Below, in pieces: positions 1 to 55,383 of a stretch of 55,383 bases of DNA (its first letter is position 1; each line of letters opens with the position of its first letter). The translations under genes and the position numbers were made by a program. Source of the stretch: Nemertoderma westbladi (taxonomy: Eukaryota > Animalia > Xenacoelomorpha); contig JAUCBJ010001399.1 of NCBI GenBank assembly GCA_032718475.1, positions 1 through 55,383 on the forward strand. The letters run 5' to 3'. The notes beneath the pieces were generated by a model. The model was not told the origin of the DNA. It saw only the letters and a program-made list of their open reading frames with translations, and searched no databases.

Positions 1-91
1 ATTAGCCTAATCCGCAAAACTCTTTCTCTAACTTGATAAAGCAGCGATCCCTGCTCTTGAGGTCCTTGAGGTTGTTGAAACAGTTGTCTCT

Positions 92-739
92 CTACTCGCT
101 CCATAGAGCTGAAGAATCCCTGGGCGTATCCGGAGCGGACCTCTTCCATACAGCTGGATCGATGGTTTCCTTGGCTACTCCCATCCGGTGTATGTCTTCC
201 CAGGCAGCTTCTGATAAATCAAACGGGAGTCCGGGTCCGGGGAAGTTCCATTGCGACTCGACAATAGACTTCAGTTCTTCACTCGTGTATCCCGCGTAGC
301 TATCTCTAGTTGACCGTTGACTTCTCGCCCAATCGATCTGGTGTTCTTCCACCACGATCAATAACCCAGCGAGCACGGCTGCAGGAAGGATGAGAAGGGG
401 ATCCGTATAAACCGCATCCGTCATCTCTGCTCCGCGCTCGGGTGTCAGCTCTACAGTATCCTCACTACTGGAGCTGCTGGGCCGCTGAGGAATAAGTTCT
501 TGACTAGCGGGTTGTTGCTGTTCCGCTGCCTTTTGGTCCCACTTGACCTGAGCTCGAGTGCCTATGATAGACCTACGATGTTGGACCAGCCTAGGTTCTG
601 TTATTACTACTGGAGGGATGACCTTCCTCACAGTGGGAGGTGAACTGGATTTACGACCAGACAGTTGTACGTCTCTATCTGAGTCGCAGATAGTTACATC
701 TAATAAACTGTCTGACAGGTTCTGCTTAGTATCAGACAT
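92..739 (-). pseudogene. Gag N-terminal region of copy A (premature stop, probable frameshift)
   Basis: The first ~110 aa (MSDTKQNLSDSLL...HRRSIIGTRAQVK...TPERGAEMTDAVY) match the N-terminus of the 1367-aa ORF. The sequence then diverges, and another frame stays open to the window edge. Confidence 0.75.
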
Positions 740-2019
740 GACTATGTATACCGTTGAATGTCTACTGCTGTATTACAGTCTGAGTAAGTCTAGTAACTCA
801 GTATTACCTGCTAGCCTAGTAATTAATTACCGGTACTGCTACTCAGTGTAGCGTGATATATATATAATATATTAGAATACCGGTATACTTATAGTATATA
901 TAACGATATAAGTATTATTACAGACTGGGTTTATCACAGAATACCGGTATAATTTTAGCACAAATATATATAAATATATAATAGGCCTATCGGAATACCG
1001 GTATACAGCTTACAGTTTGTAGTATATATAATTCTGGAATAGAATTAATTACAAGTACCGGTATAATTTCAGCCTAGATTTATAGAAATAAGATAATAGG
1101 CCTATCGTAAATACCGGTATATCAATTATTTTAGAATAATTGAATTTCTGAACTTTAGGGTTACTTGGTTACTTTAACTTACTTTATTACCGTTATTTAA
1201 GCAGTAATCCAACTGATATTGAGACCTAATGGTTTTATGGTAGGCCTACTATTTATAAATCGTTAGATTTGATTTATAATGTATTTATACCCGTTTTAAT
1301 GGGTTTAGTCAATGTTTGAAATAAATGTTATTATTTCTGGGGTAATCACTACACAAAGCGGTGCGCTTTTAGTGAAGTGTTACGTATAGGACACTAAAAC
1401 AAATATTACTAATTTACCTAAGTTACTTAATACTACAAGTACGTACAATTCGGGTGAGATTACAATCTCTAAATAAACACAAAAATTTACAAAAAACACA
1501 AAATACGAATTTTTAGGGTAATTTTACAAGAAGTCTACAAACCAGCCTAACAAAGGGTTAGATAACCGGTTATTACAACGGACAGGGTACTACGGTATTT
1601 GAAATAATAAGTAGTAGTAAATACACTGCGTTGTCTAGATAGAAAAATACCACCGCCTGACGACCTATAGCCGTATCGCTATAGGTTCTACGTTATGTAT
1701 CACGGAGTGTTCCTACCTAGAAGTTAATAGAGCTAATCGAATGTGCCTATCAACCACTTTACAACACAAATATAATGCCTACAATAATTACTTCGGAAAG
1801 TACTGTACACTAAACCCTAAATTAGGTACGAGTACTTGTACAACAGATAATCAGTAGTTAAATATACTTGAACAGCTAAAAGAACCACGGCATCTGCTGG
1901 AGTGACCGATGCACAAAATCACCAGTCTTTACCTACGCCGAGCAGCCCGTGTAGTACCGGGGTTAATTTAACTATAGCGGTATGTATAACAAACACAATT
2001 ACTGTAGGAACAAACTTGG

Positions 2020-2625
2020 GGAATGAATGTTGCGAATAGTCGCATAAACTCTGAATAATAAATATTACGCTACGCGTACAAACCACTCAAACAAAATACA
2101 GACCGAACACTGACAGACTACTATCAAGCCTAAACAAACGACGGTATATGCAGACTCCGAAATGATTAGGGAGTATGCGCTCTAACCCAGTAGTGCGACT
2201 TATTCTTTAGTTGGGGGTTTACCTTACAGCGTTCGCTGCCCCTACTGCCTAACCGTACTTAATCGGACAGATGATCTACACACGCGGCAATCCGTTCAGA
2301 CCTAATAACAGCCAGACAACTATCCAGCCTACAAATTATCTAAATAAAATTATACGCTACCCGTACAGACTTACACAAACAAAGTACAGACTAAACGATG
2401 GCAGACTACTCTCAAGCCTAAATAAACTACGGTATATGCAGACTCCGATATGATTAGGGAGTATGCGCTCTAACCCAGTAGTGCGACTTATTCTTTAGTT
2501 GGGGGTTTACCTTACAGCGTTCGCTGCCCCTACTTCCTAACCGTACTTAATCGGACAGGTGATCTACACACACTGCAACTCGTTCAGACTTAACAGCAAT
2601 CAGACAACAGCTCAGCCTACAAATT
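2020..2625. repeat. ~290-bp tandem duplication in the 5' UTR of copy A
   Basis: TGATTAGGGAGTATGCGCTCTAACCCAGTAGTGCGACTTATTC... occurs at ~2163 and ~2451. Confidence 0.9.
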
Positions 2626-2948
2626 GTCTGTACAATCTGATCAGGCTTACACGCCTTCTGTTCAATACTGGCCTACAAACAAATAAAACTTGACAGAAAT
2701 AAGTAAAAATCTCAATAAAAAACCAGGGCTGCAGTCCCTGATTAATTATTAAGGCCTACTGGTATATAATTATCAAAATCGAATAATACTGCTGTACCTG
2801 TACTGATGTAGGTACCGGTCCGGGTGGTTAGGTAGTCAGGCCTACTGGTACCGGTTCTGGCAGTTGGGCCTACTGACCTACAGATGTACCGGTTGACCGG
2901 TACTTTCAACTTTATTGCTTACTGCAATAAAGAAGCAATATCCTTTAA

Positions 2949-4165
2949 TGTTCGCGCTTTCAGACCTTTGGCAGTTTAACCCGCCAAATTAAGATGTCTT
3001 CTAGATATTAAATCGCTTTTTAGCCTATGACAAGTATTTGATTCACTACACTAGTCGAAACCAATCCGTGCGCGACCATTCACCCGCTGGATATTCCCGG
3101 GAGATTGGGTTCGACGGTTTAATTTTATTGCTATGTAAGCCTAATGTATTATTCGACTGACAGTATTATATAATCTCTGACAATATTATTTACCTTCGGG
3201 AATATTAACAGTTCCTTTAGGACGTGGCGCTTTATCTATATAAACAGAGTTATGACTTAAACTACTCACAACGATATGGCTTAATTATAATTCACATATA
3301 TGGCGCATTCTTTAGGAATTGCTTCTTTAACAGGCTCGCTCATACGCAATGCTGCACAATACTGCACACTAATCTGCCAATCTTCACTGATTTTAGTCAC
3401 ATATAAAAGGAACACAGACTGACTCATGTAGGGTCTATCAAATAACATTAGATTCACTTCAAACCACTTTAACATAAGTCACAATCGTTATTGTTAACCT
3501 TTCTCTCTTACCTTCGGTATATCAAGAATATTGGGTGTCGGGGTTATTTCTCGTTATTCCAATATAATAATTCATCAACCAATATAATGAATAACCAACA
3601 ACAAATAGCAGTATACGGTATTGATTGAGCAGGTAATTTTAGCAGTTTCAGCAGTTATTAAAAGCCGTGTGGCAGCAGTTGCTGTCGCCAGGCAGTCCGT
3701 ATGATCATCAGTCAGTTAAAGGATATATGTCCTTGTAATTAAACCTACTAGTGTTGAGCTAAAAAGCATAAAACATAAAACACTAAAAGCCGTTCTTTCG
3801 TGGCTTTGAAAAACTCGTGACTACTGCTCTATACGAGGATACCAACTCCCTTATTCCACGAAGCTCCCGTTCAACACAGAGAAAGAGCAGTGAGATAGGA
3901 AATTTTCAGTTCAGTGCTCTGTGATAGGTCGAAATCAAGGCTAACTCAAATTCTATTGGGAGATACAACACAAGGCTATGACGCAACCTCCCTAGGCTTG
4001 TTGGCCGATTAAACAGAGCCCAGCTGCCTGCGTATAGCAAATCAGCCAATAAGCTGGTAACTTGCACTATTTTTAGTTATAGATCACTTTGAGAGTATTC
4101 TTAGCGACTGGGGGGGAACTGGCCAACAAGGCAAACTAATCAGTTATCCCACAAAAGCTTTTACA
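2949..4165 (-). repeat. 5' LTR of copy A (1217 bp, variant U3)
   Basis: Termini TGTTCGCGC...AAAGCTTTTACA as in the other LTRs. The first ~650 bp align with them; ~3650-4150 does not. Confidence 0.88.
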
Positions 4166-4166
4166 T

Positions 4167-6050
4167 TTGCCCAAGGGTGGAGTAGGTACACGCTGGGACA
4201 AGAATGTGTTATATATGATGGAACAACAACGAAGAGAGCCTACCATGGCTGATCTCATGTCATTCTTAGATGGAGAGGTAAAATTACAGCTCCTAAAGCA
4301 GACCAGAGAGAAGACACCGGAAAATAAGGTAAGTGAGAAACTCGTTTCTAGGAGAAAGGTAATACCAGTGTGTTATACCGAAAACGGCGAAAGCCAGACT
4401 TCTCAAGGAGAGGATAGTGGGAAAGACACTGAAAGATCTTACTATGACAACAAAGCGCCTAAGGACGTAAGTAAATTCAAGTCTCGAACCAATGACAGGA
4501 GAGAACAGGTAAGAAAAACTCCTCCTACGTCCCCTAAGAGAATTCATGTAAGAAAGCCCGAGGAAAGAACGAGTGTGCACAACGTTACTCAAAGTAAGGT
4601 AAGTAACATCAAACCAAAATGTGTGCTGTGCGACGGGCCCCACCGTTTAAGTGCGTGTGATGAATTCCTGAGGAAATCACTAAAGGACAGACGTGAAGTC
4701 ATGTGGGATAAGCGGTTGTGTTATAATTGCCTCAGACGAGGACACCAACGGCGAACCTGTTACTCCGACGCAAGGTGTGCAAAGTGCGGCGCAAAACATC
4801 ATATCTTGTTGCACACGGAATTCGAACGAAACAGCCCGAGTCAGGTAAGTGAGTCCGAACTACATGTCCAATTCAGTGATGTGAACGACACTGACCAATA
4901 TTCTGAAATGGAAGGATTCTATACGGACGAATTCTCCGACGAAAACGAATCCTGTTACCTGATAAATACTGCAGTGTATCGAGCACATACGTATGAAAAG
5001 GACACCGACAGCGAGCTCCCCCCAACTACTTCTGACCGACAACCACCTTGGAAAGCACCAACTTCCAATGTAGGAATCCGAGAATTTCCCGTAGTGCAGC
5101 TAAGGGTCCACGGACCTGAAAGGAGTTATATAGTGAACGCCCTTCTTGACTCCGGTAGCACAGGAACATTCATCGACAAAGAACTAGCCGAAGACATCTT
5201 TGCTGGACAACCCAAGTTCCGAACTAAGTTAAACATGTCAGGAATTATGCCGGTTTGGAAATCTACAGTAATCGCAGATTATTATGAAGGTGCGTTGTCC
5301 ACCCCCCAGGATGAACTAGGAGAACACAGCATAAGGTCAGTAAAAATGGTGGCGATAAAGAACTTCGCTACCAGCCAAGTAGAACCTTATAACTGGGATG
5401 AGGACGATTTCACCCAGCAGTTTGATATACCTAGATTCAACACAGATTACCCTGGAGTGCAAATACTCATCGGTCAAAATGCGCATGAGGCGCTCGAGAC
5501 ATTGGAGAAACGGCCTGCTCATCCGCAACCATTACAAGTCTATGCGGGAAGAACTAGAGTAGGTTGGTACTTTAGTGGCCCTTCACGTAGAACTCTAATG
5601 GAAAGATTACCAAAAGAACAGGTATATCAATTAAGTAAATGGGAAGTGGAGAGCAGTGAAGTTGACGACCCAACTGAGGGAACACCATACTCCTCAGATA
5701 ATGACGATATTAACTCCAATGTAGATCAATGGAGACATTGCCCCGAGACGATTAATCTAGCCGACATCGCTTCCAGAGGAGCAACTCCTCAAGAACTGAC
5801 AGATACTCCAGACCGGTTAGGTGGACCCGACTTCCTAAATAAAGAAGATGAATGGCCTCCTCATCTTACCCCGGCGAAGATTAGACAGGCCAAGGGAGCG
5901 GAGAAAGTAACACAACCACTCAATCGCCCAGCTGTTCGTTTATGTTTACTGGAAAGAGACCGAAAACTGTCCGTAAACTATGGAAGGCAAGATACTCTTC
6001 CCACGACCACCTCCCTAATCCAACAAATATCTAGGGACTCCATAACGTAA
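4167..6050 (+). CDS. C-terminal half of the Gag-protease polyprotein of copy B (5' part separated by insertion of copy A)
   Basis: Zn knuckles CVLCDGPHRLSAC, CYNCLRRGHQRRTC and CAKCGAKHHILLH; protease ALLDSGSTGTFI; RNase H tail QWRHCPETINLADIASRG. Roughly 85% aa identity to the 1367-aa ORF by eye. Confidence 0.9.
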   Translation: MPKGGVGTRWDKNVLYMMEQQRREPTMADLMSFLDGEVKLQLLKQTREKTPENKVSEKLVSRRKVIPVCYTENGESQTSQGEDSGKDTERSYYDNKAPKDVSKFKSRTNDRREQVRKTPPTSPKRIHVRKPEERTSVHNVTQSKVSNIKPKCVLCDGPHRLSACDEFLRKSLKDRREVMWDKRLCYNCLRRGHQRRTCYSDARCAKCGAKHHILLHTEFERNSPSQVSESELHVQFSDVNDTDQYSEMEGFYTDEFSDENESCYLINTAVYRAHTYEKDTDSELPPTTSDRQPPWKAPTSNVGIREFPVVQLRVHGPERSYIVNALLDSGSTGTFIDKELAEDIFAGQPKFRTKLNMSGIMPVWKSTVIADYYEGALSTPQDELGEHSIRSVKMVAIKNFATSQVEPYNWDEDDFTQQFDIPRFNTDYPGVQILIGQNAHEALETLEKRPAHPQPLQVYAGRTRVGWYFSGPSRRTLMERLPKEQVYQLSKWEVESSEVDDPTEGTPYSSDNDDINSNVDQWRHCPETINLADIASRGATPQELTDTPDRLGGPDFLNKEDEWPPHLTPAKIRQAKGAEKVTQPLNRPAVRLCLLERDRKLSVNYGRQDTLPTTTSLIQQISRDSIT

Positions 6051-7702
6051 CAACATACGGAGTGGGTGTGTGACTATATTATTTTATATTTATTTTTATT
6101 ATTTTATATTATGTATGTATTATTATGTAATTTTATTATAATCGTTTTCTTTAATTTCATTTAGTAGAATGTTATTTTAGCGATTATGTAGTAGATTAGT
6201 GCAATATATATTCGCATTTATTACTTAATTACTTACATATTATATATTTAGTGCGATGGCGAGAAATAATCCTTTTTCTCCTTCCTTACTGTCCGTATTA
6301 CATTACAAATACGTAACTACAGTAAGATGAAATGTCCGTACTTATTAAAGTACAATAAAGCTCCTACTATATTTAAGTATTATTGGTAAGCAGAGTATTA
6401 GGAATGCAAAATTCAGATCCTCGTGTCTCGGCTAAACCAAGCTCTGGGTAGACCTTGGAAACGACTTGCCTCTTCTCACTGACATTGCTTCGTGCGATAT
6501 TGCTCTCATACCGTCTATTAAATAATACATATTAGTAGCGTGATGTCCCTTTAACAGTAGCGTACTATGCAAATAAATCTGTTAAACCCTTTGATCATCT
6601 GTAATTCTAGTCGATTAAGATATCGCGGCACCCACCGATATACTTGAAAGACAAAATTCTAGAATCAGTGGTTAACGTCCCCAGACAAATTCTGGAATAA
6701 ACTGGTTCCCATCCTAAATATTAATTATTAATATTTACAAAATCTGTCAAATTTTAGATCCTTTAAAATTCTAGTCGATTAAGATATCGTAGCACTTACC
6801 GATACTCTTAAAAAGACAAAATTCCTAGAATCTAGGATCCCAGTCCCCAGACACGTTCTGGAATAAAATTACGTCTATTTAACATTAAATAATAAAATCT
6901 ACGGGAATAAATTTAAATTCATATATTTCGATGAATTTAATAACTTGTCATTTTTATATACAATTTATAACATTCCCAAAATTACATTAATTAATAGATC
7001 ATGGGAGCGGAGATTCACCCTATTAAGTGTATTTGTGTACGAGAATCTCCAATATATAGTCAATAGCCGATAAAATTCATAAAATCATATATAGAGAGGA
7101 TATTGACAATTAAAGACTTACTATTAAATAGCATCCCAGATCTGTATGCATGAGAATTACCCTAATTCTACCGCTAGCTTTCCATAATGTCACCATAGCA
7201 ACAACCACGCTAGAATTAGAAGCGAGTTAACAGAACAATAAAAAGCTTGCTCATTGAATAGCATACGGAATAAATAGCACACCGCTAGTATCCAAGGATA
7301 CATAATAACAACGTGACATTCTGGAAGGCACTTGACTAACGGACAAATGACCCGAATGTGTGATAGAATGTGTACCATTTGTGACAGTTACGTGGAATTT
7401 GTGCGTTTGTAGGTGAATGTTACTACTAAGGTGTGTTTACAGTAGCGAGTCGCAATTGTGAAAGTAGCCCTAACTCTCCAGTAAGAACCTGAAGTATATC
7501 TAAGCCTTTGGGACGGACGGTGGAGTGACTCGTGCTGGTTGTTGTAGTCGTTGTGCAGCTACGATGTTGGCGATAGGCACATCGGCGAAAGTACACCAGC
7601 GCTGAGGATATCGCACTGTCCGGGGGCAGAGAGGGGTAGGCAGCGACGCCCGCTCGCCTAAATATAAACTCATTATAATATGGATAAACTTATATAGCAG
7701 AT

Positions 7703-9278
7703 ATGATTGAGTTGATAGAAGATGATCTTGGTATCAGGGAGCGATATACTCTACCTTTACAAGCGTTTGTTGATAGCTTGATACGCGACGAAGCTGGTCC
7801 AACTACTACGGAGGACGATGGTCGTTATATCTAACCGCCAATGTCCCGGGAGCAACTTGCGCGTGGGTTGGACTGTAGAAAATTCACCGCTCACTATACG
7901 CATCGTAATGGTACGTATATGGACTTCTTAACTACTGGTCATCCTATCGACCTACACGATACGAACGATATAGACACCAAAAGGGAAACGGTTTTATTTA
8001 AATATCATACCCAGCGGAAGCGGAACGATAAACTGAGACTCGAACACGAAAATTCTATTCGAAACCGACTTGAAAGTGCAGATGTTGAAGAGCCGGATAA
8101 ACGCAGCGACTTCACCAAATACCTGGAATTCTTGAGAGAAACCTATCTCGATATTACCAGTCAACAGAATCTAGAAACTCGAAATCATCAAGGTATACAT
8201 CATGACCGCATGGTCGAACTCAAACGGCTCTATTCCACTATGATGTATCTTACCACCGATCGACCGCTACCTGTTGTACCGGATAGCTTCGAACAGATGG
8301 AGGAATATTGTAAAACCGAATAAATATCACTCGCGTTTCCCCTACAAGACGTGCGTCTTTGGTATTATTGCGATGAATGCCCTAGACCCAACCAACAAAC
8401 GGAAAGACCTAAACATCCTCGGAGACGTTGCACTAAACACGGTTTTACTCGCTATACTTGCGGGAGTTTCGAGCGAAATTTGTTTGACGTATCACCTACG
8501 CTCGTTCGACTCAGACAATCCTTAAATAAACCAATGATCAGAGTTTCGGAATACTCGATCAGACCTCCTCATTCCCTAGTGAGACCTCAGACTCTTAATC
8601 CTATTAGAATGACGGATCCTCCCGAGCTGTACTCACTGTTCAAAGATCTAGTGTTACCTGAACAATTAGTCGGTGGCACCCCGGTTGTGGGCTTCCTAGA
8701 TATTAGCCCATCCTCACTAGCCGGATTGGGACGCGGACATTTAATATCGCCGTTTAACCCTTAACATCGTCCCGGCTTAACACGATATAACCTGTCACCA
8801 AAGTGGCGGAGAGCGTTGTACCAAATGAGTTAGACGCTATTCTACAAAGATCAGAAAAGGAACTTAAGCTTGTTCAGATGAACGTAAATTGCACTAGCAA
8901 GTCCAAGCGGTAAACAAAGTAACTTTACCTCAGTTCGATCGGGAAATCCAGAATCTCTAAGAAGTTATCGAACTTGGACGACCCTATTCTCTGCGAGAGT
9001 TTTTGGATGAACGTATCCAGCTACGAGCGGAGGAAAATCAGCTCGAGGAGAAGCATATCGAAACGGCGGATACCCCGACCATAATCCTACACCTTCTGAT
9101 GCAATCATATTGCACCCTTCACCCAGGAGTTACAGCCCTCCTAGTAAAGTGGCTCGCCCCAAAGAGAAAAGGACTCTTGATAGCCTCAAAAAACTGCGTA
9201 AACGCCATCCGCGTAAGAAAGACTAACTGTTTAGAGTATTTTTATATTTTAGAAACTGTGATTTGTTATATTTTATAG
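7703..9278 (+). pseudogene. Decayed second ORF (unknown protein) in the env position of copy B
   Basis: ATG 7703 and ORFs 7841-8323 and 8351-8764 share one frame, separated by single TAA stops. The stop at 7832 is GAA in the sister copy. Coding-like sequence continues with shifts to 9278. Confidence 0.65.
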
Positions 9279-9384
9279 ACTTAAATCCCATTTTCTGGGA
9301 GCGGTGTAAAGGCTTTTGCGGAATTAGCCGGTTATTTTCCCCGTAAAGTACTCTGTAGTTGCTTTAACAGGCATAAAAGGCCGT

Positions 9385-10523
9385 TGTTCGCGCTTTCAGA
9401 CCTTTAGCAGTTTAACCTGCCAAATTAGGATGTCTTCTAGATAATAGATAGTCTTTAGCCTACGACAAATATTTGATACACTACATTAGCCGAAACCAGT
9501 CTATGCGCGATCATTCACCCGCTGGATATACCCGGGAGACTGGATTCGGAAGCCTAATCGTATTGCGGGGTAGGTCTACTGTATTATTCGACTGATCGTA
9601 ATATATATAATCCCTGACAAATATTATTCACTTTCGGGAAATATTAACAGTTCCTTTAGGACGTGGCGCTCTAAATATATAAACAGAGTTATGACTTAAA
9701 CCAGACGCAATGGGATGGCTATAGATTCACGTATATGGCGCATTCTTTAGGAGATGCTTCGTTATCAATCACAATCATACACAATGCTGCACACCAATCT
9801 GCCGACCTTCACTAATTTTAGTCACATACAAAGAGAATAACAGACAATACATGTAGGGCCTATAAAATAGCATTAGATTCACTTCAAACCACTTAACATA
9901 AGTCGCAATCGTTTATATGTAACCGGTCTCTCTAACCTTTAGTATATCAAGAAGATTGGGGTGTCTGACTATTGATCAGTATTCCAATATAATATTTCAT
10001 CAACAAATATAATGAATAACAGACAGCAAAAGCAGTAATGTTAAGTAAGATATGTATGATATGTTAAGGATAGATTAGATAACGGATATACGTTCTATAA
10101 TTAAGCCTACTAATGTTGAACTAAAGACTGAAACACGGAGGTTCCACGCCGGTGTTGTAGGCTGTGGGCAAAAATCACATACTGACTCACTTCCCTAGTT
10201 TCTATATACCATCTCAAGCACAGAGGCAAAAAACGCTCTGATTGGTCGACCGAACAAAGAGAGAACAAAGAACAAAGAAATGTTCTACGTGGCAATATCA
10301 GCTGTTAGCCGTCGTCATGGTAGTGACACTGTTTTCAAGAGTATCCGGCTTATTGCGTCACAAAATTGCGGATTATGTCCTCTAAAGTACACATACAGAA
10401 GAAATTACTTTTATGTCCTCTAAAACACCAGTACAGTAAGGACACGGCCTTTTATGCCTGGTAAACCAACTACAGAGTACTTTACGGGAAAAATAACCGG
10501 CTAATTACGCAAAAGCCTTTACA
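9385..10523 (-). mobile_element. Solo LTR of the same family, antiparallel inside the LTR of copy B
   Basis: TGTTCGCGC...GCCTTTACA termini; 5-bp TSD GCCGT at 9380-9384 and 10524-10528. Confidence 0.95.
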
Positions 10524-10638
10524 GCCGTGTCCTTACTGTACTGGTGTTTTAGAGGACATAAACGCCATTTCTTCTGTCGGTGTACTTTAGCGGACATAAT
10601 TAGTAATTCTATGACGCAATGCGCCAAATCCTCTGTAA

Positions 10639-10843
10639 CTTCAGGGATAATGACTGTAGAAAGGGTCTAATGCCACGGTTAACGAAAACAGTTTCTATTT
10701 ATATGGCCATTTCATCATTATATAAATAGAAACTGTTTTCGTTAACCGTGGCATTAGACCCTTTCTACAGTCATTATCCCTGAAGTTATAATTATGGATA
10801 CGCCACGAACGGCATCATTTCGACTTCTTTCCCATTTAAATAT
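10639..10843. mobile_element. 205-bp fold-back insertion with 13-bp target duplication
   Basis: Perfect 69-bp inverted arms (10636-10704 and 10720-10788). AAATCCTCTGTAA is duplicated at 10626 and 10844. The insert is absent from sister LTRs. Confidence 0.85.
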
Positions 10844-10945
10844 AAATCCTCTGTAAACAGTGTAGCTACCATGACGACGGCTAACAGCTGATGCTGTACA
10901 CGTGGAGCCTTTTCTTTGTTCTCTGTTCCTTCTTTGTTCGGTCGA

Positions 10946-11011
10946 CCAATCAGAGCGTTTTTTGCCTCTGCGTTAGAGATTGTATATAGAAACTCGTGGA
11001 GTTGAGTCAGT
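10946..11011 (+). promoter_or_regulatory. Putative LTR Pol II promoter (CCAAT, TATA-like, Inr)
   Basis: CCAATCAG at 10946, TATATAG at 10983 and TCAGT at 11007. The CTCTGATTGGTCG motif recurs in the minus-strand LTRs. Confidence 0.55.
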
Positions 11012-12471
11012 ATGTGATTTTGTCCACAGCATAGAACACCGGCTGTGGAACCTCCGTGTTTCAGTCTTTAGCCCTACATTAGTAGGCTTAATTATAGAAC
11101 GTATATCTGTTATCTAAACATACCATAACGCATGTTTACAATCATAACTGCATTCATAACCATTCATACCTTAAACTTTGTACTGCTATTTACTGTCGGT
11201 TATTCATTATTTGTTGATGGAATATTATATTTGGAATACTGATAAATAATCATACACCCCAATCTTCTTGATATACTAAAGGTTAGAGAGACCGGTTACA
11301 TATAACGATTGCGACTTACATTAAGTGGTTTGAAGTGAATCTAATGCTATTTTATAGGCCCTACATGTATTGTCGGTTGTTCTCCTTATATGTGACTAAA
11401 ATTAATGAAGGTCGGCAGATCAGTGTGCAGCATTGTGCAGTATTGTGTATGATTGTGATTGATAACAAAGCATCTCCTAAAGAATGCGCCATATACGTGA
11501 ATCTATAGCCATCCCGTTGTGCCTAGTTTAAGTCATAACTCTGTTTATATATTTAAAGCGCCACGTCCTAAAGGAACTGTTAATATTTCCCGAAAGTGAA
11601 TAATATTTGTCAGAGATTATATATATTGCGACCAGTCGAATAATACAGTAGGCCTACCCCGCAATACGGTTAGGCTTCCGAATCCAGTCTCCCGGGTATA
11701 TCCAGCGGGTGAATGATCGCGCATAGACTGGCTTCGGCTAATGTAGTGTATCAAATACTTGTCATAGGCTAAAGACGATCTATCATCTAAAAGACATCCC
11801 AATTTGGCAGGTTAAACTGCTAAAGGTCTGAAAGCGCGAACAATTTTAGAAATTTCAATTTAGCTAAATTCATTTTCAACACAACTAAAACTGGGCACTA
11901 CTACAGTATACGTGTACCCATGACCGGGTTTTTTTCGTAGTAGCTAGTTTTTGCTAGTTTTTTTTTATGTTCTATGTTATAATAGCTATAGTTTTGTAAA
12001 AAAAAAATGTTGTAGAACAAATATTTTTTTTTTTTTTTTTTAAATTTTTTAATTCCTAATAATACATCTTAAAATGGTAATCAGTTGCCATTGAAATACT
12101 TCAAAATATTATTCTAGAATGTTTTTTAATGTTTACAGAAGTTAGTTCACTTTAACCGTTTTCATTAAATAAAATGCCACGTCACGAAAACAAAAAGTAC
12201 TCTAAAGATCTAATTATTATTGAGATTTCCAACGAATTGTCAACGGAGGAGGTTGCATAAATTAGCACAATCGTATGGCCTTTTGCCAACCGGTAATGAA
12301 AAATATTTATTTGAACTGTAACCATAGCAACAACAACATAATATCTGGAATTATTTAATTAACTTAGATTGTAGCTGTAATGGAAATATAAAATAATAGT
12401 ATAATTTTGAAAAAATTTGTATTTTTTAATGTTTATAGATAAATAAACTATTTATTAGACATTAGACATTA

Positions 12472-14405
12472 GGGTGGTTTGAATAAAAACAAGTAAACAC
12501 TTTCACTTCAAGTAAACACTCGCAAACACTTCAAAGATACTTCTTGTGCTTGAATAAAAATAGAGTGAAGTAAAGAGTGAAGTGTAGAGTGAAGTGAAGA
12601 GTGAAGTGTAGAGTGAAGTGTAGAGGGAAGTGTTTTCTGGTTGATTTGAATAAAACGCAAGTGTTTACTTCTGTTTGAAGTGAACACTTCATAATACACA
12701 AGTAAGATCAAAAGGTTACTTTTGAAGCAAAATTCGCATATAAATTTGAAGGAGGTGATGGGTAAGCTAAGACCAGAAGTGGGGGGGGGGAAATAATTTT
12801 TGCAAAAATTTAGTAATTAGAGCCTCATGACTTAGGGTTAGGGTTAAATTACTGCTTTAATTATGGTTTGGGCCGGCACTATTGTAACCTTGCGAGGTCC
12901 ACGAGATCCGTTAAAACGTGGCACCTCTAGTGTGATATTCCCATTGTTATCTACTGTACAAGGTTGCACCGTCACAACTCCCTATCCCCATGACTATCGC
13001 GAGATTATCCGTATCTTCAAGGCCAGTGTTAAGAGGTTAGTCAGTTAAGAGGCGACTAAGATTGTGTACAGGCTGGTCCACACGGCCAAAGCAATTTTTT
13101 GCAAAGCGGAGGCGGCTTTGTTCTAGTGCCAAGCTTGGGGGAACCAATGAGACACCTCCAATGTTATATAGTGTCTGGTTGGAAATATGTGCATTGTACT
13201 TGACACAATGAACCCGACGTAGCATTCTTATGAATGTGCTTTCCAGAGATTTGGTGTCCTCAGCAGTTAGAGCCCTGGGCTTTACTACACCTTGGGTACC
13301 CATAGACCAATTTTTTGCTAGATAGTTTTTGCTATTTTTTAAAAAAAGGTTGGCACTGGTATAGAACCGGATCGGAACATGTTAGCAATCAATTAAGTTC
13401 TAGAACATTTTTTTCAAAAAAAAAATTAAATAGTACAAGGATCGTTATACAACCCGTATTAAAATAAAATTGAATTAAAAAATTGCAAAAAAATTGTTAA
13501 AATAAAAAAAAGTATATAATTTACATTTCTGAATAGTAGGCCACAAACTGTATTTTGACAGCCATCTCTACTGTATATTTTGTAAAAAACAACTAGCTAC
13601 AGTAGCAAATAATTACTAGCTATCCTGATTATCAAATACAAATTACTAGCTATGTTTCATAAATTATTTCAGAGAAATTTAATTGATGAGTAAAGTATAA
13701 TTTTAATTTTTTTACAAGCTAATAACATGTAGGCTACTAGCTCACACATAAAATTGTTAGCTACAGTACTTACAGTGAGAAGGTCAAATATTTATTCTAT
13801 AACAAAAAACCTCATGATAAAACCATTTTCATAGGATAAAAAGATAAAAATAATTTCTTTTGTAATATCTAAAATAGCTTTTTAAAATACTCGATACCGT
13901 GGAAAGATTGATTATCCCCAATCTACTGTACATAGGTGTTTTGGTACTTGTTTAGGAACATTTTTAATAACCAATATTTGTAAACTTTTTGTTTTTTAAA
14001 TCACTGGCTAATCCAAAAATACTAGCTATACCATGCATAACAATTAAATACATTTTTTTGGCCGCGTGATGTTCTAGAACATAAATAAATGTCAAAAACT
14101 GCCTTATTGTAATTGTTCTAAAATCTTTAATCAAAATGACCGAAATTTTAATAAGTTTGGGAATTGTTGTGAAAAGATCCTAGCAACAACAATTTCCGTT
14201 CGAATCCAACCAATTAACGAAGCAATACATTTATAATTTCCGATGATTGGCTGAAGTGAAGAGTGAAGTATAAGTGAAAGTGAAGTGTTCCTTTATTCAA
14301 GCGAATTTTAAGAGTTCACTCATCACTTCAGTCTTCACTTCTCTACTTCACTTTTCATAGAAGTGTTCACTTACAAGTGTTTACTTGTTTTTATTCAAAC
14401 CACCC
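12472..14405. mobile_element. Nested TIR element (PIF/Harbinger-like ends)
   Basis: 29-bp perfect TIR GGGTGGTTTGAATAAAAACAAGTAAACAC and subterminal AGAGTGAAGTG repeats. The TSD is not clean (TTA left, AAT right), so the superfamily is tentative. Confidence 0.65.
12975..13275 (-). mobile_element. RTE-like LINE 3' fragment
   Basis: RMLRRVHCVKYNAHISNQTLYN...RLRFA; near-identical to the other copies in the window. Confidence 0.8.
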
Positions 14406-15447
14406 AATAACTAATTTTTAATAAATTTTTATTTTTATTTTAAATTGTTCTAGAACAAAAAATATTTGTTCTAGAACATAATTTTTTTCCCAACAATAGA
14501 TAACATGAAATAGAATAGTTCTAAATAAAAGTAGCAAAAACTAGCTATAGTAAAAAAAATATGGTCATGGGTACACATACTGTAGTAGCGCCCTAAAACT
14601 GGTACCAATAACAAAAAACACTAGCTATGTAAAATACAAAACAAGTTACGTAATATTATTTTTTTTTTATTTTATGTATAAATGTGCCGCTGTGTGCTGC
14701 CATAAAAAATACTAGCTATATCAATTTCAATAAATAAGACTAATCACCAATAAAGTGTGTGTGTAAACCAAGTTAAATTACGAGGCGGTAGGCAATATAT
14801 AAACAAAGCGGTTAACGAAACGGCGGTGAACAATAAAACAAAAGAGCATAGGCGTAGACCTACATACCGTTAAAAGATTTGCAAAATATGGGTAATCAAA
14901 GCTTTCATATCATAGCTAAGTATATTGCAATTACAGTTATTAAGATACAGATACAGATATACGTAGTTGTTTATCTCTGTTCTAGAACACTTAATTTAAT
15001 TACTCCAGTAACAAACGTTTAGAATTTAATGTAATTTTTGGAATAGGTTGACTAATTTGTACTTGTATTTTATGCTGTAAAAAAAATTCCCCAAGGTATC
15101 CCAACTGGCACCCGGTGAATATTTACATTATTATTATCAGGGAAGACATTGAGAAAATAAAATTACGTGATGACCCAAGTTCACGGTCCTCCCTTGAGCT
15201 CTATTGAGCGTCTACTGGACTACTTCTGCCTTATCCTTCAGCAAATTAACCTAATATAATAACCTCGGCCTGCGGCCTCGGTAATTATACAGGTTAATTT
15301 GCTTCTGGAACGGCATCAGTGATTATTCAGTTTTATTCGTTTCAGGTTATTATTTCCGTATATTAACTCTAGAACATTGCAATATTGTATGTATATTCCG
15401 TTCTCGAACAGACAATAACTTTAGTATATAATAGCCCTTACAATTAC

Positions 15448-17415
15448 TAATAATAATAATAATAATATATATTTATTTATATAGCGCCAAATTTACATCA
15501 TATACGTACTCTAAGGCGCTGACAACACATAGTACACAGTAATTAATAGTTCGTGACTGCAATAGCAATAGTTATGAAATAAAAAATCAACTAAAATAAT
15601 GTAGTAATTAAAAACCAACAATAAAAACATCATAAAATATAGTAAAAACAAACAATAAAAACGATCATCGTAAATATTGTAGCATATAGTAAAAAACAAA
15701 CAATAAAAAAAAAACGATCAACGCAAGCATTCCAGTGCGGGTTAAATTAAAATGTAATTAATGGCAGAATAGAATATAATGGCAGTGATAATGAATTAAA
15801 ATTAATAGTAAAAACAAACAATAAAAACAACTGTTATGGTGGACTTTTTAAGATTTAAAATATATTGATGTTAAAAACAATCGTGTATACATCCAGTACT
15901 TAAGTTAAAATTAAATTTAAAATTGAAAGTAATTAATTAAAAAATGTCAGTCGTCCATAAAAACAAATAAATAATGTTTAGTTTAGATTTAACTTCATAT
16001 GCACAGCGTAATATAGGACACTAGTTTACGTGGTATTCCAGATTGTACAGGTGAGTTTTTAGACGTTTCTTAAAAATGCCCACATTCGATGATTCGCGTA
16101 TGGCCGGAGGCAATGCGTTCCATACAGTTGGAGCAGCAATGGAGAACGATCGCCTACCATAATGTTCCGTATTGTAGCGAGGGGCCACGAGTAAACCCAG
16201 CCCGCTGGATCGCATCTCGCGGATGGGTACGTACGGAGTTAGTAAGTCGCTTAGATACTTCGGGGCACAGTTATTTACGCATTTCCAAGTTAGCAAGGCA
16301 ATTTTAAAGTCTATACGGCGAACTATAGGTAACCAGTGCAATGCTTTTAGGGTTGGAGTTATATGGTCCCTCTTCTTTACACCACATAGAAGTCGAGCCG
16401 CGGAGTTTTGAACGTACTGTAGTTTCTGAATGGATTTTTTTGGCAGACCGTAGTAGAGAGAATTATTGGCGTCAAGCTTTGATGTTACAAGTGCATGTAT
16501 AAGTATTTCCATGTTTTGTTTGTTGACGTATCGCTTTATCTTTGAAAGATTCCTTAAATGGAAGAATGCTTCGCGAACGGTGATTCCTATTTGCTTGCAC
16601 ATTGTAAGCTGAGAGTCTAATTCGAACCCGATATTGCGAACGTTTGGGCTGCACGATATTATGTCGCTCCCAATGGTCAGTACTGGGGGGACCTGCTGGA
16701 TGCCGAACCTAGACTGCAATAACAGGACTTTAGTTTTATCGGAATTCATTTTTAAGTAGTTTTTATCCATCCACTCCAGCACATCCACGAGGCAACTCTC
16801 AGTTACTTTTACAGCGCTGTTTAATTCAATTGGCTTGAAAATCAAATATAATTGTGTATCATCCGCGTAGAAATGACAATGTAGACCATGCCGCTTTATT
16901 ACAGCTGATAGTGAACGCGTGTATACCGTAAACAGAATCGGACCCAATACCGAACCCTGTGGTAGTCCATAGCGGAGGGGCTTTGCGATGGAATATGTAT
17001 TCCCAATACGCACCTGTTGCGAGCGCTCCGATAGATATGATACGAACCATTTAAGGGCGACGCCATCAATGCCAATGTCGTGTTTAAGTATCTGCAATAG
17101 TTTGCTATGTTCAACCGTGTCGAATGCCGCGCTTAAATCAAGTGTGATAAACAAACACACCGAACCATCGTCAATTCCACGAAGTACCGTATCAGCAACT
17201 GATAACAAAGCAGTTTCCGTACCGTGTAATGGGCGGTAGGCACTCTGGTAGGGTTCATGCAGACCGTTCAGATTCATGTGGTGCTTTAACTGCTCTACCA
17301 CCACCTTCTCAGTTAATTTGGAAATGTACAGTAAGTTCGAAACCGGTCTAAAGTGATTGAGTATTTCCGGGTCTAATCGCAATTTCTTTAGTATTGGTGT
17401 GAGAATTGCTAGACT
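15448..17415 (-). mobile_element. 5'-truncated L2/CR1-group LINE
   Basis: Intact RT ORF, then a 3' UTR ending GCGCCTTAGAG...GGCGCTATATAAATAAAT and a (TTA)n tail typical of L2. Confidence 0.9.
16021..17382 (-). CDS. Non-LTR reverse transcriptase (truncated ORF2)
   Basis: FRPVSNL, LDLSAAFDTV, GLPQGSVLGPILF, FYADDTQLY, LHWLP and VWNALP motifs. Confidence 0.93.
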   Translation of the reverse strand: MRLDPEILNHFRPVSNLLYISKLTEKVVVEQLKHHMNLNGLHEPYQSAYRPLHGTETALLSVADTVLRGIDDGSVCLFITLDLSAAFDTVEHSKLLQILKHDIGIDGVALKWFVSYLSERSQQVRIGNTYSIAKPLRYGLPQGSVLGPILFTVYTRSLSAVIKRHGLHCHFYADDTQLYLIFKPIELNSAVKVTESCLVDVLEWMDKNYLKMNSDKTKVLLLQSRFGIQQVPPVLTIGSDIISCSPNVRNIGFELDSQLTMCKQIGITVREAFFHLRNLSKIKRYVNKQNMEILIHALVTSKLDANNSLYYGLPKKSIQKLQYVQNSAARLLCGVKKRDHITPTLKALHWLPIVRRIDFKIALLTWKCVNNCAPKYLSDLLTPYVPIREMRSSGLGLLVAPRYNTEHYGRRSFSIAAPTVWNALPPAIRESSNVGIFKKRLKTHLYNLEYHVN

Positions 17416-19204
17416 TACTAGCTAGTATAATCTCATAATATTTCACAATCTTGAATAATTCATCTTTGGAGTATATTACCTCGAAAAATCGGGATTATAC
17501 AGATATAATACTGGTTTGTTGCCCCAGCAACGTGTAAACAAAAAGCGAGAATTAATTATAACTATTTTTTTTATAAACGGTTAGGTTTTATGGGAACAGC
17601 GTGAAAGGGGGAGATGTGGTTAATTGGGAAGCTCAGTTTGGGAGGCGTGCTGCGAGAGTAATGGATTTTGGTTCATCTGATATATTAAATGGATAGTAAA
17701 TGGGTTTATTTGCATCTTATCCAATATCCATACACACACGCAGCACAGCAACCCTCCCGCCCAGAGGTTCCCATTCAACCTCCTACCCACCACCTAAACT
17801 CTGTTCCCATAATTCCGCACCGGTTATAAAGGAAATACATTTAGTGAACCCGCGACCCCCTATTAACAGTTTAGTACCATCTGTATTAAACGCTACCGAA
17901 TAGACTCTCCTCTCCCCTTCCATAAGAACCTTTATTTGGTCCCCTTTGAGGTCCCAGAGTTTAGCGGTCCCATCGCTGGAACCGCTAACAACTATTCACG
18001 GGACAATTCCATCGTTACGAACCCACTTTCATACGCCATTTTCAAAATTAATTCGCATATTTAATTAATAACTTTACAATAAGAATAACATTATGTAATA
18101 CGATTCCACGCATGATTCATGCATCAATGCATAGTTTAAGACACACTATAGCCTTATTTATTTGATGTATTGCTTATATTAATTCGTACTAAATCATATT
18201 CATAGATTGTATAGTTAGTACTGTTACTGTTTACAATGACCAAATGCATACAGTAAATAAGAAAATCCCACAAACAAACGTGTTACCTTGGTTACCTTGG
18301 CCAGGGAAGTGACTTGGATGAGTAACAGCAATCCAATCAGATTTCCCATTTGTACTTGAGCAGTAGGCCTACTGCCGGTCAGAGCTACAGTAGAGATGAT
18401 CAGCTTCAGCATGATCTGCTTGGAGACAAGAGGAAACAGGAAGGTGCTGATATACCAGCCATTTATTCCTGAAAATTCTGCTAAAAGACACTCCAACGGT
18501 TCTTAGGTTTGAATTAGGTCTAGTAATTTACTTTGTTTTACTTTTATTTCAGGTTTAACCACCAATATAGTTGTGTAGCCGATATACAGATTACAATGTT
18601 AGGTGACACACAAGCTGAGCCAATCAGCAGTCCAGAGCTATTGTGTTAACATCCCCACCAAACTAACTGGTTGACCCAACGACCCTCTATGTGAGTTGAT
18701 TGCTATTAAATTAAAACGCTCGCATTGAAAGCAAAGAATTTGGCAGAAGAAACGTGGAAATACGAAATGGATTAATTCTAACGAGCCTCCATTTATAGTA
18801 TTAGTGGGTACGTAAATCTACCCCCGCTGTAGTTAACTAGCTATTCGACACAGTGGGGGGAATTATTAACCAGCAACCCAATGCCAAGGGGTTCTTGAGG
18901 AAATTAACGAATTTCTGGAAATTTATCAAGATTGGGGTGGGACCTGTCGGTTTTGGTAAAAGATACTATATGGAGTTACTGGGTGCTAAATATCTATTGG
19001 TCTATCTATCTACAGATAGCAACAGTTATAATGGGGAAAGGGGGGGGGGGGGGGCTATTAAATAATGTATTACTGTAAGAATTGCAGTATATTATAACGT
19101 TTGTTCCTGCGTTGAGACATCTTTATTTCTGTAGTAGTATTTACTGCATATTGAAAGTAATTTAATATATTTTAGTTATTTATTATTAATTAATAAAGTT
19201 GACA

Positions 19205-19312
19205 TAACTTACTTAACATATCTAACTTAACATATCTCACTTAACATATCTAACTTAACATATCTAACTTAACATATCTCACTTAACATATCTAACTTAA
19301 CATATCTCACTT
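19205..19312. repeat. Short tandem repeat ACTTAACATATCT(A/C), ~7 units
   Basis: Directly visible. Confidence 0.9.
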
Positions 19313-19358
19313 TAAAAGTTTTTAGATCTTTCTGCAGTCTGCTGTATGTCTATTAAAT

Positions 19359-19670
19359 GGTCCCATCTTGGCCTAGTGGTTTAATCCATAGACTTCATCA
19401 TCACTGGAACGTGAAGTTGTGGGTTCAATCCCCACAATCGCGCCAGGGAAATTATCGTTTGTGCACAAAATGCTTTAAACGGATGCTAATAGGAAAATAA
19501 GTGGTAGGCTGTAGCGAGTGGTGTGTTTATTATATATTGTTAATTGGGGGTGCTAGTTGTGACCAGGCAGTCGAACAATGACGGTACGGGGTCTAACTGG
19601 CTGTAAACTTGGTGTTATCTTTGTGAACTTTATTGGCCTAACGACCTGCTTCAGAATATAATAAAAAGGT
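19359..19670 (+). mobile_element. tRNA-headed SINE candidate
   Basis: A box TGGCCTAGTGG (19369) and B box GGTTCAATCCC (19422) in a GTGGG..CCCAC T-arm-like stem. There is no full cloverleaf, and the 3' end is approximate. Confidence 0.55.
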
Positions 19671-19725
19671 AATTAATAATTGTCTTTCAATGAGTTATTT
19701 GAAAATCCCTCCACAAACATTAAAG

Positions 19726-20240
19726 CTACTACTAGGATCGGCATGCTGCATTGCAGCTGCATTTTTAAGAATGCTGTGCCGGCTTATCGACAAAATTGCA
19801 CCGCCATAACTCCCTATCACCCATGACATTTGCTAGATCATCCGCATCTTCAAGGCCAGTGTCCTTTAAGATGCGTCTCAAGAAAGTCATGGGCTGTCCA
19901 CCATGCTTATTCACTCCATGAGGCTGCCAAAGTACTGTACAAGATTATGCACTGGCTGGTCCTCACGGCGAAAGCAATGTCCTGCAAAGCGGAGGCGATT
20001 TTGTCCTTGTGTCAAGCTTGGGGGAACCAATGAGACACCTCCAGTGTTATATAGTGTCTGGTTGGAGATGTGTGCATTGAACTTGACACAATGAACCCGG
20101 CGTAGCATTCTTGTGAATGTGCCATCCAGAGATTTGGTGTCCTCAACAGTTAGAGTCCAGCATGGACTCCCATAGAGGAGTACTGAAACTACTGCTGCTC
20201 TAAATAACCGGACCTTAAGTTTCCGATTAATTCTCCGATT
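19726..20240 (-). mobile_element. RTE-like LINE 3' fragment with (TAG)n tail
   Basis: KLKVRLFRAAVVSVLLYGSPCWTLT...RLRFAGHCFRREDQPV. Confidence 0.85.
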
Positions 20241-20474
20241 AAAGTTACTACACAACAGTATATAAACACTTAAAGCTAAAGGGATTATCTAGGCCACATC
20301 TCGCTGCCTTGCATCCTTAAATGGTCCTACACTAGGACACCAGGACTATTCGCTGATACACCTTTGAAGGAAACTTTAATTGAGAAATCCCAAAAAAAAT
20401 ACTCTCAGTATCCTCACTAATCATACCACATCCATCTCCTGAACTCAGGGGCCTTGGATTTGGGGGTTGGGTAG

Positions 20475-21045
20475 AAGGGAAAGGCATGGGCATCCTTGAA
20501 TAAGCTTTCCAGGATTTTGAAGTCACATTGAATTAATCGGAGAATTAAGGTCTGATTATTAAGAGCAGCAGTAGTTCCAGTACTCCTCTATGGGAGTCCA
20601 TTGTGCACTCTAAATGCTAGGATACCAGGTTTCTGGATGGCACATTCACAAGAATGCTACGCCGGGTTCACTGTGTCATGTACAATGCACACATCTCCAA
20701 CCAGACACTATATAACATTGGAGGTGTCTTATTGGTTCCCCCAAGCTTGACACTAGAACAAAACAGCCTAAGCTTTGCAAGACATTGCTTTCGCCATGAG
20801 GACCAGCCAGTGCATAATCTTGTGCTTTGGCAGCCTCATGGAGTGAATAAGCATGGTGGATAGCCCATGATTTCTTGAGATGCATCTTAAAGGACACTGG
20901 CCTTGAAGATTCGGATGATCTAGCAAATGTCATGGGGTTGTGGAGGTGCAATTTTGTCGATAAGTCAGCACAGTATTCTTATATAATATATATAATGCAG
21001 CTGCAATGCAGCATGCCGATCGTAGTAGTAGTAGTAGTTGTAGTA
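20475..21045 (+). mobile_element. RTE-like LINE 3' fragment with (TAG)n tail
   Basis: Inverted homolog of 19726-20240. Confidence 0.85.
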
Positions 21046-21480
21046 TGATCCCAGTCCCAGATAACAGAAGTCATCCACATACTCAAGCATACCATCCTTT
21101 GAGCTTATTATGCTCATATGATCCAACATTTATTTCTTAAGTACTTTCAAAGTTAACTGTCCATATTTTGGTCTACTTGGAGTTAACATAAAGACCAACA
21201 CTTGAAGCAGCCTATTCTAAAGCGCTGAGGAGCCGTTGGGCTACCTCTAGTGATTCTGAGAGTAGTCTTAAGTCATCAGCAAAGTTTAGATCAGTTAGGT
21301 ACTTGGCAGGATTTCCTCGACTTCTGGAGCCAGTAGGTGGAGTTACCATCACCCCATCATCATTATGATGATCTAAGGACATGCGTAGAACATAGTCAAC
21401 CACAATAATGAGCAAGAATCGTGCAAGTCTATCTCCGCGGAGGACACTCCATAAAACGTATGATCTGGGTCACCATCAAT
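21046..21480 (-). mobile_element. RTE-like LINE RT fragment
   Basis: IIVVDYVLRMSL...LTDLNFADDLRLL. Confidence 0.8.
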
Positions 21481-21864
21481 GTCAAAATCGAGCCTAGCAT
21501 ATTGGCACTGCTGCTTCAACCGTTGTAGGCAGGTCGATCAGTATGCCTGTCTGCCCATGGATCTGTTCTATTTTTCTGTGTGACTGTCGTATCTGCTCTA
21601 AAGAGCAATGGTAGTGGAGGTTATTTTTAAAATAAGAGTGAAAATTTAGCAAGCATACTCCTGATTGTGAGGCAAGAATGTTTCAAGTGTAAATATATTT
21701 CCTCAATTTTGTTTATTGATGCCATTCTTCTACTTTCATAATTTAATATTTTAAATAAATAATACTAATTAATTGAGAATTATCACCATTCTTCTTTATA
21801 CTGCATTTAAATTTAATAAACTGTTGAAACATATGGAAAATAAATGTTCTATTCAATTTAAATA

Positions 21865-23214
21865 ATGGCAGATACTGCAGTGAATCATTTTGAAAACAAC
21901 AGCAACGACTCTGAAGAAGAGATAGAAGACAGTGAGGCCAGCAATAAGGATGACGAGGGTGTGAGAAAGTTTAAGGACATGCTGAGGAGAAAAGAGAAGT
22001 CCACAACGGAGGTACGTCAGGACTGGCTGGCTCAGATACGGTTGGTGGAGGATGAGAAAAGCGCATTTTATAACGAGATGGAAATGAGAAGAGAAGAAAG
22101 GGAAGAGAGATTGAGAATGCTGCAGGAATTTGAGGAACAACATCGACAGAGAGAAGATGAGGATCGTTTGGAAAAAGAGGAGAAAGAGCGTCAAAAGCGA
22201 ATCGAATTTGAAGAGAAGAAAAGAAAGTCGAAATTAGGTATGACAGTAAGTGTAACTCCAGCTCAGATCATTAAAGAGAATGTAAGGAGAGCTCGCGAGC
22301 AGATGAATCAAGCAAAAGAAGATACACTGAAGGAACGTGATGAATATCTCAGCAGCAAGTTTCCAGGGATTGACTTCCAACTGTATACGGAGGAGTTACT
22401 CATTGACACCGCACGAGATCTTAATGAGAAGATAATGAAGCTCGCCGCTATCAAACATGACCTTCATGTGAAGAGTGGCATCCAGGAGTATGATATACGG
22501 GAGTTGAACTCGCGAGTAAGTGAACAACAACGGCGAATGAAGGAGAAGATTGGAGTTAATCGTTTGAGGGAGTTGGAACTCACAACAAAATATAGTCGGA
22601 ATACTTCAGATGTCCAGGGAATTCAAAGCAAAATGGCCAACTACATGCAAAAAGTGGACACGCAACGCGGAAAGAGTCCGACGATAGCACGAACGGGAGA
22701 TGTTTGGAGCCCAGTGATTGTGAATAACGACCGATGTCTCGCCTGTAAGAATCTCATCTATCACATGGAACGTTTGGAGGCCGACGGCAAGCTGTGGCAT
22801 TCAAAATGTTTCAGATGCACATCTTGTCAGAAACTACTAAACGTTGCTAATTATTATGTCCAAAACAACGAAATTTTTTGCGCCACTTGTAACAAGAAGA
22901 AGCTGAATGGTGAGAAGGAAAAGTTGACCAACAGCAGTGAAGCTATCTTTGGAAAGAGAACCTCAAGGTCTATAGAAATCACTAAAGGCGAAGATGATAC
23001 AGTTGAGTCTAAACCATTACTGAACGGAGGAGTTAACAAAGACCCAGGTGTCGCGGATAATACTAGTGAAGAAGAGGGAGATATCCAACAAAGAATCTGC
23101 AGTGATATAGAAGAGGAGGTGGAGGACGACAATGAAGGAGAAGGTATTGTCAATGAAGTTTTCGAAGATGTTGAAGAAGATGAAGAAGATGAGGAAGAAC
23201 TAGAATCTGATTAA
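21865..23214 (+). CDS. Intronless troponin T-like coiled-coil protein with C-terminal LIM domain and acidic tail (449 aa)
   Basis: An E/R/K-rich helix is followed by LIDTARDLNEKIMKLAAIKHDLHVKSGIQEYDIRELNSRVSEQQR, which resembles the TnT IT-arm. LIM domain CLAC..YHMERLEADGKLWHSKCFRCTSC..FCATC. Good ATG context and AT-rich UTR-like flanks. Confidence 0.8.
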   Translation: MADTAVNHFENNSNDSEEEIEDSEASNKDDEGVRKFKDMLRRKEKSTTEVRQDWLAQIRLVEDEKSAFYNEMEMRREEREERLRMLQEFEEQHRQREDEDRLEKEEKERQKRIEFEEKKRKSKLGMTVSVTPAQIIKENVRRAREQMNQAKEDTLKERDEYLSSKFPGIDFQLYTEELLIDTARDLNEKIMKLAAIKHDLHVKSGIQEYDIRELNSRVSEQQRRMKEKIGVNRLRELELTTKYSRNTSDVQGIQSKMANYMQKVDTQRGKSPTIARTGDVWSPVIVNNDRCLACKNLIYHMERLEADGKLWHSKCFRCTSCQKLLNVANYYVQNNEIFCATCNKKKLNGEKEKLTNSSEAIFGKRTSRSIEITKGEDDTVESKPLLNGGVNKDPGVADNTSEEEGDIQQRICSDIEEEVEDDNEGEGIVNEVFEDVEEDEEDEEELESD

Positions 23215-24521
23215 CTATTGTAAAATTACTTTCAATGTAAATTGATTATTTGAGAAGCTGCTTTTTCTAAATAACATTTAATTAACTTATCAACTTTTCA
23301 ATCTAACCCTTGTGTAGCAGTCAGTGCTTTGTTCTTACATGCATTTTATATGTAGTAAAAGTATTATTGTGTGGATTTAATGTATATATATAGTTGTTAT
23401 AGTTACTGCTTATTACATTCCTTATTACACAATAATTAAGTAATTGTTGAAAAATTCAAAATTTACATAGCAATATAATTATGATTATTAAACATTAAAT
23501 TATTAAAAGTAATTAAAAACAAATAAATAAGTAAACCAGATATTAAAAACGTTAATGCATTTCAAAATCTTGAGAACGTCTGGTTTTCAAAAATAATAAA
23601 GTAACATTATTGGAAACTCCATAAAGTTTGTATAGTTTTTGAGATCGAAAAAATCTGGGCCCACTTTACAACAATTGGTTGTTAGTTCTATTGTTGGCTG
23701 TTCAAAGAAGGTTGGTATTTATCAATGAAATGTTGTTCGTAGCCTTCTAATAAGTTTTCATGTCGACAACAGAAGAATGGGGCCACTTTAAATTGGTTTT
23801 CCCCGCAGTTGAGAAAGTGTTTACTACGCCTTAAATGTCTATAAAGTTCATTGAGTATTTGGTTTCTGTGGAGATTAATTGTTAAATTAGTCGTTAAAGA
23901 CGATAATAAAGACGATTGTTAAATTATTCTGGAACATTACTAATTTGCTACTTAATCTTCCCTACTGTTCCTTTTGTTTGACTTGTGTTATGTAATAAAT
24001 TTATGTATAATTTCAATGAATTTTATTTGTTGTAAGTCACTTTTCTGTCAAAGTCTTTTGACAAAAAAAGAACACCTTTTTCATCAACAAAAAAGTGATT
24101 TATGAATTAAATTTCAAGGTAATTTCCATGACATTAATTTTTTTAAACTAGCTAGTTTTAGCTAATTTTTGTAAATGTTGTTATAGAACACGTGTTAGCT
24201 ACCGGTATGAATTTTGTATTTGATATCAAACTAGCTAGTTTTGTTCTAATCAATTTTGATAAATATTTTTATCTAGAACACATTTTTTATTCTGAAACAC
24301 ATTTTTATTTTTATACTAGCTAGTTTTTTATACTTTTTTTATAAATGTTAAAGAGCTCGTTTTAGTTACTGTATGAATTTTGATAAATATTTTTGTTCTA
24401 GAACACATTTTTTCTAGAACATTTTTTGTAAAAATACCATCCTGCTGTCAGAAGGTCAAATATTTGTTATAGAAAAATAACCTCATGTTAAAAGCATTTT
24501 TATGAAACAAATGGTCAAATT

Positions 24522-24863
24522 GGAAGCAGGACAATTCGGTCCCGGACAATTCGGTCCGGACAATTCGGTCCCGGACAATTCGGTCCCGGACAATTCGGTC
24601 CCATTAATTTTGTGTTTTGTGACCGAATTGTCCGGGACCGAATTGTCCGGATACTGACTAGGACAATTTGGTCCCAAAACATGCATATTAATGGGACCGA
24701 ATTGTCCGGGACCGAATTCTCCGCGGACCGAATTGTCCGGATACTGACTAGGACAATTCGGTCCCAACACATGCATATTAATGGGACCGAATTGTCCGGG
24801 ACCGAATTGTCTGGGACCGAATTGTCCGGGACCGAATTGTCCAGGACCGAATTGTCCGAGACC
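24522..24863. mobile_element. MITE built of inverted arrays of 15-bp GGACAATTCGGTCCC units
   Basis: Starts GGAAGCAGGACAATTC, has internal duplications, and belongs to the same family as 49413-49516. Confidence 0.75.
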
Positions 24864-25258
24864 AAATTTAATTGGTACTATATAATGGTGAATGTTCTAG
24901 AACCTTAATATATATTATTATTTGGTAGCTAGTGTTTTTTTTACTAGCTAGTATTTTTTTTAAATAAAAAAAATTTACTTTTTTTTGTTAACATTATTAG
25001 TTATGGTAGATATGGTGTTTTTATGGAGCTTGTGAATTATTTACTAGCTAGTCTAGTAATAGTATGTATTTAAAATGTTTAAAACTGATTTTTTTTATAT
25101 ATTGCGTAAGTAATTGTCCTACATCCGGTTAAATTATGGGTTCACAAGGTGTAGTATTGCCGGTATTTAACTATGGAAGAAGCTTCGATGGACGATATTT
25201 ATGCTGAAATAGGCCCAGATAAAAGTGAGAAGACTTACAACAAATAAACCGATGTAAG

Positions 25259-26822
25259 GGTAATGGTGAAAAATATCGAGACTTGAAAAATATCGAGAGT
25301 AAAAATAACGAGAGTAAAAATATCGTGAGTGAAAATAACGAGTGTTGAAAATTAACGTGATTAAAAAATATCGAGAGTAAAAATAACACGAGATGAAAAA
25401 TATCAAAAATAACGAGTGTTGAAAAATATCGAGTGTTGAAAAATATCGAGTGTTGAAAAATATCGAGTGTTGAAAAACATCGAGTGTTGAAAAATATCGA
25501 CTGTTGAAAAATATCGAGTGTTGAAAAATATCAAGTGTTGAAAAATATCGAGTGTTGAAAAATATCGAGTGTTGAAAAATATCGAGTGTTGAAAAATATC
25601 GAGTGTTGAAAAATATCGAGTGTTGAAAAATATCGAGTGTTGAAAAATATCGAGAGTAAAAATATTGCATTTTACTTGAGCATTTTATTTAGAATTATGG
25701 AACAATATTGCAGTGGTTGGTTGGTTGGGTTACAACAGTGCAAGTGCAAGTGAATGGCATTATGTAGTCACCTTGGTTACCCATTTACCAGATTTATTAT
25801 ACTAGCTAGTTTTTGCTATTTTTTTAATAAATATTATAAAAGACGTGCTAGCTATAAATTTTGATAAATATTATAAATATTGTTAAATATTATATTAGAA
25901 CACGTATAAGCTACCAAATGTTGATAAATATTGTTGTTCTAGAACATTTTTAGTAAAAAAAATTATCATACAACCCTTATTTAAAAAAATTTTTACTATC
26001 GATATTTTTACTCTCGATATTTTTCAACATTCTATATTTTTCAACACTCGATATTTTTACTCTCGATATTTTTCCACACTCGATATTTTTCAACACTCGA
26101 TATTTTTCAACACTCGATATTTTTCAACACTCGATATTTTTCAACACTCGATATTTTTACTCTCGATATTTTTCAATACTCGATATTTTTACTCTCGATA
26201 TTTTTCAACACTCGATATTTTTACTCTCGATATTTTTCAACACTCGATATTTTTACTCTCGATATTTTTCAACACTCGATATTTTTACTCTCGATATTTT
26301 AACTCTCAATATTTTTCAACACTCGACATTTTTACTCTCGATATTTTTACTCTCGATATTTTTCAACACTCGATATTTTTACTCTCGATATTTTTCAACA
26401 CTCGATATTTTTACTCTCGATATTTTTCAACACTCGATATTTTTACTCTTGATATTTTTCAACACTCGATATTTTTACTCTCGATATTTTGTCAACACTC
26501 GATATTTTTACTCTCGATATTTTTCAACACTCGATATTTTTACTCTCGATATTTTAACTCTCAATATTTTTCAACACTCGACATTTTTACTCTCGATATT
26601 TTTACTCTCGATATTTTTCAACACTCGATATTTTTACTCTCGATATTTTTCAACACTCGATATTTTTACTCTCGATATTTTTCAACACTCGATATTTTTA
26701 CTCTCGATATTTTTCAACACTCGATATTTTTACTATCGATATTTTTCAACACTCGATATTTTTACTCTCGATATTTTTCAACACTCTATATTTTTACTCT
26801 CGAAATTTTTCAACACTCGATA
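25259..26822. repeat. Inverted tandem arrays of 15/17-bp AAAAATATCGAG(TGTTG/AGT) units, probably the arms of a fold-back MITE
   Basis: The array at 25268-25665 faces its reverse complement at ~25995-26822. The right arm is cut by the LTR at 26823. Confidence 0.85.
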
Positions 26823-27751
26823 TGTTCGCACTTTCAGACCTTTAGCAGTTTAACCTGCCAAATTTAGGTGTCTTCTAAGTTATAAATCGACTTTAGCCTA
26901 TGACGAGTATTTGATACACTACATTAGCCGAAGCCAACCTATGTGCGACCATTCACCCGCTGGATTTACCCGGGAGACTGGATTCGGAAGCTCTGACATT
27001 ATTGCGGTGTAGGCCTACTGTATTATTCGATTGATCGTTAATATATAATCTCTGACAAATATTATTCACTTTCGGGAAATATTAACAGTTCCTTTAGGAC
27101 GTGGCGCTCTAAATATGTAAACAGAGTTATGACTTATACTAAACACAACGGGATGGCTATTGATTCACGTATAAGGCGCATTCTTTAGGAGATGCTTTGT
27201 TTCTGTCACACTCATGTACACTACCGCACAATGCTGCATACCAATCTGCCGACCTTCACTAATTTTAGTCACATATAAAGAGAACAGCAATTGACCCATG
27301 TAGTGCCTATGAAATAGCATTAGATTCACTCCAAAACCAATATAATGTAAGTCGCAATTGCTATATGTAACCGGTCTCTTACCTTCAGTATATCAAGAAG
27401 ATGGGGTTTTATGATTATTTATCGATATTATCCAAATATAACAATATTCCATCAACTGTTACAATTAATAACCGACAGTAAATAGCAGTAAAATAATGCG
27501 GTGAAAGGTATGCACAGTATGATATAGGTTGTTGTGTGATGAGTTGAGTTATGTATGATAACAGTTATACGTTTCTGTAATCAAAGCCGTTCTAATGTTT
27601 TGCTAAAGTCTGAAACACAGAATAATTCCACAGCCGATGTTCTGGCATCAGGAAAAAAGGTAAACATAAACCATAATGCATTGCGCGATTTCCCGGAGGC
27701 CTCTGTGCAAATAAAATGAAAATCGCTCTGATTGGTCGAGTGAGTGAACAG
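26823..27751 (-). mobile_element. LTR of the same family (target of the complete copy); continues at 39941-40057
   Basis: Starts TGTTCGCACTTTCAGACC. LTR sequence resumes after the AACAG duplication and is truncated at a LINE tail. Confidence 0.88.
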
Positions 27752-28972
27752 TGTTCGCGCTTTTAAGACCTTTGGCAGTTTAACCCTCCAAATCTATATG
27801 TCTTCTAGGTTATAAATCTACTCCAGCCTATGACAAGTATTGAACAACTATAATAATTCTAACATTAGCCAAAGCCAGTCTGTGCGCGACCATTCACCCG
27901 CTGGATATACCTGGGAGACTGGATTTGGATGCTTTAATTTGATTGTGGTGCAGGCCCACTGTACTATTCGATTGATCGTTAATATATAATCTCTGACGAA
28001 TATTATTCACTTTCGGGAAATATTAGCAGTTCCTTTAGGACGTGGCGCTCTATCTATTTAAACAGAGCTATGACTTACACTATACACAACCGTATGTCTT
28101 ATAGATCACCAAAGTGCATTCTTTAGGAAATGCTTTGTTACTCGGTCAAGCACATACAGACTATTGCACACAACTGCACACTGAATTGCCGATATTCACT
28201 GATTTTAATCATATATAAAGAGAACAGCAACCAACATTTGTAGGGCCTATTAAGTAGCATTGAACTCACTACAAACCACGATAATGTATGTCGCAAATTG
28301 TTATATGTAACCGGTCTCTCTAACCTTAGTGTATCAAGAAGATTGGGTTTTCGGATCGTTATCAATATTCTTCCCAATAATAATAAGTAAACGAACGATA
28401 CAATTAACAACACAGTAAATAGCAGTAAATAATGCGGCGAAAAGCAGTTTACGTCAGGGTGCTTAATCAGATGCCGAGGTGCAAAACCGTGATAACCGTT
28501 TGATGATCTTATAATTAAAGACGCTCTAATGTCAGAAAACATTCCCCGGCCGGTGTTCTAGGCATGGGGGAAATGTCAGTACTGAATCCTGTAATTCTGC
28601 TGTACAGCTTTTTACACAAAGAGGGAATCTCTGATTGGTCGAATGGCAAAAAGCTCCACGTGGAAACAGCTGATAGATGTCGTCATTTTGAGCTGAGCAG
28701 AACAAAGAACCAAGGCAAGGCTCTGGGCAAGTTACACGTGTAAAGCTCAGCCGTTAGCTGTCGTCATAGTAACGACACTGTTTCAAGAGGATCTAGGGCG
28801 TTGCGTCATAGAATTGCTAATTATGTCCTCTAAAGTACACATACAGAAGAAATAGCTTTTATGTCCCCTAAAAACACCGGTACAGCAATGACACGGCCTT
28901 TTATGCCTGCTAAACCAACTACAGAGCACTTTACGGGGAAAATAACCGGGCAATTCCGCAAAAGCTTTTACA
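27752..28972 (-). repeat. 3' LTR of copy C
   Basis: About 15 substitutions versus 38715-39935, counted by eye. Confidence 0.96.
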
Positions 28973-28994
28973 CCGCTCCCAGAAAATGGGATTT

Positions 28995-30345
28995 TAGTCT
29001 ATAAAATATAAAAATCACAGTTTCTAAAATATAAAGATACTCTAAACAGTTAGTTTTTCTTGCGAGGACGGCGTTTACGCAGTTTCTTGAGACTAGCAAG
29101 AGTCCTTTTCTCTTTGGGGCGAGCCACTTTACTAGGAGGGCTATAACTCCTGGGTGAAGGGTGCAATACAATTGCATCAGAAGGTTTAGGGTTACGGTCA
29201 GTGTCTCGTCCATTTAGATCTGCTTCTCCTCGAGCTGATTTTCCTCCGCTTGTCGTTGGACACGCTCGTCCAAAACTCTCGCAGAGAATAGGGTTATCTA
29301 AGCTCGATATCTTCTTAGAGATTCAAGATTTCCCAATCGAACTGAGATAAAGCCAATTCGTTTACCGCTTGGACTTGCTGTTATAACTTACGTTTATCTG
29401 AACAAACGCAGGTTTCCTTTCTGATCTTTGTAGAATAGCGTTTAACTCGTTTCGTACAACGCTCTCCTTCACCTTGATGAAGGGTTGTATCGCGCTAAAC
29501 TGGGATGACCATACGGTTGAATGGTGATATTAGGTGTCCGCGTCCCAATACGGCTAGGTAAGATGGGCGGCTAGCTAGAGCTCGCTGCCGGAGTGTTACC
29601 GATTAATTGTTAGGGTAGCACTAGATCTTTGAACAGTGAATACAGCACGTGAGGATCCGGGATACCATCAGAATCGAAAGTCTGAGGTCTAATCAAGGAA
29701 CGAGGTGGTCTGACCGAATATTCCGGAACTATGATCGTAGGTTTACTCAAGGATCGTCTGAGTCGAGCGAGCGTAGGTGATATGTCGAACAAGTTTCGGT
29801 TTCCGTGGATGTTTATGTCTTTCCGTTTATTAGTTGGGTCTAGGGCATTTATTGTAATAATACCAAAGACGCACGTCTGGTAGGGGAAACTCGGATGATA
29901 TTTATTTGTTGTTACAATGCTTCTATCAAGAATTCCAAATATACGTTAGAGTTACCACGTCCATTTGTCTCTCTAATGTCTTTTCTTTCGAGTCGATTTC
30001 GAATAGAATTTTCGCATTCAAATTTCAGTTTATCGTTCCGACTCCGCTGGGTAGGATATATGTTCGACATAGTCCGTATCGTGTGAATCGATAGAATGGC
30101 CAATGGTTAAGAAGTCCATATACGTACTATTACGATGCGTGTAGCGAGCGGTGAATTTTCCATAGTCCAATTCACGCGTAAGTTGTTTCTAGGAAATCGT
30201 CGGTTCGATATAACGACCATCGTCCTTCGTAGTAGTTGGACTAGCGTCGCCGCGTATCAAGCTATCAACAAACACTTGTAAAGGTAGAGTATATCGCTCC
30301 CCGATACCAAGACCATCTTCTATCAACTCCGTTATATCTGCTATA
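28995..30345 (-). pseudogene. Decayed second ORF of copy C (extra stops and deletions)
   Basis: Homologous to 7703-9278 (NDKLKFECENSIRNRLE; FDISPTLARLRRSL; LVKWLAPKRKGLL). Confidence 0.6.
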
Positions 30346-31985
30346 TATGAGTTTATTAATATTATAATGAGCTTATAATTAGGCTAGCGAGCGTCGCTGC
30401 CTACCCCAATCAGCCCCCGGACAGTGTAAGAGCCTCAGCGCAAATGTGTCGTCGCCGCTGTGTTTTCCGCCAACGTGTAGCTACACAACGACAACGACAC
30501 TAGCACGAGTCACTCCACTGTCCGTCCCAAAGGCTTAGATACACTTCAGGTTCTTACTGGAGAGTTAGGGTTACTTTCACAATTGCGACTCGCTACTGTA
30601 AACACACCTTAGTAGTAACATTCGCCTATAAACTCACAAATTCCACACACACAACTGTCACAAATTACACACACTCGGGCCATTTGTCCGTTAGTCAGTG
30701 CCTTCCAGAATGCCACGTTATTATTATGTATCCTTGGATACTAGCAGTGCGCTATTTATTTCTTACTATGCAATGGGGCAAGCTTTCTATTGTTCTTTTT
30801 AACTTGCTTCTAATTCTAGCGTGGGTGTTACTAGGGTGACATTATGGAAAGCTAGCGGTAGAATTAGGGTAATTCCAATGCATACAGATCTGGGATGCTA
30901 TTTAATAGTAATTCTTTAATGGTCCAATATCTCGTTTATACATGATTTTATAAATTTTATCGGCTATTGACTCATACATGGGAGATTCTCACACTCTAAC
31001 ACACTTAATAGGATGAATCTCCGCTCCCGTGATCTATTAATTAATGGGATTTTGGGAATGTTATAAATTGCACAGAATGACAATTTATCAAATTCATTAA
31101 AATATGAATTTAAATTTATTCCCTGAAATTTTATTATTTGATAGTACAATTGACACAATTTGATTCCAGAGCAGGTCTGGGGACATAGGATCCTTAATTC
31201 TATGAAAATTGTCTTTTAAGAGTATCGGTAAGTGCTACGATATCTTAATCGACTAGAATTGTTAAAGGATCTGAATTTTACAGATTTTGATTTATAGATT
31301 TGTAAATATTAAATAATTAATATTTGAGATGGGCACCAATTTATTCCAGAACTTGTCTGGGGACGTTAACCACTGATTCTAGAATTTGTCTTTCAAGTAT
31401 ATCGGCGGGTGCCGCGATATCTTAATCGACTAGAATTACAGATGGTCAAAAGGTTTAACAGATTTATTTGCGTTTCACACTACTGTTAGAGGGACATCAC
31501 GCTACTATATGTATTATTATATATGGTATGAGAGCAATATCGCACGAAGCAATGTCAGTGTGAAGAGGCAAGTCGTTTCCAAGGTCTACCCAGAGCTTGG
31601 TTTAGCCGAGACACGAGGATCTGAACTTTGCATTCCTAATACTCTGCCTACCAATAATACTTGAATATAGTAGTGGCTTTATTGTACTTTAATAAGTACG
31701 GACATTTCATCTTACTGTAGTCACGTATTTATAATATGATACGGACAGTAAGGAAAGAGAAAAAATAATTATTTCTCGCCGTCGCACTAAATATATATTA
31801 TAAGTAATTACGTACGTAATAAACACTAATATATTGCACTAATCTACTAAATAATCACTAAAATAACATTCTACTAAATAAAATTAAAGAAAACGATTAT
31901 AATAAAATTACATAATAATACATACATAAATATAAAATAAAAACAAATATAAAATGATATAGTCACACGCCCACTCCATATGTTA

Positions 31986-34900
31986 TTACGTTATGGAGTC
32001 CCTAGATATTTGTCGGATTAGGGAAGTGGTCGTAGGAAGAGTATCTTGCCTTCCATAGTTTCCGGACAGTTTTCGGTCTCTTTCCAGTAAACATAAACGA
32101 CCAACTGGGCGATTGAGTTGTTGTGTTACTTTCTCCGCTCCCTTGGCCTGTCTAATCTCCGCCGTGGTAAGATGAGGAGGCCATTCTTCTTCTTCTTTAC
32201 TTAAGAAGTCGGATCCACCTAACCAGCCTGGAGTATCTATTAGTTCTTGAGGAGTTGCTCCTCTGGAAGCAATGTCGGCTGGATTAATCGTCCCAAGGCA
32301 ATGTCTCCATTGATCTATAGTGGAGTTAATATCGTCATTATCTGAGGAGTATGGTGTTCCCTCAGTTGGGTCGTCCACCTCACTGCTCTCCACTTCCCAT
32401 TCCTTTACTTGGTATACCTGTTCTTGAGGTAATCTCTCTTTGAGAGTTCTACGGGAAGGGCCAGTGAAGTACCAACCTACTCTAGTTCTTACCGCATAGG
32501 TTTGTAGTGGCTGTGGTTGAGCAGGCCGTTTCTCCAATGTCTCTAGCGCCTCATGCGCGTTTTGGCCGATGAGTATTTGCACTCCAGGATAATCTGTGTG
32601 GAATCGAGGTATCTTAAGCTGCTGGATGCTCTCGTCCTCGTCCCAGTTATAAGGTTCTACTTGGGTAGTAGCGAAGTTCTTTATAGCCACCATTTTTACT
32701 GACCTTATACTTTGTTCTCCTAATTTATCCTGGGGGGTGGACAACGCACCTACATAGTAATCTGCCGTTATGGTAGATTTCCAAACCTGCATAATTCCTG
32801 ACATATTCAACTTAGTTCGGAATTTGGGTTGTCCAGCAAAGATGTCTTCGGCTAGTTCTTGATCAATGAATGTTCCTGTGCTGCCGGAATCAAGGAGGGC
32901 GTTCACTATGTAACTTTTGTTAGGACCGTGAACTCTTACCTGCACTACAGGAAATTCTCTGATTCCTACGTTGGAAGTTGGAGGTTTCCAAGATGGTTGT
33001 CTGTCAAAAGTAGTTGGGGGGAACTCATTGTTGGTGTCCTTTTCGTAAGTAAGTGCTCGATACACCGCGGTATTTATTAGGTAACAGGATTCGTTGGCGT
33101 CGGAGAATTCGTCAGTATAGAATCCTTCCATCTCAGATTCTTGATCAGTGTCATTTACATCACTGAATTGGACATGTAGTTCGGGCTCACTTACCTGACT
33201 CGGGTTGTTTCGTTCGAATTCACTGTGTAACAAGATGTGATGTTTCGCACCGCACTTTGCACACCTTACGTCGGAGTAACAGGTTCGCCGTTGGTGTCCT
33301 TGTCTGAGGCAATTATAGCATAACCGCTTATCCCACATGACTTCACGTCTGTCTACCAGGGATTTCTTTAGGAATTCAGCACACACACTCAAACGGTGGG
33401 GCCCGTCGCACAGCACACATTTTGGTTTGATGTTACTCACTTTACCTTGGGTAACGTTATGCACTCTCGTTCTTTCTTCGGGCTTTCTTCCGTGAATTCT
33501 CTTAGGAGACGTAGGAGGAGTTGTTGTTACCTGTTCTCTCCTGTCACTGGTTCGAGACTTATATTTACTTACGTCTTTATAGGTCTTGTTGTCATAGTAA
33601 GATTTTGCTGTGTCTTTCCCGCTGTCCTCTTCTTGAGAAGCTTGGCTTTCGCCGTCATCAGTATAACACACTGGTGTTACCCTTCTCCTAGAAACGGGTC
33701 CCTCACTCACCTTATTTTCCGATGTTTTCTCTCTGGACTGCTTTATGAGTTGTAATTTTACTTCACTATCTAAGAAGGACATGAGATCAGCCATGGTAGG
33801 GCCTCGTCGTTGCTGCTCATTCATATACAACACTTTCTTGTCCCAGCGTGTACATACTCCACCCTTTGGTAAAGTAGAGACTACGGCTCCAATAACCATG
33901 GAACTCTGATATTCATGAGACTTACCCAACCAATCCAACTGTCTACAGATCTCCTGAATCTCATCGGAAAACTCTATAATCCCGCTACTAAGGAACTTTC
34001 GGGGGGCTACTAATTTTGCATACAAATACTTAGCTATGTTATCCTTGTTACCATACCTGATGTTTAATGTATCCCAAACTTGTCTTAATCCATCTGGGTG
34101 TCCAATAAACTTTAACGCCATTAACTTGGGAGGTCCTTCCAAGCACTTGATGAGGAATCTAAGTTTCTCTCCATTAGATAGTACAGAGTTCTGTATGCTA
34201 TCTTTGTAATATTCATTGAAAGGTAACCATTTCATCTCATCTCCATTGAATTTGACGATTTCTCCCACTTTGACAGCTTGGCGGGCTTCTGTTCTAGCCA
34301 TCTGACGCGTAAAGCTTTCTTGGGCCATCGTGTTATTTAATATCGAATTATCGGTATATAAATTTCCCGGATTATTATCAGGTCTATAGGGAATATCATC
34401 AACAACAGGTTTATAATTACCCTTAATAGGGTTTGCTATAGGAGTTTCTACTTCACTAGCAGTATAGATGCGTGTAGGCTCCACACCTTGCGCATGTAAT
34501 ACTTCAGACCTAACAGGTTGACATAATGTTACAGGGGGTATTGGTATACCCTTTTGTATATTGACTAATTTGTCGCGTTCTAGCGCGATACTTTGCTGCA
34601 CTTCTTGCAATTCTAACATACGTTCCCTTACTGTTCCCTTGAGTTGGTGGACAGTCTCCTGCATCTGTCCGAGCAGGAGATTCATCCCCCGCCGTCCCTC
34701 CTCTACCCACTCGACCGCCGAAGCGGGAGTCGCCAACATTGTAGCGGGCTGACGCGGGACGACGGGAGACAAATCTTTGATTTCTCTCTCAGTGTCCAGG
34801 ACAGGGATATTCGCATGGACTGTTCTACCGGGTACAGGCAGTGTAGTACTGTGTAGAGGGAATTTAGAGTTAAGCTCTGGAAGTACAGGGGTCTCTAGCA

Positions 34901-36089
34901 CAGGAGTGGATTTGGGAACGACAGGCCTAATTATTTCAGGCTCATCAACTATGGTAGGGAGTCTTTTGACCTTAATAATTTGGTCTGTGGGTTCTGTACT
35001 ACCTAAGTCTGTGCTAGCTAGTTGTCTTCTAACCGCTGGGGGCAAATCAGGCAATTTGTGACGGTGAGATGTTTTTCTACGCCTGCTTAGACGAGATCTA
35101 TTTCCTCCGCCTTCAGGATCGGTGGTCTTGCCTTCCTCCGATGATGTGTATCCTTGGCGTTTGGGAGTAGATCGACTCATCATCTGCATTTGACTAGCAG
35201 TTAACTGTTTATTTATGCAGTCTTGCGTCTCTTGCAGATTTTCCAACTCCAGTTGGGTAGTCTCCTCAGACGCTCTCCGTTCTGCTTCTGCCACTGCCTT
35301 TGCTGCTGCTGCTTTTGCTGCTTCCACTGCCGCTGCCGCTTTTGCCACTTCTGCTTCTGCCATTGCCGCTGCTACTGCTGCTGCCTTTCGGTCCTCTATC
35401 CGTTTTTTCTTTACTTGTTCTTCTTGGACTCTAGCGAGGCGGAGTTTTTCATCAAATTTAGCTTGGTTTGCAGCTAACATTTCCGCATCGATTGCGTCCA
35501 ACACAAGCTTGGTTCCTTCACTATTAGGGCAAAGTCCAGACAGTCGTCTCCTCAACTCTTTGTCTCCTAGGAATCGCTGATAGTCTGACAGATAGATGTC
35601 AATGGTGTCTCTAGTTCGCGGCTTCTCTGCTGCTGTTAATTCGCTTTCCACTTCGCTTTCCACTTCGCTTTCCACTTGAGAAGAAGTGGCGTCAGTTGAT
35701 TCTTCATAGGTTAGCCATTCATCATAAACTGTATCCGCCATCTTCGCTCCGCGTTCGGGCGTCCGCTCAACAGTATCCGAACTACTGGAGCTATCGGGCC
35801 GCTGAAAACTAGGTTCTTGGCTAGGATGTTGCTGCTGTTTGACAGCTGCTTCTTGATCCCGCTTGACTTGGGCCCGAGTGCCGATGATAGACCTACGGTG
35901 TTCTACTAGCCTAGGGTCTGACACTACTACTGTAGGGATGGCCTTTCTTACAATAGGAGGTGACTTAGACTTGGATCTAGGATGTTCTATACTTGGATCT
36001 GGGTCACTGATCTTTTTAAGACACTGTCTAACAGTCATTCTAACACTTTCTAAGAGACTATCTGACAGTGATTGGGTTGTGTCAGACAT
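31986..36089 (-). CDS. BEL/Pao Gag-protease polyprotein lacking RT and integrase (1367 aa)
   Basis: ~600-aa N-terminal extension, capsid-like KFNGDEMKWLPF...SNGEKLRFLIKCLEG, three Zn knuckles, ALLDSGS protease, WRH..NPADIASRG..W..G..FL..WP and LNRPVGRLCLLE. No RT YxDD region or integrase core. Confidence 0.93.
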   Translation of the reverse strand: MSDTTQSLSDSLLESVRMTVRQCLKKISDPDPSIEHPRSKSKSPPIVRKAIPTVVVSDPRLVEHRRSIIGTRAQVKRDQEAAVKQQQHPSQEPSFQRPDSSSSSDTVERTPERGAKMADTVYDEWLTYEESTDATSSQVESEVESEVESELTAAEKPRTRDTIDIYLSDYQRFLGDKELRRRLSGLCPNSEGTKLVLDAIDAEMLAANQAKFDEKLRLARVQEEQVKKKRIEDRKAAAVAAAMAEAEVAKAAAAVEAAKAAAAKAVAEAERRASEETTQLELENLQETQDCINKQLTASQMQMMSRSTPKRQGYTSSEEGKTTDPEGGGNRSRLSRRRKTSHRHKLPDLPPAVRRQLASTDLGSTEPTDQIIKVKRLPTIVDEPEIIRPVVPKSTPVLETPVLPELNSKFPLHSTTLPVPGRTVHANIPVLDTEREIKDLSPVVPRQPATMLATPASAVEWVEEGRRGMNLLLGQMQETVHQLKGTVRERMLELQEVQQSIALERDKLVNIQKGIPIPPVTLCQPVRSEVLHAQGVEPTRIYTASEVETPIANPIKGNYKPVVDDIPYRPDNNPGNLYTDNSILNNTMAQESFTRQMARTEARQAVKVGEIVKFNGDEMKWLPFNEYYKDSIQNSVLSNGEKLRFLIKCLEGPPKLMALKFIGHPDGLRQVWDTLNIRYGNKDNIAKYLYAKLVAPRKFLSSGIIEFSDEIQEICRQLDWLGKSHEYQSSMVIGAVVSTLPKGGVCTRWDKKVLYMNEQQRRGPTMADLMSFLDSEVKLQLIKQSREKTSENKVSEGPVSRRRVTPVCYTDDGESQASQEEDSGKDTAKSYYDNKTYKDVSKYKSRTSDRREQVTTTPPTSPKRIHGRKPEERTRVHNVTQGKVSNIKPKCVLCDGPHRLSVCAEFLKKSLVDRREVMWDKRLCYNCLRQGHQRRTCYSDVRCAKCGAKHHILLHSEFERNNPSQVSEPELHVQFSDVNDTDQESEMEGFYTDEFSDANESCYLINTAVYRALTYEKDTNNEFPPTTFDRQPSWKPPTSNVGIREFPVVQVRVHGPNKSYIVNALLDSGSTGTFIDQELAEDIFAGQPKFRTKLNMSGIMQVWKSTITADYYVGALSTPQDKLGEQSIRSVKMVAIKNFATTQVEPYNWDEDESIQQLKIPRFHTDYPGVQILIGQNAHEALETLEKRPAQPQPLQTYAVRTRVGWYFTGPSRRTLKERLPQEQVYQVKEWEVESSEVDDPTEGTPYSSDNDDINSTIDQWRHCLGTINPADIASRGATPQELIDTPGWLGGSDFLSKEEEEWPPHLTTAEIRQAKGAEKVTQQLNRPVGRLCLLERDRKLSGNYGRQDTLPTTTSLIRQISRDSIT

Positions 36090-38714
36090 GTTTACTTGTA
36101 CAGTTGAATGCCTACTGCTATGATTACAGCTAAAGCAAGTCTAGTAATTCAGTATCACTGGTAGCCTAATAATTAATTACCGATACTGCTACTCAGTGTA
36201 GCGTGATATATATATAATATATTAGAATACCGGTATGCTTATAGTATATATATAAGTATTATTACAGACTAGATTTGTCACAGAGTACCGGTATATAATT
36301 TTAGCACAAATATATATAAATATATAATAGGCCTATCGTGAATACCGGTATACAGCTGACACTTATAGTATATATAAGTATAATTATTACAGACTAGAAT
36401 TAATTACAGAATACCGGTATGATTTCAGCCTAAATTTATAGAATAAATATAATATGCCTATTGTAAATACCGGTATGTCAATTATTTTAAAATAATTGAA
36501 TTTCTGAATGTTAGGGGTTACTTGGTTACTTTACTTACTTTATTACCGTTATTTGAGCAGCAGTCCAACTGATATTAAGACCTAAGTGTTGTATAACAGG
36601 CCTACTATTTTATTAATAGATTTAGTGGATTTATATGTACCCGTATGAGGGGTTTTGTTACAATATTGAAATAGATGTTATTATTTCTGGGAATTAATCA
36701 CTACACAAAAGCTGTGCGCTCTCAGTGAAGTGCTACTTATTGGACACTAAAACAAATAATTATACTTCCTAAGTTACTTATCTACGAATTACTTACGATA
36801 CGGGTGAGATTAAATCTCTAATTAAACACAACAAAAATATTACGTACGAAATTTTAGGGTAATTTTACAGGGAACTACAAACCAGTCTAACAGAGTGTTA
36901 GATTTTCTGGTTATTACAACGGACAGGATACTATGGTATTTGAAAATAATAAGTAGTAGTAAATACACTGTGTTGTCCAGATAGGAAAATACCACTGTCT
37001 GACGACCTATAGCCGTATCGCTATAGGTACTACGTTATGTTTCACGGAGTGTTCCTACCTAGAAGTTAATTACCGCGGTCTACCAGAACCAACGTGCCTA
37101 TTAACCACTTTACAACACAAATATACTGCCTACACTCTAATTACCTTCGGAAAGCACTGTACACTAAACCCTAAATTAGGTACGAGTACTTGTACAACAG
37201 ATAATCAGTAGTTAAAAATACTTGAACAGTTAAAAGAACCACGGCATCTGCTGGAGTGACCGGAGCACAAAGTCGCCAGTCTTTACCTACGCCAAGCAGC
37301 CCGTGTAGTACCGGGGTTAATTTAACTATAACGGTATGTGTAACAAGCACAATTACTGTAGGAATAAACTTGGGGATATGAATGTTGCGAATAATCGCAT
37401 AAACTCTGAATAATAAATATTACGCTACCCGTACAGAATACTCAAACAAAATACAAACCAAACGCTGGCAGACTACCATCAAGCCTAAATAAACTACAGT
37501 ATGTGCAGATTCCAAAATGGTTAGTTAGTATGCGTTCTAACACGGTAGTACGACTTATTCTTTAGGAGGGGGTTGACCTTACAACTCAAGATGCCCCAAC
37601 TTACTAACTGGCACTTTATCGGACAGACTCTACACACGCAGCAATCTCTTCAGACCTAATAACAGCTAGACAACAATCCAGCCTACAAAATATCTGAGTA
37701 ATAACTATTACGGTACCTGAACAGACCACACAAACAAACATAGGCTAAAACGCTGGCTGTTGGCGAGAGTACACGCCATTGTAATATTCTTATCGAAAGA
37801 TATTAGATTAGCTTAGTTATCTTTAGGTACGCACCAAGAAAATTTTTGATATTTTATAATATATTATGGTCAGTCATATTGTCGTAAGAAATCTAAAATC
37901 TACTGTATAAATTACCTAATATGTGTGCAACGATACCTACAAATAACATTAGGTAAGTATTATTTAAACAACCCACCAAAAATATATTTAAAAAGGTGCC
38001 ATTTGCTAAATTTCTATTGGACGCCAGTCTTGCATTAGGCCAGGCGGGCATATGATTCATTCTATGTGCATAAGTCACAATACTTGTACAGTTGTACTCT
38101 TAAAACTCTAAAATTCTGAATTCTGTACTGTGCTGCACTACTATCAAGCCCAAATAAACTACAGTATATGCAGATTCCGAAATGGTTAGTTAGTATGCGT
38201 TCTAACACGGTAGTACGACTTATTCTTTAGGAGGGGGTTGACCTTACGCCTCAAGATGCCCCAACTTACTAACTGGCACTTTATCGGACAGACTCTACAC
38301 ACGCCGCAATCTCTTCAGACCTAATAACAGCCAGACAACAATCCAGCCCACAAAGTATCTGTACAATCTGAGCAGGGTTACACGCCTTCTGCTCAATATT
38401 AGCCTACTAGTAAATAAAACTGACAGAAATAGACCTAAGTAAAATCCCAATAAAAACCAGGCGTCCCCGATTTAATATCGAGACCTACAGGTATATAATT
38501 ATCAAAATCGAATAATACTGCTGTACCTGTACTGTTGTAAGTACCGGTCCGGGTGATCAGGCAGTCAGGCCTACAGATTACCGGTCGACCGGTACTTTAG
38601 TCTTGATCGCTTACGCCGCAATCAAGATCCTACAAACGGTTATTGTTCTTACCAGAACAATATTAAACTGTATTTATTGCCTACACTGCAATCAAGAATT
38701 TTACAAACGGTTAT

Positions 38715-39935
38715 TGTTCGCGCTTTTAAGACCTTTGGCAGTTTAACCCGCCAAATCTATATGTCTTCTAGGTTATAAATCTACTCCAGCCTATGACAAG
38801 TATTGAACACCTATAATAATTCTAACATTAGCCAAAGCCAGTCTGTGCGCGACCATTCACACGCTGGATATACCCGGGAGACTGGATTTGGATGCTTTAA
38901 TTTGATTGCGGTGCAGGCCCACTGTACTATTCGATTGATCGTTAATATATAATCTCTGACGAATATTATTCACTTTCGGGAAATATTAGCAGTTCCTTTA
39001 GGACGTGGCGCTCTATCTATTTAAACAGAGCTATGACTTACACTATACACAACCGTATGTCTTATAGATCACCAAAGTGCATTCTTTAGGAAATGCTTTG
39101 TTACTCGGTCAAGCACACACAGACTATTGCACACAACTGCACACTGAATTGCCGATATTCACTGATTTTAATCATATATAAAGAGAACAGCAACCAACAT
39201 TTGTAGGGCCTATTAAGTAGCATTGAACTCACTACAAACCACGATAATGTATGTCGCAAATTGTTATATATAACCGGTCTCTTTAACCTTAGTGTATCAA
39301 GAAGATTGGGTTTTCGGATCGTTATCAATATTCTTCCCAATAATAATAAGTAAACGAACGATACAATTAACAACACAGTAAATAGCAGTAAATAATGTGG
39401 CGAAAAGCAGTTTACGTCAGGGTGCTTAATCAGATGCCGAGGTGCAAAACCGTGATAACCGTTTGATGATCTTATAATTAAAGACGCTCTAATGTCAGAA
39501 AACATTCCCCGGCCGGTGTTCTAGGCGTGGGGGAAACGTCAGTACTGAATCCTGTAATTCTGCTGTACAGCTTTTTACACAAAGAGGGAATCTCTGATTG
39601 GTCGAATGGCAAAAAGCTCCACATGGAAACAGCTGATAGATGTCGTCATTTTGAGCTAAGCAGAACAAAGAACCAAGGCAAGGCTCCGGGCAAGCTACAC
39701 GTGTAAAGCTCAGCCGTTAGCTGTCGTCATAGTAACGACACTGTTTCAAGAGGATCTAGGGCGTTGCGTCATAGAATTGCTAATTATGTCCTCTAAAGTA
39801 CACATACAGAAGAAATAGCTTTTATGTCCCCTAAAAACACCGGTACAGCAATGACACGGCCTTTTATGCCTGCTAAACCAACTACAGAGCACTTTACGGG
39901 GAAAATAACCGGGCAATTCCGCAAAAGCTTTTACA
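38715..39935 (-). repeat. 5' LTR of copy C
   Basis: Direct repeat of 27752-28972. Confidence 0.96.
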
Positions 39936-40056
39936 AACAGAGTGAGCCTGAACAAAGAAAGCTCCACGAGTACACTAAATCAGCTGATAGATGTCGTAAT
40001 CTGAACTACACTGTATTAAGAGTATTTTGGCGTATTGCGGCATAAAATCGCTAGTT

Positions 40057-40577
40057 ATAGATAGATAGATAGATTTATTTATACATTATGTAAAAACAAT
40101 AACAAATACACCAAACAATGTACCGGTATAAAGGTATTGTCCAACATAACATATAGGATTACCCCTAAAGCTTTGCAGCTTATTTCCAAGGGGGTCCTTT
40201 ATGTTACTTGGTTACAAATACAATATTACACTACGCTAACCTAAAACCAATATAAAACGTAATTACACTATGTACATGTACAACTTTACCGAGAGCGTGA
40301 CAATGCCCGACTCAACGATAAAGATGTAATGTACAGAACAATTTATTATAAAACGTAATTACAGTATAAATAGTAAATAATTAATAAACTAATAACTTAC
40401 TGTAGGACTATTGTACCTATTTTTACATTGCACACGGAGGTGAGATTTAACTGCAGATTTAAAAGAATGTTGATTATCTAGGTTTTTAATTTCATTAGGC
40501 AGAGCGTTCCAATTTTTAATACCGTTAAAAAAGAAAGTATCAGATTCGAAGGATTTACAATTCGGGAGGTAGAAGTT
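40057..40577 (-). mobile_element. 3' end of a CR1/L2-group (Crack-like) LINE
   Basis: The minus strand encodes GIKNWNALPNEIKNLDNQHSFKSAVKSHL, followed by a 3' UTR with GACCCCCTTGGAAATAAG and AATAAA plus a (TCTA)n tail. Confidence 0.7.
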
Positions 40578-41320
40578 TGAAGCACTATGGTCTTTTTATT
40601 AACTCCAGAAAGACCAACATTTTGACAGTTAACTTTGAAAGTCCTCAGCAAGTCTCTGATCGGTTGAGCATAAGCTCAAACGATGATATGCTTGAGCATG
40701 TGGACGACTTCTGTTACCTGGGATCAAGGATCCGGAAGTCAGGTGAGGAGCTTCGAATACGTAAGGGAAATGCATGGGCAGCCTTGAATAAGCTTTCCAA
40801 GATTTGGAAGTCACCGAGAATTACTCGGAAACTTAAGGTCCGATTATTTAGAGCAGCAGTAGTTTCAGTACACCTCTATGGGAGTCCATGCTGGGCTCTA
40901 ACTGCTGAGGACACCAAATCTCTGGATGGCACATTCACAAGAATGCTACGCCGGGTTTGTCAAGTACAATGCACACATCTCCAACCAGACACTATATAAC
41001 ATTGGAGGTGTCTCATTGGTTCCCCTAAGCTTGACACTAAAACAAAATCGCCTCCGCTTTGCAGTACATTGCTTTCGCCGTGAGGACCAGCCAGTGCATA
41101 ATCTTCTACTTTGGTAGCCTCATGCAGTGATTAAGCATGGTAGACAGCCCATGACTTTCTTGAGACGCATCTTAAAGGACACTGGCCTTGAAGATGCGGA
41201 TGATCTAGCAAATGTCATGGGTGATAGGGAGTTGTGGCGGCGCAATTTTGTCGACAAGCCGGCACAGCATTCCTTTAAATGCAGCTGTAATGCAGCATGC
41301 CGATCCTAGTAGTAGTAGTA
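40578..41320 (+). mobile_element. RTE-like LINE 3' fragment with (TAG)n tail
   Basis: GLFINSRKT..LEHVDDFCYLGS..AWAALNKLSKIWKS. Confidence 0.87.
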
Positions 41321-41512
41321 TGCGTAAACTTTGGATGGGTTTATTGTTTTGATTCCGTCCACTTTTATTTGTGTTGAGGGCCCATGAAAGGTACATATCA
41401 GAATCAGACATTCTGCTGTTTCATATCACTTTGCAGTTTACCCACTATCATAGGTTATCACTAAAAACCCAGGTTTTAAAAGGGCTGAATCTAACCAAAA
41501 CAGTAAACGAAT

Positions 41513-41836
41513 TAGAACTCTACCCTCCTGTATGTTCCCATCCTTGTGGAACTCTACCCACCTGTATGTTCCCATCCTTGAGGAACTCTACCCACCTGTA
41601 TGTTTCCATCCTTGAGGAACTCTACCCACCTGTATGTCTCACTATTGAGGAACTCTACCCACCTGTATGTTTCCATCCTTGAGGAACTCTACCCACCTGT
41701 ATGTTTCCATCCTTGAGGAACTCTACCCACCTGTATGTCTCACCATTGGGGAACTCTACCCACCTGTATGTCTCATCATTGAGGAACTCTACCCACCTGT
41801 ATGTTTCCATCCTTGAGGAACTCTACCCACCTGTAT
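41513..41836. repeat. 33/34-bp minisatellite, distal block
   Basis: TTGAGGAACTCTACCCACCTGTATGT(TCCCATCC/CTCACCA) units, the same as in 47731-48510. Confidence 0.92.
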
Positions 41837-42639
41837 TGTTTGATCGACCAGATCTACAAACATATTCCTACTGTTTGTAGATTCCGAAATCACATCTCTA
41901 CTATATGTGAATCCTGCAATATCCTACTGTAAAGTCTGTGAATCATAAAGCATAAATCCAACCTTCTAGTAAACTCTTAAGTAAGCGAATCTATTGCAGT
42001 ATCGGTCTCGTTAACCGGTGAGGCAGAAAACAGTCTACGAACGGACAAACTTCGATAATACAAAATCCCGCGCAGCGAATCCTAGCAATCGTGCTGACTT
42101 GCTGACGGACTAAAGGCGCTCGTATACTTTGCCGCGGTGTGATTTATATGGTGTGGGGGTTGCTAGCTAAATATCTAACTAGCGGACGAACTGCGGCGTG
42201 GACAAAATTATTTTATATATTTCGAGGTGTAAATAATTCCTAAACGCGTGTGTGTTTTGGATTTTATAATCAAACTTTAGTTTTGTATCCCTTCATATTA
42301 TATAATTTACTGGGTCCGGTGTACATTTTACAAATATTCTAATTTTGTGGTCTGTAGGTCTAATACTCACAGATGATAAGGCTCCTTCCCCTTTTGTGTA
42401 TTTCCAGGACTCAAATTCAGGCATAAGGTTAGTAACTACGCCCGGAATTCGGCAATTTAAATCTACCAGGTCCCTAATACTAAGAAGAAATGTGTTAGTT
42501 TACTATAGTAGGCGTACAGTTACAATAGCTAGCCTGGTCTCCTATCTAGAATTTTGGTTGCCTAGGTGGGCGTGGCAACTTCTTATCAGAATGTCGGCGG
42601 GGACACGGTAGGTGTTAGTATCCCAAATAGCCCTAATTG

Positions 42640-44013
42640 GGATCTAGGACACTTCCCCCCCGGACACTTCCCCCCCGTCCAAGTAGGACACTTCCCCCCC
42701 GGACACTTGCCCCCCGGACACTTCCCCCCCCCAGTTAAAGTGTTAAAATTAATCTGGGTGCATCAAAGCAATAAACAAAAGTTAAAGATGGTTACAGGAC
42801 AAGTTGTATCTAAGTTTAAGTTTAAGTTAAGTTAAGTTTAAGTTTATCTCTTTTATTCATTAAAACTCATAGTTATGATAAATAACACATGAGGCAGTCT
42901 ACATTAAGAGTAGACTGATAATCAAAATGAATAAGCGTCGTAGGGCCAAGGTGTTGCTTCGCAGCACCTGTACGTACAGTATGTAAGCTACTATAAAGTA
43001 ATATACTTAAATTCAAGCTAACCAATTATAGCACAAACAAATTATAATAACTGAATAAAACATATGTAAATTTATATTTATATTAGCATCTATCCGTTAA
43101 GTTACCTCTTCCACCTCTTCTATCTAGACAAGTTTTTTCAAAATTATAAAAGAAACATTTTTATAGTCAAATTTTGTTTGTTTTTCTTTTAATTCCTTTA
43201 ATTCTTTTAATTTATTTTAATTGGGGGCTGCCGCCCCCAAACCCCCGCTTCTTTTCTTGGGGGTTATCGCCCCCAGACCCCGGCATTTCCCTGAGTGCCC
43301 GTGGTGAAAGACCACTTTGAAATAATTAATTCATGTTTGTATCATCAGATAATAAATTGACTAAGCCTAAAGTAGGAGCTGTATTGAATGTTAACCAATT
43401 TAATATATAAATTACTACAATATTATATAATTCAACAAAATCCTATTAAAAATATTGCAAGTAACCAGGAAATTTAATATGTAGTGTGTATAATATCTAT
43501 ATAGTATGTATAGTAGTAATAGGTATATCAATATGTAATGCTGAACACAGAATACTGGTCGACGCATGTCGATTTTACCCTGGAGAGGTATAATTTTGAT
43601 TGCAAAAATAATATTCATCCATATATAATATCCATATATCCATAATATCCATATAACATTCAATATTCCGGGGATGGAATTTATAGGTCATCTAATATAA
43701 TTAATTGTTTAAAGAATAGCAAACAATACGATGTAATTGCATTGATAAAACCCATAAATAAAACTTGGATATAAAATGTAAAATCGGGATGCAAAAGATC
43801 ACTTTCTGAGCTACGAAAGGAAAATTGGATACAACTTATCTGGATACAAACGGTCCGTTTACCTTACAAAATGAAAAATACGAATGTGCGAAGTTAAGAT
43901 CAGTCGGGGGGGAAGTGTCCGCGGGGGGGAAGTGTCTGGGGGGGAAGTGTCCGGGGGGGAAGTGTCCTACTTGAGCGGGGGGGAACTGTCCGGGGGGGAA
44001 GTGTCCGAACACC
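42640..44013. mobile_element. Mutator-like MITE with subterminal GGACACTTCCCCCCC repeats
   Basis: GG...CC ends and 9-bp TSD CCCTAATTG (42631 and 44014); a second copy lies at 53104-54105. Confidence 0.88.
42813..43120 (-). mobile_element. Short retroposed insertion with (CTTAA/CTTAAA)n tail
   Basis: Absent from the sister MITE copy and flanked by duplicated TATCTA. Confidence 0.65.
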
Positions 44014-47000
44014 CCCTAATTGTAATGCGCCTAGCACAATAAAATCGCAATAAAATGAATCGATATTGTGGGTGGTCTCCTTTCTACATTCCGCCGATGT
44101 TCCCGTTCACTGCTGCGGCCCGCTGCTTAACCTGCCATCTGTCCCTCAGTTGGGTTCACCGTGGTGAATCATGTTAAAACAGATGTAACAATAATTCTAA
44201 CTTTATTACAAATAGCAAACAAATTACAAAAATAAAGCACAAAGATAATCTAAGAAGTAATAGGTGTAGCTAATGATTGAGTGAAGATGTTGAATAACTA
44301 AGATAAGATAACGAAGAGCTAAGTAAGTGAGTAAGTAAGTGATAACTAATCGAGCAAACGCACCTTTTATAGTAAATTAGTGCTGCCAATAATCTAGATA
44401 AATCTAGATCATTCTATAGGTTCCATTACGTTTTTAAAGATAACCATTGGTCCAACAAACGCATAACTTGCACGACATTGGTTACTGTCAAATAACTGCA
44501 ATCACATTGGTTAATCTACCTTGAGCAGATACAATTCAATCGTAGCGGTCAATTCAAATAAGTTGAAAATTGGCACAAAAAACAATTTACACCTGCTAGG
44601 GTTTGAACTCGATACCTACCAAACGATTTTCTAACGTATAACCAACTGTGCTAGGCTTGGGGTGAAACAGACTGCTGGGAGGGGGGAAAAAAAATAAGAA
44701 AACCAGTAGGAAAACAAGGAAAAACAGAAAGGGGAAAAGAGGGAAAAGGGAAGAAAAAAAGAAAAAATGTGAAAACATTAGACATATTGCTGAAATGATT
44801 TATTTTATAAGTAGATAAAAAAGTATGGTTTTCATTTTTAAATAGGACATTATTTTAACTACTTCCATTGAAACCCCAGTCAAAAATGTTCATGCGTATC
44901 GCATGTGGGTCACGCATCTAATTCGCATGCGAATCGCATGGGAAAGTGTCGGGACCTTTAGAAGCGATACGCTTGCGGATATCATGCGAAGTACCCATGC
45001 GTATCGCACGTGTCTAGCATGCGATTCTCTTCAGTGTAGAATAAACCAATGGCCATATATGACCAAATAAATTAACCCTATCTGGTCCGGTCTGTTTTAC
45101 TACTCAATTGGCCCAGGGGGGGGGGGGGGCAGAGGGGGGTCATTTTAGACATTTGTTTATATCTTGGCTCAAAAATTATAATTTCGATGGTTTAAAGGTT
45201 TTCGAGGTCGCTGTTTACGATAAAACTTGTTAAAAAAATATTCTGGCAATGCAACCATCATTTTTAGTGCCATCTGGTGCTCCAGAATGAAAAGTACAAA
45301 GTAGCAAAAATTTCAAACTGTTAAATTTTGCCTTTGGTTTGATAAGTCTAAAGCTGTACTGGTTTTCAAGGTCGCTGATCATGATACAACTCGTTAAAAT
45401 CATTCGTGGGAATATGAATGCAACTATGATCGTCGGTGCTTGTCTGCTCTGGGACGAAAAATATAAGTAGCATAAAATTTCAAACGACAATCGAATTTGG
45501 TCGGATAATATGATATTGAGTGGCATATATGTGATCTACAGTAGCATCCTAAAAAACACCTTATGTCATAAAATCAGGTTGATATTTGGTAATGATTTTG
45601 GAATATCAAATTTGTGCTACTTGTATTTTTCGGGCTGCACATTGACACATATCCAAAAATGCCGTAATTAACAAGGTACGATATTTTTTAGTGTCATATT
45701 CGTGATCATGGATCAGCATCCCGAAAAACTCAAGGTGAAAATCAATTTGATTTCGTGGTGATATTTAATTATCATATTTCATTATCATAATTGAAAGACA
45801 TTGTCGGACAATGTCAGAGAAAGTGAGTGGCAAACACTGTCGGACAATATAACACAGGTGGTTCGAGTAAATTACGGCGAATAAAGATACAAAAAAAACA
45901 AAGAAAGAAAAGATACAAGAAACGTTAAAGATATATTCTTTGATGTAATAACTTCAACGATAAACTATTACTACATAATGTAATTTTTCTAGAATAAAAA
46001 GAACATTTCCAGTAAACAGAAAACATTGCCGATAAAGTTTTTACATTTATTAAAAATTCAATTTCATTGATAAAAATAATGAATCTATAAACAATGCAGG
46101 AGTGGGAAATAATCTGCGCTATAATAACTTTTAAGAAACGAGAATAAAGACACAGATATAAAAAAGAACAATAATACCTCGTAATGGACATTGTAAGAAC
46201 GTAGGCCATATTTTTTATAATTTATTTACTCCAACATTAATAAGCGCCAAATTTATAACATGGAAACGTAGACATAATCGCCTCAACCATTAAGCAATGG
46301 AATGTCAGTGATTTAGAATCCCATCCCTCGGTGCCAGCGCCCCCACATAGCGCCGCCAACCCATCCATCCATTGGTTGAGATCGGTATCGTCCTTAGCAA
46401 CGAACAACCACTCAGGGCCGCCTTTTTAACATTTAAAGTTTATTTAACATATTAACAATCTTAATGATATTATTTCATACAATAAGCAGGACAAAATAAT
46501 CTCCACTCCAGTTAAAGTTTAACGGTATATACTATATATCCATCCATCTTACTCATCGCTGTCGCTATCAAGTATTATTAGTTGCATGGCCAATGGAATT
46601 TGGTCCTGGAAATGGCAGAGGTAAAGATAACGTTGATTTACCACGTCTGGGTTGATGGTTCTCTTCACACGATAACAGCAAGGGTGGACCAATCAACTGA
46701 TAGCTCCTGAAATGAGGTCGTCGATTACTCCGGATATCCTGGGTTTGAATTTCCTTCCGGAGTTGTTTAAATGAATAACCATTAGCTTTCATGTCCCGAG
46801 AATTTAGTAAGGAAGGTATAGAAGTTATTGTCAATCATTTATTACTATGTATTATAATTTCAGCTCTATAATATTCACCACCACCATATTTTACTTCATA
46901 TGTATTAACTTTGCCAATTAAATCCCGTTGAAAATTCCTAACTTCTCTCTCTAAGTCAACCGCCCATGCCATATTGCTTTGTCATGCCGACAATATACAA

Positions 47001-47730
47001 TTGCGTGTGTAATATCCATATCAATTGTTTAGAACATTTAGAACATCTATTTGAGATATTGCTGTTTTAATCCGTGAATAATAATCGGGTATAATAATAA
47101 TCGCATAATAATGCAGTGATAATACAGTAATAGAGTAATAATAAAGAATAGGGCCTAGCCTACATCAGATGTCATGATATATGATGCCTTGGGCTGAATT
47201 TTGAATAATAGAGAAGCTATTGAACCCCTAACCCTACAGTACCGGTAGGTATATTGAACAGCCTCTGCCTTTAAACATCCTCTGCCTATTGCTATAATAA
47301 TAGGCTGATAATAGACCCCTAACAGCCTAAGGCAGGTATAGCGTATAGACAGGCAGCGTCACTGAAAGTACAATTTATAGAATTTAAATTTCCCTCTACT
47401 ACCAGAGAACTCAATATTCTCACTGGATTTTACACTTACCTTAGCAGCTCCCTACCACGTACCTTAACAAGCTACCACCGACCTTAGCACGCTACCACCG
47501 ACCTTAGCTTTTACCACGCACCTTAGGCATTCCTACTCATGACAGCATGTGCTAGTGCTACTGACCACTTGAACAATTTTGTACAAATATCTATACCAAT
47601 GCAACAAGGACTTCGTAATATAATCTTTGAATAACGTAAAAACTTAACTATTTAAATGGAAAATAATGCAAATAAATTCAAACTAAATATTTCAAAATTT
47701 TTATGGATCTATTTGAGATATAATTCCATA

Positions 47731-48510
47731 CTCACCATTGAGGAACTCTACCCACCTGTATGTTCCCATCCTTGAGGAACTCTACCCACCTGTATGTTTC
47801 CATCCTTGAGGAACTCTACCCACCTGTATGTCTCCATCCTTGGGGAACTCTACCCACCTGTATGTCTCACTATTGAGGAAATCTACCCACCTTATGTTCC
47901 CATCCTTGAGGAACTCTACCCACCTGTATGTCTCACCATTGATGAACTCTACCCACTTGTATGTTCCCGTCCTTGAGGAACTCTACCCACCTGTATGTTT
48001 CAATCCTTGAGGAACTCTACCCACCTGTATGTCTCACTATTGAGGAAATCTACCCATCTTATGTTCCCATCCTTGAGGAACTCTACCCACCTGTATGTCT
48101 CACCATTGAGGAACTCTACCCACTTGTATGTCTCACCATTGAGGAAATCTACCCACCTTATGTTCCCGTCCTTGAGGAACTCTACCCACCTGTATGTTCG
48201 CATCCATGAGGAACTCTACCCACCTTATGTTCCCATACTTGAGGAACTCTACCCACTTGTATGTTCCCGTCCTTGAGGAACTCTATCCACCTGTATGTTT
48301 ATATCCCTGAGGAACTCTACCCACCTGTATGTCTCACCATTGAGGAACTCTACCCACTTGTATGTTCCCATCCTTGAGGAACTCTACCCCATCTGTATGT
48401 CTCACCATTGAGGAACTCTACACACCTGTATGTCTCACCATTGAGGAACTCTACCCATCTGCATGTCTCACCATTGAGGAACTCTACACACCTGTATGTT
48501 CCCATCCTTG
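47731..48510. repeat. 33/34-bp minisatellite, proximal block, overlapping the 3' end of the WD40 exon
   Basis: About 23 units; the last unit is the exon end itself. Confidence 0.93.
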
Positions 48511-48672
48511 AGTCCAGCTGCCAGCAGATTGCCTTCAGTACTGAACTTGCAGCACATCACCTCGGCCCGGAGATCGAAACATCTGAAGAGTTTAACGTCG
48601 CCCTCTAGAGAGATTCCGTTAGAATCGCCGGAACCAGCTAGGTGACGGATAGTCGAGGTGTGTGAGGCACGG
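48492..48672 (-). CDS. Internal exon of a WD40-repeat protein gene
   Basis: Acceptor TTTCCTTTTCAG, an open 181-nt exon RASHTSTIRHLAG...AEVMCCKFSTEGNLLAAGLKDGNIQ and donor CAG|GTGTGT. It fits the WD40 pattern V.CC.FS..G.LLAAG..DG.I. Confidence 0.68.
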
Positions 48673-49169
48673 CTGAAAAGGAAATAATATACATCACCGT
48701 TGGAGAATATTGGAGTTGGATATAATTTATAGTTCAATAGTAAGAAGGGGGAGGGATTATTTTTAAGGGGTCGCAGTAAACACCAACACTCATCCCGGGA
48801 CCTCAATGAGTTCTTGGTAGTGCGGGGATTTTCGATTTATCGAAAGTCTCACTCAGGCAGTCAACGGATAGTTCCGTATTAGTACATTAGCAAGAAGCAC
48901 CTAAGGATATTATATTGCTGGTATTAACAAGTTATTGCACAGTAATAGGGCAGCATTAACCATTTCAAGGCCCCTATATGTTATTTTTAGCTGCTGGGGT
49001 CGTATGGGATGGGGGGGGGGGGGGGTTGTTTGTGAAAGAAGCCAGTGAAAAATTATTGTGGTTTTTTAACACTTACCGGTACTGTGTTAATCTACTGTAT
49101 GTATTTATCGATGGACTGTTCAGAAATGAAAACAAATAAGTTGGTGCCAGTTCCCAAGGGCAACCTAAC

Positions 49170-51440
49170 ACTCTGTTCTTTTCGGGCCTGTGATTTGGTG
49201 TTCTCAGCAGTTAGAGCCCAGCATGGACTCCCATAGAGGAGTACTGGAAATACTGCTGCTTTAAATAATCGGACCTTAAGTTTCTGATTAATTCTATATG
49301 ACTTCCAACTCCTGGAAATCCCATTCAAAGGTGACCATGCCTTTCCCTTACGTATTCGAAGGTCCTCACCTGACTTCCGGACCCACGATCCCTGGTAACA
49401 GAAGTCGTCCGCGAATGTAGGACAATTCGGTCCGGACAATTCGGTCCCGGACAATTCGGTCCCAAAACACAAAATTAATGGGACCGAATTGTCCGGGACC
49501 GAATTGTCCTGCTTCCGTCGTCCACATGATCAAGCACACCATCCTTTGAGCTTAATCCGATCGGAGATTTGCTGACTACTTCCAAAGTTAACTGTCAAAA
49601 TTTTGGTCTTGGACAAAAAGACCAACACTAGAAGCCGCCTGCTCTAATGAGCTGAGGAGCCGTTGGGCTCCCTCTAATGATTCTGAGAGTACTCAAAGTC
49701 TAGATCAGTTATGTACTTGTTATGTACTTCAAGAGCCAGTAGGTGGAGTTATCATTACCCCGTCATCATTATGATGATCTAAGGACATGCGTAGAACATA
49801 GACAACCACAATTATGAATAAGAATGGTGCAAGTGTGTCTCCCTGGAAGACTTCCCATAACACTTCAGATGGTTCTGCGTCACCGTCAACAGTAGACACA
49901 AATGTTGTCGAACCATCGTATACTGATCTGATTGCTGCAATAATTTCATTAGGAATCCCATATAATGAAAGTATGCTGAACATACATGAGCGAGAGACTG
50001 AATCAAAGGCCTTGAAGAAGTCAACAAAGATAACAAGATATATTTTTTGATAATTCTTCAATTATCAAAGTGCCAAAATGGGCTCCATGGTCCCACGACC
50101 TTTACTGCCCATTCTGATTTCCATGTAGCAGTCTCTCAATGGGATCCCTGATGCGATTTAATAGAATTCTATTGTATAGCTTTACAGGAATCGAGATCAA
50201 TGAGATTCCCCGAAAAGAACCATAGAGTGTTAGGGGTTGCCCTTCTTGGGAACTGGCACCAACTTAATTGTTTTCATTTCTTGTGCGACTCTTGTTGTTC
50301 GGTACATGTCTACTATGATGGGATAGATGAGCTTTAAACACTCAAGTATTTTAAAGACCTCAGGGGGAACACCATCTACTCCACTGGCACGATTGGCAGC
50401 CTTCACTTAAGCAAAGGAAATATCGCCAATGGGATTATCTGGCAGTACAGACTCAGACACTTTGTCTTCTATAAAGTTATCAGGCAATACCCTGTCATTA
50501 TTGAAGAGCTTTTCAAAGTGGGCCTTCCAACCATTGAGGCGATCGGCTGGTGATTCTGCCTTAACCTTGGTGGTTGGCTGGCTTTTCCATCCAGTCCGCA
50601 AGTTGATCGATTTCCATGCTTGAGATGATAGGCTGCTGTCGTCGGCATCATTGATGGCATCAACCTGTTGGTTTATTAGCTCTTATAGATTAACAGAGTA
50701 CTGCCTGTTCAGGGACCTAGATGCAGCCTTAACTGCATTCTTGGCCTCTGTAGTCTTGTAGCCCCTATAGGTCATTTCGGCACTTCTGAATTTTGTGGTC
50801 AGTCCAGGGGCCCTCTTTCCTGTTTCAAGGATATACACTTATACAGGAACTGTTTCTGCAGCTGCTAACTTAACAGCTTCTGTGAAAGCAGTATAGCCCT
50901 TGCAGTGATCTGCCGCCTCAGAGGCAAGAGCCTCATACCTGTTGCTCAGCTGTAGTAGTGTGAAGCTGGATCTCACACATGGCTGTTGCAACAGAGAGGA
51001 CCAGTCATGCCGCGGCAAGGCAGATTTCGTTGTTCTGCTAGCGCGCAGACTAAGTCTTACCTTGACCACAATAAGGCGGTGATCACTGGAGAAGGGTCGA
51101 AGTGTAAATGCATTACAGTCTTGTATAGAGCTCCTATATTTCCTATACGAAACAGAATATGGTCTATCTGGGACTTGTGACCACTGGGTCCACTCTGAGT
51201 CCATAGCTTTCCAGTTCGCTTCTTGAACTGGCTATTTCCAGCCGAAAACAATCCATTTCCAGAGATAAAATCCTGAAGATGGACGGAATTTCGGTTAACA
51301 CTATCGCTATAGACCCAGGGCGATGTAGGTGATTGATGCAGACTTGCATTAAAGTCTCCCAGGAATGTTAAGAATGCATGCTGATCCACTCCATCAGTAG
51401 CTGCTTGTAGATTGTGGTAGAAATTTTCCACCTCCTCTAC
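49170..51440 (-). mobile_element. Long degraded RTE-like LINE (APE endonuclease and RT)
   Basis: LGDFNA, SQIDHIL, SDHRLI, FVDFFKAFDSV and QGDTLAPFLF motifs in shifted frames. Confidence 0.88.
49413..49516. mobile_element. 104-bp Mutator-like MITE inserted in the LINE
   Basis: Inverted GGACAATTCGGTCCC units; 9-bp TSD GTCGTCC(G/A)C. Confidence 0.8.
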
Positions 51441-52286
51441 TGATTATTAACATAGATAATACTCTATGTTAATAACTACATTATTACTAAGACATGGATG
51501 GACTGCGCGAACCCTTCAGCATCTCACCGTGGAGTGTAAATTATTGATTATAAGAGCTTCGTTAGCTAGCTGCAGCAATAGCACTCACTATATATGGTTA
51601 ATCATAAACAATCCTTCTCGGGACAACATAGAAGTATATAATCGTTAATATAGTGTGGGTGGGATAAGAGATGGTGTAAATTGCATTGTTTGTACAGTAC
51701 GTACATACAATTAATGTACTTATGTAGGCCTACAATAATACATGTTATTATTTTACAATAAACATATCTAAAATTTTCAAATTTATATCTACGCAAAATG
51801 AATGAGACAGTACAGTAGTGGTAGTGGTGCTACTACAGTACGATGGCCAGCAACTGCCAACAAGACTCCTCTTCGTTTAATATATAATAACTAACAGCCA
51901 TGTCGCTCCTCTCTCACACAGGGTGATTTGTGAGAAAGGAATGATAAGACATCATGATATGAATCCTCTCACACATTAATAAGATTGTGAATCCTCTCAC
52001 ACATTAATAAGATTGTGTGTATGAGTCGAGAGAAATAATACTGCCTACCCTCTCTCACATAAATATGTTCGTGTGTGTGTGGGTTGACAGTAAAAATACT
52101 GCCGATTATTTACGCTTTACACAGTTTACACAGTTACCTCCCAACACAGTTTTTGCACGCGCGCTGTGATTGGTCCTAAATTAATTTCTAATTCTGAAAG
52201 ATATTAAATTTGTGGGAAATTCCAATTATATTTGGCAGGAAAAACTGTCACCAATCATTGCCCGCGAATTAATAACATATTTCTTG

Positions 52287-52909
52287 GTGTTATGGTGCCA
52301 GTTATTATGCCAGTTATTATGCCAGTTATTATGCCAGTTTTTATGCCAGTCATTATGCCAGTTATTATGCCAGTTATTATGCCAGTTATTATGCCAGTTA
52401 TTATGCCAGTTATTATGCCAGTTGTTATGCCAGTTATTATGCCAGTTATTATTCCAGTTATTATTCCAGTTATTATGCCAGTTATTATGCCAGTTATTAT
52501 GCCAGTTATTAAGCCAGTTATTATGCCAGTTATTATGCCAGTTATTATGCCAGTTATTATGCCAGTTATTATGCCAGTTATTATGCCAGTTATTAAGCCA
52601 GTTATTATGCCAGTTATTATCCCAGTTATTATGCCAGTTATTATGCCAGTTATTATGCCAGTTATTATGCCAGTTATTATGCCAGTTATTGTGCCAGTTA
52701 TTATGCCAGATATTATGCCAGTTATTATGCCAGTTATTATGCCAGTTATTATGCCAGTTATTGTGCCAGTTATTATGCCAGTTATTATGCCAGTTATTAT
52801 GCCAGTTATTGTGCCAGTTATTATGCCAGTTATTATGCCAGTTATTATGCCAGTTATTATGCCAGTTATTATGCCAGTTATTATGCCAGTTATTATGCCA
52901 GTTATAATG
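52287..52909. repeat. 12-bp satellite ATGCCAGTTATT, ~50 units
   Basis: Directly visible and highly homogeneous. Confidence 0.97.
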
Positions 52910-53103
52910 CACCCTAGTTAGAGTTTTATCGCGCGATAAAATGCGATTATAACATTTTTGTGCGCGAAAAAATCCAAAGAGGTTTTTACTAACGGGATAT
53001 GGCACGCGAATTAATTATCGCGAATATTAAAACACCAGGTATACCACAATTACTTGTTCTGGCAACTTCAACGCGCACAGAGAAGGGAGTAGATGGTTTC
53101 CCC

Positions 53104-54105
53104 GGTGTTCGGACACTTCCCCCCGGACAGTTCCCCCCCCCCCCCCGGTCAAGTAGGACACTTCCCCCCCGGACACTTCCCCCCCAGACACTTCCCCCCC
53201 GACTGTTCTTAACTTCGCACATTCGTATTTTTCATTTTGTAAGGTAAACGGACCGCTTGTATCCAGATAAGTTGTATCCAATTTTCCTTTCGTAGCTCAG
53301 AAAGTGATCTTTTGCATCCCGATTTAACATTTTATATCCAAGTTTTATTTATGGGTTTTATCAATGCAATTACATCGTATTGTTTGCTAATCTTTAAACA
53401 ATTAATTATATTAGATGACCTATAAATTCCATCCCCGGAATGATATACTGTTTTTATTAACTATAGAATTATAATAATTAATTGTTTTAATTATAGGTAT
53501 TATTATGTAATAGTCTTCTTCAAATTGTAGCAGATGGGGATGAATATTATTGTTGCAATCAAAATTATACCTCTCCAGGGTAAAATCGACATGCGTCGAC
53601 CTGTATTCTGTGTTCAGCATTACATATTGATATACATATTACTATACATACTATATAGATATTATACACACTACATATTAAATTTCCTGGTTATTTGCAA
53701 TATTTTTAATAGGATTTTGTTGAATTATATAATATTGTAGTAATTTATATATTAAATTGGTTAACATTCAATACAGCTCCTACTTTAGGCTTAGTCAATT
53801 TATTATCTGATGATACAAACATGAATTAATTATTTCAAAGCGGTCTTAAGTCTTTCACCACGGGCACTCAGGGAAATGCCGGGGTCTGGGGGCGATAACC
53901 CCCAAGAAAAGAAGCGGGGGTTTGGGGCGGCAGCCCCCAAGAAAAGAAGCGGGGGTTTGGGGGCGGCAGCCCCCAATTAAAATAAATTAAAAGAATTAAA
54001 GGAATTAAAAGAAAAACAAACAAAATTTGACTATAAAAATGTTTCTTTTATAATTTTGAAAAAACTTGTCTAGATACAACTTGTCCAGTAACCATCTTTA
54101 ACTTT
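53104..54105. mobile_element. Second, inverted and one-end-truncated copy of the 42640-44013 MITE
   Basis: Reverse-complement identity over ~1 kb. Confidence 0.88.
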
Positions 54106-54709
54106 ATAAACTTTATAAACTTTATAAACTTTATCTCTTCCAATTAATTTCAAAATAACACTGTCTATTCTGTATAATAAACAATAACATTATAACATTA
54201 TTAATTAATTACCTTTCAATTACATGTAATTGAATTATTGATAATTAGCGGCGTGACATGCTGTGTAACTTAAAGTTACAAACAAAAGTAAAGTCACAAA
54301 CAAGGTACCTTACGCCGTCGATAGGCGAGGGATAACCATAAAATCGATAGACTTATTTCCAGTGCGGTCCCCCCAGAACTTTACTCCACAGAGGAAACTC
54401 GTTCTCTATAAATACATCTTGACTTCTCAATGTGATCTAAACGATAACATATTGTGAAAGAGGTAATTCTTAACAAGTATAGCACCACACCACCCGCAGT
54501 GGGTGCTAGTTAGACCCGGGTGCGAACATCTTGAGTGGCATATGAACTAACAAAGATGAGAATACACTATTTCTTTTACATTTCCTTACAAATGACCAAC
54601 TGTTGGTCCCAGCTCCTTTCTTGTCTGGAGTCAACAAATTCCACTTTCATTTCTGATGATGAAGAATTAGTCAATGAATACAAATCAAAATTAGAAAACC
54701 TAGGAAACG

Positions 54710-55186
54710 ATGGAAACTGGGAGTTCCTGCCTGGCCATTATTCTTTAACGGAACCGAGAATGTCAGCACACCAGTGTTATGAATGCGGAACCTATTCGCG
54801 CATACAACAGCGAGAATGTAGAGATGATTGCGATAGGCACTCAACGCAGTTGTTACAGAGACAAAGATACATGTGCCCAGGTAACAGAAGAAGAGTGCAC
54901 TGAGCTCATGGGCAAGGGGTTTGAGGGCTACGATAATGAAGTGTTGGTTGCATTACATGACATCACTAATAGCCTAAAATTTGGTTTAACCACTGTAAAA
55001 GAAGTGTGTCAAAACCAGTGTTGTACAGAATCGTACTGTCCACTGAAAGTGTGGATGGAAGATGCCACTACAACCACAACCACAACGACTACAACAACCA
55101 CAACCACAACCACAACAATCCTCCCAAGTGGCTCCAGCAAAGTAGTTCCATTGATTATTATGGTGTTTCTTGTCAACTTTCTTTAA
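54710..55186 (+). pseudogene. Ly6/uPAR (three-finger)-like Cys-rich protein with poly-Thr stalk and GPI-type hydrophobic tail, frameshifted
   Basis: HQCYECGT.. lies in one frame, and ..TQRSC..QCCTESYC + T-run + SGSSKVVPLIIMVFLVNFL* in another. The start coordinate is approximate. Confidence 0.6.
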
Positions 55187-55383
55187 GTAAAGACTTCCAG
55201 ATAACTCATGTGAAAACTATTAAATAGGAATTACGAAATAGTGATACTCAGCACAAAAATTCCCTTCATTTGTTTGTAAAATTATATTAACATATTGGTT
55301 TGGGGATATTTATTACTTTCTTTAATACTCCTTGTAACTATAGATAATTGTTATTATTGTGAGAATCCAAATTTGGTGCAGTG

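What the first reader, a model, noticed from the sequence alone, without database searches (positions are those of the whole stretch)
21865..23214. Intronless troponin T-like protein fused to a LIM domain
Seen: one 449-aa exon with an acidic N-terminus, a charged helix, a heptad segment, a complete LIM domain (~22735-22890) and a Glu/Asp tail. Known: the helix and heptad segment parallel invertebrate TnT (L...A.EL...I.KL...K.DL.....Q.YD..EL..R..QQ.R), insect TnT has a poly-Glu tail, and the Y.MERL.ADG..H..CFRC LIM type occurs in actin-associated MICAL/EPLIN/LASP-like proteins. I know of no described TnT-LIM architecture. Inference: a thin-filament regulator coupling tropomyosin/TnI binding to a LIM actin or strain-sensing module, possibly a retrogene. 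It is intact amid decayed repeats.
Basis: partly seen in the sequence, partly recalled or inferred. Interest (0 to 1): 0.78.

Follow-up and report, generated by a model that had tools for sequence, protein, structure and literature searches.

The report
Troponin T fused to LIM domain
An animal genome carries an unbroken gene that joins a divergent troponin T-like muscle protein to a LIM zinc-finger domain; the same pairing sits in starfish and brittle-star database proteins without a name that shows it, and it likely tethers the muscle thin-filament switch to other actin-scaffold proteins.

Summary
The ORF is real: 449 aa, no stops, complete 8-ligand LIM at 22735-22890. Residues 132-229 are troponin T-like beyond generic coiled coil: the 12 best of 16 PDB hits are TnT, none TnI; Pfam Troponin E 2e-4, below its cut-off. 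The N-terminal charged helix alone gives no TnT hit.

The architecture is not unique. Troponin+LIM proteins exist in Acanthaster, Patiria, Asterias and Amphiura under inconsistent automatic names, and the Acanthaster gene lies in a published TnT orthogroup. Five paper searches found no description of the fusion; the nearest is a weak troponin hit on a sponge EPLIN.

The window protein is 24-28% identical to the echinoderm proteins and adds an acidic tail. Common origin is favoured by collinearity and a weak linker match, but the tree does not resolve it and the LIM subtype differs. Host lineage, expression and retrogene origin are not shown. No earlier scan note covers this protein.

Most likely it is a TnT paralogue that docks on TnI/tropomyosin and uses its LIM as a cytoskeletal adaptor; strain sensing is less likely. 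Verdict: an undescribed variant of a known protein.

The parts
21865..23214 (+). Uninterrupted ORF, 449 aa, troponin T-like protein with LIM domain and acidic tail
21865..21954 (+). Acidic N-terminal segment (aa 1-30), in the place of the variable N-terminus of TnT
   Evidence: charge count; low pLDDT; the parallel to TnT is established knowledge
21940..22233 (+). Long charged helix (aa 26-123) in the place of the TnT T1 tropomyosin-binding helix; homology rests on position, not on its own score
   Evidence: helix; aligned collinearly to cardiac TnT; no TnT or Pfam hit alone
22258..22359 (+). Helix aa 132-165, first helix of the TnT T2 region
22390..22548 (+). Helix aa 176-228, the IT-arm (TnI-binding) helix with the TnT-type K.DL......Q.YD motif
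   Evidence: Pfam Troponin E 2.1e-4; PDB TnT hits; motif columns conserved across 10 homologues
22549..22734 (+). Linker aa 229-290; about 19 aa shorter than in asterozoans; its last 45 aa weakly match the asterozoan linker
22735..22890 (+). LIM domain, aa 291-342, eight zinc ligands, ending CxxC (asterozoan relatives end CxxH)
23050..23211 (+). Glu/Asp-rich, predicted disordered tail (aa 396-449), absent from the asterozoan relatives
23522..23600 (+). Candidate polyadenylation signals AATAAA at 23522 and 23595, in AT-rich DNA where such matches are common
   Evidence: use not shown
21480..24130 (.). Single-copy island (within this window) that holds the gene, between LINE-like fragments and minisatellites

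Best explanation
This is an unbroken gene for a divergent troponin T-like protein with a C-terminal LIM domain, likely a fast-evolving member of the same TnT-LIM family found in starfish and brittle stars, which likely works as a structural adaptor on tropomyosin-coated actin filaments. Shown: the domains, their order, the TnT-over-TnI affinity, and the echinoderm proteins with the same order. Inferred from the known troponin core: helix 176-228 would pair with troponin I as the IT coiled coil, and helix 26-123 would lie along tropomyosin. Inferred from CRP/MLP and EPLIN-class LIM proteins: the LIM would bind actin-scaffold proteins (alpha-actinin or dense-body components), anchoring the TnT/TnI unit rather than switching it. 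The acidic tail would be a disordered, possibly cation-binding modulator like the Glu-rich extension of insect TnT (recalled; only the paper's title was seen). Loss of introns by retroposition is plausible but not shown.
For: IT region alone: the 12 best of 16 PDB hits are TnT, none TnI. Aa 21-245: the 11 best of 13 hits are TnT; ESM Atlas best hits are TnT family at 0.91 with 191-201 of 256 shared features. All 4 proteins found among 1.84 billion representatives carry a Pfam Troponin match, and 1 of the 4 (Acanthaster XP_022088333) also carries a LIM. A search with that protein found 4 of 592 candidates, all Troponin+LIM, from Acanthaster, Patiria, Asterias and Amphiura. A profile built from asterozoan proteins only scores the window protein 82.7 bits (E 2.3e-22) over both parts in order; tblastn gives one HSP from the T2 region through the LIM (E 4e-22). 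Linker match: 24 of 2000 shuffles reached the HMM score and 30 of 5000 the summed alignment score; the linker adds about 10 bits to the LIM. The Acanthaster sequence matches oki41-28, placed in the TnT orthogroup in PMC5888912 (supplement parts read). Asterozoan relatives have isoforms that differ by blocks in the N-terminal part, i.e. they are likely spliced genes.
Against: Pfam Troponin score 21.6-22 bits is under the 26.2 cut-off. The T1-like helix has no TnT hit alone, and PMC5888912 reports poor conservation of tropomyosin-binding sites in ambulacrarian TnTs. The IT helix lacks the Trp and two Phe of cardiac TnT (read from the alignment). In a 10-row tree the window protein is a long branch (2.21) that does not join the four TnT-LIM proteins; 0% of 200 bootstrap trees hold the five together; the AU test merely fails to reject it (p 0.168). 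Its best IT-region identity is to a LIM-less sea-urchin TnT (38% over 86 aa). Its LIM hits CRP/MLP best (43.5 bits; EPLIN 37.4) while the asterozoan LIM hits EPLIN best (69.8 bits), and unrelated LIMs score as well or better on the asterozoan profile (49-56 against 45.4 bits). The linker windows were chosen after seeing the alignment, and one of four species gave no signal (868 of 5000).
Confidence: 0.55

Rival explanations
1. Independent fusion: a TnT copy captured a CRP/MLP-type LIM in this lineage, converging on the architecture seen in asterozoans; it would work in the same adaptor role.
For: LIM ends CxxC and hits CRP/MLP best against CxxH and EPLIN in asterozoans; the tree does not group them; part of the linker may be ancestral TnT C-terminus, since a LIM-less TnT aligns to the same profile stretch, though at only 0.5 bits.
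Against: Same order and similar spacing of IT arm and LIM; linker similarity above shuffles; EPLIN-like MERL and NY positions shared; all parts of the window protein are diverged, so subtype scores are noisy; one clade not rejected.
Confidence: 0.2
2. A retrocopy of a spliced TnT-LIM parent that has been co-opted outside muscle (for example in sperm or epithelia) and no longer assembles into troponin; it would act as an actin/tropomyosin-binding scaffold alone.
For: No intron in a genome that has introns (WD40 exon with AG/GT ends in this window); repeat-rich site; long branch and lost aromatic residues; no second troponin gene found in the window, whereas the Acanthaster TnT and TnI genes bear neighbouring ids (oki41-27, -28, -31).
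Against: No poly-A remnant or target-site duplication was evident by eye; no parent could be sought because no genome is held; an earlier unchecked note reports another intron-free gene in this genome.
Confidence: 0.15
3. A force-sensing troponin: the LIM binds strained F-actin and shifts tropomyosin through TnT, replacing or adding to calcium sensing by troponin C, which ambulacrarians lack.
For: TnC loss in ambulacrarians (PMC5341096, PMC5888912); the fusion is conserved in animals without TnC; one testin LIM can find strain sites (PMC8684727); periodic troponin spacing could supply avidity (inference).
Against: All mechanoresponders in the screen of 10.1101/2020.03.06.979245 have three or more tandem LIMs and a conserved Phe; the window LIM is single and appears to have Tyr330 at that site (register from a recalled FHL2 sequence, not from a call); the host's TnC status is unknown.
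Confidence: 0.07
4. A young processed pseudogene that is not expressed.
For: Repeat-rich site; only about 385 unique bases between a LINE-like fragment and the ATG; no TATA or strong acceptor match in my simple scan.
Against: 450 open codons, all eight zinc ligands and the IT motif kept at only 24-28% identity to relatives; good start context; coding-type composition to the stop.
Confidence: 0.03

Closest known systems
Asterozoan Troponin+LIM proteins: Acanthaster planci XP_022088333, Patiria miniata XP_038047763, Asterias amurensis XP_071809444, Asterias rubens XP_033645905, Amphiura filiformis XP_072035131 (database records)
   Same: Charged helix, T2/IT region, linker and one C-terminal LIM in the same order; 24-28% identity.
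   Different: They have longer, variable N-termini with several isoforms, an EPLIN-like LIM ending CxxH, about 19 more residues after the IT helix, and no long acidic tail. Their names (troponin I-like, troponin T-like, trichohyalin-like, vicilin-like, uncharacterized, LIM zinc-binding domain-containing) never state the fusion.
Ambulacrarian troponin T orthogroup of Inoue and Satoh 2018 (PMC5888912; passages and supplement parts 1, 11, 12, 13 of 16 read)
   Same: Contains oki41-28, which matches the Acanthaster TnT-LIM by its printed residues; poorly conserved tropomyosin sites; hemichordate members show a KENVR-RA stretch also seen at window aa 137-143 (by eye).
   Different: No LIM is mentioned for these genes in what I read; whether the hemichordate and sea-urchin members of that clade carry a LIM is not shown there.
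Vertebrate cardiac and fast skeletal troponin T (PDB 8FMN, 1J1D, 6KN8, 1YTZ)
   Same: Collinear T1-T2 layout; IT-arm motif conserved.
   Different: No LIM; vertebrate TnT works with TnC; key aromatic residues differ.
Arthropod-type troponin T with Glu-rich tail (session proteins P0018, P0019; insect TnT recalled, Cao et al. 2020 seen only as a title in a reference list)
   Same: TnT core plus acidic C-terminal tail.
   Different: No LIM; the window protein lacks their conserved C-terminal TnT block, so the tail is probably convergent.
Amphimedon EPLIN Aqu1.213741 with a 'troponin-like' domain (Koch et al. 2012, PMC3305314; passages and Table S1 row read)
   Same: An N-terminal Pfam Troponin hit ahead of a single LIM at residue 351.
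   Different: The hit is weak (E 0.0074) and may be generic coiled coil; the sponge protein has the EPLIN motif, which the window and asterozoan proteins lack; troponins are called bilaterian novelties in PMC5167519. Not tested here.
CRP/MLP, EPLIN/LIMD2 and MICAL class LIM proteins
   Same: LIM sequence and fold.
   Different: No CRP glycine-rich motif, no EPLIN motif, no troponin part in those families.

Membership tests
Troponin T | T2/IT-arm helix homologous to TnT rather than TnI | tested here: met
   12 best of 16 PDB hits TnT, none TnI; family profile 45.6 bits on TnT against 28.3 on TnI; asterozoan-only profile 36.4 against 24.2
Troponin T | Pfam Troponin PF00992 above the curated cut-off | tested here: not met
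   21.6-22 bits against 26.2, E 2e-4; 2 of 4 asterozoan relatives and the Lytechinus TnT also fall below it
Troponin T | T1 tropomyosin-binding helix | tested here: inconclusive
   long charged helix in the right place, aligned and predicted, but no TnT hit alone (0 of 6)
Troponin T | Placement in the TnT orthogroup on a tree with TnI as outgroup | tested here: inconclusive
   no TnI or chordate TnT sequence was available for the tree; long branch; the Acanthaster relative is so placed in PMC5888912
Troponin T | Binds TnI and tropomyosin; expressed in muscle | not testable with these tools
   no TnI or tropomyosin sequence held for a complex prediction; no RNA run was listed
Troponin I | TnI-type IT helix followed by the inhibitory region | tested here: not met
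   no TnI hit for the window protein; the stretch after the IT helix is deleted relative to relatives
LIM domain | C-x2-C-x16-23-H-x2-C-x2-C-x2-C-x16-21-C-x2-C/H/D and the two-finger fold | tested here: met
   all eight ligands; Pfam 44.4 bits; model matches solved LIMs, e.g. rmsd 1.5-1.7 A to LIMD2 and MLP
EPLIN class | 22-aa EPLIN motif directly after the LIM | tested here: not met
   motif as printed is absent after C342 (by eye)
CRP class | Glycine-rich motif after each LIM | tested here: not met
   definition; absent (by eye)
Asterozoan TnT-LIM family | Same domain order and collinear alignment through IT arm, linker and LIM | tested here: met
Asterozoan TnT-LIM family | One clade for the TnT part and for the LIM | tested here: inconclusive
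   not recovered, not rejected (AU p 0.168); LIM scores do not discriminate
Mechanoresponsive LIM proteins (zyxin, paxillin, FHL) | Three or more tandem LIMs with a conserved Phe | tested here: not met
   one LIM; criterion; Tyr at the Phe site rests on a recalled register
Retrogene | Intron-bearing parent in the same genome, lost intron positions, poly-A or target-site duplication | not testable with these tools
   no genome held; homologues' exon borders not available, their isoform differences lie mostly N-terminal of the aligned core

The most novel reading that the evidence does not exclude
TnT-LIM is an old, overlooked troponin subunit: one fusion of troponin T with an EPLIN/CRP-type LIM, inherited by this animal and by asterozoans, that gives the thin-filament switch a calcium-independent anchor or force sensor where troponin C is lost; if the host lies outside Ambulacraria, the fusion is also a rare shared genomic character for deep bilaterian relationships.
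Probability: 0.15. Interest if true: 0.82.

Novelty: new variant of a known kind. Interest (0 to 1): 0.52.

Why it matters
Echinoderms and hemichordates keep troponin I and several troponin T genes but lack troponin C, and how their thin filaments are regulated is stated as open in PMC5341096 and PMC5888912. A conserved TnT that carries its own LIM domain is a concrete candidate for what these extra TnT genes do, and starfish and brittle-star versions can be tested now. The window gene extends the architecture to a much more distant sequence, so it marks either an old origin or a repeated invention. If the gene proves to be only a diverged retrocopy, the family it exposes still lacks a description in the papers I could search.

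Tried and rejected
Whole-protein word-index search: none of 7993 candidates scored (swamped by low-complexity words, no evidence of absence). Profile search with alignment A1: 6 of 7987, namely the Acanthaster protein, 3 LIM-only proteins and 2 LIM-less TnTs. Metagenome scan: 23 loci, all matching the LIM side only, none reaching the TnT part; scan stopped at 49 of 64 parts. Sequencing runs: no RNA holder listed, so no reads were laid; this is no evidence on expression. No genome held, so no parent or TnI/TnC partner could be sought. ESM Atlas with the Acanthaster protein: no usable hit. TnI reading considered because RefSeq names two relatives 'troponin I-like' and the segment after their IT helix recalls the TnI inhibitory region (recalled); rejected on scores. 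Read-through of a donor at 22910 as the source of the acidic tail: considered, judged unlikely from codon-position composition. Extra exons or paralogues in the window: the asterozoan profile found only this ORF among 2393 six-frame pieces. Host lineage: earlier notes held none of the taxon words tried and 4 of 4 other window ORFs were absent from the protein collection; lineage stays unknown beyond 'intron-bearing animal'. Foldseek on the whole model returned LIM folds only among the top rows, no troponin chain; long single helices are uninformative there. No complex prediction was sent, since no TnI or tropomyosin sequence was held. The paper on the insect TnT tail (PMC7086023) is not held. 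Subscription journals were not searchable, so a description of the fusion there cannot be excluded.

Full report
Observation. The window holds one open frame at 21865-23214 (+) of 449 aa. A stop lies two codons upstream of the ATG, the start context is AxxATGG, and GC drops from about 0.43 in the frame to 0.22-0.30 on both sides. None of 300 base shuffles gave a frame over 252 codons. The LIM is complete at 22735-22890 (Pfam E 2e-11), and the AlphaFold2 model (mean pLDDT 65.8, five-row alignment) shows three long helices, a folded LIM and disordered ends; Foldseek matches the LIM to EPLIN, MLP and LIMD2. The acidic tail has coding-type composition up to the stop.

Is the N-terminal half troponin? 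Whole-protein Pfam gave no Troponin hit, but aa 21-245 gave E 2.8e-4 and aa 132-229 E 2.1e-4, both under the curated cut-off. Against the PDB, which is full of coiled coils, the 11 best of 13 hits for aa 21-245 and the 12 best of 16 for aa 132-229 were troponin T, none troponin I. The ESM Atlas ranked TnT clusters first at 0.91, a score that shuffled proteins reach 4-10 times in 100. A full HMMER scan of 1.84 billion representatives returned 4 proteins, all with Pfam Troponin matches. Family profiles score TnT well above TnI. The signal comes from the T2/IT region: the charged helix aa 31-123 alone hit no TnT (0 of 6) and no Pfam family.

The architecture is a family. One of the four representatives, Acanthaster planci XP_022088333, carries Troponin and a C-terminal LIM. 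Searching with its residues 198-445 gave 4 of 592 candidates: Acanthaster, Patiria, Asterias and Amphiura, each with LIM and a Troponin match (E 7e-8 to 2e-3; 2 of 4 above cut-off). Their database names are inconsistent and none states the fusion. The search needs shared 5-residue words and a length of 247-788 aa, so the four genera are a lower bound. In Inoue and Satoh 2018 (PMC5888912; passages; supplement parts 1, 11, 12, 13 of 16) the printed residues of A. planci oki41-28 match this protein; it sits in the TnT orthogroup beside sea-urchin SPU002797 and two hemichordate genes. I saw no mention of a LIM for these genes, and the authors note weak conservation of tropomyosin-binding sites.

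One origin or two? For one: a profile built from nine asterozoan sequences without the window protein scores it 82.7 bits in two ordered parts; tblastn gives a single HSP from T2 through the LIM; the linker matches above shuffles (24 of 2000; 30 of 5000 summed, and 13, 101, 868 and 39 of 5000 per species), while 5 of 5 segments upstream of unrelated LIMs scored -51 to -62 against 47. These windows were chosen after seeing the alignment. Against: the LIM alone scores no better than unrelated LIMs (45.4 against 49-56 bits), ends CxxC and hits CRP/MLP best, whereas the asterozoan LIM ends CxxH and hits EPLIN best; the closest IT region by identity is a LIM-less sea-urchin TnT; in a tree of 10 rows and 117 columns (most near-identical isoforms and all LIM-only proteins left out; no TnI or chordate TnT available) the window protein is a long branch that joins none of them, and one clade is neither recovered nor rejected (p-AU 0.168). 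I put common origin at about 60-65%.

Genomic setting. The gene lies in a 2.65-kb single-copy island in a window that is 54% self-repeated. No other troponin-like piece is in the window. The genome has introns: a 181-base WD40 exon at 48492-48672 (-) has AG and GT ends, followed by a satellite made of its own donor site. A second WD40-like piece lies at 17786-17995 (-), so the gene may be nested antisense in an intron, but the phases do not join directly and this is unproven. Asterozoan relatives have isoforms differing by blocks, which implies splicing. Retroposition is therefore plausible, but no parent, poly-A tail or target-site duplication was shown. The host lineage could not be fixed.

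Mechanism. From the known troponin core, helix 176-228 would form the IT coiled coil with TnI and helix 26-123 would lie on tropomyosin; both are inferences. LIM domains of the CRP and EPLIN classes stabilise or bundle actin and link it to alpha-actinin or adhesion sites (PMC3305314 passages), so the simplest role is an anchor that ties the TnT/TnI unit to the filament scaffold. Strain sensing is possible but less likely: the responders in 10.1101/2020.03.06.979245 all have at least three tandem LIMs and a conserved Phe (passages), although one testin LIM suffices in cells (PMC8684727 passages). The context that makes this worth testing is the loss of TnC in ambulacrarians while TnI remains essential for larval swallowing (PMC5341096, parts 1-2 of 4 read). 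Whether the host itself lacks TnC is unknown; Xenoturbella, for one, has all three subunits (PMC10951248 passages).

Literature. Five full-text searches aimed at the fusion found no description; one search returned two unrelated clinical reports and none. The nearest statement is in Koch et al. 2012: the Amphimedon EPLIN has a 'troponin-like' domain, Pfam E 0.0074, which I could not test. Subscription journals are outside the library. Earlier scan notes held nothing on this sequence or architecture.

Verdict. A real, intact gene; troponin T-like plus LIM; a distant representative of an architecture conserved in asterozoans and not described in the papers searched.

Noticed in passing
window 48492-48672 (-) with 47738-48512 and 41515-41836: A WD40 exon whose 3' end and splice donor are repeated as a 33/34-base satellite in the next intron, with a second array 6 kb further on; the same 'mirage' type that earlier notes report across this genome.
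   Followed up: partly
window 17786-17995 (-): A second WD40-like coding piece (Pfam E 5e-7); if it belongs to the same gene, the TnT-LIM gene is nested antisense in a long intron. Phase does not fit a direct join.
   Followed up: partly
window 54556-55186 (+): Two overlapping frames that together look like one secreted, Cys-rich protein with a Thr run and a hydrophobic, GPI-signal-like end (Ly6-like by recall); a frameshift or small intron lies near 54780-54900. No informative Pfam hit.
   Followed up: partly
window 31986-36140 (-) and 4140-6050 (+): Two copies (87% identical over 4 kb) of a BEL/Pao-type gag-protease region (DUF1759, aspartyl protease); one has a 1384-codon open frame; no RT domain was detected in these frames.
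   Followed up: no
window 16021-17421 (-): Open 466-codon non-LTR reverse transcriptase frame, single copy in the window.
   Followed up: no
window 46240-46425 (-): Short piece resembling the C-terminal helix of a PH domain (Pfam E 0.03), without obvious flanking exons.
   Followed up: no
protein P0005 (WP_411017577.1): A troponin T-like fragment is filed in NCBI as a Salmonella hypothetical protein on a 395-base contig; almost surely animal contamination.
   Followed up: no
window 52296-52910: 51 copies of a 12-base unit at 96% identity, open in several frames; likely non-coding satellite.
   Followed up: no
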